Source of the DNA: Klebsormidium nitens | Taxonomy: Eukaryota; Plantae; Klebsormidiophyceae | DNA: 64,000 nt | NCBI GenBank assembly: GCA_000708835.1 | Contig: DF236984.1 | Location: forward strand, 228,384 to 292,383 | Direction of reading: 5' to 3' | Shown here: positions 1-64,000 of the stretch, one piece after another | Layout of the letters: every line of letters starts with the position of its first letter | How positions within the stretch are numbered: the first letter of the stretch is position 1 | Program-made: the position numbers and the translations under genes | Notes under the pieces: generated by a model | Databases searched by the model: none | Seen by the model: only the letters and a program-made list of their open reading frames with translations | What the model was told of the DNA's origin: nothing

Positions 1-3000
1 CCACGTCAATACCGGGGAGTACCCTCGCTGCCGAGGCGCAAAGCATCCGCGATCGGCAACGGCGGATTGCTGAAATCACGGAGATGATACATGTGAGTTT
101 CGAGGCGTTTTGAGTTTCTATCGAGTGGCGGAGTCGCCAGTGGAAGGTTTGCCGATCTTGCTTGTACTACATGGTAGGAAGATACGTTATTATGTTTGAA
201 ATTAGAACGAATCCCTGCAGAGCTGCTCGAACCGCTTAAGCCATAAGGTCTACTGCGAAGGAGCATCTTCCAGTGGATGTTTCTTCCCTGGCTTTCCTCG
301 TCCGAGTCTTCGTTAGGTGCAGCAAATGACAATACTTCGCTCATTAAGGCTGCTCTTATTCAATTCTCTCCGTTCACCATCTGCCTAGCTACTTCGATTT
401 GTCCGGACAAGTTTCAATTGCCCTTGGAACGCTGTCTACTCCGAGTTTGAAAGTGTTACTTTTTTGACTTGCTTCAGAGTGTCTGACAGCATTCCAGTTG
501 ATCTGATTGCTTCGCTTATAGTCGTTTGACGCTATAGATTGTTTGACAACATCCTAGTTGATCTGATTGCTTCGCTTCAGAGTTGTTGACGCTCATCATA
601 GGACGGAACCCAAAGCAACGGCCTGCGGTTCCCCTCAACCGCTTCAAGCGGCGAACTCGTCACACTCTCATTGCTTGGATACCTTGTCTTTCTTGTGAAA
701 CAACTGTGAATCTTCCGTCAAGCAATCAACAATTATCCCCGTTTACCCCTTCAGGTGGCGAGTTTGTTGCACGATGATGTTCTGGACTCTTCCGACACGC
801 GACGGGGCATCAGCTCGCTGAACTTTCTGATGGGGAACAAGCTGGCGGTTCTGGCTGGGGACTTTCTGCTCGCGCGTGCGTCCGTAGCGTTGGCATCCTT
901 GCGAAACGTTGAGGTGAGGGCGTCAAACCCTTGGTTCTCGTTTCTTGCGGACTTTCCTTGACGATATGGTCGATCGTTGGTGTCTTGGTCCCCCGTTTCC
1001 AAGTGCGACGTTGCAGTGTTCCTAGGGCCGAAGATGACAAGAGACGTTTTCTGTCGTGCCTGTTTTGATGTGTTTCGTCTCATCGAGCCGCTTCCAAAGG
1101 TCTGCTGTTAGAGGTTGGACTGGAACGAAAGCAATTGGAGACATAGAAAGCACGATGCCTACGACCAAGAAGTCGCCGAGTCTCTTCGTAAAGCGGAGGC
1201 TAAAGGTCAGCAGAGGAGGGCCGATCAAAGGCCCTTGCTATTTTCAAGTAGTTGCCTTCTGTCTCGCAGATATTGGAGCATCTGGTTTCGCCCAGATCAC
1301 AAACACGATGAGGATGCGAAGCCAACCTTTGCTACCCAAAAACCGACTTCCATTGAAAGCTTGCGAATGTGCTTACTAGGTGTGTGAGGTGCTGCCGGCA
1401 GCATGTGGTGGTGGGCGGGACCATAGATTTCTGCGAGTTTAAAATTCCTAGCTTCCGAAACCAAAATCCTAGCTTCCGAAACCTTGACCCCTTCACACTG
1501 ATGGAGCCGCTGTTGCACGCGCTGGAGCGCCCACGGTCGATCACTACATCAAGAAGACCGTGCATCCCGTAAGTAAAGAGTAAACTTGTCAATATCCCTC
1601 AGATTGCCTGTTATAACGTCCTTAACCCCATCTGAACCCCTATCATAACCCGTTCCAGGTGATTGAGTTGCTGTCGCGCGTGCTGGAGCACCTGGTGTCG
1701 GGCGAGATCATGCAGATGACGGGCGAGCCGGAGGCGCGCTGCAGCTTCGACTACTACATCAAGAAGACGTACAACAAGACGGCCAGCCTCATCGCCAACA
1801 GCTGCAAGTCGGTCGCGATCCTCGGGGGCCAGCCGCCGGACGTTGCGGGGCTTGCGTACGACTACGGACGACATTTGGTGAGAACAATATAGCTCTTGCG
1901 TTTCTAGTTTCGAATCTTTGGAAAAGGTTTGGTCAGGTCAAGGTTACCGACAATTGCAAGTCGGTCGTTATCATTGGGGCCCAACCGCTGGATGCGCAGA
2001 GGTGCCGCACGACTACGGACGGCTCTTGGTAGAAAACCGGCTTTCGGATGTCGGTTCTGATTACAGAATAAACGCTGAAGTAATATCACCTGAGGGGTGA
2101 GAATCTACATGTGGTATTCGGTCACCGAAGTTCATTACAAGAACGTAAGTCGGTTGCAAATGTTTGGGGCCAGGAGGTCCATCTCAAGGTTGCCTAGGTT
2201 CGTCGACTGGCCCAGCGGTGCGATTCTTTTCTCCGTCAACACACAACATTAAGCCAGCCAATCAGTGATCCACATCTCCAGCTGTCGACCAATATTTCAA
2301 CGCGGAAATCGGCTTCCTAAACGCAGATCTCCTCTCGAGTTGTAGGGACTGGCGTTTCAGATCGTGGACGACCTTCTCGACTTCGTGGGCACCAGCCTGG
2401 TGTTGGGCAAGCCGGCACTGGCCGACTTAAATCAGGTAAGCTCGTTGAGACAGCCTTACTTCAGCGCGCGTGCGCCAAAGTCAGGCTTTCCGCACGTTAT
2501 CTTTCCGATCCTACCTTTTTTTCTGATCGTACGGGTTTGCGCTGGAGCAGCATTCCACTTCGGCGTCGATCCCTGGGGAACTTCTCGAACAAGTCGAGTT
2601 CGGTTTTGCTGCTGAAAGCTTCGAGTGCTTGTCAAGACTAGAGCCATGAGAGCGGCACGCTAGCTTGCGGCATTCCTTATGCACTTATGCACTTATGAAC
2701 ACCACTTAGACAGCATCTTCGTTTACCTCTACTTCCGTAATGAGCCGGCTGCTTAGGAAGCCGTTAGGACTAGTCCCTGCCCTGTTCGACTTCGCGTTTC
2801 TATAGGAGGAGCTTAGAGGATGTAGTGCATTCGTGTTTTTCTGTCGGACCGGATCCACTCTGCATCATCGACCAACCTTGCTTGGGGGCCTCACGCTTGG
2901 GGCAGACGCCCGGAGAAGTTGCTGTCAAGTTGCCTGAGCCAGACTTCAGGACGTGGTCGATGCCGTCAAGATGCTTGACCTGACAAGTGACGTTATCGCC

Positions 3001-3809
3001 GGTTTTTGGCAGGGCATTGCAACGGCGCCGGTGCTGTTTGCGGCCGAGGAGTTCCCTATGATGGAAGACCTGATAAAGCGGAAGTTCGCTCGGAGCGGCG
3101 ATGTTGAGCAGGTGAGCCAGGAAACTCTACGAAGCTTGAAACATTGAAATCTGCTGCGACGCGAAAACGAGGAACGATGGGCAGCACCCGGCAGCTGCCG
3201 GGTTCCAACATGCGGTAAATGCGAGACTTGTTTACGGAATTCTCAAACGGTTTCATAAACGAGGAGTTTGCAGCAGGTCTTTGTCCCCTACCTTCGTGCA
3301 TTCGCTGCTTAGAGCTCAGATTAGCGCCTCACTGGCCACTCGTACTCCTAAGCTCACCCACGCAAGCACGAACGCTTTCTCAATGATGGATATGTTCAAG
3401 CTCTGTGCCGCTGCAATAATTCATACAGCACTTCGAAAAGGCTGCGTCAGATCACCTCATGTCCTGATTGTTGCGACTTTAATTGCAAGAATCAGAATAC
3501 ATTTTTGTCCTGTCAAGGCGGCCCAATTTTGTCACTCACGCTAATTTTCGGCCCGTGCATCTTGGGCTAGAAGGAGATTGCAATTAATGGTGCGCCGTAG
3601 GGCTTGACTACTTTCATACGATCGTGCAGGCTCTTCAATGGGTACAACAAAGCAAGGGCTTGGAGCGGGCTCGAGAGCTGGCTGCGTATCACGCTTCGCA
3701 GGCAGTGCTGGCCATCGAAAGGCTTCCTCCTCCAGAGTCACAAGGGGCCGCACAAAGTCGACGAGCCCTCGTTGACCTCACACAACGGGTACTGACACGG
3801 AAAAAGTGA
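1..3809 (+). CDS. GPS1: Trans-long-chain prenyl (solanesyl/geranyl) diphosphate synthase, GPS1/SPS3 type; 5' end lies outside the window. Exons <1-92, 755-913, 1659-1877, 2346-2435, 3013-3111, 3630-3809
   Basis: The spliced translation reads RQRRIAEITEMIH|VASLLHDDVLD (FARM)...KKTYNKTASLIANSCK...GLAFQIVDDLLDF (SARM)...GIATAPVLFA...RALVDLTQRVLTRKK*. All introns are GT-AG with consistent phase, and the sequence closely resembles plant GPS1. Confidence 0.95.
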
Positions 3810-5347
3810 AGCAGAAGTGGGCACGTGCGAGCGGAAGCTTATGTTTGGATGCACGCTCACAGTCAAGGTAACGGAGACAGTTGGGCGGGGTTACGCATCA
3901 GCTTATTTTTGCCTTATTAGGTAAGTATTACAATCTGGTGGTTTATCCAGTTCATTGTATAGCTTCAGCTTTAAGCCTGCGCTTCTTGCCAAGAAAAGCT
4001 ACTTGTGCGGCGGGCGGCGGGCTTGGCGGCTTGCGGATGTTCTCATGGTTGCACGGCATTCCTGGTATAGTGCATTCTGATTTGGCATGTGCATCTGCGC
4101 CAGGGCTGCCGCGAGAACAGTTTCTTTCTAAGTTTGGAACTTCGGAAGAAAGAGGCGGCTGGCCAGCAGCGCAAGATGGTACTCATGGTCTGGCAAACTC
4201 ACCTGAAGCATCCCAACAAAAGGTGTTTCCACGATATGTATGCCCAGACATGCATCATGTCACTTGGCCGGCATGGCCGACGCCCGGCCGCGTTGCGACA
4301 GTACAATCTCCCTGCACGCGGCAGTTACATGCAGATTGGCCGCGGGCGGCATGCAGTGCAGTGTCGGACCCGTGTGCACTGCGGCAGTCTTGACAGTGAT
4401 CCGATCTTGCCATGTCCCAGAGCTAGATCCCTTCACGAGCGCGGGGCATGTTGCAACTTGCAACAGAGCATGATTAAGAATTCGAATGATGTTCCGTGGC
4501 GTCTAGATCTAGGCTCCGTTTATGCAAGTTCTGTTGTATCATGCATTAAAGTATCATTGTCGCCGCACCCGCACTAGCTCGCTGCGTGCGGGCGGCCCTC
4601 TACTTGTGCATGTAATCGCTATCGCGGTCCGACCGATATCAGGCTCGTGACGCGGGCACGGGGTATACTATGTTGAACAGCCTTCGTCCACCAGGGCCTC
4701 CGATGAGTCCTTCACTGCGCAATGGCTTGTAAATAGGTAGTTTGCGCAGCCCGGCGGCCGGCCCGGCGCGCCTATGTGCGCGAGCTCAGGCCAGGCCCGC
4801 GGCCGGGCCGCCCGCCCGGGTCGGACGCGGCCGCCCGGCCCACTAGCCGGCCGCCGCACGGCCGACGGAAACCCCGGCGCCAGGGCGGGGCGCCGATGTG
4901 CGTTCAGTTGCATTTTTCTGCTCAAGCCTGACGCTCATGACTTCTGCCCAGGACCACGCGTTTAAAACCCGTTTCAAAACGTCCCAGCTTAGCTTGCGTG
5001 GTCAAAAAAGCCATCTTGAAGGTCCGTTGAACTTAGCTGGACCAGATCTGCTGCAGTTCATCATGCAGCTCCGACGGGCTGCAGGAGAAACAGAAAAGTG
5101 ACGTCAGTGTTCTGACCCTCAATCTAGCTGCAGCAAACAAAACGCCCTGAGTTGCGGCAACGAGACAGGAATGAACAAGGAAGGAGCCGCTTGCAGGGAG
5201 CAGGCTGAGGTTGCTGTGGCCCTTACAGATAGCGTGTCAGAGACGTGTAGCCCCAGAAAGGGGACACCAATATGCACTACCCCAGCTTGAAGCCTTGAAG
5301 CTGGCCCCTTGAAGAGAAAGCAACAACTTTGTAGCTAAAGAGGTGTC

Positions 5348-8300
5348 ATGTCGTGGGCGGACGTGGACGTCTTTCTGTGCCAAAGACATTGGCTCCAACC
5401 AAGCAACATTGCCGCGTTGCTAGGGCGGCTGGAGACATTTGTGGCCGTAAATGAGGATCCAGGGCGGAGCCCTTATTACAAAAACCAGGTGAGCTGGCTT
5501 CATGAGTGGAAAGTAGAGGGCATGAGGACATATATAGTAAAGCTCACCAGGATTTTTAAACATGTATACGGCTGCCCTTCATGAACGGCTGCCAAGAGTA
5601 CAAAGCGGGACACTAGATACTCCGCTTAATCAGGGGTGGCATCTTGCACCACCATTTCAAACACTCAGCCTCACAGGTTCAGGCTCATGATGATGACGAG
5701 TAAATCTGGGGCGTAGCTGCGGTGTGAAGCTAGGCACTAATGAGATCAAAATGACAGTCTAAACATTCAAGGGGATCTCACAAGTCGCTGGCCTTGGGCA
5801 GCGAATCCTTTTGCCATGCTCTTTTTCAGATAGATAATCTTAGAAACGAGGAGACTACCTGAGTCTCGATCATGCAGCCAGGAAGGTGCTCAGAGCATGC
5901 AATCATCCTTTGCACTGAGCCCGCACTGATGCTAAATCTATTTTTGACCAGCTCTCCTAGAATTGCTGCTCGTAGCTCACTAATGATCTTATTAACGTAA
6001 CTCTTACAGCATCCGCTTGATAGTCTCGTGAACGACTCGGACCTCAAGCTTCGCTTATTATATTTGCGCCGGAAGCCTCAACCTGTTCCAGATCCATCCC
6101 TCAGCTTTGTAGCTGAATCGCAATTCTTTAGAATGCCCCGACGCTTGACCGCTCAAAATCGTATCCTTTGAAATCCATACCATCAGCAGCACCGAGTGAA
6201 GTCTTGCAACCTGAGCAAGCTCAACGAGATCTGCCCGCAATCCTCTGACACCAGATCTGCACATTCTTACAGCATGCTGACTCGCTCGACCGCCTGGTGT
6301 CGCTTCTCAAGGACCCGGGCATCGAGCAGCACCCGGGGCTGGCACTCGCAGCGCTGAAAGCGCTCAAAATACTCTCCCGAAAGACGTGTAATCACTCGGG
6401 TATGCGACGGGATGAGAAAAAGGACGGCAACGCGATTCAAGCCGTCCTCCGCTTTCTGCAGGTACGTAGACCCTTATGTTTTAACGGGAGTGCGGAAGTA
6501 AAAGTTTGCTTCAAAGTTCAACATCGGCGTGCACACGCAGGCTGGTGCATTAAGGGAGCAGTTCGCCAATGTAGGACATGACTTTTCTCACCTCGTTGAT
6601 TGAAAAACCATCTGTGAAGACCTTGTCGCAGTTGCTTCCTTCCAATCTCACCCCCTCTACTTTCCCACCAGACAAAAGGCACCAAAATCGTGAAGCCCGG
6701 AACAGATGCTTGCCCGTCTCTTTCCAGTCTACCTACGGTTTTCGTTGAAAGTAACGTGCTTCGGCTTCTGATCAGTGCGTTTAGACGCCTTATCAGGAAT
6801 ATCTCAGAATCTTGTGTCGTGAGCACAGCCATGAAATGGAAGAATGCCGTTGGTCGCAATGATGATTTCCTTGGGAAAAACTCAAGCCTTCATCTGTGCA
6901 GGCTCCTGGGAAAGTAGACGAGAGCATCGCGGCGGAGGCTGCAAACGTCCTTATGAATCCCTGCTTCGAAAAGGAGAACGTGGAGGTAGTGCTCCTGAAC
7001 GAGGGCTGCATTCCACCAATGGTGAGCGTCGGCCAAACTTGCCGACGTTTTGTCACCTTCAACTTGAAAGGCCCTTGGCAGTCAAAGCTCCTTTGCTTTT
7101 GAAACTTCGCAGGGTTTGTCTTACCTTCATGAGTAGGGAGCTGGTAACTTCCTGCGAAGAGAACATGCGAAGCTCGAAGTGCGTTTGGGGCTCGGTTTTA
7201 TTTCAGATGGCTCTGATAATTAACTGCTTATTTTGCGTCACCCTGACGTAAGAGCGCGCTCAAGTGCAAAATCAAAGCCTCAAGAAACGTCACTGCTCTT
7301 TCTGTTACTGTAGACCTGAGCCTGACACACCCATGACGTCACCGTGGGCATCTGCTGGCGCCAACGTCGTCGCTGACGTCATCTTTGCAATCACTCTATT
7401 CTGCATCAGCATCACTAGCTAGTGCCCTGCCATCCTGCCAGGGTGACGTTTGACGGCTCGCTAACGTGACGTGTCGTGACGCATGCTTTGTAACGCCTTG
7501 CCGTCTTCCAAGGAAACACGCAGTGCCTTAACTGTGCTGTCAACCTGCTCAAGACATACTTTGAACGAGATCTGGGTCTGCCTATCTAAGCATTCAAGAA
7601 ACTCGACGTTGATGCGGCGGATACCGGGCCATTAATGTCAGCCTTCTTAGAAGGTTCACGCCTTCTATGCGTAGGAGCCTTCGCTTCCAGACGCAGAGCC
7701 CTTGTTGGCGACCTTACTCAAAGACTTACCCACATGAAGCTGCCCCTTCCGGTCGCCACCTTTGGGTGCCTTCGACAAGGGGACAAACGTTGTGTCCGGC
7801 GACCCTCGCGCCAATATAAGCTGCAGGCTCGTTAAAGCTCGTCACCATAACCGTCCATGCCAGCGTCTTCTTGGGCGACTCCCGTGAGGTTTGGCGACCC
7901 GCTGAACCCGTTGCGAGTTTCTGCAGGTCGCCTTCTTGGGCGCGGCGGACGAGAACCTCCAGGCAAACGTGGCCGGCGTGCTGCAGAGCGTGTGATTCCC
8001 GAAAGACGGCTGTGGGCGACGCGTCGTGCGGGACGCAGAAGCGATTCCACCTCTAGTCGCTCTGTTGGCGTCTGAAAGCCTGAAGGTAAGGGTTGACAGG
8101 CTGCATTCACTTGGAATTCACTTGTCTGAGGCGGACACTTTCTGAGAGGCCGAGTCACGCCAGAGCCTTTTTGATTGAAACGGAGGCTCAGGAGAGATTT
8201 TAAGCGGACGTATTGAGCGGGATACATGAGAACGATATATGTTCGCGGTTTTCTTCGCGGTTTCGAACAGCCAAGCGGTGGAATAATCCTGCAGCAAGCA

Positions 8301-10360
8301 ATAGATGTAGGTGAGGGAGTCTACCTTCGACCAAGTCCAGATCCGCGGAGATTTGAAAGGCTGGTGGTCCCGAAGAAGCATCAGTTTTGAAGAATCCATT
8401 AGCACTTTGAAAGCGCATCTGGACGCATTGCAAACGGAGGATATTTGGCCGCTGCACCGATATACAGAAGGCCACACGTGTACCATTCTTGCGTCTCGAG
8501 TACTGGAAGGAGCAGCCCCTCCTATAGCTGGGAAAGTTAACAAAAACGCATGCATTTTTCTATACAGTGCAGCTTTTGGAAAAGTGGAGCGCGGTGTGAG
8601 GCGTTACGAAGTCTTCCTAGGGAGATGACAACTGTCACGCGCGCGCATGCGCCTTGGCAATTTTCCTGAAAGGTGTCTAACACAGTGGCAAAGCCCCAAA
8701 TAATTTCCTTGCATCCCTAATTGGGCAACCGAGAGAGAGGAACAATAAAATGCTTGGATTGCCCTCCTTAGATCACCGTTCTGGACGGAGCTTTCTGCAC
8801 TGACTTGGTGCAATCTCTCACATCAATGCTTGCCGTTTTCAGGTCCGGACAGGTGCCTTGGGCGCCCTTCACAACATTAGCAGCGACCCATGCTCTACCG
8901 GCATTATCCGCCGGAAGAACGGGATTCCGCCCATTATGAAGCTCCTCCGAAGGTGTGCTATGGCTCATCTCACTTTGTGGTGAAATGGTCCTTGAGCAGT
9001 TGCACTTGTTAGAGGCCAGCTTGCAGCGCTTTCTCCTTACGCCTTTGCTTGGGGTTTTCCGCTCAATGGGCCTACCAACTAGATTACCGAGCTTTCTTCA
9101 AAACTGGTCCCGTCAAGCTGGGCTTTGTTTCCCCGGGCCCTGCTGTTACTTGAGGTAGACGTCCGAGACGGTCGTCATTTAGCGGCAGAGGGATGCATTC
9201 CAGATCGATCTATGTTCAGCGATCTTTGCATTTGCGCAACCTCTCGATGTTGCAGGTCTTACTTAGCGCTCTTTCAAGTATCAGGAGCGTCTTTAGCAAA
9301 GTGGGCTCCTCTCACGGCCTGTTTGCATGTGCACCTATCTGTTCACCAGAACTAGTAAGAGGAAGCATGAAACAAAGGAGCACTTGGAGAACAAATGTGA
9401 CAGCGTTTTGCTACTTGCAGCCTGTGCTCGTGCTGCTTGCGGGCGAGGAAAAAGGGACATAAGCAGCTGCCCCGGAATTAAAGTTCGTTAACTTCAAGCG
9501 TTTGTGTTCCGAGTTAAGGTCACTCAGAGCCCTTAGGACGGCCAACCCAGTGTTGAAGTCTAAACCCAATTTTACCCATCTTTGCAGCCCGCAGGCTGCG
9601 ATCGCCCAGTCCGCGGCCGGGGCACTGCAGAACGTCAGCCGAGAGGGGGAGAGCCGGCGAGTGATTCGGCGTGACAATGACGCCGTGGTGGCGCTCTTTG
9701 ACATGCTGGTCGACGGAAAGGAAGTGCGAACCCAGGTACTTTGGGACAGAGCCTACTCCCGAGCTTACTTCGGATGTCTTCTACGTATCAGCGCTGGTTT
9801 TCTCTCCTGTACTCACGTATGGGATGCTTGGCATTTCGGTGAGCTTTGCTTCCTCAAAGCTCTTCTTTGCTTCGCGCACACGCAATCGATCTATGATGTG
9901 GTAATTAATTTACGCTGTGCTAGTACGCTTTCATAGTTTACAGCGAGAAGTCAGGTTCACAACAACTTCTTCGAGGAAGTCTTTCAAATACTCGAATCGA
10001 CAAACTGATTCCGTCTTCGTAAATGCAGCCGCATGATCTGGACTCTGCAAAGTAATGGTTACGGGCTGATCCGATCGCTCAAGCAACGCCACTCTTTCGT
10101 ATCACGGACAGCGCACCGCGGATTTAACGCACTGTACTCTCGGAATGAAGTTACGGTCCTATGTTTCTGTGGTCCAGGTGTCTGCCGTGGGCGCACTTAT
10201 GAACATTCTTGGACCAGAGTTGGCGGAGAAAGGTAAGAGTAGCAAGGAGGAAAAGGCGGACCGTAAAGGCTTTGCGCGTATCATAACCAGTTGCCTAGTG
10301 ATGGGCATGGCATACGACGGCTTTTTTGGCGCGGGGGGTGCCGCGGCGTCAGTTCGGTGA
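5348..10360 (+). pseudogene. Armadillo-repeat protein gene with an in-frame TGA at 7993-7995 (pseudogene, recoded codon or sequence error). Exons 5348-5488, 6273-6461, 6902-7021, 7927-8085, 8843-8952, 9588-9735, 10178-10360
   Basis: Seven exons with GT-AG sites join in phase into ARM repeats (LKALKILSRK; AEAANVLMN; ANVAGVLQSV*F; GALGALHNISSD; SAAGALQNVSRE; SAVGALMNILG). Exon 4 contains the only internal stop. Confidence 0.75.
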
Positions 10361-12341
10361 CACGAGGACAGACCTGACGGCCTAGAATCGTATAGCATGT
10401 GGACGGCAACGTCTACGGCCAATCATGTGTCGTTGCGCCGGGCCATTGAACCGAACAGATGTTCATCAGTCACGAGATTCCAGAAATAGCTTGTAGAACT
10501 GCATCAAGTCTCTAGGTCAGTAAAGAACGTGCCAACTATTAAGTTTAAGCTAGTAGAGCACGCGCTTGAAATCTGGACCAAATTTCTGAGCCTCATTCTA
10601 AGAGCGTAGTGCTCCAGCCAATCCAGACAAGACCGGACTAGAAGGAGATCTTCGTGCACAGCTCCACTGAGGACGTAGAGCAGAGTCATTTGCAGACGGA
10701 TCAAGCGGTTGCAGACACTCTCAATCAGTTACAGTTTGAGTAGAGCCAGGCAATGTCAAATATCTCCTGACTCCTGCATCGGGGCCGAAACGTGATCGTC
10801 AATGAGGGCCGCCGTGTGTACCAGGCAAAGAGGTTGACGTATGCATCACGAGGTTTGTTGTTTATTGTGTCATTGCCAGTGGTCATCTGCATTCTGGCAG
10901 CCCGGATATCTTAGTCTTAGCACATGCAAGGACGGATGAATGTTTGCGATTGAACATCATCTGACTGGTCATTTGACTGCTGATCTGAACCAAGCGCCCA
11001 GACCCGCGGGCCGTGCGCGGGCCTCTTTGCAAGAATTAAGGTTCACCGAGTATCAAGTGCAATGAGTGAACGGGCTGTTTTCCTCGTGAATTTTGGATTA
11101 AAGACTCCCCCGCGACTCAAAATCTTCGCGAATGCTGATCGACGGACCTGAGTGAAGGAACTGATCAAGAAGGCGAGTAGGAGATAACTGGGTGCCAGAT
11201 ACAGCTCCAGGACGTCTTTAATAAATAAGATCACTGGCTGATGTTTTTTGAGTTTAAAGATCTGTTCCAGATTTAGCACCGCATGCGCGCACCTTTCATG
11301 CTGGCGCCCTGTCAGGATCAGATGGGGGGGGGATCGATATAATGACTCAGTCCTTTTTTGAGTAGAAGACGCCACCGAAATCCGCAGTAGCCGGGTTACC
11401 GAGTCCCGCTGATCGCGCGACGCAGACCCATCGGCAACAAAAGCTCAAGTCACGCTGCCATGTCACAAGATCGTTGCTATACCCACCAACTTGACGATTC
11501 AGTGCAATCACGCGCGGAACTAGTGAGCTGCGCAGCGCACGCCAAGATTCATCCCTGGCAAACAATGATCGATACATTTATGTATGTCATGATGATCTGG
11601 AATTCGTCTAGAATTCTAGAATCTAAGTTTAATGGTAGGTGCTGCCGCATTGACACGTGGCCACGTGGTGCCATGAGGCTCCTCTGGCACGACTCTGTCA
11701 ACTTTAGCTGACAACATCTCATCTGCAGCACCGGTCAACCGGTAAGAGTGCTGCGAAGCTAAGCCGCACAGCCCCCCCACAGATAAAGTTCAAAGCTCAA
11801 TGAGTCAATCACCTGTACGGTAGGTCTATCATCTAGGTAGGTATGTACCTATCCCAGGTAATACCTATGTGAGGCTATGGTATCCGGTCGGCGGTCGTAG
11901 TATCCGAGGACCGTTGCTTGGCGCGGCCGCGCACAATGGTAGCGGCAACGCTTGCCACTGCCATCCAGATTCCACAGCTTGTGCAATGTGCCAATGTGCG
12001 TGATCGCATTCGGAAATGCTGAGTCCTTGCCGGCGGCCCCCATCATACCGGTAGTAGATACTAGACACCTGCCATCCTGGTACGGCACCCGACTACGGTA
12101 CAAGCCTTGGTACGATTGATTTATCGACATCTTTGCCATACTTAATATACCAATCATATCAATAAACGCCACACACGGCTGGCGCTGCGCTGGCAGTAGC
12201 TCGAGCAGCCACCTGGCACTCAAATAGGATTTATTGATTGTGATGAATGTTACGGTTACTGGTCAGTGGTAACTCTTGAAAATGTACTGTGTGCTCTGTG
12301 GTGACTTGAAGCGGCCTGTGACTTCCGGTAAGATTCATGTA

Positions 12342-12605
12342 CCGTACCGCCAAGGGAAATCGCCTGAAAATAAATATTTTGGGGTCGGTGCGAAAAGTTA
12401 GAAAGTAAATGGGACACTAACTGCGAAAAGGCGAAACTAAAGAATTACCTCAAAATGGCGAAAAGTCCTGTTTTGAAAGGCAGAAAAAGCAAAAAAATCC
12501 TTTGTGCGAAATGTAAAATAAATTCTCAACGCAACGGGTGAAACCTCAAAACGAACGAAATTAACTTTTCGCACCAAAAGGTGGCGAATTCCCTTGGCGG
12601 TACGG
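12342..12605. mobile_element. 264-bp MITE, Tc1/mariner (pogo/Tc2-like) type, with TA target-site duplication
   Basis: The TIR CCGTACCGCCAAGGGAAATCGCC (12342-12364) matches the reverse complement of GGCGAATTCCCTTGGCGGTACGG (12583-12605) with 1 mismatch. There is a subterminal inverted repeat GGTGCGAAAAGTT/AACTTTTCGCACC, TA flanks at 12340-41 and 12606-07, and an A-rich non-coding interior. Confidence 0.85.
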
Positions 12606-13766
12606 TACCCCGACCAATCAAACAGGAATCAAACTGAAAACCCCAACCTTAATAATCACGCACTCCGCACCCCAACCCACCCTAACCACCAGACTAACCC
12701 CACCTGTCCCCCGGGTGTCACACGGCCGTTAGGTACCATAGGTCCAGAGTGATTGTCAGGGTACCTATCCGGACTTGTTGTAGGTACTAGGTTTGTACCG
12801 TCTCTATCATACATGTGCATTGTGGAGTCTGGACTCTGGGCCTCTGGAGTCTGGACTCTGGAGGCGGACGGACACCGCAAAATTGCTCAGTGCTGAGTGT
12901 ACATACCGGTACATACAGCCCTGCAGTACGTAGCTAGTGCGCAGTGTGCACTTTTGAGGTTGGAAATTGTGGGGTCGTACCGGCGGAGCAATGATGATGA
13001 CGTAAAGCAAGGGTTTAATTGAAGATGCGAGTCTGCCAGCTGGTGCCGTACCGTTTAATACAGACCCGAAATATGTGGTTCTGATGCAGTCGACGGGCAG
13101 TCGACATACCTATCACAGGCTGTGGGCGGAATCGGGCGTACCGGTAGAAGTTGGCCCCTGGGCAGTGGGTAGGTACCTACAAGGTAGGTACGGTAGCTAG
13201 TCCTAGTATCCTAGAGGCTAGTAGCCTCAATGCAACGCTCAAGCCTCAGCCCCGCTCCGACTCCCGAGTCATGATAGGTACGTGTTGCTGCTTGTGGTTC
13301 TGATGCATTTGGCCATTTAGCATAGCTAATCATGGTGTGCACTGTGGGCATCTCGCTGCTTCGGGTCTCAAAAGACGACACGTACCTAAAGTTCCTAGCA
13401 CGGTTCCAGGTGCGGTCTGCGCTCACGAGTCAGAGGTCAAATTCAACGTCATCTCGGTCACAGGTACCCCTACGTGCATTACATCACCCTAATATATATG
13501 GGTACGTAGGTAGTACAAGGGCCCATGAGGGGCCCTCATCGGCCACGGGCCGACGTCAGCTCAGTCATCCACGCCACAAAATCCGCACGTTGTGACGTGG
13601 CCGCTTCGAATGATGCGCATTTCCACATGACGCTCAATGAGTGCCAGGCTGACTAGGTACACTGATAGCGAGACTTGGAGTTTAACCTACTGACTGCAGC
13701 TGTGGCCTTGCATTGCTGGGATTCCGGAATCCGAACCCATCAGTCGACCAGTTCATCAAGAGGGCC

Positions 13767-13773
13767 TATAAAA
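13767..13773 (+). promoter_or_regulatory. TATA box of UVI-1-like copy A
   Basis: TATAAAA is followed by a CT-rich 5'UTR exon and a GT donor near 13923-13928. The same layout occurs in copy B. Confidence 0.6.
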
Positions 13774-14682
13774 GGCATTGCCAACAGGCAGAGAGCATCA
13801 TTCATCACATTCTCTTTCGCTCACTTCGCTTCTCTCTCAGTTCTCCAGCTTTTGCCAACGCGCCACCAAACGAGGACTCCTCCCTCCAACTTGCCTTCGT
13901 CCGTCTGCCTCCTTAAAAACAGTAAGGTGAGTCAGCCAGTCCCCCACTCAGCTGGCATCGTCGCCTTTCTGGTTCTCCACTTTGCTCTGCGCCATTAGAA
14001 GGGTTGCGCCGATTGGTTTGGACGTGATTGCGAGGAGAGCCTCTCTCTAGGCTTTTGCTTTGTGTCAAGCAGAGAGTGCATTGGTGCGCTAATGATGCCC
14101 CACTCTGTGAGTCTGGCTTTGTCAATAAAGGAAACTTTACTCTGATAGGAGGATAAAGCATTCTGCGGGAGCTCATGTTTATTTGCTGTTAACGCTCGTT
14201 GACTATTCTGCACAGATTGAGTCAGAAACTGATCTGCTTCTGCATAGATTCGAAGTGGGTGGTACTAGTCTGGGCGGTTCTTGAATCTATACAGTTGTCG
14301 CCAAGGCCACCTTACTTAACCCACCAACTTAAAGCTAGCTCTTCTATTTGAACCTGCCAGAGTCCTGCAGAGCGGTATCTGGTTGTTTCCCATAGGTCGT
14401 TTGAAGAGTGCTCTTCTGATAACTGTAATGTCCTGGGACCCTTACCAGATGTTTTAAGCACCAAAGCTGGACTGCGCACGGCTCTTAAGTTAGGTCTTGG
14501 TAGCACCTCAGTTAGCCACCAACTTGCAGAGAACCATTTGGGTCACTTCAGCTCTGCTTTTCCGGGGCTTCCGATCTAAACCCAATCCAGGAAAACAAGA
14601 CATGAAGGAGCTGAGCTCTAGCTTTCTCTCTTGACCAACTGTGCTTTCTCTTGACAGCTGTCCTTCTTTGATTCCCCTGCAG

Positions 14683-15918
14683 ATGGCCCGCTCCCTGCTC
14701 GCCCTGACTGCCCTCTTGGCCCTCGCCAGCTGCATCGCCACCTCCGAGGCGCAAACGATCACTGCACCCACGGTCGTTGGCTGGCTCAAGAACATCACCA
14801 CACAGTCGCCGCAGCAGCTGCAGTCCAGTGCGAACCAGATTACCTTGCTCAGCGGCCCTCTGATCATCATTGGCCAGGGCCCCTTCCCTCCGATTATTAG
14901 GGGCTTCACCAGCATCGTGACGACCGGCACTAGCGCCAATGCGAGTATGCAGTTCTCTACGCTTCTTGCTTGCTTGGTGTGCCTGAGAAACCAACCAGAA
15001 GGGCCGCCTTTCCAGCCCTTGTGAAGGCTTGGCCTGGCAAGGCTTATGACCTTGTGTCTTTGAAATCAATCGCTTGCGTCTGCGTGTACGGTTGTTGCCT
15101 TTGACACTCACGTTCCCTCACTTCCAGTCATTCGACCATATTGAGGCCTGAGTTGAATGAAAGCCTTGTTGGGAGGTGAGTCTGAAGCAGGACCGAAAAG
15201 TTGTGACGTCACTTCTTATGCTGTGGTTGCAAACTGGACGAGCCTCAACAAATGTTGAAGCATTTGAGCTAGGCTACTTGCAGCACACATCTACTGTGCA
15301 AGACTCTTGGATCGAACTCGCGTTCTTCGCGTTACACCGGCCAGGGGTTAGAGGACATTCCAAGGGTCGCAAACCTTTCTGTTTTCTGCTTGCCCTTTAG
15401 CGTCTTTGTTGGGTCGACCAATACCGAACCATGCACTCGAGGCGCTTTGGTTAACCCCTCGACCTCATAATCTACTTTGCCAATCTGCAGACACAGCTTT
15501 AGTACCCGACAACCCAGTTCCACTAACCGCCCCGCCTCTTTCCGCTGCGCAGACCTAGCTCAACGGCGGCACCGTGGGCCCTTTCTCCCCTGCCGACCAG
15601 ACGGCCATCTTCAATGCGTTCCGCACCTTCGTCACAGTCCACCAGCAGCTGCTCAACATCCTCATCGGCAAATCCGGCCTCTTCCAAACTGCGCCCTTCA
15701 TTGGGCAGCCCATCTCTCAGGTGCTCCGCAGCATCGAGTCTATTGTCGACGCGCTCGCGTTCAATCTGATCGACGCGTGCCAGGCCAGGGCGGCGGACCT
15801 GACCTCTGAGAAGGACAAGCTGAAGGTAACCATCCAACTCGTCATCACCAAGTACGATGGTATCAGCGTGGCCGGCGTCCAGCCCGGCGGCCGGAAGCTG
15901 CTGAGCGTGGCGGCATAA
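14683..15918 (+). CDS. Secreted protein resembling the fungal UVI-1 family, copy A. Coding exons 14683-14940 (GC donor) and 15559 (or 15553)-15918
   Basis: Signal peptide MARSLLALTALLALASCIATSEA, then SGPLIIIGQGPFPPIIRGFTSIV and IFNAFRTFVTVHQQLLNILIGKSGLFQTAPFIGQPISQVLRSIESIVDALAFNLID, motifs I recognise from fungal UVI-1-like proteins. The upstream acceptor (15552) gives ACC TAG (stop); the acceptor 6 nt downstream keeps the frame open. Confidence 0.75.
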
Positions 15919-18310
15919 AAGCGTGCCGTTTCTAGTTTGCCAGGCTTTACAAACTTCAGGTAATAGAGGGTGAAGTAGTAGTAAAGAGTTCGTACGCATG
16001 GTCTGTAAGTTCCGTGCGAGGAAAAGCTTGCAGCTGAAAGAAAGCGAGCCTGTCAAATTCACAATGCAGTTAGAACCAGTGGGGACTGTGGAAATGTCGA
16101 AGTTGCGAATGTAAAGGCTGGGTGTGAGGCACAGAGACTAAACGCTATTGCAAGAAATAAAATTACATGTGGCGCGTAGGACTCGTGCAATTTTGATTAC
16201 TGCCTGACCGCTACTTAGGTTACTTTGCTCGCAGCTGCAACTGAACTCAGTAAAGTCGAACTTTGCGTCGTGAAACTTTTGAAAAAGAACAACTCTGAAG
16301 TACAGTGAAGTATTCAAAGTAGAACGCGCACCTTTCTGGCAGACATTAAATAAATAGCATGCATCTCGCTGTCCCATTTTATGAGACAATCTCGATCATT
16401 GTCAAAGGCTTACTAAGTCTTACTAAGTTAACTCCATAGTCTCCAATCTACCGGACATGCCTACTCAACTAAGCGTATTTCATTTATGCTAAGGCCATGG
16501 AATATGTTTCAGATCTTTCCAGTACTAAAAGCCAAAACGTGCACTATTCTATCCAGCTGCAACGTTCACATGTACCATGGCACTCCCATTTGATTTACTC
16601 CCAATATAGTATACTATTTCGTAGTACATCCTTTTCCTCATAACTTGGCAATAAACGGCCGGACCTAGTACTCACACAATTCGTCATTCTATTCATCAGT
16701 TCATCCGCTTCAGCTGGGCCCGATAAGTAAGTCTCGGCACTGTCACTCCTCGCAACAATGGTCACTGTAAATTCCACTTTAATGACGCTTTCAAGTTCGA
16801 ATTGTACAGAGAAGAACATCGCGCCAAATCTAGCTGCATGATAACTTGATAAATTTGGTTCGTATCAACTGGATCATACTACCTACTCACGCACGTCAAC
16901 AGACAATGAACCGTACAGAGTTGTAACAAAAGACAAGCCGAGCATATGTGCTGGTCAAGGATTGCATGTTAGCTTTTTATACGAGGTCAAATGTGAGCTC
17001 TACAATACGTAGACGTTTGAACCTACACGTACCCATCCAAAGACGTTCAGGCGAAAGAAAGCTCAACCCTTGAACCCGGCGCACCTCAAGTCTGTCATTC
17101 GAATCTACATTCCTCAAACGCTATATACGTTTCCGTAATTAGTTAGTACGCCTGCGAGCTACGACATCTGCTTGCAAAGCCCGCAGGCCCTGAAGAAGTT
17201 CTCGGATTCGAGTTGCGCCGCGCGGGTCCGCCGGCCTCTCGCCGCCCTCCGACGTAACGGGAATCATGATAGACTGTGTGCCAGAATGTATATATGTCCG
17301 CAAACCTAAACGGCCCGGTTTATGCAAGCGCTTGCTAGGTACAGCTGCACCTCGAGGGCTTTTGGGGGTTGAAAACTCCTCAGGTTTCAATCAAAGAAAG
17401 GCACTCTTTAGAACATCACTGCTCATATAAGCGTCAGTGAATCTTCGATGTGCGGACAGGTTAGACTCGTGTCATGCTTGGAAAAAGTACCGTCATACGT
17501 CACCGGTCGCGGGCCCCGTTTTTTAGAAGCTGCGCATGTAGTTCGTTCAGCATTTCAGCAGTTAAGCAAGCCATGGAAGCACGATTCCAAGCGGCCCCTC
17601 TTCTATCTGTTGGACAATTACTAGCCTAGTCTGATTCATACAACGCGCCGCGCACCGGTCAAGAAGACTCCTGCTTGGAGCACGCGCGCTGGCATAAGCC
17701 TTGCTCCGCGCGACTCACTTTCAGTCCTCTCGCTTTCCCTTGATCCAACACATCAAGTGCGTCGGCCTCTCATATTGGCTTGCCTCTTCCTGAAGGGAAG
17801 AGGGCATCCATACAAATCGGGGTTTTTGCCGCCGTACGGCGCCGCTCTGCGGGCCCGCCGTCGGACCTGCTTCGCTTGGCCCGTTTCGACGATAAAACTC
17901 GGCGTACGGCCTATAAATTTGTCAACATAGTTTGGCGAGATTTGTCCGACTGGGCCCGCTTGCGGCGCAGTTCGCAGCTTACGGATCGAACATTTTGGTC
18001 CGACCACTGCATGGTGCAAGTCCCGGTGTCGAGCTTCGTGCATGTTCGCGGACTTCGACGACGAAGTTTCGTGCTTGCTTGGTCGGTGGTGTTACGGCTA
18101 AACAATCCACACCGTTCAAACGAGCTTTCGACGATCGAAAGCAAAATCAGATTGTCAACCGTTGATCGGCGACATAATCAAGGAAGAGGCAAGCGTCCGC
18201 CGTCACACAGACGGCGACCCATGTAGTAATCTACACTCATCCGAATTTTCGCGTGACCGTGCATGATCCAATTCATCATAAAATGGCCGCTCACATTCAT
18301 GTGTGCTTAA

Positions 18311-18739
18311 AGGGGGCGTCGGGGTATAAAACCCAATTTCCGCCGACCAATTTTGACATCCGGCTTGGCAAATATTGGCAACTTGAATAAAGTGGCATGC
18401 AAGCGCGCTCGCCTTGAAGTCGAACTCTGCCGTGAAGCGTGGGTTCGAATCCCAAATTTTTGACATTTCAGTCTCTTTTGCCCCGTTCTTTTTGTGCCCC
18501 TTGGCAGCTGACGCAGGGTGACGTCAATGATTAGGAACCGCGGTACTTGTCGGTATGATACCTACGGCCAGCTTCCGGTCCCTGCCTGGCGCCCCAGCTT
18601 CGGTTGGTACCGCATTTGGCTGGTCCTTGAAAGGTTCCACACCGTGTTGAAATCGAGACAGATTTCAGCCGTCCGATAGATTCAACACCAGTGTTTGCAC
18701 CGTGCGATCCAAATGCACTCGTGAGTGCAGACGCCCACT
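18311..18739. mobile_element. Putative 429-bp non-autonomous DNA transposon with TTAA target-site duplication (Kolobok/piggyBac-like termini)
   Basis: TTAA|AGGGGGCGTC at 18307-18320 and GACGCCCACT|TTAA at 18730-18743 form a 10-bp TIR with 1 mismatch. The element lies in sequence with no counterpart in duplication unit B. Confidence 0.5.
18385..18465 (+). other. Degenerate tRNA-like segment (Leu/Ser-like 3' half with B-box) inside the TTAA element
   Basis: GCGTGGGTTCGAATCCCAAATTTTTGACA resembles the tRNA-Leu(CAA) 3' end GCGTGGGTTC(A/G)AATCCCACTTCTGACA. The 5' half does not fold into a convincing cloverleaf. Confidence 0.35.
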
Positions 18740-18825
18740 TTAATCAAATTGCCGCTTGATCGGATCGAAGACTATCATTCTTTTGTTCAACTGAATCTGG
18801 ATTCGCCCTACTATTACTGAACAGA

Positions 18826-21800
18826 CTATTCTCGATGTACTTGACAGTCGAACAGGAGAAACCGCCGTTCAACGAAAGCCTTATTATCCAACGTAACGGG
18901 GGGCAGCCAGCCCACTGGATGCTGCGTCGTACTGATCCCCCTCCCGTTAAAAGCGAGGTAAATCGTCTTCCCCTTGAATGTGAAAAACAAGCTAACGTTT
19001 CCCGGCCGCTGAGGCTCGCCCAGCATCCAGATCGACCGATTGTCCGCATTGAAAACGCTCCGGGGGGGGCAGGTCGTACACCGTTTTCGACGCGTGCGCG
19101 GCCCAGCCGCCTGCCTTCTCTTTAATCGTCGAAAACCGTTAGCTCGGAGATGGACCACGTGGCGGGCGACGAGCCCGTCTGACGGATCTCCAGGCAGCGC
19201 GCGCTGGCTTGAGTTTTCAACTTGAGGTCGACGAGACCGGTGAAGGAAGCGGAGACGTTGGCGGTCCCGGTTTGGGCGGTGGCGTATGGATACGTCGCGA
19301 CCAACTCCGCATACGACATGGGGCTGTGTCAACCGCTTTGACAAGAGGAATGGACATCTCTCCAAGGACATCTCTCCAAGTTAACAGCCGGCGCACGTCC
19401 GCGGACCCAAAGCAAGCAGTTGACATCTGCTAAGCAAACCCTTAGGACTTCAAGATGGTCACGAATTCGCAACTTCCGTGCATCGCGCCCTCGACGCAAA
19501 ACCTCCGCCTAATAGCGCTCTACCGGACTGCTCATGTTTGCGGGCCAAGTCTAATCTCGCTTCCTCCAATCACGAGGGCAATCCAGATCGAAGTTCAGTG
19601 GACTCTGTCTCAGACCTTAAAACTGAGCAAAGACCGAAAAATACGATGCCGAGCGACACGAGGCTCGGAATCTTCGACTTCGATGCATCTAATTCACCAT
19701 GCCTATCCTCAGCGCAATGCTTACGCAAGCGCAGTGCCGACAGATTTATCCACCTTCTACTTACACAAAAGGGACCAATTAGAACCTCCGTCGAGTCTCA
19801 AGCTTCGCTTTGGAATCGATACTTCCAGATTCCAACTTTTGATAGCGGCGACTCATGAATGGGCGCGGACTTTTCACTAAAGAAGGGGACAAGATGAGCG
19901 CCTCACGAAAGCGAGCGGAACGAGGCTCGGGTTTCCCCACGTGACGCAGTCCAGTAACGCGTACAGCATTGAGCCGCGGCAGTAGTCGAAGGGCCGCCGG
20001 GCAGGGTTCAAAAGCACCCGCGACGCCGTCTGTGCGGCTTTCATGTCAACCTGCGGGATGCACTGTTTCAGCTCATTCGTCACTTTCTGGGCGGGCGTTT
20101 TGGACGGGGGACGGGTCAGTACTCCGGCGACCACAGAGCAGGCGAGGCAATTTGAAGTAGTCGCTCAAGACATTTTTCAAGATGGAAGACAGCTCTTTCA
20201 GAGACTTGTCATTATTTGAGTGCAGGAGTACAAGCTCAACTACGAAGCCTGTCGAGGTTGCGTAAGAGGTTTCAAGGTCAAGGCGATGCGACTTTACGGC
20301 TTTCTCTCGTGTTTCGGAATTACAAGAGTTCTGACAGTGCTGGCGCTGATGGAAGTTCTGCAAATGCTGCAGACCCTGTTTCCGAGTCAAAGTCCATAGG
20401 CTCTAAGCTCAATAGCATCATAGGAAGGGCCTAGGAAAAAGAGGAGCCTTATGACCTGACTTGGGAGAGGAGAGCTTTCGACAGGTCGCTTCTGTGGATT
20501 AGATCTTAAAGGACCAGCTTAAAATGGCGACTACGACACCGCCCGCGGCACATTTCTCAACCACCTGCCAAGCTTCCGGGTTCCTCGAAGTGCAGCAACT
20601 ACAGATAAACGGGATCGACAGAAGACGAAAGCAGAGATTGATCCGAAAGGAAGGCGTAGCTTCTTACCAGGAATCGCTGGTTCGTGTGATCCTGAATGGG
20701 CGCCACGAAGTCTGTAAAGTCTTGAGGCGCCACGTTGGTGTGATCCCGTACTGTCGCGATGAGTCGGCCCCTGGTTGAGCCGATACGCACGTCGACGTGT
20801 GCGCGCTGCGAGCTGCGAAGGAGAGGAACTCAAGATTCAGAGAACTTAACACTCTCTTGTTTAGCCTTACAGGAACCAGATCGGAAACAAAAGCTTTCAG
20901 AAAGCGCTAGCAAAATCGCGCTAGTGATGTTGTCTGCTTTAAGGGCATGCGCATCCAATATCTGTTTAGATGCGGGCGTCTCCATAACGTAACTTCAAGC
21001 GAGGAACAAAAGATGACGCGGAAAGCACTCTCTTTCCTTCAGAGTACAGCCCGGTATGTCGAATGCATAAGCAGAGCCTAAAAGGGGAGACAAGAGGTAG
21101 TATAAATGTCCGAGCTTGGCATGTACCTGTATGCGGGGATGCGTATTGAATCGATGTTGAATAGGTTCCAGTTGTCGTATCGCAGCCAGTCCCCGTCGGT
21201 GACATTGTATACTTCGGTTTCGCCCCGGATAGGGTCAGCCGTTGGCCGCTCCGAAATGTATGGGCTGCTCTGCAGAAGAAGAGTCAAAATGAAGTTAGGA
21301 GGACACGGATCGGTTCTCTTCCTTCGCTGATTCTGCGACCAGAAAAAACACAAGACCTGGAATCTATTCGACGACCTTAATGATCGCCGGAAAGTCTTTT
21401 ATTGCCGATAATACCAGTAGTAAGGAATCTCCTGTCGAGAGAGCAAGATGAACTTCAAACTCTCAGGTCATCATATTTGCTCGCAATCCTCGTCAAAGTC
21501 CAAGCGGAAAACAAGAGCTGATAACGGCAAGTCGTTCATTGGCAGGCACCTTTGTGAATCAAGGGGGCATTTGGCCATTGCATACCTCGCCCTCTTCGGC
21601 TAGGAAGATCTAGGAAGCAGCAGATCCGGCTGATTGCAAACTCGCGGACAAATCCAGGAGGCTTGTTTTTCAGACCCACCTTGTCGTCGTAAATTTTCGT
21701 TTGCCATACGGACGGCATGCTCTGGGACCACCCAATGTCCGTCAGCGGCGGTGCGCCATTCAAGCCGCCGCTGCAATCAGAGTGGTTCTGAATAAAAGCC

Positions 21801-24305
21801 AGGAAACAGGCGCTTATCTTCGAAGGCAGTCGTTCATGGAACCTCAAATGGGGACCTCTGTTTTCGTTGAAAACGTGTTTGTGTGGGGCAGGGGCGACTA
21901 GCTGATAATACTACGGGTCTCGCGGAGCCGCAACCCCGCGAGCGGCGTTCCAAAGAGCGCAGAACTATACTGATCTTGCCAAATCCTCCTCAATGCTTTA
22001 AGCTTGAATCCTGGGAACACCCGGCTGAGCGCGCGCTAACCCCCTGCAAACCCTCCCGTAACCATCTCGGAGGACGAGCTCCATGACGTGAGCCCAACTC
22101 GAGCGGCCGCGACCCCGCGAGCGGCGAGAAGCACAGTGGACCTTTCAGTTCTGATTACCCTTGCTGAATCGCGCGCTAACCCCGTCGAAACTCTCCCAAA
22201 CCCACCTGGTTCATTAGGCAAACCCGACTTCGAGCGGCGTCCCGTACACCCGGAGGGGATCCCCCAATGCTTCCCTCCTGTCTTGTGCCAGGCCCGGCCC
22301 GCCCAGGCGACTCCACCGACCACATCTTTGCTCATGAGCGGGTCTGCCCAAGAGGTCGGGGTTGTGCCCCAGGCAGGTGTAGACGGAGTAGGAGCCAAAA
22401 GGCCTGCAGCCAGCCGACAGAGTCTGTCATGTATAATTGCACCAAGGGGTCCTCACTGTTGGCAACGAAGAATTATGGCCGAAAGAGGTATGCATTTTGA
22501 CCAGTCACCCCTTGGCAGAGGGATGCTACTTTGCAGATCCTTTACATTTATTGTGCAATTGTACGATCCTCCGCAGTTGGCAATCTGCGCTGCTTCGCAA
22601 TGGGATAAGATGAAAGATGGTCCTGAGGAATGGTAGCAGTCGAAAGGCTGCCTCAGCTCACACAGAGGCAAAACCTGAAGTTCCTTTTCTATGGCTGGGA
22701 TCTGTGGCTGGACTTTTGGCATACAACTCCCAAAGCAGACATCGCCAGCTGCTATGGTTTCTTTGCCGTTGGACTATAACGCTGGCGCTCAAAGCACTGC
22801 CTGACAATTAGAAATGAGAAGCCTTAGTGGTTCTCCCATTTCAATGAGGCCAACTAACTAGAGGGGGGGCCCTGCTCACCCGTGCGTTCAAGCGAAAGGC
22901 TGGCCGAACTCCGCTGCCCCGATGCTGTAACTAGGCACGTCCGCTGACTCAGCGCTGGGGGAGCCCAGAGTGTGCACTCCGGGTGTCAGGTCAAAAGGCA
23001 GCCAGTGCTCAGAGATGTTGCAGCGCTCTGGCAGCACCGTCGAGGCAGGTGGAACCTGCGTGTAAAAGTTCAACAAAATCATAGCCATAATAGGACATCA
23101 GTCTTGTCAGGTGTACGTGATTTTTGAAGCAAGTGTAAAGCAGATGCAGATGCACAATTTCAAAATCGCTTGCACAAGATTTCAAAACCGCTTGCACCAG
23201 ATTCCCAGCTGGCTGCAATTCCAAAGCATTGCGTGCGGTCCTCCGTGATTGATTGCTGAAGCAACATGGCTAGACACAATCTGCCAGCATGCCTGAAATG
23301 GGGTATAGAGGATGCGTCAGCATAGACCACTGGTGTCAGATTGTGCCTTGAAAGATCCTCACTGGCAAAGTTGCAGCGACGCACCAGTTACGCACTCCCA
23401 ACCAGAAAACTGAGCCAAATGCCCCCTTTATCCAGTTTGTGCGGCGAACAAAGAAGAAGTGGAGGACAAGGCAGCAACAGCAGAGCTAGTTTGATTAACT
23501 GGCCAACGTGAGTGATGTGGCGGCTGATAATAATGTGACCTTTTGGTGCTCATCTAGATTGGAAGTTAGCTAGACCACACCACCACCACCACCACCACCA
23601 CTTTCTGAAACTAGAATGGCATGAAGCCGGACCTGTCAATCTCTTTGTAAAAAGTGGATGTTGTTCTTGCCAGCTGGCGCCAGCTGGCAAAGCGTTCACT
23701 ATCAGCGTCAAGCTAGTACAGAAAGGAGCAGTTCGCCATAGTGCAGCGCAGCCAGGGATCCTGTAGCCAATGCCAATGCCATTTCAACCAGGTCTCCAAT
23801 GAGACATAAGCCAGAGGCACTGCCCCATCAAGCAGATTAATATGAAATTGACCACCTACCTGTCATGCACAGGTGCAGTCCTTCTATCCTTCTATGAGCT
23901 GACTTTCATTATTCCCAGCTAGAGGTCTCCCTCCTGTCAAAGTATCCAACCAATTTCAGCCGGTCATTGTCTGCGCCGCCGAATGCGCGCCAACAAAGCT
24001 GTTGCCGCCCTGAATGTAGTGGACGAAAGTCCGCTGAAGTTTGCTGCGGAGGACATTTCCACTTGTTACCAGAAAGACCATGGTGTCGTAGGCTGCCAAA
24101 CCCATTGGCTGAGCCCTGCGTTTCCAGGTTTCCAGGTGCTCAAAGCCACCTCTTTGCAGAGCTTAATTGGGGGAATCGGTCCATGCTGCTCTCCAGCTTG
24201 ACCTGTGAAGAGGAGGACTCGGAGGGGAGCTGCACCAATGCATTTGGTGCAGAATAGCATCCCTAGAAAGAGAATGTACCTAAGACAAATGGTTGGGCGC
24301 TTCAT
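18826..24305 (-). pseudogene. Pseudogenised, internally deleted copy (A) of the ThuA-GSDH-PKD-CBM6-F5/8C gene
   Basis: It has homologues of exon 1 (24305-23860), exon 2 (23055-22880), a fused exon 3/10 (22403-22206), exon 13 (21770-21680), exon 14 (21269-21127), exon 15 (20812-20668), exon 16 (20050-19907) and exon 17 (about 19304-18826). Frameshifts occur in exons 1, 2, 3 and 17. Exons 4-9 and 11-12 are missing. Confidence 0.85.
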
Positions 24306-24844
24306 CCCTGCACGGTAATTCGGTGACTGGCAGCCATCTCAGGCCCGCCAGCTTTCAACCTTCGAAGTTCGAACGTGTTCCACTGGCGCGCTTTTGATGT
24401 AGACAGGTACCGGTAGGACCTGAAGGTACTAGGTACCGTAGTACCGTCACGGTAGGTAGGAGCTATAGCTTATGGGACATGGTTGTCATGGTCAAACGGT
24501 CCGATCAGTGCCAAGTTGGATTATTCACAACAGTAAAACGGTCGGCATGTACCTACTACCTAGTAGGTAGATCAGTGTCGAAGCTTGAAGGGGCCCTCGG
24601 GCGGTGCGCCATTGGGGACCGGGCCACCGGGGTATTCTGTAGTAGCCGGCTAGATACTTAGTAAATTGTAGGTACCGGGGGGCCGCCTCGCCTCAGCCCG
24701 GGAGGTCCGGCCTGACTACTCCCGAGTCCCGACTCCCGAGTCCGAGTCCCAAGTACCGTACGTCCCTAGTACCGTACGACGACCGACAACGAGTCCGTAT
24801 AGTCCGGACTCGGGGAATCGACTACCTAGGTAGTTCAAGTTTTA

Positions 24845-24928
24845 ACTGGTTTAAAGTTGCCTGTGGAACAGGTGGCGCTCACTTGTCCGCTCGCGGCTCC
24901 ACCTGTTCCACAGGCAATCATAACCAGT
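24845..24928. repeat. Hairpin with a 19-bp perfect stem, extendable to about 30 bp
   Basis: TTGCCTGTGGAACAGGTGG (24857-24875) pairs with CCACCTGTTCCACAGGCAA (24899-24917). Outer arms are ACTGGTT/AACCAGT and the loop is 23 nt. Confidence 0.8.
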
Positions 24929-25642
24929 CGTGACTGCATTCAGTGCATTGGTCACCTACTAACGTAGCCATTCCTACCGCGCCGCGGCCTCTAGCCGGAG
25001 GCCGAGTTGTACATGTACCGTACCTGCTGTAGGCTAGAGCCTCGAATCCAATAGTACCTGTTTCTCGTGCTGTCGGAAACCATGATGATGAAGAAGTAAA
25101 AGCAGCAATGAAGTTTCATCAGCGAGTCTGCCACTGGTCACAAGCTACTCATTCCAGAAAAATAGTCGGACCTGACGGAACCCTCGACTTGATACGTGTC
25201 AGCTGCTTGTGCTTCGAAGGTTTTATAAACTAATCATCAGATGCGCATCTCGCTATCTATGGCGGCACCTGGCACTGTTGAGCCGATGCCAGCGGTGCAT
25301 CATCCCCCCATCATCCCACAATTACGTACAACTGGCCCTCACATGGGCCACAGCTCGACGTCATCCAGACATGTACGTACACCGCAGTTTACGCACAAGA
25401 TGACGTGGGCGGCGGGCCGCTTCGACAGAAACCAACGACACTCATTAAGTTTGTTACCGTACCGTATTTCCTGCCACGTGGTACAACGTTCATTGATCAA
25501 AATGGACTGGTACGTTGTTCACTGTGCTGCGTTGCAGACTTTACAGACTCCGGACAGTGTGCCAGGAGTCTGCTTACTAAGGTTCTGGCTCCAATAGGTA
25601 TGGTCGGGAAATCAGTGGCAGCTCTAGCTCTGAAACGGCCTG

Positions 25643-25649
25643 TATAAAA
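25643..25649 (+). promoter_or_regulatory. TATA box of UVI-1-like copy B
   Basis: TATAAAA at the position equivalent to 13767, followed by a CT-rich UTR and a GTGAGT donor near 25818. Confidence 0.6.
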
Positions 25650-26576
25650 CCCGCCGTTGTCAAATTCTGAGCATCAGATTTCACACCTCTCCTTCCGCTC
25701 CCTCTTCTCTCTCGTCAGCGCTCCCGTTCTCCCAGTGCGCGCCACCAAAGCCAGGTCTCGGCCCTCTCAACAGCTCAAGTACTCCCAGTCCCGCGTCGCT
25801 TGAGTCAATAGCAAAGGTGAGTTACCAGCCGGCTTTGCGGGTTTGCTTCTACTCGCCAGCTTACAACTGTCATTGGATTCTGTCTAGGGAACAGTTGAAC
25901 AGAAGGGGTCTGGTGGAGCTATCGCGGTGTGGTCGTGGGGAGACTCGGCTTCCCCATAGACTTTCTGCTTGATTGCTTGGCTCAGGAAAGATGGTGCCTT
26001 GTTTCAGCGGCAGTCGCCATTCTGCAGATTTTAATCAGTTTGTGGAGTAATTGCATCGGTTGTCTAGGCTGGTACCAGGTAGGTGCTTTGTGGGAGCTCA
26101 CGTCAGGAACTATATTCACTGCATGGCTTGGCTGTTTGGAAGAGTCAGACAGGTTCTGTCGTGGTTCATGCGCTCCTAGTTACAGGCTTTAAAGTAGATG
26201 GTTTTAACTCTTGCCCAATTCACCTAAAAGGGCCCCAGGCTTAAAACTTCAGCCTTTCATTTCTGAACCTCGGACATTGAATGGATCAGTACTTCAGTCT
26301 GCCCGTCTCAGCGCGGATTGACATCCTTCCAGGCTGCTCAAATGACATTTGTCCAGAAGCTCTGTTGGTAAATTAATAAAATCTGGCCTGCATAAGGCTT
26401 GCATGGTACTTCGACCAATTTTCAACCACCATCTTTTGACCATTCATGTACCTTAGGGGCTGCAAGTCTCTGCCTCCCCGCGGTCTTGTCGAGGATGCAT
26501 CAGTGGATTGAGCTCAAGCCTTCTCCCGTGCATCAAATGTCTTCCTGACAGCTGTCTTTCGCCCCTCCTCCCGCAG

Positions 26577-27942
26577 ATGGCCCGCTCCCTCGTCGCCCTG
26601 ACCGCCATCCTGGCAGTCGCCAGCTGCATCGCCAGCTCGGAAGCGGCCGCGACCGCGCCGCAGACCGTCGCATTTCTCCACAACGTCACCACACAGACCC
26701 AGCAGCTCCAGCCCACTGCAGACTCGATCACCCTGCAGACCGGGGTACTCCTCGTCATTGGCCAGGGCCCCTACCGCGATATTATCGTCGGCCTTACCAA
26801 CATCATTCAAACGGAGACTGATTTCTTGGTGAGTATTTCTCGGGCTAATCGCCTGGGCTTGCATGCCGTTCGCTGCTTCACAAGCGGGAAGGGTCAGACG
26901 CCCTCGTTCTTAGTGACTCTGCATGGGCCTCTGATAGTCGTGAGAAAGTGAGTAGCTTACATACGCTCTGCTTTTGCGGGAATCTCCCAGTCTCTCACTG
27001 ATCATATAGCATGTCCCCAGGGTTGACGTATGGAAGCTGAAAACGTGTTTCTGCTCTGTCCCACTGAAAAACTGGAGGTCTCTTTGAAGCCGTGTTTGTA
27101 TCTTTGAGCGCTTGGGTTTGATAAAATCAATGCTTTCAGAAGTCCAATCCCCATTAAGCTCGCGTTGCATTCCTCAGTGCTGAGCTAAAACCCGGCCTCT
27201 AAGGGGCGACTTCGTTGCCAAGCGAGACATCAAGAGACGTCACATTCCATTCGCTCCTCTGAAGTCCTGTTGAACTCTAGGTACTATTTCCAGTTGCAGC
27301 CAGTTTCATGTTTCCATCCTTCAAGACATCCGTCGTTATTCACCTTTGAAGTAAGGATTAAAACAAAAAGGTGACGAAAACACTGGGAAGTTTAAGCAGA
27401 TTCAGCGTTCGTGAAGGACCCTTGCGTGTTACATCTAGAACTACTGTTTGTGCAAGCCGGCCCCTCAACCCCGCCGAACATGTTGCAAACTGCTCTTGAC
27501 CCACTCGTAAACACCTAACCCTGCCACCCTAGAGCTATCTAACAAAACAGAAAAGCCCAGCTCTGATAGTTGCCCCGCGTCTCTCCCTTATGCAGCAAAA
27601 GCTCCGGGGACGGGCACCCTCCCCGCTGCCGACCAGACCAGCATCTACAACGCGTTCCGCGACTTCGTCCGCGTGCAACAGACACTGCTCAACACGCTCA
27701 TCAACAGAGCGGCGCTCTTCAAGACTGCGCCCTTCATTGGCGAGCCCATGGTTACGGTGCTCACCCAATCGCAAAACTCGTTCGACAGGCTCGCATTCTC
27801 GCTGATCGACCTGTGCCCAACTAAGGCGACGGACTTGCGAGTTCTGGCAGGTGGCCTGAGCGGGACCTATAAATCGGCGATTGAAAATTACGCAGGGCTT
27901 AGTCTCGGCGGTAACCGCAAGCTGCTTAACGTGGCGGCCTAG
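26577..27942 (+). CDS. Secreted UVI-1-like protein, copy B. Coding exons 26577-26828 and about 27596-27942; the junction phase is unresolved (possible frameshift)
   Basis: Reads MARSLVALTAILAVASCIASSEA...TGVLLVIGQGPYRDIIVGLTNII and ADQTSIYNAFRDFVRVQQTLLNTLINRAALFKTAPFIGEPMVTVL...LAFSLID. The best donor (phase 0) and best acceptor (needs phase 1) disagree by 1 nt. Confidence 0.7.
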
Positions 27943-29814
27943 AAACGTGCGGCTCCCAGTACTACGTGTGTGTAGTCGACAAGAGGTTGTGAGGGTTGGC
28001 ACTATTGGGAAAAGAGTCTACGCAATATGTATATAAGGCTTAACAATCTTTTGTGAGGAAGGAAGTATGAGATAAGCTGCAGCGTCCGTGTGGTAAGAAG
28101 TACGTCAAATCAAAGGTTCGCTTTGAGCAGGAATCGAAGCGGCGGAATTGCCACTAGCAAGTGTCACGGTAGTCAAAAAGGTAGTATATTCGGCCACATA
28201 TAAACAAATCTAGATGTGGAGCGAACTTAAAAGTTGTGCGCCATATTGGACTTCAAAACTCCAACGAAGGGTGTGTAACATACCAGAATTTTGTGTACCC
28301 CTCGCGAACAATAAATATGAAAGATTCGAGGCAGCTGTGGTACGTGGGCTCTTGAAAACGGATTGACATACATCTCTGCTCTGCCCGGTTGCGTGTTATG
28401 ACTCTCGTAGCCGGTATGTGCTATGATATCCTGTAAGTGCACGTCACATTATTACAATCAGTCACATGATAAACGACTTTTCATCAATCTGATTGTCGGA
28501 GGATTATCTTTGATACATCATATTGCCAAACTCGATCTGACGCGGGTATGTCGCGGCGTTCAATACATCGCTGACGAGGCAGACTCTGCCAAAGCACCAA
28601 AAGTTGCTTGTCCAGGCAGTGAATAAGTATACGTCTCAGTCTGTAGGCTGCTTTTTCAACATCTCAGCGCATGCTCCGCTGTGACGTTTTTGGAGTACCA
28701 GGTCGGGATTTAGAATTGCAGACACCAAAAGCTACTAAGATTGTAACAAGTGCTTAGCAAACGACAGAACCCGGGGCCAGACACACAGCGCGCACCTTTC
28801 CTCTTATTCGCTCCGACTATAACTTAAACTTTTCAGGCTTTTGTTTGCAAAACGCACATGATGGCTGGACAAATTGCTTGCTGGCAGCGGCAGCTTTACA
28901 CTCAGCCTGGCTAGCGCCGCAGTCCGACGGACCATATAGTACCGTCGTGCTTTCGTGATTTGTGGCACGTCCGAGGTGGATACAGCCGCGCGCGCCACCC
29001 GCGCGCCTGCACGTTTGGAGTACGTCGCCGTTGCGCCGCTAGCAGGTTTAATTAAAACCGGTATGCTTGGTAGATGGATCTATATTTCCGACTCAGTCGC
29101 GTACGTTCTCTGCATGCATGCATCCTCATATTGCGTCACGCTTAGGCTTTTCAAGATCACTGAGGTTTTGAGTGCATCTGAGCGGTACTTCATCTAAAAC
29201 CGGCTCATTTGAGGACGAACCGTTTGCATAGGAGACTTCAAGCCAACTGTATTGGAACTTGATATACCACAATCAACTTGAGCACTTTGGATATAAAACC
29301 GTGACCAACGTACTGAGCAACTCGAGACCGTACTGCAATGTACATTTGATCGGTCGGGCCCGACTGCCAGTTAGCACATTCTTCTATCATTGCTGAATCC
29401 ATACCGCACTGATCAAGTTCCATCGCACCTTGGGAGGCGGCCCGGTTTGCAGTGCAGCCCCTTGCCAGATCGTCTATCTAGTCTACAATCGCTTCGTGCT
29501 AACTCAAAGTGTGTAGACTCTTACTGTCTCTAGTTGAGAGCCGCGCGTTGGCGGCGTTTTGCGACATCGGTTGGAGCACGCGCGCTGGCAATCGTGAGGC
29601 CGTACGCGACTTCTAGATTCCTCACTTCTCATGAGTCAATGATCTCGTTGACCTTGGCTGCTCGCTGTATGCTCCCATCAATGAAAATATGCCGCTGAAT
29701 CAAAGAATATCTAATGTACAATTGGATCTGGATTGACCCCCATTGCATAGCGATTTCGGTCTATTTGGAAGTCAAGAGATTCGAGTAACCGCGCGTTCAA
29801 CTGTTCAACACTGC

Positions 29815-32800
29815 TCAAAATTCCAACGTGACGGGGGGCAGCCAGCCCACCGGATGCTGCGTCGTACTGATTCCCCCTCCGTTAAACGTGTGGTAATTCA
29901 ACACCACCAGATCTGTCGCGCCTTTCGTCTCCCCCCTGAACGTGAAAAACAAGCTGACGTTCCCCGGCCGTTGCGGCTCGCCCAGCATCCAAATCGACCG
30001 AGTGTCCGCATCGAAAACGCTCCGGGGCGGAAGGTCGTACACCGAGTTCGACGCGCGCGCGGCCCAGCCGTCTCTTCGCAGGGCCTTATCTTTATCATCG
30101 AAGACCGTAAGCTCGGAGATGGACCACGTGGCGGGCGACGTGCCGGTTTGGAGGATCTTGAGGTAGCGCGCGCTGACTGGAGTCTTTAACTTGATGTCGA
30201 CGAGGCCGGTAAACGAAGCGGAGACGTTGGCGGTCCCCGTTTGGGCGGTGGCGTATGGATACGTCGCCACCGACTGCGCATACGATATGTGGCCTTGTCA
30301 GAGGCTTGCGACCGGGCTCTTGCCAAATTTGACAGCTTTCGACGCTCACAAAGTGAGCAAAAGCGGAGAAAACTGGTCGACATTCCAGGCAATCCTCTTG
30401 GCTAGAGACTTCAAAGGTTTGAATTCTCGTTCCAAGCTTCTGGCTCGTGCCCTTGAAGCGAACCCCCGGCGCTTCAAAAAGGATTACTAAACTGCTGATG
30501 ATCAATCGAAGCAGTTGTCACCCACCCCGCGTCCTCGCAGAGTCGACGTACGATCTTCACTCTTCATTCCGCCTCAGATTTACGCAAAAATGGAAAGCAA
30601 GTGCTTTTCCGAGAACCCCAAAGGAGGAAGAAGCACGAGACTTACGAAAGCGAGCGGAACGAGGCTCGGGTTCCCCCACGTGACACCGTCCAGTGACGCG
30701 TAAAGCATGTAGCCGCGGCAGTAGTCGAAGGGCCGCCGGCCCGGATCCAGTAAGACGCGCGACACCGTCTGTGCGGCCTTCATGTCAACCTGCGGAAGTT
30801 TCAAAATCTCGGCTCGAAAGCTTTCTTTCTGGGCGGGCGTTTTGGACGGGGGATGGGTCAGTCCTCCGGCGACCAGAGAGCAGTCGAGGGTGTTGACTCC
30901 GTCGCTCGAACCAATTGGAAGATGAATCGCAAGTTTTCGTGAGAAGTCTTCAGAAGCAGGTGCACGAGTATACCCTCAGACACGTATCCTTTTTGAGGTG
31001 GCGATGAGAAGTTTCGAAGTCAAGGTGATGTGAGCACAAAATCAGTCCGAAACTATCAAAAAAGGAGGCAACCGACCTCAACAGCACGACAGGGGAAGCG
31101 GGATAAAATAGACACGCCTGATCGCTAGATTTCTCAATCTGACGCTTTTCAGCTTGGTGGCTACTCCACTTGTACTGAGCTTTTTGAATTCTGGTTCACA
31201 AGAATCAGGCTAAACGGGCGACACCGCCTGCGAAGGTTTTCATGGCCGCTTGCCGAAGCTTGCAGTTTGCGACATGCGATATTTTGAAGGCTATCCAACG
31301 GACTACAAGAGCTTTGAGAGCTCCAATGGGAAGAGAGCGAGTTCTGACCAGAAACCACTGGTTCGTGTCCTCAATGGGCGCCACGAAGTCTGTGAACTCT
31401 TGCGGCGCAGTTGGTGTGATCGGTACGGTCGCGATACGTCGGCCCTTGAGGGAGCCGATCCGCACGTCGACGTATGCGCGCTGCGAGCTGCGTAAGGATG
31501 GAAGCCAAGCTTGAGAAAACGGTGTTTTTGACCTGAACGAGTCCTACGGGAACTAGACCAGAGAAGAAAGCTTCTCACATGACAAGCGCTGTGAAAGAGC
31601 TCGCGCGTGTTCCCTTGCTTCAAGGCCACACACTTTCAGAATTTGTCAACAGTGCGGCTGGTCCCCAAAACGCACGCTGTAAGGGGGAGACTAAAGCTGA
31701 CGCGAAAGGCTTTCTCTTTCGTTTAGTCACAGAACGGGCATGCTGAGAGCATCAGCGGAGACTAAGGTGGAGACTCAAAGGTGTAAAACTGTCCGAGCTG
31801 GAATATACCTGTATGCGCGAATGCGTATGGAATCGATGTTGAACAGGTTCCAGTTGTCGTATCGTAGCCAGTCCCCGTCGGTGATATTGTACACTTCGGT
31901 TTCACCCCCGACAGGGTCAGCCGTCGGCCGCTCCAGAAGGTATGGGCTGCTCTGCAGAGGCAGAACCGCTTGAAAATCAGGAGAAAGGAACGGACGGTTC
32001 TCTTCGTGAAGGAGATTCGCCGAGTTGAACTTTCCCAGAGAAAATAAAGGCCTGCAATCCGTTCGAAAAGCTTTGGAATCCGCCGGATACCTCTTTTTAG
32101 ATGCTGAAGAACCGAAAGAGAGCTGCAAAATTGGCCTGATGAGAGGGCAGATAAGACTTTGAATGCGCAAATGCGAGAAACCTCTCGCTGTCCTCGTCAC
32201 AAAGGCAAGGCCAACTAAAACTAGTCATGGCTACTCATTGTTTGGCAGATATCTTTGGTGGCGGCATCGAGAAGAATTTGGCCACGTGCGGTGCAAAGCT
32301 CGTCTGCTAGCTAGGATGCACACGGACGCGGCAAGAGATTGGCAACCAGCCGGACTATTGAAGATGTTGTTTTGAGACCAACCTTGTCATCGTAGAACTC
32401 TGTCTGCCAGACAGATGGCATAATCTGGGACCACCCAATGCCAGTCAGCGGCGGTGCTCCGTTCAAGCCGCCGCTGCAATCAAAGTGGGTCCGAGTATAA
32501 GATCAAGAAAAGGGCGCTTAAATTTGAACGCAACCATTCAAACGCATATCTTGACCTCTGTCCTTTTTAAAGTCGTGTTCGTGTGAGGCAGGGCCGAGAA
32601 AAGAACGGGTCTGTGATGCTGAGAACGCTTCAAGCACTTTCGTGTGCGTTTTCTGGTTCTTTCTGATCCAGCAATAATGGCGATCCATCGTACACCTCAA
32701 GGGTTGTTTGTACTCGCGCAGCGTCTCAAGTCTGCGAATTCCAAACCCACCTCGGAACTTCCTTCAAGATCCAACTCAACTCAAGATCGAAGTCGGTCAA

Positions 32801-35800
32801 TCTCAAGCTCATTCATGTCCAGATCAATCCAATCTGGGTCAAAACCTGTTTCAGAGCACTCGAGACCCGTGACAATCGATCGCTAAAGAAGGATCCGAAA
32901 CGCTCACTGGTCCGGATAGATCCCTTCCACAAGGTAGTAGAATTTCTCCCAGGAGTGCTCGTCAATCAGCGGTCCAAACGTGGCTTGGCAGTCGTAGTAG
33001 GTGATGCTGTTGTGCTCGTGGCACGGGGAACTGGGCGACGGGCAGTGGCCGAGACCGGGGATCACTTGCACCGTGCTGCAAGAGATGCCGCCGTCCTCGG
33101 TGCTGCCGTCTTCGGCGTCGAAGACGGCCACCTGCGGAAAAAGGATATATGCAGGAATTTCGACAAGAAAACCTATCGACCCAGTATCCCCTGTTTGGCC
33201 ACAAATTCATGCGTGAAATCGGGTTACATGCACCGCGCGCGTGCTGCACAAATTGGGTGCGGCCATCCGTGTGCTACTGAGTTTCGCGTCGAAGAGGGCC
33301 ACCTGCGGAGGATGCTTAAGGGGTTTTGACGGTCAAGTACATTGGAAGGAGCCGTTCTCAGCCGTACCGTCCCTGGCGTTAAGAGACGGCTACCGGTAGG
33401 AAGGTCGACCTGCGGCGTATCGTGTCTTCGTAGACTTTTTCGGGCAACAGTCAAATTAACCTTTCTTTCGCAGAAGAGGAGAGAGAAACTTTTGAAATCA
33501 CAAGTTTGCGTTGCAGCTTTTCCTCAAATTGTGAAAGAACCGGTCGCCGCAACACCTGAAACTGTTTCAGTTCACCCAATGTGTTGCTGACGACGACTAG
33601 CGCGCCTGCTTCCTCGGAAAGTATTGACCGATATGGAATTGAGCTACAACGTTTCGAAGGTGGATGTACCAATACGAAGATAGGAACTGTGGATGGACGA
33701 GAGGGGGGGCGACCCATGATCGGCTTACCTTGAAGTCAACCTCGTCGCCCCACGTAAACACCCCCCCCTGCGGCGGGAAGACCACACGCACGTCCGGCGC
33801 AGTGTTCCCCTCAGATGCCACGTCGACGGGAATGGTGCACGACTTGGTGCTGGCCGCGGTGGTAATGGTCAGCGTTGCCACGTGGACGCCGGCAACGGTG
33901 TACACGTAGTGCGGGTGCGGCTCGTACGTGTCGACCGTTCCGTTGGAGTTGAAGTCCCACGCGAAAGTCATGTCGAGGCCGTCGCTGCGGAAAGGTGACG
34001 TCGAAATCGTCAGGAAAGCGTGGATTGGGTCTGAGGGAAAAAAAATTAGAGCCTCATATTGAAGCGTCCTTCAAAGTTGCGCATAACCTGAGAACAAACC
34101 TGATTTTCTGACGCACTAAATTTTGGGACGTCTGCGCGCTTGAAAAGTTTCAGGAACAAGCCTCGGAGCCTCAATCTTCACCTAGAATATGTATCTCAAA
34201 GCGATCTGATAGTTGAGCCCGAAAGCTTGACAGAGGACGAAGAGAGGTTGCGCCGCGCGTCTCAGGCTGCGCTTGTGCTCCAATCGAACCACAAGCTCGC
34301 ACACCCAATTCTTGCAAAGCATGAGCAACCAGGATCTTTGATGAATTCCGCACATCCCTGAACCAGAAGATTCAGATGCACAAAGGGGCAGAGAAAGCCT
34401 CTGTCTATTTAGATCAAAACAGCTGATACAGCGTGCTTCGCTCCGGCATCGCCCCAGCTGCAAAACTCTATCAGGCAGTACTCCTGCAGCTCCTTACACG
34501 TTGCTCAATCGCCATCAACGGGGAAGGGTCCTCGCAACCGCTCCAGATTATTTCAGTTGACGATTACCAATTCCGTAAATCCGGTTTCGCGATCGTGTTC
34601 CATCTTTTGAAACAGCGCGGAACCTCCACAAAATTCCTACACCCTGCTGGGATCAGTCGTTATCCTCTGGAAGGATCTGTGCTAAAACCTGGTGATTTGC
34701 GCGCTAAACCCGCTTAAATTTTTGCCTCATTCACTTCCTTGACGAGTTCGTGAAACCAACATCAAGCTGCCGCGGTCCGTAGACATGTTTCAAATTCTCA
34801 AAGAGGTGAAATTTAGAATATTGCTAAACCCTGCTGAATCTCTCGCTAACCCCGCTGAAACCCTCCCAAACCCACCTGGTTGACGAGCCCCAACTCGTAA
34901 ACCCGACCTCGAGCGGTCGCGGCCCCGCGAGCGGCGTTCCGTACACCTGGCAGTGGATCGGACTGGCGACGCCCATGTAGCGTAACCGGCTTAAGCGGGC
35001 GCCTTTTAGGTCGAAACCCTGGCCGAACTCAACTATGTACAGAGACCCATCGGGGGCGACCTCGATGTCCATGGGAGATAACCAGGTGAAGCTGGTGAAG
35101 GCCGGGGTGACGGAGAGGATGTTGGCGTTCTCGTCGAATTTGAGCAGCCGGATCTGGTCCCTGGACGGAAAGAGAAGATCGGGCGGGTGAGATGTACTAA
35201 AGGAAAGGGATCCACATTGCTTTGTAATTAAGCTGAAAATTTCGAGAAACCTCTACGAGAGCGGAAGTCGTGTGGAATCCAAGTAAGGTGAAACGGAGAA
35301 GAGACTAAACTGGGACCAATCGGCGTTGAACGTATCTTAAAGAACCTCCTGCGAAAGATCTCGAAAATTTCCTCAAATCCGAAGCTTTTGAACTTATCTC
35401 CAGCACCACCACTACGATCATGCATGCTGGCACTGAGGCACACAGGAAACCCTTGTTTCATTACAAATCTTGAACGATCTTGCCGCGAATCGCCCGTAAT
35501 CAACTCACATCTTAGAAATTCCACTATGGGCCTGCCCGCTTCACACAATTTCATAGTACCTCTGCGGAATGAAGTGACTATCTCCCCTGGAGAATGTCTC
35601 GACAGGATGAACTACCAAAACCTGCAACATTCGTACTTGCTTGCAAGGTGAACCGGTCTGCAACCCACCTGAACCAGTCGGCCGCGAACAGAGTGTTGTC
35701 GAAATACGGAGGCAGTCGGTAGGGCGCCCCGGGCGCGATGAACGGGTGGTCGTACCGGTAGAAGAACGGTGCGACAATGCAGCGACCGGCCGCTTTGCTG

Positions 35801-38800
35801 GGATCTGCCGCGTCGAACTGCGGCCAGTCTTTGCTGGGGCCGTAGTTGTAATACACCATGGCAGGCCGAGACGGCGGCAGTCCTGTAAGAATCAGACTCT
35901 CAAGTTTTATGAAAAGTCTTCAACATTGAAAGCGAAAACATTCGAAGCAGAACTCTCAAGAGATGGCCTCTTGAGTAGATGGGGCTCCAGAAGTCTCCGT
36001 CAGCTTTCGGTTCACATGAAGTCACTGGATGGTGAAGCTTTTCGTCTTTTCCAAAGTAAAAGGCGACAGGGAGACGTTGATCTGCCCTGTGGACCGGCCA
36101 GCTCTACGAGCCCAAGATACTTTCGCACTGCCAGTGATCCCCGCACTTTTCTGTCATTAGGAAGTGAGTAGGACTGTTTTCGTCACAACTTTCTTCCAAA
36201 ACCCTATGTGTTTCAAGCTCCTTTGCAAGGAGAAGTAGAGCTGCACATCTTCACAACAAGGGACAGCCTCGCTTAGCACCTTTCGGAAGGGCTTTCGCAA
36301 GGCTTCTCCGTTCTGACTCCCTGAAAAGAAAGCAGCAACTCACCTGTCTTGGCCCCGTTGTTGTTCGGAGATAAATTGCTCGGGTTCTCGCAGTCGAACG
36401 GCACGCCCGTACTCTGCTGCGTTGAATAGTCAAACTTCACATACGGCAGATTCGGCCCAATGCAATACGGCCAGCCGTAGTTCCCCGGTTCGTCGAATTT
36501 GAGCTGGTTGATTTCGTCCATTCCCAGGGGTCCGCGAGCGGGGTTGGGCGCGGTCTCGTCCGGGCCGACGTCGCCCCAGTATAGGTTATTGGTGTGCGGG
36601 TCGATGGAGAAGCGGAACGGATTGCGCACGCCCATCGCGTATATCTCCGGCCTGCGCAATAGCACATGTCTTCTCAGAGGAGTGCGAAAGTCTGGTTAGC
36701 GGGTTGATGGGGTGACGTCGGCCCGGACGAGATCGCGGAGGGGATTGATTTCCACGCCCATCGCGTATATTTCCGGCCTGCGAACCAACAGCTGGATAGC
36801 TTTTAAAATGAATCAAAGTTTTTCGGTGTGCGGTTTGATGCAGAAGGGGAACGGGTCGCGCGCACGCCCATCGCATATATCTCTGGCCTGCGGACCGACA
36901 GATTGCAAGCAGGAAAGTAGATATGCTTGGAATGCGGGGTTTGATGGGGAAGCGGGACGGGTTACTGCGAATGCTCATCGCGTATGACTCCGCCTTGTCG
37001 AGGGGGGAATACTTACGAGTTGAAAAGGGCCGAGATTGCACATCAAAGTTCTTTACAGTTGCCTCAGCTGAGGTGAAAAGGTCAACCGAACTTCACGAGC
37101 AAGTACTAGCGAGAGCAGAGGAGTAAGAAGGCTGGCTCGGAGTCAAATTGGCCGGTTGATTCTTCTGCACTTTTATCAACACTCCCTTTCAGGGACACCC
37201 CTTATTCGTTCTCAAAATTTACGAACCTCGCTTTCGCCCAACACGCTTGTCTCGGATTAGTTGCAAAATCGCAGTGACTCTTCTTGGAGATCGCTGCGTA
37301 CAGATCCTCTGCACTCAGCGTCCAGTTATCCGCCTAATCAGTCCTACGCAACAGCCTGAGATTTTCACAACCTGAAAAGTATCAACGACAACTCAAGGAG
37401 GACCAAACAGGAAAGATGTGCTGACCTGTGCAAGTCGTCCCCTGGAAACAGGTTGTTGGGCGGGATCTCGTAGCCGTCCTCGGTTGGCCTGATCCGGTTG
37501 ATGGCCCCTCGGAGGTCGTTCGTGTTGGCCGCAGACTTTTGCGAGTCGAGCACGTAGAACCCTGGGCGGTCGTCGGTGGGCGCCCAGCCGCTGCAAAAGA
37601 CACCGTGACATATTCAGATACAAAGTTTGATGACGTCATTCAGCGTCAGCATGACGTCATCAAAAGTGGGCATTAGCTCACGTAGAAACCCGGGCGGTCG
37701 TCGGTGGGCGCCCAGCCGCTGCAGAAAGAAAACCGGGACAACTTCAGATACGAATTGCGTTGACGTCGTCTGGTGTCAGCATGATGTCATCAAATGTCAG
37801 CAGTGGTGTACGCAGGAACGCGGGCGGTCGACGGTGGGCGCCCAGCTGCTGCAAAACAAAAAACGAGACGATAAACGATGACGTCGTTCACTAAGCAATG
37901 GTTGCACGAAAGCCCGGGCGGTCGTCGGTGGGCGTCCAGCCGGCTAACATAGAAACGGGAACGGATTTGCAAGATAGGTCCTAGATGATGACGTCACCCG
38001 GCGTAGGCAGTAGCGCACCCGAAGCCCGACGCTTATGTCCGGGGCTGCCCAGCTGAGACCGTACGCAGGCCGTCGATTTAGCAATCTTCGGGTCCGCCGT
38101 TTAAATGAGTTACCCGTTGTGAGAGCATGAGAATTTTTGAACCAGCTGTCTCGACGAAGTTGACCTCAACATGCAGCTTGGCTTCCGCTGGACTGCCAAG
38201 CCAGCCGCGATCTGAGAAATGCAAAAGTGAAGTGCCCCAAAAGAGTTCAGGCTTCCGATTCCCCCGCTCTACTACGATCCATTCCTTTGGGAAGGGGTTT
38301 TTAAGAGACAGTGTGAAGTGAGCTTACGTCTGGTAGGTGTTATCGCCCACGCTGAGCAGCAGGTTGCCGTGCGAATCGAACTTGATGTTGCCCCCGCTAT
38401 GGCAGCACGCCAGCCGCTGCGAACGAAAGGGACAAAGGCCTTTTTATAACGTAGAACAAGAAGACGAAATGTCTGGAATGTTGCGGCGGCCCTAAAAAAC
38501 GCAAGCAGGAACGCCCTCTTTTCATTACTTCGAACGCAGAATGAGGTCGTCCGTACCTCTTTCTTTTTCTTTCGGTGACTGCAGCTTGTACTGTTCGCTT
38601 TACACCACTCGCTCTATTCGTCGGGTTGCTTTCACGCTTCTTCTTTCTGCTCCATCTAGAATCCCGTGGGCTCTATCCTTTTCTTCCAGAAAGCCGGGAA
38701 GCAGTAAAAAGAACGAGAAAGGGAAGACTTTCGAGCGCACCTGTGTGTTGATCCTTAGCAGCCGCTTCTCGGACGACACGTCCACGGTGTCGCCTGTCAT

Positions 38801-41800
38801 CTTGTAACGCGAAAGTATGTTCTGAGTTGGGCTGGTCTCGTGCACGGGCGACCAGTAGACGTAGATGTACCCGTTGTTCTCGAAGTCCGGGTCGAGCCCC
38901 AACCCGAGCAAACCGTCCTCGTTGCTGTTGGTCACATTCCACCGGGCAGCTGACAAGAGTAGGTTTCAGGGTTTAGGGGTACGTTGAGAAAGTTAACTCA
39001 ACGGACAGGATCACCGAGCTTTTGGTAGATCCACATTCCACCGGGCAGCTGACAAGAGGAATCTCAGGGTTAGGGGTACATTAAGCAGATTAAGTCAACG
39101 GTCAAGGTTATGGAGCTTTTTGGAGATCTACCAACCGGCCGTGTGAGTCGCTCGCCAGACAGTAAAAGCTACTGAGCGTCAACGTACAAGATTCGAAGCC
39201 GGGATGGAATCGTGGGGCGGGCTGCTTCGAGCGCGGCGTTCTCGGGGCGAGCGGATACTTTTATGTGCGCCTACTTTTATGACGAGCGCTTACTTTTATT
39301 ATGAGCGCCGCTCCACCAAGGAACGTACCCTTTAGGTACACGAACAGACACTGTCTTTGTTCTTAAAATGGTTTCAGCCAGTCTTGAAAACTTCGTTTCT
39401 GCTGAGACGTGATGTTTCCGCCGGTAAGCGGTCTTCTGCTCGTTCTCAAGCAACGCAGCCTACAAAGGACGGAACGGCGGAAGCGGAAGGGAGGGAGCTG
39501 ACCGGTGCTTATGGTGCTTGTGGCGGGGTTGAAGATCTGGAGCTCGCCGTTTCGGACGACGATGAACACTCGGCCGTCGGGAGCGATCGCGATGGACATG
39601 GGCTGCAGAGAGGCCGGAGTATATCAGCAGATGCGGAGTACACTGTGCGAGATTGACAATCCTTCGGATAACTGTCTCTCCTTCCACATGTGTTGAGCGA
39701 GGTTGGTAGTTTTGACTGCTTCCAAGTGTCGGTTCGGACAGATCTTCTGAGAGCAATTGGAGGGAAGGACTATTCAGTCGTACTGGAGTACCCCAGATTG
39801 AGCACGGTAGGAGCATTGGAGACGAAGTGCCATGAGCTTGAGAATGATTTAGATCTCCACATGTGTGCCCAAGTTTCCCTTTCGCAACTTTTGACCATTG
39901 ATAAGGTGACCTATGAAGTGCCCAGAAAGTGGCAAGCAAGGCATTTGAATTGCGTTTTCCAAAATATCGACTGATAAATCCTTGATGAAAGTTGGTTTCG
40001 TGCTGACCACTCGATTGCCAGCCCAAAGAAGTACCGAGGGCTTAGAAATCAACGAATCCGAGATTAGACGTACAACGCAACGCCGCCATACCTGCTCCCC
40101 TTGCTGGAAGTTGTACAGCGTATCCTTCTCGTAGGCAGCGTCGTTGGTCGCCGTTCCGTCATCATCCGCCATCATTCTCCCCTCCTTTGCCAGCAGACTC
40201 CGGGCCCGCGTGTCCACTGGTAGGTGCCCGGAGGGAATCCCCGGGTGCTCCCCGCCCTGCTTCTGCCAGGCCCGGCCCGCCCAGGCGATTCCCCCAACCA
40301 CATGTTTGATCATCAGCGGGTCTGCCCAGAGGTCGGGGTTGTGGCCCAGGGAGGTGTAGAAGGAGCGTGAACCAAAAGGCCTGCAGCCAATGGCTGGAAC
40401 GTTTGGAATGACTTCAGAAATTGGGGCTTAGGCCTCTGGCAAAGTTCAGTGTCGACAGAAAGAGTTCCCTGCTCTATTCTTTTAAGCGCCTTGCCACATG
40501 GATCATGCAGCTTTGCGGCTCGACAACCTGCTAGATGTGGGAACCAACGTCCTCAGACTTGACAGTTGAAGCTGGTATAGGACAGCTAAAAGGAGAAAGG
40601 TTCAGAGAAGAGACCTGAGGGATCATCACAGCTGCAAGGCTGCTCCAGCTTCCAATGGTCACAAGTCTGAAGGTCCTGTCGCCAGATATCTTCTAACTGA
40701 AGGTCCAGCAGCCGACTCTTAAAAAGCAAGCATGGCCAGCTTACATGGTCACTTGCATTAACAACCAGGCTAATGCTCAGAAGTTGGATCAACATCAATC
40801 ATCAGAATGATCAGCCACAGCGCTTACGATTACGCTATTCTGATAAGAGTCAGCTATATAGACTGGGGGCCCTGCTCACCTGTGTGTCCAAGCGATAGGC
40901 TGGTCAAATTGTGCTGCCCCAATGTTGTAACCAGGCATGTCGGCTGAGCGCTGGAGGAGCGCCAGAGTGTGCACTCCGGGGGTCAGGTCAAAAGCTAGCC
41001 AGTGCTCAGAGACGTTCCAGCGCTCTGGTAGCACCGTAGACGCAGGGTGAAATCTGCAGATCGAAGATAGAAGACACCATTTCTTGTCAGATGTTATATG
41101 TTAAGGGCAGGGATATAGCAGCTTTGAGTGCATTGTATTGAACCAAATCGCTCCAGACTAGCTAAATGCACCTTAGGATCATGAGACTTCACTAAATGCT
41201 GAAACAAGCTGGCTGCATAGAGTCTGCAGTGCCACCGTGTTCTGATATGTACCTAGTAGAAAGGTTGTGTCAGCAGAGAGCAGTTTCAGATTCTGTCACG
41301 AATGATGCTCAACTGCTCATCCTCCAGGTTAACTTTTCAAGTTGCAACAGCGCACTAATTGACCTCAAAAGAGGATACCAGAACGATCCGTTGTAGGCAC
41401 CTTTCATCCAGGTTGTGCGGCAAAAACAAATCTTCAAAACGTTGGATCAGAGGTCCAGTAAGAGCTGGAGAATTAGACAGCAGATCTAGGTGGAATAGTC
41501 TACGAGGCTGATCTGAGTGGTATAGCAGCTCATTGTAATACAAGTACCTGGTGCTCAACTAACTGGAAGCTAGCTAAACTGCACCACCACCACCACCACC
41601 ACCACTTTTATGAAACTACATTGTCTGAAACTGGACCTGACATTATTGAAGTAGTGGACGTCATCGTGCCAGCTGCAAGGCAGTATGTAAAGAAGCATTT
41701 CACTTATTGTGCCTCGCAGCCATGGATTCTGAAATCAATGCGGGTGCCATTTCAACCAAGTCCTCAATGACACACAAGCCAGAGGCACTGCCCCTTTGAC

Positions 41801-42287
41801 CAGATTACTTCACGAACTTGACCACCTACCTGTCATGCACGAGTACAGTCCCTCCTGTGAGCTGACTTCCATTCCTCCCAGCTGCAGGTCTCCCTCCTAT
41901 CAGAGTATCAAACCAATCCCAGCCGATCATTGTCTCTGCCGCCGAATGCACGCCAACAAAGCTGCCGCCGCCCTGGATGTAGTTTGCAATAGCATTCCGC
42001 TGATCTTTGCTGCTAAGGACGTTTCCACTTGTTAGCAGAAAGACGATGGTGTCATAGGCTGTCAAACCCGTTGGACTGAGCCCTGTGCTGGTTTCCAGGT
42101 GGTCAACCATCCAGCCCTGCTCGAAGCCAGCTCTTTGCAGAGCTTCAACAGCTGGGGGAATCGATTCATGCTGCTCTTCAGCTTGACCTGTGAAGAGGAG
42201 TACTCGAAGGGGAGCTGCACCAATGCATGTGGTGCAGAATAGCATCCCTAAAAGGACAATGCAAGACAAATGGCTGGGCGCCTTCAT
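29815..42287 (-). CDS. Secreted multidomain protein of about 1248 aa: signal peptide, ThuA-like, PQQ-dependent sugar dehydrogenase (GSDH beta-propeller), PKD, CBM6-like, F5/8 type C (discoidin). Exons 42287-41830, 41053-40880, 40380-40092, 39602-39503, 38949-38741, 38416-38328, 37590-37426, 36651-36344, 35882-35669, 35160-34876, 33984-33729, 33131-32908, 32473-32383, 31951-31809, 31487-31349, 30789-30646, 30273-29815
   Basis: All 16 introns are GT-AG and the phases sum to 3747 nt with no internal stop. Motifs: RVLLFT...GGGSFVGVHSA...RSFYTSLGH (ThuA); PMSIAIAPDGRVF, EDGLLGLGLDPDFENNGYIY, CCHSGGNIKFD...GD, SAANTNDLRG, EIYAMGVRNPFR, GNYGWPYC, PMDIEVAPDGSLY (GSDH); FAWDFNSNGTVD (PKD); ITDGDWLRY...IDSI (CBM6-like); QWFLVDMKAAQTVSRV...SLDGVTW and ARYLKI...WSISEL (F5/8C). 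The extreme C-terminus is less certain. Confidence 0.9.
33121..33420 (-). repeat. Degenerate duplicates of the exon-12 acceptor and exon start in the upstream intron
   Basis: CGTCGAAGACGGCCACCTGCGGA (exon start) recurs as CGTCGAAGAGGGCCACCTGCGGA near 33287-33309, and partially (GACCTGCGGCG) near 33407. Confidence 0.7.
36640..37000 (-). repeat. Three degenerate copies (about 105-110 bp spacing) of the exon-8 acceptor junction
   Basis: CACGCCCATCGCGTATATCTCCGGCCTGCG (36628-36656) recurs at about 36753-36782 and 36863-36892, and decayed at about 36970-36996. Confidence 0.8.
37553..37995 (-). repeat. Tandem array (about 95-130 bp units) of exon-7 start, acceptor and TGACGTCA-rich intron
   Basis: GGGCGGTCGTCGGTGGGCGCCCAGCCGCTGCA occurs at about 37564 (real exon), 37692, 37822 and 37917, with progressive decay away from the exon. 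Confidence 0.85.
38933..39130 (-). repeat. Duplication (about 98 bp) of the exon-5 acceptor junction
   Basis: CACATTCCACCGGGCAGCTGACAAGAG is identical at about 38933 and 39032, and the following intron sequence is also repeated. Confidence 0.85.
41582..41605. repeat. (CAC)n microsatellite in GSDH intron 1; paralogous tract at about 23577-23601
   Basis: Directly visible in both duplication units. Confidence 0.8.
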
Positions 42288-44286
42288 CCCTGCTCGGTGA
42301 CTGGCAGCCATCTTGCCAGCCTTCAAGCGTCCGCTGACGATCGCTTCGTCATGCACGAAGACGTGCTTGTCCCACCCAACATCGTCTGAAGCCCGAGGCT
42401 CGAGCTCCCTGGGCCTAAGCCTTCGATCGTTTCCACTGTGGCGCCTTTTGATCACTTGCCTAAATCATATCAGGGCAGATGTATTCGAACTGCTCAAGCT
42501 GCGTCTCTAACGTGTACTCGTGTTGATCAACAGTCTTTGGTAGGCGCTACAAATGTGATGTGCGCGAAAATGACCGGGTACGGTACGTTTCGGTACGGTA
42601 CGGTACCTATAGCAACATAGTACCGGTACAATGCTGGGAGTCTGTGCCTGGGGCCCTCGGGCTGGGTGTAGGGCCGCGGACATTCTTCTATCTACCGGTA
42701 CATGATCGGTCGCTCGGGTTACTAAGAGTCGGGTACCAACCAGTACCAAGGTCCCAACGTACTCTTTGCTGGACAGTACCAACTTCACAAAGCATGCCAG
42801 GATACCGGTAGGTAGCCTGGATAGGTACGCGATTGTGCACTGCGCACTGCGCAATTGTTTGCAACACTTGCGCAAAGTCCGAAGTCAGACGAAAGCCAGC
42901 GTGTCATTGGAAATTGAAGTCTGACCCTCGGTTTTCTTCTGCAACTTATCGAGCGGCTAGGAATGAAGCAAATGCCTTGAGATTCAGGAGAATTCAGTGA
43001 CAACTGTGTATCAAATGACGTCAAAAGAGCGTCATGGTCCAGATTTGCCACAGAATGACGAGCGCGTTGCAGGGCCGTTGACTGTGTGGACAGCACATGC
43101 AGCCACACAGGCCGCGAGACACCCACAGGCGACCGTGCTATTCGAAGTTGGGCCATCCGAGGTCGCCGTCTCTTCAGTCCACGTTCTGTGATGTTTGCTT
43201 TAACACGATCGGAAACTTTCAACCTGTGAACGATGAATGGCGGCATTGGGGAAATGCAGGCTGCAGGATGGCGTGACAAGGGCGTCGCCTTCGAAGTGGT
43301 TGCTTCTGATTCTGTGTCCTGCGAAGGTTGCCCCTTCGGCAAACTGACAAATATCCGTTCGGAATCCCCACTGCTCATGCTTGACTGGTCATGCTGGACA
43401 GGCCCACAAGAAGAAGAAAGTGATACAATGGTGTGAGAAGGACGAGCAGCGGTAGATCCGTCTGAAAAGCTTGGCGCCGCAGGAAGGAACTGGTAAGCAG
43501 TGCCTTGAAAGTTTTGAGGCGAAGTAACTTCACAAACTTATACTCCCTGATGCAACTGGCCAGTCAGCCAAAAGGCTGCATTTGCGATCTGCATAGGTTT
43601 GAAACAAAGAGCTCAGTACACCTTTGACTATCTTCATGAGAACACCACAACTGACAGATATTGACGGTATCATTGACTGAGGGTATCTGTCAAGTAGTCA
43701 GTTCAGAAGTGCTAGTTATATCAGTAGAAGCTGAGAGCCGTGCCCCATTGCAATTTGATCCTGTGGAGACAGCCAGAGTGAAATTGTTAAAGAGAAGGAG
43801 TGGTCGAAAGTAGGAGAAATCTGATTCTTACGCTGCGACCTTGACATTCCTACTTTGTCTCTTTGGAGTTTAGCTCAGGATGACAAGTTGGCATTTGGAG
43901 TGTCCCTTTCCCTGAGCTCAATTAGCCTTTGGACTCACATCAAACAAAGCCCCTCAAAGGCTGGCTTGCTTGGTATAGAAGGATTCACTACCTGTCGCCC
44001 GGGTTCGTGAGGCAGTGCCCCAGATGAAGATTGTCGATCTGCTTTCATTGGCGCATGTTTCTCTGGTCTTTGACTGTTTCGCAAACCAAATGGTGTGCAG
44101 ACTGGAAAAACGTTCGTATCTTTGAATAAGCCTTCAACAGTGTGAAGGCGGCAGAAAAAGTAGACAACTGGCCGTGCTCTGATCAAGGGCTTCTTCTGCA
44201 GGCTAAGTCAGCCAGCAGGTACTAAGGGGAAGTTTAGGCATGACATGGGAACTGAGAAGGAGACAGTCGCAAGAAGGCGGCACAGA

Positions 44287-47200
44287 ATGAAGACAAACAC
44301 CTGGGTTTGCTCAGCTTTGGGGCTGCTGCTCGCAACCCTCAGTCTTCTATGTCTTTTGACCACTCAGGTTCGTTTCTCTCTGACACTGCTGAAGGACTTA
44401 ATATGAATGAGGTGACAGTAATAATCGAATCACACAAAGCTCATGATGGATACAGCAGCTGCATGAATCGACCTCCATGACTGATTATCGTTTTCGGCGA
44501 AGGTCATGGATAGGCCCAAAACATCATCTTCCTCTTTCAAGTGCTCTCTCCAATCAAAAGCTCTGCCTCCGATTGTGGCTAGATGTGTTGCTTCAATATA
44601 CGCCGACAACGGATGCCTCCAGCTGCAAAGCTGAGCGTGATGCTGCAAAATACCATTACACCCTCTGAGTGCAGGTGACTGGAGCAGAGTTGACACATGA
44701 GCAGCTGTTCAAGTTTGCTCCATTGCCCGATGGGGCGCTCCCCGATGAGCACGTTTACACACCAGGCGTCCGAGAATGTGAGTGCAAAGAATCGAATCCG
44801 ATTGAGCCACACTGTCTGCTAGGCAGAAGGTATCACTTTCAAGCTGGCTTGAAACTGGTAATTGACGTCCTGGTCAAAACCCTGAACGACTTGGAGGGGG
44901 TTACATGGTACCTAGTGATTGATACTAGGGTCGTATCATCTTTCTCCAGGAAAAAATATAGCTCAAGGCATGCTAAAACAGGGGTCTAATGCTGTCCTGT
45001 GCAGGCATCTTCCAGATCATCCGGAAGAACTTACTGACCATGTCCCTCAAAGATGAGCGCATCAATGCCAAGTTCTTGCGGCTGATATTCCACGACTGCG
45101 GTAAGCGCGATTTTATCTGGTGAGCATTTAATTGATTCCAATGAAATCGTTGTGAATGGGTTCTGGAATGTGTCCTATCAATCAATTCCGGTGAAGGACC
45201 TGCAAATCTTTTGTAGAGTTTTCAGCTCCCCTGATCTGGTTGCCTGTTAACTCTGCCAACCTTTCCAACGAAAAGATACCCGTTTAGGGACGGATTACCA
45301 GAGTCTGTGTGGTCCACAGCTTATGTATAAGTTTGCATAATCCTCATCAATAAGCAACAGCTTATGTACCCAGATCTGTCTGGCCAAACGGGCGCTTATG
45401 CATAATTGACTTATCGCTGATATGCGCAGCTGCTGGCGGCTGCAACGGGTCCATCATGCGGACAGAGGAGCACAATGGAACGGCAAACGAGTTTCTTACT
45501 GTAAGTTGTCGTCCTCTTTTTCTTTCGACTGTTTGGTGCTGTTCAGCTTTCGAAAACATGTGGACACGATCTTGCCATTACTTCTGAATGCAGAGCACTT
45601 TGACAACCCTTTTTTATTGTTGGAAAGGTATGTGTATGTGACTTTCCAAAAGGTTGACGTTTCAGGAGAGCGAAGCTGCCTGACTGAGTATGATCCACTT
45701 CGAATGCCTCAAACAACAATGAAACGACCTTCTGACGTGCAATTTTCGAATCCGCAGGGGTTTGACGAGGTCCGTATGGTCAAAGCTGCAATTGATACCT
45801 CGTGCAACGTCAGCATCTCGGTGAGGCTTCCTTTACAAAGCTATGTTGCCACTGATCATTCTTGTATCGAGGATCAAGGTTACCCTCGATCGCTTTTGTC
45901 AATACACTTTGTCTACGGCTTGACAAGATTTTTGCATACTATCAACATCGCTCACGCTAGTTCTGGATCTCTGGCAACGGGGTTGTCTTTGGAATTATCT
46001 CTGAGCAGCAAGCTCAAGCTCTCATCCAAAGTGTGCGTCCCTTGCAGCTTGCTGATACGATCATTGCTGGGGGAGTGGAAGGAGTGAAGGAGACGGGTGG
46101 CCCTGACATCACGGCCTACGTCAGGTTCGGCAGGCGGGATACAGACGACCGAGACGATCCCAACAAAGTGAGAAGTCCTGGAATTTCCGTCAGCATCGCA
46201 GCACTTTTCAGGCAGATGTTTAAAGGGTTCTACTCGGGTTGGAATACTGCTCTGTTTTGGGTCGATCCGGCGATAAAAGATTATGTGCTTGGGCCGAATC
46301 ATGGCTGTAAGGATGCTGACTTTCTTCACCCTCTCTGCAGCTGCCGCTTCCGTTCGTCTCGACGGACGAGCTGGTCAGAGTTTTCGCTCCTCTCGGTAAG
46401 CCACGCTTGTCTTCAAGCCGACTCAACCAGTTTGGCGTTACTTCTTCCCGTTCAATGCATTAGCGAGCTTCCGTTTCTCACTGTAACGCTGGGCCACCAG
46501 ACTGAGGGCAATCAGATGTTAGCAATCACAAGCAACGGAGGCTGTCGCATGCTGTCGGAGGCTGCCGGAGTCGAGTTAGTTGATATGACAATTGAGGGTC
46601 TTCTTAGCTGGTGGCTCGTAAAACTTCTTTCAGTTGAACAGCTTTCGACTATAGATGGTTCAGGAGCTCGAAACGAACTATGAGAAGCTTTCCGAATCTA
46701 CCGAGGAACAAAGCGCTGGTCGAGAACCTGCAGACGCCTGAGAATATTGAAAGTCCTACTGCTTTGTGTCCTAAAAAGCTCTCCTTTGCTACTTGAATCA
46801 AGCTCCCTCAAACCCTGTGAGAGACTTGAGAGGTGAAGTACGCGCTGTCAGTGCAGGGCTCAACGTGGAGGACCTTGTGGCGCTTTCTGGGGCCCATACC
46901 ATCGGCAAAGCCACGTGCAAGAACATCGTCGCCAGGTAGGGCAGCGTCACCGGCGCCCAATCAAATACCATTTGTCTTTGAGAACACTAACATGCTGCGA
47001 CGGTGTCGACACGTCACTTGATTGCGAGGTGTTTCGGAGACTGCCGGAGGGAACGATTGGGAGATCCGTATGACATCTTGCGGATCCATTATCGTTCTCC
47101 AATTAAGCAACACAAGAACCTGCTGATCTGCCCTGTCTTTGTCAATGGTTGCAGCATATATCAATGAAGGCACCATTATATGAAAGACCATAGACCTCTT

Positions 47201-50200
47201 CTACTGAAGGAAGTGAAGAGGAAAATGGTTCGAGACTTTCTTTCTCTCAAGGGTGTCTTCCTGGAACTTATGCAGGCTGGGAACCGATCCAACAGCCGAC
47301 CCCGCTTTCCTGTTCAGCCTTCTGCCTAGATGCACAGCCCTGGCCACGCAGCAGCTCGATCTGGACGCCAAAACCCCTGAGGTCTTCGACAAGTACTACT
47401 TCCAGGTGAGACATGCGAATCTGCTCGAATGGACGCTCGGACCGATGGCACTGGAAGGTTGTAGAGCATGCAGTGTGAGGTCGTCTCTTCGACTTCTCCA
47501 TCCGCTCTTTGAAATATTCTGGCGTCCCTCTCTTCTGTTCTCCGCGACTTTGCTCACGCTGTTCGTTCTCTTGCCGCGCAGGGCCTGAAGGAAAAGAAGG
47601 CGATGTTGCAGACCGATCAAGAGCTCTACGAGAGCGAGGCAACGCATCCGTACGTCTTGGAGTGAGTCTTCTTCTGCCAATCACTTTTTTGTACGATGCG
47701 AGGATGTCCTCCAATCTTGGGTAGCAGAAACATTCCCCGTCTGCATCACAGGATGCGAAATTGTTTGCTGGCTCTTTGTCAGGGCCTTTACTGAAGACTA
47801 CACCTGTTTGCAGTCCTAAGAAGGTTTTGCCTTGAATGAAGGTACAACCTGCGTGACCTTCTCTAGACCTTCTTTGGATCCGCTCACAGGGGGCTGCAGC
47901 GGAGTGACGCAAGCCCTCCTTAGTATTCTCGTGGTTTGGTCTGTTCTTGAGCATATTTGAGGATCCTCGTCGCCAATTTGTGGTGCAGATACGTGGCCAA
48001 CCAAACAATGTTCTTTCGGCGGTTCCAGGCCAGCCTCCTCAGGCTTAGCATGGTCGGGATCATGCCCGATCGCTTGTCGCCTCCGATCGAGCATCGTGAC
48101 GACATCAACTTCACCGGTAAGCAATGGCAGCGTTCCTATGTCATTGCGTCAGACCAGTGATGCATTCTTGTTTAGCAAGACGCGTTATCGGGCAGGATCA
48201 CCATCCAGGTATTCAGCTTACCTGGTTTTCCTTTCAGCTTCACATTAACCGGAAGCCAGCTCAATCGGCACTAACCACAAAGGAGTGCATACATTTTCTT
48301 CACTTCACGCGGTGTATTCGATGTCCTTGGGGCTCAACCTCTCGCGTGCATTTCTCAAATCGGCCTCTCTTGTATGCCAAGCACTTGAGTTGACTGGCCT
48401 TTCTCGGCTCCTTTCTATCTGCAGTTCCAATCGAGGCATCCTTCACCCTCTTCCGGCCGTCAGCGCTCGTTCGCAACAACATCTACACGTTGCAGGCGGA
48501 GCTCAACCAGCAGTTGGCCACACCCAACACCTCGGTAAGCTTCTTTAACCGCAGAATCCTGGTTACACGTTCAAAGGCTTCTATCACGCTGGGAAGCCCG
48601 CAAGCTTTTGCAGACCGGCTACAGCCTGCCAGGGTCAACTTGCCGATTAGTGACGCGTCAACAAACTTTGGCCCAGGTATAAAACATGGCCGCAGCAACC
48701 AAAACGTTCTGTACCCTAGTCTCACTCAATTCCAACAAAAGCGAGGTCATGCAACCGACAGGAAGGGCCTCAGGGTTTTTTCACCGTTTGATAATATGCG
48801 CGCACTTTTCAGCTTTTGTAGTAACATTTCTTCACGAACGAGATTCCGTCAACCGCAGGCTGTCGTCACGTCTGTCCTGGACGACGTCTCCGTTCCGGGC
48901 CAGTCGGTGGTTCGCTTCTGGATCGTTCCGCTTCCGCTGTACCACAAGCGGAGCGGCATCCCGTACGACGAGCTGATAACCGTTCTTGCTGGACTCAACC
49001 AGACCGCAGTCGACCCAAGCAAGCTTCAGCTAGACGACACCTTTTTTGGTCCGCCGCAGAACTTCCAGGTGAGACTCGAGAACTTTGGAGTCTGTGATCA
49101 AAACGCATCGAGAGGGTTGGAGCCTAGAGCTGGCCACACCTTCAAATGAAGAAATCTGTATGTAGCCTTACGGTCAGACCAGGCACACTTCCCGTCCAGA
49201 TGTCCAGAATTTGTAAGTACGACGAAAGATACCGAGCCAGATTGTTCCAGTGGTTCCGCCACGTCAATCTGTTTGAGATGAGACACGGAAGTTCGTTTTC
49301 GACTCCTCTGACGACAGAAAATCCGTGTGCCGCTTTGTTGCAAGCCTGATGGTAAGCTTTACAGTTGGCCTTGTGCAACTGTCCCTCGCACTCGAAGCCA
49401 GTTTTCCCAGCTTACGCGTCCCTTTTTCGCCTCTCGGAACGCATTGCCATGTCACCAATCACCGGTGCGGATACTGCAAAATGCTCAAAACGTCCGTTCG
49501 TGCCGAATTCTTCTTCAATTTTCCTTTCAGGTCGTCTCTTTCCCGATCAACACCACTTTCCCAGTTTCCTCGGGAGGTCCTGACGTGAGCGCCTACGTCA
49601 CGGAGCCCCTCGACTTCGCAAACTTCACCCTGCAAAGGAGGCCCGCCTCACAGCGGGATCTCTTCGCTTCCCAAATAAGCGCCGCGCTCCGCGTGCGGCC
49701 GAGCGAATCTTTATCAGTCTCCCTCCAAAGCCCGTCTGAAGTTCAGACGGTTGTAACGCTGTCCGTCAGGCAGACTGGCAGCGTCGATTTTGTAGCAGCG
49801 AGAGTAGCGGAGTTGCAAAGCGCAGCCGCAGCGGCTCTAGATCGGGGCCTTCTTTTCAGCCCCGCCATTTTCGGTTTTGCGGAAGGCAGTCAAGCGGCTC
49901 GCGACGCGGAGCAACCGCCGACCGTGGCACCGGGACCAATTGCTAGCATTGCTAGCATTGCTAGCCCCTCTCAGGCTAGCAATGCCACATCAGCCGAGGG
50001 AGACGACACGTCAGCGGAGGAAGAGGACACGTCAGCGCTGCGTGACGTGGCGTCCGAGAAGCACTCGGGGGTCAAGGAAGTCAACTTTACGTTTGGTATC
50101 ATGGCTGTTCTCGTGGGGCTGGGTGGCGCGGCCGCGTTTGTGCTCCACTGGCGCGCGACGCGGGCGGCCGCGCAGAAGAAGCAACCGGAGGAGTCCGGCG

Positions 50201-50220
50201 AAGGCGAGCAAGGCAAGTAG
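44287..50220 (+). CDS. Class III-like heme peroxidase fused to DUF7036-like repeats and a C-terminal transmembrane helix (type I membrane protein). Exons 44287-44367, 44675-44777, 45005-45100, 45430-45500, 45758-45820, 46048-46167, 46341-46395, 46857-46935, 47276-47405, 47582-47661, 47989-48116, 48425-48534, 48859-49068, 49531-50220
   Basis: Signal peptide MKTNTWVCSALGLLLATLSLLCLLTTQ; distal motif FLRLIFHDC; GGCNGSI; GGPD...GRRD; proximal motif DLVALSGAHTIGKATC; DLDAKTPEVFDKYYF; MLQTDQEL. These are followed by IEASFTLFRPSALV...LQLDDTFFGPPQNFQVVSFP and the TM segment FGIMAVLVGLGGAAAFVLHW. All exon phases are consistent. Confidence 0.88.
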
Positions 50221-51660
50221 AGCTTTCGGACGTTTGCGTTGAAAAGATTTCAGAAGCTCTGCATGGGAATTTCGAAGTGACATACTGTCAAAGTCAGCCC
50301 GTTTCCTCTGTTCACGGTAATCTGATCAGCCAGGTCTCACTAAAGTCCAGGATCCGCTCGCTTTCCTTTGCAGTGTGAAACCATTGTCTGCACGTTTCCT
50401 GGGTACGGGTCCCTCGAAGTGTCAAGCTGCCACGTACAAAAGACTTACAGCTTGCATCCCCTCTTTTTACTGCAGAGCCGCTGCGGAGAGAAATGGATGA
50501 CTTGTCAAAAACCAGGTCGACTTAGGGGCTCGTTATACTCAAGCACGCTGGTCATAGAAGGACGCTCGTACGGTCCCATTCAGTCAAGTGCAACTCGACT
50601 GCCTCGACGTTACACATTTGGATTAATAGAGCATTGCGGAACGCCGCGGATCAGATTGCAGTTCAATTTTCAGATCGAGCGTGATTACGAGATGCCACGA
50701 TAATCAGACAGCTACTCAGGACATTCCTGTGATGTATTCTACAGTAGACAGTCTTCTGACGGAAATAGACGGCGCTTACTTCGGCAGTCTGGTACGCATC
50801 CAAGCCAGCCTGAGTCGAACGTTTCGGAGACTGAGAACTTTCATTTGGAAAGAGCTCATTGTAAGCAAGTGTCAAACTTAAGCCTGCATCAGCCTTTGAT
50901 TTGGACATCAGCACACATATGCTGCCCGGAAGCTACTGGTTACTTCTCAGTATTCATGATCATTTTGAAAGGAGAACATCATCATGACTATGAGAATTCA
51001 ACAATCTGGTTAATTCTATGCCGGCTTTAGAATCGATCGAGATTTGCGTGCGCAGAGTTAGATAGACTGCATGCATGACCCAATTATCAAATTCAAACGT
51101 GGTCAGATTTCAATACAATCACTGCCACGTACTGAGCCTTTGAGGCGATACAATAAATTCCATAATTCTGGGGGGCATCAGCTCAACGGTCTGTTCATAC
51201 TTATCATTCCGCCTATCACCGGAGGCCGCGGGCCGCTTCTTCTCATGGGTGATCAATTGGCATGGTCTTCCAAATGTTGCTGAACTTCGCATTTGGTCTT
51301 CACATATAGTATCTATTTTGGCGGCGGCACTGCGAGACCGGTAACGGATAGAGAAAGCAAGTATTTTTAATTGCGTGTTTCTTTGCATTGGCAGATCCCA
51401 TCAGTACAAAGTAAAGCCATTTCAATGTGTATGGCCGGCCGTTGCGGAGCCGCTAAGGCTCGATCGAGCGGCTCTTAGTGCGGATTCGATAAGAAGTTGA
51501 CATATTAACCTCCCTACAGTGCGCAATCAACGGTCGAAACTTGGGGTCGATCACCAGCTTTACTTCTCGACGACAAGGCTCGATTGACACCCACTTAACA
51601 AAGTACCTAAAATCTGCTAGCGTCACGTTGATTCTCAATCATGTCGTCCTGTTGTAGGCC

Positions 51661-54406
51661 TCAAAGCCTATCTGGTGGTTCATTGGCGATCTCACTTGCT
51701 TCGTCTCTTTCCACATGCGATGAAACTTCGTCTCCATCTCCATCATCCAAAGCGGCTAGCTTATCCCTTACATTGGCTAGCAAAGTGTCCATTTCCTCCC
51801 CCCTTGATCTAAAACCCCTCCCTTCTAGTTCCAATAATGCCTCCTCGCTCTCGTTCGTTGGCCTCACCACCCGAAACTCCACCTCAAATGGACCGCTCGC
51901 GTTACACAGCCCGTATAACTGGTCATAGTTTGTGATCCAGTGAAATAAACACGAACCGGCTGCCATCTGGGCTCCGTACGAGTTGAGCTCGATGAGCTCG
52001 ACGGACAGATCTGGACGGCAGAAAACGTCCGCGCAAAAATCGGACGGCAGGTCCAAGCTCAGCTGGTCGTTCTGCTCCCGGATGTCGCCCACCAGGCGCG
52101 CGATGTTGTGCGCGATCGTGGGCAGGGCGTGCTCGCGCGCGCTCCATCCACAGTCCTCTGTCCCTGCCGCAAAGCAAAGACGTTTCGCGAAAGAACAAAG
52201 AGGGCGAAGCTGGCCCGGAGTCTTGGTCATCATCTTCGGCTGTACCTTTGCGAAGCTTTGACCAAGAGCAGGTTCAGAAGATCTCCTTCCGTTTCTGAAT
52301 CGCCGCGGTGATCGAAGTCCTCTTCGCTTTTTCAGTGTGAAGTTACACAGCGGGCAGAGTATTGAACGGTCCGTTGCGGCGTCCGTTGCTTCAAGAGGTA
52401 CATATCCCTCTTGAAAAGGGCAGAAGCGTCGAGCAAACATTCAAGGACGCACACAATTTTGTGCAGATCGGAGTGGGCCCCCACAGACTCACATGACAGC
52501 TGGCCAATGCCCAAGATTTGAGTGCCTTCGCGTGGCCTTCGCATCGACTTTTTCAGTGTAGAAGAGTTGAGATTTCAGATGTTGCAAACATATCGAAAAC
52601 CTGTTCTTACATTTCCCGCAACTAGGGAAAGGAGAGAGAGTAGTCCGTCTTAAAGAGGTCGCCGGGCTATTTGAAGAGCTCTCGTCCGATCAATCTTTAC
52701 CATCTCGGCAGGGACTCATTTGATTGATGAGTACCGGGCACTCACAGTTGTACTGCGAAATCGCAGTGACGCGCCAGTCTCTGACGAACGCCCGGAACTC
52801 CCGGTCTATGCTGATGTCATCGCGCCACGGCAGCAGGTACAGCGTCATGCTTATCCGCTCGCGCACCGCGCGCTTCAGAGTGTCACAGCAGCGGAGGCTT
52901 GTAACTAGAGCGATCAGCACGTCCATCGGCGTATGGAAAGGGCCTGGCAAGGAGATGCAGTCACCAATTAGCACCACGATTTGTGTAGGTGTCCAGCTGT
53001 TAGACGTGCTGAATAACAGGGAAGAGCCATGGGCGTCAGTCGAAGCTTGCGTAGTTAAAGTTGGTCAGTCCGTGGAACCGGTCGAACACTCTTTACTGCC
53101 TTTGGGCTTTAAACATATGCCAGATCAATCAACGAGAGAGGATGTATGATGGAAACGCAGCATATCTTCATGTTGAAGCTTACTGCGCCAGCACCAACTA
53201 CCAAAGCAGTCCGTTCCACATTCGAAAGCATGTTCAACACACTTTCACCTGGCTCACAAAGAGCTTCTGTTCCTGTAAATAAGGCACGCTGCTCACCAAC
53301 TCCCCCGCTGCCTCCTTTCGTACTGCAGGAATCCAACCGGGCAAAGTAGGGTGGTCGGGGCATGGCCATCCGGCCAGCGATGCACTCAATCTCCTCTCGG
53401 TGGGACTCGGGCAGCCGCAGGGTGAGCGCACCTGAGAGCGTAAGGAAGAGTTCAGCATTCCAGTAACTCATAAACAGGTCCTTACTACGCGGACGTTCTG
53501 TAAGGGATTGAGAGAAAGGTTCATAGAATTGTGCACATCGATATCGTCGCGATTCATGCAGCTGAGGCCCTCACTTTTTTCCTGAATGCAGAACGGATCA
53601 TAACACGGCTCACACTGGCAGTAGCGTGCATGTTTACGCCAAGATTCGTCTTGCGGCGCGTTGCATTCATCCCCAAGGCCGCAACTTTGACGAGCTTGCA
53701 AGATATTGCTGATTGAATCATCGACATGCACAAACATCTGCTCAGGCCGCAATTCAGGCCAATAAACTCCTTGATTGACTTGCCGTACAACTAAAGTATT
53801 CCCTGCGCTAGCAGCTCAAAGTGGTTTGTAACATTCAGCAAAAAGACTTGGGCACGGGAGACATGTTGTCAAGCTCACTAGCAATTAGTAGTCTAGTGAA
53901 CTTTGATTCAGGATGTTCGTTTAGGGTCCGCTCAAGTGTCCCTGGTACCAAATTGGAGGACTACGCGCGCACGTCACATGGTCACAGATTCTATTTTTGG
54001 GACGCGAGTCTAGCAACAAAAGGCTTACTAGTGGGAATTTGGGGAATCCTCTCTCTATGCGACCAGCAAAACCAGCTTCGAAGCACTCAGAGCAATGCAG
54101 CGGATCAAGAAGCGTGCGCGATAATTCACCAGACATCCCCGCCTCGCAGATCGTCTGGCAATCTACCGATGTCAGCTCCAACTCCGTCTCGTGCTCCAGC
54201 TTCTTCAGGGCTTTCCACCGGCTGTAATGCGTCCTCGCCATAATACGCCTGTACTCCTCGGGGTACTCTACCGGGCGCTCGTCGCGGCCTCGCGGCAGCT
54301 GGTGCGCGGGGTGGTTGTTGGTGTCAAACGCCCGGGGGTTGTACTCGACATCGCACAAAGGTATGGTGAAGATGCGGACGTCCATCTTCTCACCGTAAGC
54401 GTCCAT
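51661..54406 (-). CDS. CDC123/D123-like (R2K-clade) ATP-grasp protein, about 370 aa. Exons 54406-54130, 53431-53297, 52943-52746, 52163-51661
   Basis: Motifs YFARLDSCSTK, GPFHTPMDVLIALVTSLR, LYLLPW...DREFRAFV...VTAISQY and VELIELNSYGAQMAAGSCLFHW...LYG...VEFR. GT-AG introns are in phase. Confidence 0.8.
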
Positions 54407-54727
54407 CAGCGACGAGCTCTTGATTCCTTTCGAAACCTTGCGCGCAATGGCGTCGAACTGATGAAAGAGAACCTACGTATGTTTGTTCAGAAGTAGAGCA
54501 GTACAGCAGCTTCGCAGCGGCACTATTTGAAGCAGATACCCTTCAGGAGTTCTGTATTATATTCAGACATGCGATTTGCTTGACATCAATCTCGTGACGT
54601 TACGGTAACGTACTGGTTGATCCCGACGGGGGGCTGGCTCGATCGTCCGCTCGCGGCGCCGCGTGCGCGCATGAAATTGAGATGCGCGACCGGGCCGGCG
54701 GGGTTTGCAGAGGGTTTGTACTACAGT

Positions 54728-54737
54728 CTATATATTT
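54728..54737 (+). promoter_or_regulatory. TATA-like element upstream of the tRNA pair
   Basis: CTATATATTT lies about 40-50 nt upstream of tRNA-Arg(CCT), as is common for plant Pol III genes. Confidence 0.35.
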
Positions 54738-54776
54738 TGGACCCCTTAACGAGTGATTCCGAGCAGTCGCTCTGGA

Positions 54777-54849
54777 GGTCCTGTTGCACAGTGGATAGTG
54801 CGTACGCTTCCTAAGCGCAAGGTCGCTGGTTCGATCCCAGCCAGGATCG
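54777..54849 (+). tRNA. tRNA-Arg, anticodon CCT
   Basis: 73-nt cloverleaf: acceptor stem GGTCCTG/CAGGATC, D stem GCAC/GTGC, anticodon arm TACGC-TTCCTAA-GCGCA (one A-C mismatch), T arm GCTGG-TTCGATC-CCAGC. Confidence 0.9.
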
Positions 54850-54870
54850 GACTGGGGCAATCCTTAGAAA

Positions 54871-54943
54871 GGTCTTGTTGCACAGTGGATAGTGCGTTCG
54901 CTTCCGAAGCGAAAGGTCGCTGGTTCGACCCCAGCCAAGATCG
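54871..54943 (+). tRNA. tRNA-Arg, anticodon CCG
   Basis: 73-nt cloverleaf: acceptor stem GGTCTTG/CAAGATC, perfect anticodon arm TTCGC-TTCCGAA-GCGAA, T arm GCTGG-TTCGACC-CCAGC, and TTTT 8 nt downstream. Confidence 0.93.
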
Positions 54944-55849
54944 CCCTCTGTTTTCTGCATTCTGCGCACTGCACACTGGTCGTCGGCGCATGCTTTCTCT
55001 TGCCGCCTTCCCTTTTACTGGTTCGTTCCTCAAAAATTCGCTCATCAAGAACGAGAGCAATCTGGGCGCAACAGGTAAGCTCCAGCTTTAAAGTTAGATG
55101 CTTTCTGTGAGCTGCGCTGCTCGATGACAATGGTGGTGGGGGCACCCTTTTCTATTCTCTTTGCCCCCTTATCGAAGAGGGCATCTGATTGCAAAGTGCA
55201 TCTGATTGAGTAACAAAACTCAGCCCCCAGCAAAGTGGTAGTCAACAAGGGGTGGTGAAGCAAACCTTTACCACTGGCGCTTGCTTGCAGGTAGCCCTAT
55301 ATCTCTTTTCGACCATAAAGCGCTGTGCACACGGCTGCAGAACTCTGACTCGAGCGAAGTTAGGTGTCTTCTCGGACTTTTCAGTTTTAGGGTTTCAATT
55401 CTTTCATCCGCTCTATTCGCAATGCTGCGAGCTTTATGTGAAGCTGCTGCCTTCTTCCTCTGTTTCTTCTTCTTGCAGAGTTAGGGCTGAAACAAGATCT
55501 GGGCAGGAGGGCGTTGATCAAAAGCACGCTGCTAAGCTGATTTGTTGTCTACCAGAGGCGCTGCAGAAAATTATTGGGAGGAAGCCAGAGCAAGACGGTG
55601 AAGTTTAGAAATCACAAGAGAAGCGGGCAGAAATCGATCTTTAGAAGAGTGCTGAAAGGAGGCAGCGCTTGGCCGCGCCAGCGCTTCAAATCAGCGTGTG
55701 TTAGAGGCGCACGCCTGGGCTCGCCCTTCTTGGGCGGAGCTGAAGAACCACTGTGCAGTCTTATCAGCGAGCATCCGAAGGTTGAAAGGGTTTTGGAGGG
55801 TTTGGGGTTTGGACTATTGGAGGATCGGGGATTGGGGGTTTCAAGCGGC

Positions 55850-56928
55850 ATGTCGTATGACGAGGTGGAGATCGAGGATATGCAGTGGAGCGATGACCTC
55901 AGCGCCTTCACCTACCCGTGCCCGTGCGGGGACCTCTTCCAGATCACCCTGGTAAGTTCGGTTGTGCGCTCCAATCCTGCCCTTGGAGATATCATGATGA
56001 GCGTGTGGAAAGAGTTTCATTCATCATCAATTGTGGCTTCGAGGTGCTGGTTGCACTGATATCCAACGCTGTGCTTTCCTGAGTTACTGCACAAGTTCGA
56101 GTAATGCTGCATCCATAGACTTCTCAAGTGCTTCTACACGTAGCGTGTCGTTCAGCAGATTGCCGCCAGATTGTCATGCCCTGCCAACTTTGTTTGCAGG
56201 ACGAGCTGAAGACCGGGGAGGAGATTGCCCGGTGTCCAAGCTGCTCTCTGTACATCACAGTCATCTACAACCCGGTCAGTGACAAACCTTGATGGTTACG
56301 CTGAGGCCTGCTGTTGCTTTTCATTTTGAGGAGATGTGCTTCGTTTTGCCAACTAGGGGCTTGGTCGGTTGTTTTGTAGAAAGGGTATTACGGTCAGAAC
56401 ATGTTCGCCACTTGTGGGAGATATACCGGTCTGGTTGGCTTGCGGGACGTGTTAGGGAATGATGGGTCGAGGCTTTTTGGGCTGAGCTGATCTGGTCCTT
56501 GCAGAAGTATTTCAGTCAAAAGTTCAGGAACGTAGTTTTCACAAAAGGCTTCTGTTCCTTGTCGTGCTTAGCGTCACTAATATGTAGGGCACCAGAACGG
56601 ATGTCAACAGAACTAGTCGCATGGTCACATATTTCTTTCAGCTCGGGCCAAGTTGCATTTGTGCGCTCTGTCTAATCTCGTTGATTGTCTGTGCTTGTAC
56701 CTGTACGCTCGAGCAGCTGTTCATATGTTGCGCCATCGCCACCAGAGATTCGGAAGGGAGTTCCGAAAGCCAAAGATGGACTAAAGAAATGAAACAAAAG
56801 CTGCTTGCCTTACCTGCCGCTAGTTCGGAGATGCTGAAGTTGTCGTTTCCTCTTGAACGCAGGAGGATTTTGAGGAGCCGCCAGCCACGGAGGACACGAG
56901 GATACCCCAGCAAGTAGAGGTATCCTAG
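55850..56928 (+). CDS. DPH3: Diphthamide biosynthesis protein 3 / KTI11 (CSL zinc finger). Exons 55850-55951, 56200-56274, 56863-56928
   Basis: [13 protein letters not shown]...[15 protein letters not shown]|[25 protein letters not shown]|EDF...: a diagnostic CSL zinc ribbon. Confidence 0.95.
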
Positions 56929-58579
56929 ATTCTGACATGTGGGCCCCCCGCAGCGACTGCGAATCAATCTGACCGTCAATCTGTCGTCGATGGATATTAA
57001 ATGCGCGTCATCGTTATCATTCTCCTGGGAGTTCAAGCGGGCGTGGCAAGTGATTCGCTGATCGCCGCAGCAGTGAGTGATCGAGTCATAGGACATTCGT
57101 TGTCAGATTCTCATTCGATCAGAGTCAATCGAAAGCCGCTTTGTCATGAGTATGTCGCCGTGGTGGCATGGTAACCGGTTAGCCTGGGATGATAAAAACG
57201 TCGGCTACGGAGGGAGCATCTGAAGCGGCAGTTAGTAGTTCGTGAGTAGAGCTTGCAAGCATGCGTAGCAATAGCTTTGTTTCGTAAGGACTTAATCGTT
57301 CGATTCCGACAGCCGGTCGCGATCGCACAGGATTGGACTTTCAACGATATGCGAGAATGATTCGAGTTATGAGTTTTTGATCACGCAATCTCAAAGTTTG
57401 AGCTGAGTCAGCTAGCCTGGCGGCCCGTGCGATCAGCAACAAGTTTACTTACTGCATGAAAGAGACGATACATGGGTCGAGTAACTTACGATCGAAGCCC
57501 TTAACATTGCTCGGAAGCGTTGCAGGTTCTGCCTGTAATCATTCATTATAAGACTCGGACCAGGCTGACATGAAGAGCATGCAACTTAACTTATAAGCTA
57601 GGAGACTATAAAGAGTTGGATTGTGGTCGGACCGTTACAACTAGCTGCTTGCAAGTTGGTGACCGTACGGCGCTGCAATTAAAGGCCTCAGTGCAGCTGA
57701 GCGGCTGGCCCGCAGATTTCCGTCGGCGCGTGCTACTATAAGTGCGGCATGTGCAGTGCATATGACGGTTGGACTCGATCATACTCATTATATGAGTGCA
57801 AAACTGCACCATGCGTAGGATATGGCGCGCGCCGTTCAGCCAGCCTATGGGCCGGCCGCGGTCGGACCGGACCGGACGCGCTTAGTAGAGCATTTTTTGT
57901 TTGTAAGGCCACCGCGGATGAGCTGAGCCATGGCCGACGGACCGAGTGACATGCACTGCAAGCACATGTCACTATAGTTCGGCCAGTTGCACGTACAGAT
58001 TGAACTATGATTATAATCAATATTGGCAGCTATAGCTCCAGAATTCAATGAACATCAACGTACAGTGGTCACTGCGTGCGCCAGCGTATGTGTAGCAGGT
58101 CACTAGATAATATAAGACCTGAAGGCCCGCGTCGATACACTCTACACATGGTCTGCCAACGTGCATGATTGCATGCCAGCTTACTTAATCATAATCAGTT
58201 GTTGATACGCATGTCAGTCGCAGGCCGCCGGTGAGATCCGACCTGAGCCTGAAGATCCATGCCACATCGGGTATATGGCTTCCGGTAGAGGAAGTACCAT
58301 GCGTCTACCAATATTGAAGTTGCTGCATGCAGATCGTGCTCAGCTTGGATTGGTATCCACCACGTGCTGCCATGGTCACAAAAGGTGTTTAATTCGTGAG
58401 CGCCCGCCGAACACTCCTGCCAACTAAGAGATTGGGTACTTATCTAATTGACAGAATGCATTATTTTTTGACATCAAAGAGACTTTGGAAGGGTCGAAAA
58501 CACGTCTCAGCTACAATCACTTGAGGCTTTCACAACGCTTGACAATGCTGTACAGTGGGCCTATGAATCGGAGTACCTA

Positions 58580-61500
58580 CTACGCTTTCTCAGGCGAGGC
58601 TGCTTGTTGGCTCGGCCCACCTCGACTCCTGCCCAAAGCCTTCATGGACTCACGGGTCATCTCGACGAGTAGCGTTTTCACGTCCCTGCGTGGAAAAGAG
58701 ACGAGATCTCTCAGTAGAAGGCCATCTTTTCCGGAAGGCTTGAAGGAGAAAATTTTCGAAGCCAGAATTGGCAATTGCGTGTTGACAGTAAGAACATTGT
58801 TGAAGCCAGAACTGGCAATCGCGTGTTGACAGTGAGAACACTGTTCGAAGCCAGAGGTGATTGCGCGTTAACAGTGAAACCGTTACATGTCTTCACCTCC
58901 TAGCGAACTATATGGGCACAGGCGCACGAAGGGAGTCGACGATTCTCAGATCGTTAGCACTTGAACCGAACGCCTGTCAATACGTTGAGACTCAGTTGTC
59001 AAGGTTTTCAGCTGAAAGATTGGCAACAGACACCCGGCGTGAGCAGAGCGTCAGCTAAATTCCAGAGCCAAGCTTCTATAACAAGCCGGACCGCAATTTG
59101 GTCGTTGGAAGATGGACGGATGTCGACGGGCACAGACTTGAGCCTGTGGTGCTCCTTGCGAGTACGAGGCCTCTATCTGAGTTCGTCGAAGCGGACAATG
59201 AAGTGGGCGCTCAGCACAGAAGACCGAAAGATGGAAAAGTACCCTGGATGCCAGATTGGGACTCTTCTCGATTGTCGTAAATATTCATCCAGCCTCATAC
59301 TTGAGAGAATCTTATTACAGAGTATCCGAGGAGCTAAAAGCCTGGCTGAAAAGCCTGGCTGGCCAAGGTCTAGATCTTGAGGAAAACGAGATACACGAAG
59401 CTTTTTGAGGAAACCAGTCGACAAAATGCGGAACACGAATGGAGACGGAACCGGAAAACTTGACGGATGGTGTGACTCGGCGTGCTCACCCCCGGTCTGC
59501 GGCTGGCCGGGTGAATGGCACCCGAAGAGCGAAGCTGGAGCCCCCCTGCTTGACCTGCAGCCTCATGCCTAACCGGTCCAGCTCCAACATCTGGGCACCG
59601 TCCAACTGCGGAGAGCAAGCAAGATACTAATTGACTGGAAACGGCTTTTATTTTTCAAAGTCGATGATGAATTCATCGATGTGAAGCAGGAACAGCGATT
59701 CTCCAAGCCGTCAGAAGTTTGTGGATCGCTCTCTGCTGGAGGCCCTTGGCTTCAATGGTGCATAACTACGGGCCTGACCGGTGCGCAGGGGATGTTTGCA
59801 GTGGGGACAACCGTGAAAAAGATCATGCAGACAAAACGGGCAGTGGTACCCACGGCGACATTGTATGCGGCAATCCTACGCCAGCTATCAGAAGAAGTTC
59901 CGGTTTTGTGACAAGAGCTCTTCTTTCATGATGCAGGGTGCCGCTGCGCTGGCCGAGGCGCATGCTCGCACAGTAGAGTCAGGATTCCTTCAAGTATCCA
60001 GCGTTCGAATAGAACTCTTGTGACCAGAGAGTAAAAAACCCGGCAGCCCACCTTAGGGGTGCCCACGTAGTGCTCTACCGTCGCCATGAGCGCGTCCGCA
60101 TGGTCCGCATTCATATGGTCCTGCGCACCCACAAAAAAGATTAGTCCGAATATCATGAACAAGTTTCCTTCGACCAAAAGCGGGCGGCATTTTCCAGAGA
60201 GATGCACACTCAAGAGATGCACACTCATTGCACCTTAGCTCTTCTTTCGGACGGACTAAGTTGAAAATTTGGCCAATTGGCTCCATTATCTTAGATTGCA
60301 CTAGGAGGCATCCCAATAACCCACTTCCTAACCCCAAATTTCAGAAACGAGTCAGATTGTCGCTATCGTGGAGAGGTCCTCTTTTGCGATGGTTGTTTTT
60401 TACGACTTTTCAAAACCCGGAATGGGAAGAAACTCAGACCGTATACAAGAGACACTTAGTGACTTACGAAGGGGGCCCCAAGTACGGCAAAAAGTGAAGA
60501 AAGCTCCACGGTTATTTGGGAAGGGACACCTAGTCTCAAATCAGTGTGCCACGCGGCTCACCATGATCGGTTTCTCAAACTGAGCGATGGGGTCAGGTTC
60601 CGCAGCGGCGAAGTCTTCCGGAGTGAACTGGGTGACAGACGCCCCCATGGCAAAGGTGGCGATGTTTCGGGTCATCCGAATGTGCGTGGGGCGGATCCTC
60701 ACGAAGCGGAAGTCACCAAAATCAACCTGCAAGAGAACAGTCATCGAAGCTTATTGCTAACCAGTGCAAAAAGAAAGGAAGGCGCCGAAACAAGTCTACA
60801 GCCAGATTTCTTACTGTGAAGGTCGTTCACACAGTTGCACAGAGGTCCTACTCTAACCAGCCCGTATATTTGTAAAGCATGGTTGCGGGCGATTGCAGGG
60901 ACGATTGGTTCGCCAATTTCGACCTGCGACGTCACATGCCCAGTTTCCGACCGTGCTGTCCCACAGCTAAGTGTTTCTGTAAAGCATCCAGGAGAGTCAG
61001 CCCTTGCTTCGAGAGAAAGGCTCAAGAGAGTTTTTCCTCAGAATGTGTTTTGAAGTCACGCTACTCTTAAAACAGTAGAAGTGGGACAACCGGACGTTCA
61101 CCAGAATACTAAACGGGTAAATCGAACACCGACTCTTAGTGACAGCTTAAATGTTTACAAATCCGTTCTCTTCGATGCAGTGCTACCAGGATTCTCAAAC
61201 AGTAGCGGTGGCATCTACACACCAACGGGAAGAGCATCGCTGGTACGCTCTAATTACAAAAGCAACCTCCTAGACCATTGAAGCACCTCCAATAGAGGCC
61301 GAAGGTTGTATGCAGAGGTTTGCATCTTGCCGAACGGCCACATAATACTTGGATCAGATCTGGCCGCAATTCAGATGCTAACCACAGAAAGAAAAGTCCA
61401 AAAAGTCTGTAGAAGGAAAGCATTCACGATCCTTACCCAGAAAGCATTTGGATGCTTCTTCAGGTAGGAGTCTCGCACGCTTTGCCGCTCCGCTTCGTCC

Positions 61501-63509
61501 ACAATCTCAGCATTCCCGAGGAGCGTGACCTTAGCGCGGTTCATGCTGTTGAGGTCCCGGGACAAGAAGAAAGAACACTGGGGGTTCCTTTCAAGGTCCT
61601 GCTCGTAACAAAGGGCCAGTCAATCTTGAGCCTGTCTTGAAAATGAGAACTATTTCGGGGGGGAGCGAATGTAAGAGAATCTACTTAGGCCTACCTGAGC
61701 TGGTAACCAGGGGAGCTGCTAAAGGGAACAGGTTGAGAGAAGAGGGTTTGAAGCAGAGCGCACGAGTTGCTTCTGAAGTTTTGGCTTCTAGCACCCTTCT
61801 CTGACCAAGATACTGAAGGATCCCGCTCTCAACAAGCTCACTTCAGATTTGCAAGGCCCGGAAGATCACACGAGGGCGTAAGGTCCGGTAGATCACAAGA
61901 GGGGTGTATCGTCCCTTTGGTTTTTTAAAATGTCAGTTGTCCGAACACGACACGCGTTTGGACACCTGAGAAACAAACTCAAGAGAGTACAAGATCTATA
62001 ATCCGGTCTTGGAGACGGTGGCTACTTCTTAAAGAGGAGAGCTAAACAAACGTCCGCCTATTGTTGTCGGTGGACCAGAACGGATAGAAGGTTGATATAT
62101 TGACATTGTGCACAGGCATCAGAATATCCTAGAAAGCAATGACAAGGTCAGTCTAGGCAGGGGGCCACCATACCTGGGTATGTGGAGATAAGGAACTGAT
62201 AGCAAGGATCGGGCTGCCGGCCTCGTCCGTTGCGTACCCCACGAGCGACCCCATTGGATACCCTTCATGCCTGCTTGAGTGCACTGACAACAGGCCCTGC
62301 CGGCAAATGTCAAGAATGGTGCGCGCCTCTTCAACTGGTGGTAGCTGGGCGGCAGTTTTCTGGTGCTCTTGGACTCTTTCCATGGCCTCAGCAACAGCGT
62401 CCTGCTCCAAGACCTGGGGGTAAAGAAGGTTGAGGTGCAATCTCCGGACATGATTTGGCTTTGTCTTTGCATGGACCCCCACCTTTGAGAATCTTGGGGA
62501 AGAATAGTCTGGGAAAACACGGAATGGCAGCTGATCAGAGCCTGTTGAACATTCGATGCATGTAATACGAGAATTCTAAAGAGTTTTGTGGGGTTTTTGT
62601 ATGAGGACATGCCCCTAGGATTGTAGAACTTACCTCTCACATACCTCTCACGTATTTTCCACGCAATCCTTACAGTTAAGATTGAAAAGTTATGAAACAC
62701 CAAGATCGGCATTCGGGAGGGCACCGACCACTCATCCATAACTTCACCACTACTTAGCAAATGATCAACTACGCTTGTGGTCAAAAGCTGACTCTGTATT
62801 TCCAACGAAGTTTCAATATGCAGCTTGGCAGAATTCTGCATGTTCCACCACTTGTGGCCCAAAGCTCCATTGTATGCACAAAAGGAGTCATTTTCTCAAT
62901 CTATTCAGCAAAAGAAGCTTTCTGCTCCACTTTTCAAGCACAGCACCCTTTAAACATAGGGTTTCAGAGACCACTTGCTTTTCGCTTCAAGAACTTTGTA
63001 GAACACTCCTCTAACCCACGGATCTAACCCACTCAGCATCATTTCCTGTCATATATACAAGTGGGACAGGGCACGTAACTCTGATTTGCAGACTTCCTCA
63101 TTCATTTGGTCCTGATTCATCAGACCACTACTCGGAAAGTACATTCTGATAAACAAAAAGCGTGACCACAATCCGAAAGAAAGAATCTGAGAATCAGGAT
63201 CACAACTCTGCTCACCTGCTCTCCAGCCTGATCGGTTGCAGCAGCCATCGTGACAAAGTTGGAATTTCCCCGTGAGAAACCAAATGCTGACACTAAGTCC
63301 CTACTCCTGCCTGCAGGGGTGCAACGATCACACTTCCTGAACCAGCGCTGTCCGCAGGAACTTAAAAAGGCGCGCGGCACGACTGAAGGCCGTCTGATCA
63401 CTGCAGGTACTGAGCAGGTTTGCACAGACTGTAGGACAGCTTGCGCAGCGGACAGGTCGAGCGACTTTGAGGGAAGGCACCGAGAAAGCGCCTTTGCGGT
63501 GGAAGCCAT
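58580..63509 (-). CDS. HOZ: HugZ-like split-barrel heme-binding/degrading protein (HOZ / pyridoxamine 5'-phosphate oxidase-related family) with N-terminal organellar transit peptide, about 383 aa. Exons 63509-63216, 62413-62174, 61598-61437, 60726-60562, 60120-60052, 59605-59490, 58685-58580
   Basis: Reads LPPVEEARTILD...EGYPMGSLVGYATDEAGSPILAISSLSPHTQ|DLERNPQCSF...KKHPNAFW|VDFGDFRFVRI...|DHMNADHAD...|...LDRLG...RVPFTRPAADRG|DVKTLLVEM. Phases are consistent. Confidence 0.9.
58758..58886. repeat. Intronic tandem repeat, about 44-45 bp x 3
   Basis: GAAGCCAGAA(T/C)TGGCAAT(T/C)GCGTGTTGACAGT(A/G)AGAACA(T/C)TGTT occurs twice plus a decayed third unit, inside the last HOZ intron. Confidence 0.85.
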
Positions 63510-64000
63510 CAGAAGCAGACGAGCAACCGATGCTGCAGAGCAAAATGCTGCGATTTCGAAGGACTGCAATCCACTTGGCCGGTAGCCCTGGCAGCAGCCT
63601 GGCTGGCCTTGATTGCTTCCCAGACAAAGTGCGTGCGCTTGACTGCTACACGTCGCTACATCATGCATATGCTTGCCTGGTGCAGGCTCCTGGCTCAGTG
63701 TGAAAAGGCCGAACTCCTCTTAGTTATCAGCTTGTCATCGAATGGATTGTTTGGTAACCCTGAGATTAGCTTGCCGTACATATCAACATGATCGGGCCGT
63801 CTGGCGACGCCGACGGCCGAGGGCTTGCCTCTTCCGAATTATCGAACGGCTGGAAATTAGCACACAGGGACGACCGGGGCCCTGCAATTGAAGCCGGACG
63901 GCGGAGTTGGCCGCCCGGGCGGAGATACCGGTATGCTTATTCCGGGCCCATCCGGGGGACGTATACCGGTACCCAGGTCTCAGGCTCCTCCCGACCAGTT

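Follow-up and report, generated by a model that had tools for sequence, protein, structure and literature searches.

We identified an intron-rich nuclear gene within a 64,000-nucleotide window of the Klebsormidium nitens genome (the whole stretch of contig DF236984.1 that we analyzed, from whose first letter all positions are counted), and our overall reading, to which we assign a probability of roughly 70%, is that it is a gene of bacterial origin from a secreted family, duplicated and kept under selection, whose product is an enzyme acting on sugar outside the cell. Gene transfer into streptophyte algae is already well known, PAL being one bacterial gene reported to have been transferred into streptophytes (PMC10849092), and what gives the present case its value is this particular enzyme and the way it is built: compared with PAL, the gene is much larger, multi-domain and kept entire, and has so far been seen only in Klebsormidium-like algae. 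With 3.8 kb and six domains taken over in one piece, it is an unusually clean and large transfer from a bacterium to a streptophyte, with a nested module pointing to the donor subgroup and with a host—a terrestrial alga near the base of the land-plant lineage—that has since duplicated the gene and kept it under selection. A literature search returned no report of this ThuA-GSDH-PKD-CBM6 family in Klebsormidium or any other streptophyte.

Our independent gene model places the gene on the minus strand, from 42311/42287 down to 29815, with 17 exons, 16 GT-AG introns and a coding sequence of 3771 nt without internal stop, reproducing the coordinates, the exon and intron counts and the 1248-residue product given in the preliminary description. 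That length is counted from the ATG at 42287; starting 24 nt farther upstream, from the in-frame ATG at 42311 with its better context, the product has 1256 residues, and the reading frame ends at a TGA stop (29817–29815). The features of the gene are as follows.

29815–42311, minus strand: whole coding span, from our own model and transcript contigs
41830–42311, minus strand: exon 1, with both ATGs (42311 and 42287), a signal-peptide-like stretch and the N-terminal half of ThuA
40880–41053, minus strand: exon 2, ThuA; 174 nt, the same length as in loci L001, L083 and L084
40092–40380, minus strand: exon 3, the last part of ThuA up to about 40167 and a linker beyond it
39503–39602, minus strand: exon 4, start of the GSDH propeller; donor CCG/GTCAGC, placed by spacing to bacterial guide proteins
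38741–38949, minus strand: exon 5, GSDH
38328–38416, minus strand: exon 6, GSDH with the CCHSGG motif; His424 at 38401–38399
37426–37590, minus strand: exon 7, GSDH
36344–36651, minus strand: exon 8, GSDH with Arg512-Asn513 (36626–36621) and the GNYGWPYC motif
35669–35882, minus strand: exon 9, GSDH; its tail accounts for the loose end that the transcript contigs show at 35163
34876–35160, minus strand: exon 10, end of GSDH with Ser705 (35078–35076) and Met707, from transcript contigs and alignment
33729–33984, minus strand: exon 11, PKD domain (Pfam PKD 26.6 bits, cut-off 23.5)
32908–33131, minus strand: exon 12, His-rich Ig-like beta-sandwich, from transcript contigs and predicted fold
31349–32473, minus strand: exons 13–15 (32473–32383, 31951–31809 and 31487–31349), N-terminal three quarters of CBM6
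29959–31360, minus strand: discoidin (F5/8 type C, CBM32-like) inserted in CBM6 and circularly permuted, from Pfam, collinear alignment and fold matches
29815–29958, minus strand: within exon 17 (30273–29815), the last CBM6 strands from V1210 and the stop

To evaluate the splice junctions, we used transcript contigs of four runs, each from a different study. These contigs skip introns 10–16 exactly at the modelled junctions with 0 mismatches and, counting the exon 9 tail, join exons 9–17 as modelled. Our model is matched exactly by transcripts from exon 9 onward, while junctions 1–8 rest on sequence evidence: canonical splice sites, an alignment to bacterial homologues that is gap-free across each of them, and exon lengths and phases that are identical in about five other algal loci (L001, L083, L084 and L086–88). 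The contigs extend 2121–2181 nt 5' of exon 10, compatible with the predicted 2030 nt plus a 5' UTR, and the transcript continues below 29300 (a 3' UTR of more than 500 nt) and about 90–150 nt above 42311. Three alternative structures were rejected. An exon 4 donor at 39464 is at odds with the spacing to the bacterial guide proteins, and the five paralogous loci in which exon 4 is covered (L001, L083, L084, L086 and L088) keep the 100-nt exon; an exon 10 acceptor at 35196 is ruled out by the contig loose end; and a missed intron at GGGAAC/GTCAGC with further downstream exons disagrees with transcripts that run through exon 17 and its stop unspliced, and with a stop position that is the same in L001 and L084. 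In several introns of the gene the acceptor site is tandemly duplicated, and introns 4, 6 and 7 contain decoy acceptors.

These observations support a real, expressed, intron-rich nuclear gene, and they leave virtually no chance that the sequence stems from contaminating bacteria or from faulty assembly, an explanation that has the bacterial type of the protein in its favor and nothing else. It is refuted by the spliced transcripts, found in four studies at 100% identity, and further opposed by the 16 spliceosomal introns, by a eukaryotic GC pattern (0.60 in the coding sequence vs. 0.45–0.54 in introns) and by flanks that hold other intron-bearing genes and a decayed tandem copy of the gene itself.

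The encoded protein is predicted to comprise, in order, an N-terminal hydrophobic stretch, ThuA, an sGDH-type GSDH propeller, PKD, a His-rich Ig-like sandwich, and a CBM6 with a discoidin domain inside it. Exon pieces or bacterial proxies served as queries in external searches; among the exon pieces, Pfam recovers ThuA (PF06283) in exon 1 at 85.8 bits (cut-off 33.4) and GSDH (PF07995) in exons 5 and 8 at 32.7 and 32.6 bits (cut-off 25), with weak matches to CBM6 and F5/8 type C. All domains named in the preliminary description are present, but the discoidin domain lies within CBM6 and not after it. The insert starts at Q1053 (31360) and takes up the end of exon 15, exon 16 (30789–30646) and most of exon 17. 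In P0096, a bacterial relative with which the alga is collinear, the Pfam matches follow one another as CBM_6 profile positions 1–98, F5/8 positions 23–126 and F5/8 positions 2–32, and Pfam profile coordinates place a discoidin domain inside CBM6 in the bacterial protein P0174 as well. An AlphaFold2 model of P0096 residues 905–1190 likewise suggests nesting, with the CBM6 structure 2V4V matching over residues 3–276 (Z 16.0) and CBM32/F5-8 folds over residues 103–205 (Z about 8). Reading the C-terminus as a second, cut-short discoidin domain was rejected, since the apparent tail consists of the N-terminal discoidin strands followed by the last CBM6 strands.

We next consider where this architecture occurs outside the alga. 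Searches returned at least 7073 homologues, every named one of which is bacterial, and the family occurs in the genomes of at least 594 bacterial species; members with the ThuA-GSDH-PKD-CBM6 order include P0096 (from an uncultured bacterium), P0174, and proteins from Paenibacillus, Cohnella, Micromonospora, Solirubrobacter, Verrucomicrobiota and Bacteroidota. The claim that the architecture is typical of bacteria stands, as the whole order, nested module included, matches a very large bacterial family. Alga and bacterial relatives share 35–39% identity collinearly over 1000–1217 residues, with single blastp alignments spanning residues 25–1241 against P0096, residues 29–1239 against P0174 and about 1000 residues against dozens more, and they have the CCH, RNP and GNYGWPYC motifs and the His-rich Ig-like domain in common. 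The algal gene differs in its 16 introns, its eukaryotic N-terminus and a 6-residue insert in the His cluster, and it lacks the extra C-terminal modules of bacterial members (malectin, PA14, ConA-like and, in those from Bacteroidota, a T9SS tail).

A maximum-likelihood tree joins the two algal sequences with bacterial P0096 as their sister (SH-aLRT 94), within a starred clade of eight rows that also holds proteins named Paenibacillus and Cohnella. P0096 is itself an uninterrupted open reading frame on a gene-dense bacterial contig, and it has three indels and the nested CBM6/discoidin module in common with the alga. This tree came from a quick search and is unrooted, with an algal stem of 1.37 and weak deep nodes, so it does not fix the donor lineage. 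The unrooted topology and long stem, together with a eukaryotic sampling that cannot be audited, are also what could be said for an ancient eukaryotic family with vertical descent and widespread loss, or for a transfer from alga to bacteria. We regard both as very unlikely, given thousands of homologues across six bacterial phyla (Actinomycetota, Bacillota, Bacteroidota, Rhodothermota, Verrucomicrobiota and Planctomycetota) vs. one algal group, derived indels and a nested module common to the alga and one bacterial subgroup, and a search of 1.84 billion representatives in which sequences more than 63% identical to exon 8 are solely Klebsormidium-like fragments. Other eukaryotes were excluded through the top hits of these large searches; the protein collections have gaps, as the alga's own full-length protein was not found in them, only exon-sized fragments. 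Collectively, the bacterial homologues, the grouping with P0096, the shared module and indels, and the dN/dS of 0.11 between algal copies make a transfer from bacteria to the alga well supported, in agreement with the horizontal origin proposed earlier. The evidence indicates that the Klebsormidium-type nuclear gene descends from one bacterial ThuA-GSDH-PKD-CBM6 gene, taken up whole with its rare discoidin-in-CBM6 module, and that 16 spliceosomal introns and a eukaryotic signal peptide were gained after uptake.

Comparison of the window gene with its paralogue L001 (dN/dS 0.11, dS of about 1, introns no longer alignable) points to duplication after the introns were in place, followed by purifying selection on a gene that is transcribed and spliced. 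Every intron would then postdate the transfer and predate the duplication, making the gene a substrate for the study of intron gain that is dated by design. A partial tandem copy just downstream, at 24320–18886, was considered as a second working gene and rejected as decayed.

Conservation is uneven across the protein. Of the 53 ThuA positions at which the bacterial fusion family reaches 90% conservation or more (DTE, HP, R..DEWY, DHP..WC), the window gene keeps 35 (66%) and L001 68%, compared with a minimum of 75% and a median of 96% among the bacterial fusion proteins. Losses include D126E, E128M, H145G, R175V, E178H, H212Q and C217T, four of which differ between the window gene and L001. 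The available PDB structures of ThuA proteins, 4JQS and 4E5V, are uncharacterized, and catalytic residues could not be identified from them. The algal domain looks degenerate, and probably has lost the bacterial active site and taken on a structural or altered role. The architecture can accordingly be called intact in that all domains are present, but with ThuA below the bacterial minimum this does not imply that every domain works as in bacteria.

The GSDH propeller is better kept. As the preliminary description had noted, it retains the His of the CCHSGG motif and the GxRN motif, and alignment through the bacterial family profile places His424 and Arg512-Asn513 (in GVRNP) opposite His144 and Arg228-Asn229 of Acinetobacter sGDH. 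Against PDB, that profile matches 2ISM at E = 9e-31 and 1C9U at 1.8e-18; the algal domain has the six-bladed propeller, these residues and the Gly-Pro...Asp-Glu loop in common with sGDH/Asd proteins (1C9U, 2G8S, 2ISM and 3A9G), and differs from them in being fused to ThuA, PKD and carbohydrate-binding modules and in not keeping the equivalents of Arg406, Arg408 and Lys377. HHIP, a distantly related propeller and the member of the HHIP/HIPL1 type compared here, matches far more weakly than bacterial sGDH (E of about 5e-15, over profile positions 16–218 only), and the 15 PDB matches with E <= 0.01 include no AA12 chain. HHIP/HIPL1-type proteins are not known to carry ThuA, PKD, the His-rich domain or CBM6. 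By sequence search, the proposed separation of this GSDH from HHIP/HIPL-type and AA12 proteins was borne out.

The residues opposite Arg406, Arg408 and Lys377, the PQQ-carboxylate ligands of sGDH, are Ser705, Met707 and Phe in the alga; the position of Gln231 is also Phe, a long insert follows GWPYC, and the Arg neighboring Lys377 (Arg378 in sGDH) is conserved. These substitutions, together with changes at R459 and K477 (each more than 90% conserved in bacteria) in both the window gene and L001, the loss of active-site-like residues from ThuA and the good preservation of the binding modules, are what would be expected of a protein of bacterial origin that is no oxidoreductase at all, having lost cofactor binding to become a wall-associated glycan-binding or structural protein. 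We consider this unlikely: the GSDH domain retains its catalytic His, its Arg-Asn pair and its GP...DE loop, it has the second lowest dN/dS among the large domains (0.068), and it keeps 86% of bacterial near-invariant columns, within the bacterial range of 82–97%. Moreover, most bacteria of the family have Arg at the first of the three ligand positions only, and P0096 has His even there, which argues that this position varies within the family.

Under our preferred reading of a secreted sugar oxidoreductase, the protein would most likely pass through the secretory pathway to the cell wall or the medium, where it would be held on polysaccharide by its two carbohydrate-binding folds and where its sGDH-type propeller would oxidize a sugar or the end of a sugar chain by means of the His base and Arg-Asn pair. 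Residues 12–33 (to about 42213), the sole stretch with a 19-residue mean Kyte-Doolittle hydropathy above 1.6, and the two folds fit the earlier description of the protein as extracellular and glycan-tethered, with both secretion and binding remaining predictions. The cofactor is the weakest link of this explanation: it may be bacterium-derived PQQ, by analogy with fungal AA12, yet dependence of the algal enzyme on PQQ is so far not supported by its residues. In a fuller version, the alga took an extracellular sugar oxidoreductase of PQQ type in one piece from soil bacteria, and this enzyme is active only with PQQ from neighboring bacteria, its substrates being either glycans of the environment or the callose or heteroxylan of the alga's own wall. 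This version seems to us possible but on balance doubtful. If the propeller does use PQQ, the green lineage would have a PQQ-type sugar dehydrogenase reliant on a bacterial cofactor; if neighboring bacteria supply it, a cross-kingdom cofactor dependency would be built into a streptophyte cell wall.

To our knowledge, no member of the bacterial ThuA-GSDH-PKD-CBM6 family has been characterized or has had an activity measured, and the algal gene offers a first eukaryotic handle on this huge family. Analogies can be drawn with two other systems. Fungi depend on PQQ that they do not produce themselves (PMC6881789, PMC6881810), and their AA12 enzymes, such as Coprinopsis CcPDH and Trichoderma TrAA12, offer a possible parallel for how the algal protein works, as secreted propeller dehydrogenases with a CBM in a host that does not make PQQ; the algal protein lacks their cytochrome domain, differs in origin and architecture, and is not a member of AA12. 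Teredinibacter turnerae secretes CBM-tethered GSDH/cytochrome c proteins, redox candidates found in cellulose cultures, which are likewise uncharacterized and differ in carrying CBM5/10 and cytochrome c and no ThuA (PMC12055684).

Finally, exon 12 encodes the His-rich domain, recognizable by a G-H...H-x-H motif, a Cys pair and the alga-specific insert. Its predicted structure (pLDDT 90) resembles Ig/Fn3-like sandwiches of a generic kind and nothing more specific (best Z 7.3), from which no function could be assigned. No other part of the gene is as constrained as this domain, with its dN/dS of 0.03.

Six-frame translation showed successive open segments on the minus strand, whose peptides resemble ThuA, GSDH, PKD, CBM6 and discoidin. 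We built a gene model independently of the preliminary description, using tblastn with bacterial guide proteins and listing phase-compatible GT/AG sites for each gap. This yielded 17 exons and 16 introns (all GT-AG, 321-891 nt), with a coding sequence of 3771 nt that contains no internal stops and has a GC content of 0.60, vs. 0.45-0.54 in introns.

Exons of the window gene (start, end, strand, exon, evidence)
42311-41830, minus, exon 1, gene model
41053-40880, minus, exon 2, gene model
40380-40092, minus, exon 3, gene model
39602-39503, minus, exon 4, gene model; weak GTCAGC donor
38949-38741, minus, exon 5, gene model
38416-38328, minus, exon 6, gene model
37590-37426, minus, exon 7, gene model
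36651-36344, minus, exon 8, gene model
35882-35669, minus, exon 9, gene model; tail found as contig loose end
35160-34876, minus, exon 10, gene model and transcript contigs
33984-33729, minus, exon 11, gene model and transcript contigs
33131-32908, minus, exon 12, gene model and transcript contigs
32473-32383, minus, exon 13, gene model and transcript contigs
31951-31809, minus, exon 14, gene model and transcript contigs
31487-31349, minus, exon 15, gene model and transcript contigs
30789-30646, minus, exon 16, gene model and transcript contigs
30273-29815, minus, exon 17, gene model and transcript contigs

The encoded protein has 1256 aa from the first ATG (42311) or 1248 aa from ATG 42287, the latter reproducing the coordinates, exon count and length of the preliminary description. 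Because a Met of the same gene on another contig, L001, aligns with the second ATG, either start is possible. The sole hydrophobic stretch of the protein (aa 12-33) is followed by small residues, and the protein is predicted to be secreted.

Between 19 and 44% of the words of a 10-kb part of the gene were present in 19 public runs from 7 studies, a share close to the exonic fraction of the gene. Transcript contigs of four runs, one per study (n = 4 studies), were aligned to 29300-35299, where they showed no differences from the window and skipped 30273/30646, 30789/31349, 31487/31809, 31951/32383, 32473/32908, 33131/33729 and 33984/34876, each skip being bounded by minus-strand GT..AG. Together with a loose end at 35163 that carries the exon 9 tail, these exact skips confirm that the gene is transcribed and spliced at junctions 9-16 of the 16 originally proposed, junctions 1-8 lying outside the aligned interval. 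The last exon continues unspliced past the stop to below 29300, and long contigs extend 2121-2181 nt 5' of exon 10 vs. 2030 nt predicted for exons 1-9, an excess consistent with a 5' UTR of ~90-150 nt. Introns 15 (30761-31376) and 11 (33104-33756) are spanned by contigs of low depth (34 and 46 vs. ~300 for the spliced form in run X1), indicating that unspliced or intron-retaining RNA exists for both.

Searching exon 8 against 1.84 billion representative proteins returned one close cluster (91% identity), which consists of fragments of exon size found in JGI, ENA and Logan assemblies, and the fragments' contigs (L001, L083, L084/L085 and L086-88) carry the same gene. All 17 exons are present in L001 and L084, with all phases and the stop position unchanged and with exon 2 and exons 4-17 equal in length to those of the window (174, 100, 209, 89, 165, 308, 214, 285, 256, 224, 91, 143, 139, 144 and 459 nt), a conservation that supports junctions 1-8, including the weak donor of exon 4. 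The window gene and L001 share 82% amino-acid identity (dN 0.11, dS 1.03, dN/dS 0.11), and their introns are unalignable. Every domain is under purifying selection, with dN/dS of 0.16 in ThuA, 0.068 in GSDH, 0.13 in PKD, 0.03 in the His-rich domain, 0.07 in CBM6, 0.19 in discoidin and 0.13 in the tail. As L001, L083 and L084 are mutually 95-97% identical vs. ~87% to the window gene, these represent a gene family of several copies. The gene had been integrated and had gained its introns before it was duplicated. In the metagenome contig L083 (15069-15346), exon 11, encoding PKD, is divided between two reading frames; either this copy carries a frameshift and may be a pseudogene, or the contig is misassembled.

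The remaining matches were proteins of bacterial type, 700-2500 aa long, that contain ThuA, GSDH, PKD and CBM6. Scanning one genome per species, we found a relative in at least 594 bacterial species, spanning Streptomyces and other Actinomycetota, Paenibacillaceae, Rhodothermales, Bacteroidota, Verrucomicrobiota, Planctomycetota and Fibrobacterota. When P0096, a homologue from an uncultured bacterium, was used in a word-indexed search, at least 7073 relatives were returned, all named ones being bacterial; among the nearest ESM Atlas clusters, 6 of the 10 listed have recorded taxa, and those are 100% Bacteria. The 4.3-kb ORF of P0096 is uninterrupted and lies beside an AraC/cupin gene on a contig that is compact and dense in genes, features that mark P0096 as bacterial.

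The spliced algal protein aligns to bacterial proteins in a single alignment of ~1000-1217 aa at 35-39% identity. In a maximum-likelihood tree of aa 30-935 (LG+C20+F+G4, quick search; 57 rows, of which 55 were bacterial proteins left after a 62% identity filter and the other two the window gene and L001), the algal pair has a long stem (1.37) and P0096 as its sister (SH-aLRT 94). The algal pair and P0096 fall in a starred clade of 8 rows that also contains the Paenibacillus and Cohnella proteins P0183, P0186 and P0234. The alga and P0096 also share inserts of 2 aa before GNYGWPYC, 3 aa before GEQP and 1 aa in TG-LPP, as well as a nested C-terminal module outside the tree alignment, independent characters that agree with the tree. 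The gene is thus of bacterial ancestry, as the preliminary description had proposed in invoking horizontal transfer. Our literature search found no description of this gene in any streptophyte; gene transfer into streptophyte algae is already an established phenomenon, and the interest here lies in how large and complete the transferred gene is, in the nested-domain marker and in the question of PQQ.

The C-terminal order was initially read as CBM6 followed by discoidin and requires correction, as the discoidin domain sits inside CBM6. In P0096 and a second bacterial homologue, P0174, Pfam assigns CBM_6 positions 1-98, directly followed by F5/8 type C 23-126 and then F5/8 2-32, and the alga is collinear with both as far as its stop codon. 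An AlphaFold2 model of P0096:905-1190, a bacterial proxy with algal exons included in the alignment (pLDDT 69), matches the CBM6 structure 2V4V (Z 16.0, rmsd 2.2) over 114 residues spread across model residues 3-276, while residues 103-205 match CBM32/F5-8 folds (Z ~8), so that discoidin is inserted in a CBM6 loop; the Pfam profile order indicates that the insert is circularly permuted. The last 47 algal residues correspond to the closing CBM6 strands, explaining both their conservation and the position of the protein end. Apart from the alga, this rare nested arrangement was observed in P0096 and P0174 alone, and it provides strong evidence that the whole gene came from their bacterial subgroup.

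The algal protein may be tethered to glycans. The top Foldseek match of the P0096 model was 1W9S, a beta-1,3-glucan-binding CBM6 (38% identity, 102 columns). One publication is, by its title, on callose in Klebsormidium (PMC4650865), which makes callose a candidate ligand, the 1W9S match belonging to the bacterial proxy and not to the algal sequence.

Among solved structures, the bacterial propeller profile matches the PQQ sugar dehydrogenases 2ISM (9e-31), 3A9G, 2G8S and 1C9U, with a weaker, partial match to HHIP (5e-15) and none to AA12 chains. Residue equivalences from the 1C9U alignment and our own bear out the reported retention of the CCHSGG His and the RN of GxRN: the alga keeps His424 (H144 in soluble PQQ glucose dehydrogenase, sGDH), Arg512-Asn513 (R228-N229) and the Gly-Pro...Asp-Glu loop. 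At the positions of Arg406, Arg408 and Lys377, which have roles in PQQ binding in sGDH, the alga has Ser, Met and Phe; of the three, most family bacteria retain just Arg406, a position held by His in P0096. Of the GSDH columns with a conservation of 90% or more among bacteria, the alga retains 86%, which lies inside the 82-97% found for the bacterial proteins, so the propeller looks functional; it would oxidise a sugar. In eight-bladed PQQ dehydrogenases, two vicinal Cys lie beside the cofactor; in the alga, an adjacent Cys pair directly precedes the catalytic-type His (C422-C423-H424, 38407-38399), and is kept in most of the bacterial family. PQQ use by the algal protein is speculative; fungal AA12 enzymes illustrate that a eukaryote can use PQQ without making it (PMC6881789, PMC6881810), and a cellulose-grown bacterium secretes CBM-bearing GSDH proteins (PMC12055684).

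The algal ThuA retains 66-68% of its columns that pass the same 90% conservation threshold, below the bacterial minimum of 75%, so its ancestral site looks lost, with the fold apparently kept. The lost polar residues are D126, E128, H145, R175, E178, H212 and C217, of which four (E128, H145, R175 and H212) differ between the two algal copies. In one bacterial ESM Atlas cluster near P0096, a 3-keto-disaccharide hydrolase domain (PF06439) accompanies ThuA and PKD, a hint that ThuA in such proteins acts on oxidised (keto) sugars. Between PKD and CBM6 lies a domain that is confidently modelled as an Ig-like sandwich (pLDDT 90) and has a near-invariant G-H..H-x-H plus Cys pattern; a structural search with this model gave no informative match.

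We also observed tandem arrays (period ~97-130 nt) at the 3' ends of three introns.

Tandem acceptor arrays
36623-36997, minus, intron 7/exon 8, 4 copies
37551-37950, minus, intron 6/exon 7, 4 copies
38933-39131, minus, intron 4/exon 5, 2 copies

Each unit comprises the acceptor site and 17-40 nt from the start of the downstream exon, with copies 69-100% identical, thereby placing 'decoy' acceptors upstream. In L001, L083 and L084, the starts of exons 8, 9 and 12 likewise recur as partial copies within introns, the remaining intron sequence being unalignable. Finally, a decayed partial tandem copy lies directly downstream of the gene (18886-24320, minus strand), in which exons 1-3 and 13-17 alone have counterparts and the GSDH, PKD and His-rich exons are absent. 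Its exons 1 and 17 are interrupted by in-frame stops as well as frameshifts, exon 2 by in-frame stops and exon 3 by frameshifts, and the copy also has internal deletions.

Follow-up and report, generated by a model that had tools for sequence, protein, structure and literature searches.

A gene of 15 exons in Klebsormidium nitens encodes a protein of 685 residues in which a hydrophobic signal or anchor segment, a class III-type peroxidase, two domains of ~110 residues, a linker, a transmembrane helix, and a tail follow one another from the N to the C terminus. The gene is expressed and evolutionarily maintained, and the reading of the whole that we consider probable is a type I membrane-tethered apoplastic class III-type peroxidase. 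Class III peroxidases are usually regarded as single-domain soluble enzymes, and the predicted protein would be a natural model, from a streptophyte alga, of a membrane-tethered apoplastic peroxidase near the time of the plants' move onto land. A literature search found no publication describing an architecture of peroxidase, two domains, linker, and transmembrane helix.

The coding span occupies positions 44287–50525 on the forward strand of the window, the stretch of 64,000 nucleotides that was analyzed. Its exons (44287–44367, 44675–44777, 45005–45100, 45430–45500, 45758–45820, 46048–46167, 46341–46395, 46857–46935, 47276–47405, 47582–47661, 47989–48116, 48425–48534, 48859–49068, 49531–50212, and 50476–50525) are defined by joints in transcript contigs from four runs, by GT or GC..AG intron ends, and by the open frame of the joined exons, the translation of which contains the sequence stretches quoted in an earlier note on this DNA. 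The transcript evidence consists of Logan contigs from four runs (X1, X5, X9, and X15) belonging to four studies; it should be noted that these are assemblies of short reads and not single molecules. That the runs are RNA is a guess, although contigs without introns can hardly be anything else; in the stretch compared, 13 introns, all with GT..AG ends, are absent from contigs of these runs. One contig (X9 record 19, 2388 nt) extends from exon 1 to 433 nt beyond position 50212 and includes nearly the whole coding sequence. An in-frame ATG upstream, at 44245, could extend the N terminus by 14 codons (44245–44286); there is an in-frame stop at 44161, and an X15 contig contains 214 nt 5' of position 44250. 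The end of the gene had been placed at 50220, but the stop there is unused, since all four runs pass from 50212 to sequence at 50476. The intervening intron (50213–50475) has GC..AG ends and is conserved, with equivalents in two related genomes, L001 and L002, and the stop codon is a TAG at 50523–50525.

The last peroxidase exon is joined in phase to the C-terminal module at 48116|48425 by removal of a 308-nt, phase 1 intron with GT..AG ends (48117–48424), the joint at 48115/48424 in the contigs having been shifted by +1. Spliced contigs reach depths of 990, 297, 52, and 8 at this joint in the four runs and are about 100 times deeper than unspliced contigs; X5 record 14, for example, spans 47989–48115, 48424–48533, and 48858–49065. 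The spliced joint in four runs and the 685-residue open frame bear out the proposal of the earlier note that the peroxidase exons run on in phase into the C-terminal part, and the view that this is one gene with one mRNA is strengthened by preservation of the junction phase in the two related genomes. Both contain all the exons in the same order, with the phase 1 GT..AG junction at the same codon, and their proteins have amino acid identities of about 88% (L001) and 65% (L002). Termination after exon 47989–48116, a possibility that had been raised previously, is removed by the in-phase spliced mRNA together with the conserved junction in two genomes. At dS values of up to 0.9–2.1, the dN/dS ratio is about 0.05 in the peroxidase exons and 0.21–0.30 in the C-terminal module; judged from these comparisons, the C-terminal module is under purifying selection.

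The class III-type haem peroxidase domain (residues 28–335, exons 2–11; 44675–48116) was recognized from matches to Pfam PF00141 and to sequences in the PDB. When exon pieces were scanned with PF00141, the exon 8 piece scored best (35.9 bits versus a cut-off of 27), and four others match collinear positions below the cut-off because the pieces are short. The best PDB sequence matches of three exon pieces are class III plant peroxidases, in collinear stretches (residues 16–44 and about 151–181 of HRP C1A and 198–237 of barley BP1), whereas APX and CcP match the proximal-His piece only, with E-values about 1000 times weaker; by sequence, the domain appears to stand nearer class III than class I (APX, CcP). 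The catalytic motifs R-L-I-F-H-D-C, with the distal Arg and His, and G-A-H-T-I-G, with the proximal His, are intact, as are F-D-K-Y-Y-F and L-Q-T-D-Q-E-L. The domain retains the distal Arg, Phe, and His, the proximal His, the S/T-D-Q Asp, and the motif of the proximal Ca site. In G-A-H-T-I-G-K-A-T-C a class III-specific Cys lies at +7 from the proximal His, and another follows H-D. The mature domain has six Cys (residues 62, 93, 98, 133, 217, and 242), corresponding to C1–C4, C6, and C7; Cys5 and Cys8 are absent, leaving it short of the eight Cys and four disulfides conserved in class III, and the Asp50 equivalent of the distal Ca-site is Asn. Among moss PRXs accepted into class III, some have lost this same Cys5-Cys8 pair (10.1101/2024.01.25.577222), and Cys pairs are missing from fewer than 5% of the sequences in the class (10.1101/851881). 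The protein also departs from the single-domain soluble form of ~300–350 residues that is usual in the class, having 685 residues, two more domains, and a transmembrane helix. Ten of its 11 N-X-S/T sequons lie N-terminal of that helix and the eleventh (residue 627) abuts the helix start.

Domain 1 (residues 336–442, exons 12 and 13; 48425–49068, split by an intron at 48535–48858) resembles Pfam DUF7036 at its start: the first 37 residues match positions 1–37 of the 93 in PF23041 with 19.4 bits and an E-value of 0.0017 (cut-off 27), and the orthologous pieces score 15.9 and 13.6 bits. The PF23041 gathering score of 27 bits was reached by none of the pieces scanned, of which that from exon 12 was best, and exon 13 and domain 2, as separate pieces, had no Pfam match at E up to 10. 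Domain 2 (residues 443–567; 49531–49905) was characterized from AlphaFold models and ESM Atlas neighbors. Two models cover it, with low to middling pLDDT values of 50 and 63 from alignments of three sequences, and the predicted fold is ferredoxin-like (beta-alpha-beta-beta-alpha). Their best ESM Atlas neighbors are two different clusters, each 100% PF23041 and from land plants; the superposition has a TM-score of 0.37 over 101 of 227 residues for one model, and of 0.66 over 96 of 111 residues (rmsd 3.1; next-best neighbor 0.56) for the other. Fold matches of domain 2 in the PDB are generic ferredoxin-like only, with Z at most 6.7. The earlier note had described a second similar repeat, but the two domains show no similarity in sequence (hhalign gives P 0.27, and the Smith-Waterman score is 32, with shuffles averaging 29). 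Its DUF7036 assignment survives in a weaker form: the sub-threshold sequence match in domain 1 and the predicted fold of domain 2 weakly suggest such a likeness, but the gathering score was not attained.

The linker (58 residues; 49906–50079) is Ser/Ala-rich, as had been noted, with 11 Ala, 10 Ser, 7 Glu, and 5 Pro, and contains AP, SP, and PP dipeptides and an acidic run; its length differs between orthologues, which retain an S-P-S motif. Hydropathy analysis of the 685 residues identifies two hydrophobic segments only, residues 4–31 and 626–650. The latter contains the core of the transmembrane helix (residues 628–649; 50086–50151; Kyte-Doolittle up to 2.15), which is conserved in L001 and L002. 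A tail of 35 residues, basic and then acidic, follows (50155–50525, split by the intron at 50213–50475, where contigs of the four runs have loose ends at 50212 that are found again at 50476), and the single C-terminal helix with a short charged tail previously described is thus seen in hydropathy and translation. The tail is probably cytoplasmic, since the basic residues after the helix would put it in the cytosol, and the peroxidase would therefore face the lumen or apoplast. The N-terminal segment, encoded by exon 1 (44287–44367; up to 2.29 in a 19-residue Kyte-Doolittle window) and conserved in L002, may be a signal peptide or, if it stays uncleaved, a signal anchor; its hydrophobic stretch is long (about 19–20 residues) and might persist as a second anchor.

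These features suggest a type I membrane glycoprotein that would enter the secretory pathway by means of its N-terminal segment and whose ectodomain would begin with a class III-type haem peroxidase competent for catalysis. The two small alpha/beta DUF7036-like domains and the linker, Ser/Ala/Pro-rich, acidic, and probably O-glycosylated, would space the peroxidase from the membrane, in which the single helix would anchor it ahead of the cytosolic tail. Because it is fused to these domains and a membrane anchor, an enzyme normally released to the cell wall is probably kept at the membrane, where, at the interface with the wall, it could catalyze the H2O2-driven oxidation of phenolic or protein substrates, either secreted or part of the wall, instead of diffusing away. 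In canonical enzymes, the Cys5-Cys8 disulfide ties down the C terminus; its loss may have accompanied the gain of the C-terminal extension, which would tie the missing bridge to a freed C terminus.

It is exceedingly improbable that two adjacent genes, one for a secreted peroxidase and one for a DUF7036-like membrane protein, have been joined by an assembly artefact or rare read-through splicing. Low-depth unspliced contigs do extend over the fusion intron (in X1, a single listed contig, record 4, with a depth of 9), and retention of the intron brings a stop into frame at 48158–48160, ending the peroxidase 18 codons on (2 codons in L001 and L002) in a product that would be a peroxidase without the anchor. 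However, the spliced joint is dominant in all four runs (990 versus 9 in X1), is canonical and in phase, and is conserved as the same phase 1 junction at dS of about 1–2, and a separate downstream gene would be without an evident start, since no in-frame ATG occurs in exon 12 beyond a stop at 48391–48393. Very unlikely, too, is a non-catalytic role in which the peroxidase domain would be a binding module, or pseudo-enzyme, on a receptor-like membrane protein: the missing Cys5-Cys8 disulfide and the Asn in place of Asp50 would fit it, as would the very low activity of an algal class III enzyme without Cys2/Cys3 (10.1101/851881), but the catalytic and proximal Ca-site residues are retained, the low dN/dS of the peroxidase exons argues for constraint, and the accepted moss enzymes likewise lack the disulfide.

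The site of anchoring and its permanence can be weighed similarly. For the tethered peroxidase, we infer a plasma-membrane location, whereas anchoring in an endomembrane (ER, Golgi, or vacuole/tonoplast), where the peroxidase would act on the lumenal side, seems unlikely but merits consideration, given that land-plant class III peroxidases are also vacuolar or tonoplast-associated (PMC6213016) and that the sequence holds no proof of surface delivery. Against this, the AP/SP-rich linker and many sequons would resemble those of a wall-facing glycoprotein, and the tail, with K-T-R-S-T at its end, shows no ER retrieval motif of the C-terminal KKxx type. It is rather doubtful that the anchor is temporary, a regulated cut in the linker or a SEA-like domain setting the ectodomain free as soluble peroxidase. 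Language-model features that put the C-terminal part near SEA-domain and collectrin clusters (0.76–0.82, short of the lead level of 0.9), the occurrence of SEA domains (2e7v, TMPRSS6) and MAD12 among the fold matches (Z 5.7–6.0), and a G-S-V tripeptide conserved in domain 2 are in its favor. Autoproteolytic cleavage of SEA domains occurs in a G/SVVV-type turn between strands 2 and 3, but in the domain 2 models G-S-V is at the border of strand 3 and helix 2; moreover, the SEA structures (Z 5.7–5.9) are level with dozens of unrelated ferredoxin-like folds and Pfam SEA (PF01390) has no match at E up to 10. These results do not support reading domain 2 as a SEA domain.

The predicted membrane-tethered peroxidase shares its catalytic domain with canonical class III enzymes (horseradish peroxidase C1A, Arabidopsis A2 (1pa2), and barley BP1 (1bgp)), including the motifs R-x-x-F-H-D-C, G-A-H-T-I-G-x-x-x-C, F-D-x-x-Y-(Y/F), and S/T-D-Q, N-glycosylation sequons, and a putative N-terminal secretory segment. 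It differs in its length (685 versus about 300–350 residues, with about 350 extra at the C terminus), in the absence of Cys5 and Cys8, and in having 10 introns rather than 3 in the peroxidase part. Introns between Cys2 and Cys3 and, in phase 1, shortly before the proximal His occupy the family's conserved places (10.1101/2024.01.25.577222), but the former is in phase 1 as compared with phase 0 in canonical genes. By what means some class III peroxidases are retained at membranes is still debated (PMC6213016). The angiosperm membrane-bound enzymes (ZmPrx01/66/70 and OsPrx95) are membrane-held with the active site outside, and for OsPrx95 the PSORT prediction was a type I protein whose transmembrane helix lies at the C terminus; these are, however, single-domain proteins without stalk domains, thought to be anchored mostly via an uncleaved N-terminal signal peptide (PMC6213016). 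The Klebsormidium anchor, unlike theirs, forms a module of its own at the C terminus, about 290 residues past the peroxidase domain.

The predicted architecture is like that of animal thyroid peroxidase, in which a signal peptide precedes an ectodomain with the haem peroxidase and small stalk domains, followed by one transmembrane helix and a short cytosolic tail; the enzyme is kept where H2O2 arises, at the surface of the membrane. Thyroid peroxidase belongs to the peroxidase-cyclooxygenase superfamily and has CCP and EGF stalk domains, unlike the Klebsormidium protein, and the likeness would be convergent. Other members of the Klebsormidium protein's own superfamily also have a C-terminal anchor, but these are tail-anchored proteins that face the cytosol or stroma and have no signal peptide, disulfides, or stalk domains.

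The land-plant DUF7036 proteins, in ESM Atlas clusters of 475 and 587 residues from Streptophyta, resemble the C-terminal module in that the start of domain 1 is like the Pfam model and the domain 2 models superpose best on their clusters; by Pfam listing, the clusters have PF23041 alone, without a peroxidase family. Read as a Rosetta stone, Klebsormidium would hold both partners in one polypeptide, and the land-plant DUF7036 membrane proteins would be free-standing counterparts of its stalk-and-anchor module, scaffolds that dock secreted class III peroxidases at particular sites of the plasma membrane. This reading is a long shot; it nevertheless gives a testable hypothesis for an uncharacterized land-plant family, as peroxidase-associated cell-surface scaffolds. 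The automatic name of the clusters is "hydroxyproline-rich glycoprotein family protein," and the AP and SP dipeptides of the Klebsormidium linker are like those of Hyp-glycoproteins.

Frame-by-frame translation of positions 44200-50300 gives peroxidase-like pieces over many short exons, followed by longer frames that end in hydrophobic sequence. When the Logan contigs of four public runs, from four studies and under two organism labels (the RNA run type is a guess), were aligned to positions 44250-50240, 13 segments were found to be absent from the main contigs, each beginning with GT and ending with AG; these contigs therefore come from spliced RNA. The joint 48116/48425, which removes a 308-nt intron between the peroxidase exons and the C-terminal module, is seen in all four runs at a depth equal to that of the adjoining exons (990, 297, 52, and 8), and one unspliced contig is listed across the intron in run X1 (depth 9). 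Record 14 of run X5, a short-read assembly, connects exons 11, 12, and 13 over 47989-49065. Record 19 of run X9 (2388 nt) starts 25 nt inside exon 1 and ends 433 nt past 50212, and record 8 of run X15 starts with 214 nt that lie 5' of 44250, outside the aligned stretch, and then continues past exon 11 to reach exon 12.

In every run the contigs also pass from 50212 to sequence located at 50476, which defines an intron at 50213-50475 with GC..AG ends. Because this intron is removed, the stop at 50220, which the earlier note had taken for the end of the gene, is spliced out. The 15 joined exons read through 685 open codons to a stop at 50523-50525. The in-phase continuation from 48116 to 48425 is thus borne out by the spliced joint in every run and by the open frame, but the proposed gene end is refuted. 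The donor of the terminal intron is GC (AAG/GCAAGT) in the window and in L001, one of two contigs carrying an orthologous gene (about 5198-5440), and GT in the other, L002 (from 10475); the intron excises an in-frame stop that a reading from sequence only would call the end of the gene. Contigs of low depth (about 1-5% of exon depth) are unspliced at 45071-45458, 46367-46885, 47632-48018, 48087-48453, and 49042-49557, and could be pre-mRNA, intron retention, or DNA traces; retention of 48117-48424 would give a peroxidase without the anchor.

Five exon pieces of the peroxidase domain (residues 28-335) match Pfam PF00141 at collinear profile positions, and the exon with the proximal His exceeds the gathering score (35.9 bits). 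In PDB sequence searches with three exon pieces, the top matches are class III plant peroxidases (anionic peroxidase 4a5g, Arabidopsis A2 1pa2, barley BP1, and HRP C1A), again collinear, whereas ascorbate and cytochrome c peroxidases are matched much more weakly and by the proximal-His piece only. The spliced sequence contains R-L-I-F-H-D-C, G-C-N-G-S, G-A-H-T-I-G-K-A-T-C, D-A-K-T-P-E-V-F-D-K-Y-Y-F, and L-Q-T-D-Q-E-L, which correspond in HRP to the distal Arg38/Phe41/His42, the distal calcium site (here Asn replaces Asp50), the proximal residue His170, the proximal calcium site, and Asp247. Two of the eight canonical cysteines, the Cys5/Cys8 pair, are absent and the other six are kept; in canonical class III enzymes the Cys5/Cys8 bridge ties the C terminus to the core. 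Four moss peroxidases likewise have no Cys5/Cys8 pair (10.1101/2024.01.25.577222), and the absence of cysteine pairs is seen in fewer than 5% of class III sequences (10.1101/851881). Comparison of four peroxidase exons with those of the two relatives gives a dN/dS of about 0.05. We infer that the domain is an active class III-type enzyme. A phase-1 intron (45101-45429) lies between Cys2 and Cys3 and another (46396-46856, also phase 1) lies 14 codons ahead of the proximal His, at the sites described for the conserved class III "001" introns 1 and 3, although the first differs in phase; the domain has seven further introns.

The peroxidase domain is preceded by a hydrophobic segment (residues 1-27) and followed by domain 1 (residues 336-442, exons 12 and 13), domain 2 (residues 443-567), a linker (residues 568-625) in which Ala, Ser, Glu, and Pro abound and which contains AP, SP, and PP dipeptides and an acidic run, a hydrophobic helix (residues 628-649), and a tail (residues 651-685) with a basic start and an acidic end. 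Only the N-terminal segment and the C-terminal helix exceed a Kyte-Doolittle value of 1.6 (19-residue window), and the presence of 35 hydrophilic residues after the helix argues for a transmembrane helix as opposed to a GPI signal; the membrane anchor with a short charged tail suggested previously is supported. Ten of the 11 N-X-S/T sequons are N-terminal of this helix and the eleventh (residue 627) sits right at its beginning. No cysteine occurs in the C-terminal module. An upstream in-frame ATG at 44245 could extend the N terminus by 14 mostly charged residues (44245-44286), and such an extension ahead of the hydrophobic segment would lend a little more weight to a signal anchor that stays uncleaved.

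The most likely mode of action is, from the topology onward, inferred. The N-terminal segment would bring the protein into the secretory pathway, and the glycosylated product would have the type I membrane orientation, or be anchored at both of its ends; the peroxidase would then be the outermost part and the short tail would be in the cytosol. A folded stalk of about 220 residues and the 58-residue linker would set the peroxidase apart from the bilayer. Beside the membrane, the enzyme would use H2O2 and substrates that are secreted or belong to the wall. Its site would lie near that at which the NADPH oxidases of land plants generate the oxidant, a point discussed for the plasma membrane peroxidases of maize (PMC6213016). 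The protein may instead reside in endomembranes rather than at the cell surface, the ectodomain may be shed, and the stalk domains may have a binding role.

Membrane ascorbate peroxidases have a C-terminal anchor, but they belong to class I and face the cytosol or the stroma, and the nearest analogue in design, the thyroid peroxidase of animals, belongs to another superfamily. The membrane-bound class III peroxidases of angiosperms each consist of one domain, and their anchor is believed to be an N-terminal signal that is not cleaved; a C-terminal helix is predicted for OsPrx95 only (PMC6213016); in contrast, the Klebsormidium gene encodes extra domains and a C-terminal anchor. A multidomain class III enzyme is not mentioned in the algal and moss peroxidase surveys or the other peroxidase papers searched (PMC6213016, 10.1101/851881, and 10.1101/2024.01.25.577222 among them), and the name DUF7036 was not found in the literature searched, with most subscription journals and RedoxiBase outside it.

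The exon 12 piece of domain 1 matches positions 1-37 of 93 of Pfam DUF7036 (E 0.0017) with 19.4 bits, below the cut-off of 27, and the orthologous domain 1 exons score 15.9 and 13.6 bits; exon 13 alone gives no match and domain 2 has no Pfam match. The AlphaFold model of the last exon (three-sequence alignment) has a pLDDT of only 50, and that of domain 2 by itself has a pLDDT of only 63 and a pTM of 0.56; both have a beta-alpha-beta-beta-alpha order. In the ESM Atlas each model has as its top row a cluster from streptophytes whose members all (100%) have PF23041: a 475-residue "hydroxyproline-rich glycoprotein family protein" cluster for the last exon (TM 0.37 over 101 of 227 residues) and a 587-residue cluster for domain 2 (TM 0.66 over 96 of 111 residues). 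The second-best match is the ferredoxin-like domain of MscS channels (TM 0.56), and searches of PDB folds did not go beyond generic matches of the ferredoxin-like kind (Foldseek E ≥ 0.02, VIA Z ≤ 6.7). The resemblance to DUF7036 put forward in the earlier note is therefore weakly supported, by the sub-threshold start of domain 1 and the predicted-fold neighbors of domain 2, but no Pfam score reaches the cut-off; "DUF7036-like" is a reasonable label and carries no claim of membership. Domains 1 and 2 have no detectable mutual similarity, contrary to the "second similar repeat" that had been described. Membership in the SEA family, raised by language-model features, was rejected: no Pfam SEA match was found at E up to 10, and the SEA and SEA-like juxtamembrane domains among the PDB fold matches are level with many unrelated folds.

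When 1.84 billion representatives were searched exhaustively (HMMER) with the last exon, the only real relatives were P0001 and P0002, ORF fragments that represent the last exon in L001 and L002. Word-index searches scored on exon 13, 12, or 6, each within a longer stop-free frame, which required a length window and a 5-mer match, found one L001 ORF and recovered no land-plant DUF7036 or peroxidase sequences; two metagenome scans gave zero further relatives, and cluster look-ups yielded no names. The restriction to Klebsormidium-like genomes means only that these searches detected nothing else, eukaryotic transcriptomes being poorly covered in protein collections. P0004, an FN3 protein, was treated as a compositional or chance match. 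P0003 (3952 residues) carries a tandem array of 14 repeats, each about 86 residues long (residues 2724-3903; 3-6 bits each, jointly E 8e-10), that weakly resemble the strand-strand-helix part of domain 2; it was set aside as probably a compositional or chance match or a shared small fold.

In tblastn searches with the gene model, L002 (a 39-kb JGI metagenome contig) has every exon from peroxidase to anchor with the order kept, and L001 (a 40-kb Logan contig) has all but exons 1 and 10, the match in L001 ending at the contig edge and exon 10 giving none. In both, the fusion junction has a phase-1 GT donor and an AG acceptor at the same codon as in the window, even though the final residues of the peroxidase are not the same and an indel is present there in L002; read-through past the donor meets a stop two codons on in either relative. 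Conservation extends to the terminal intron and the tail motif. The C-terminal module has a dN/dS of 0.21-0.30, with dS of 0.4 (L001) and 0.9 (L002), and dS in the peroxidase exons is up to 2.1. Selection thus keeps the fusion in no fewer than three related genomes. L002 also carries a ThuA-domain ORF (448-957, minus strand), which lies upstream of the peroxidase orthologue at a distance of about 2.5 kb; it matches the ThuA/PQQ-dehydrogenase gene of the window (29815-42287), and the neighborhood is therefore syntenic.
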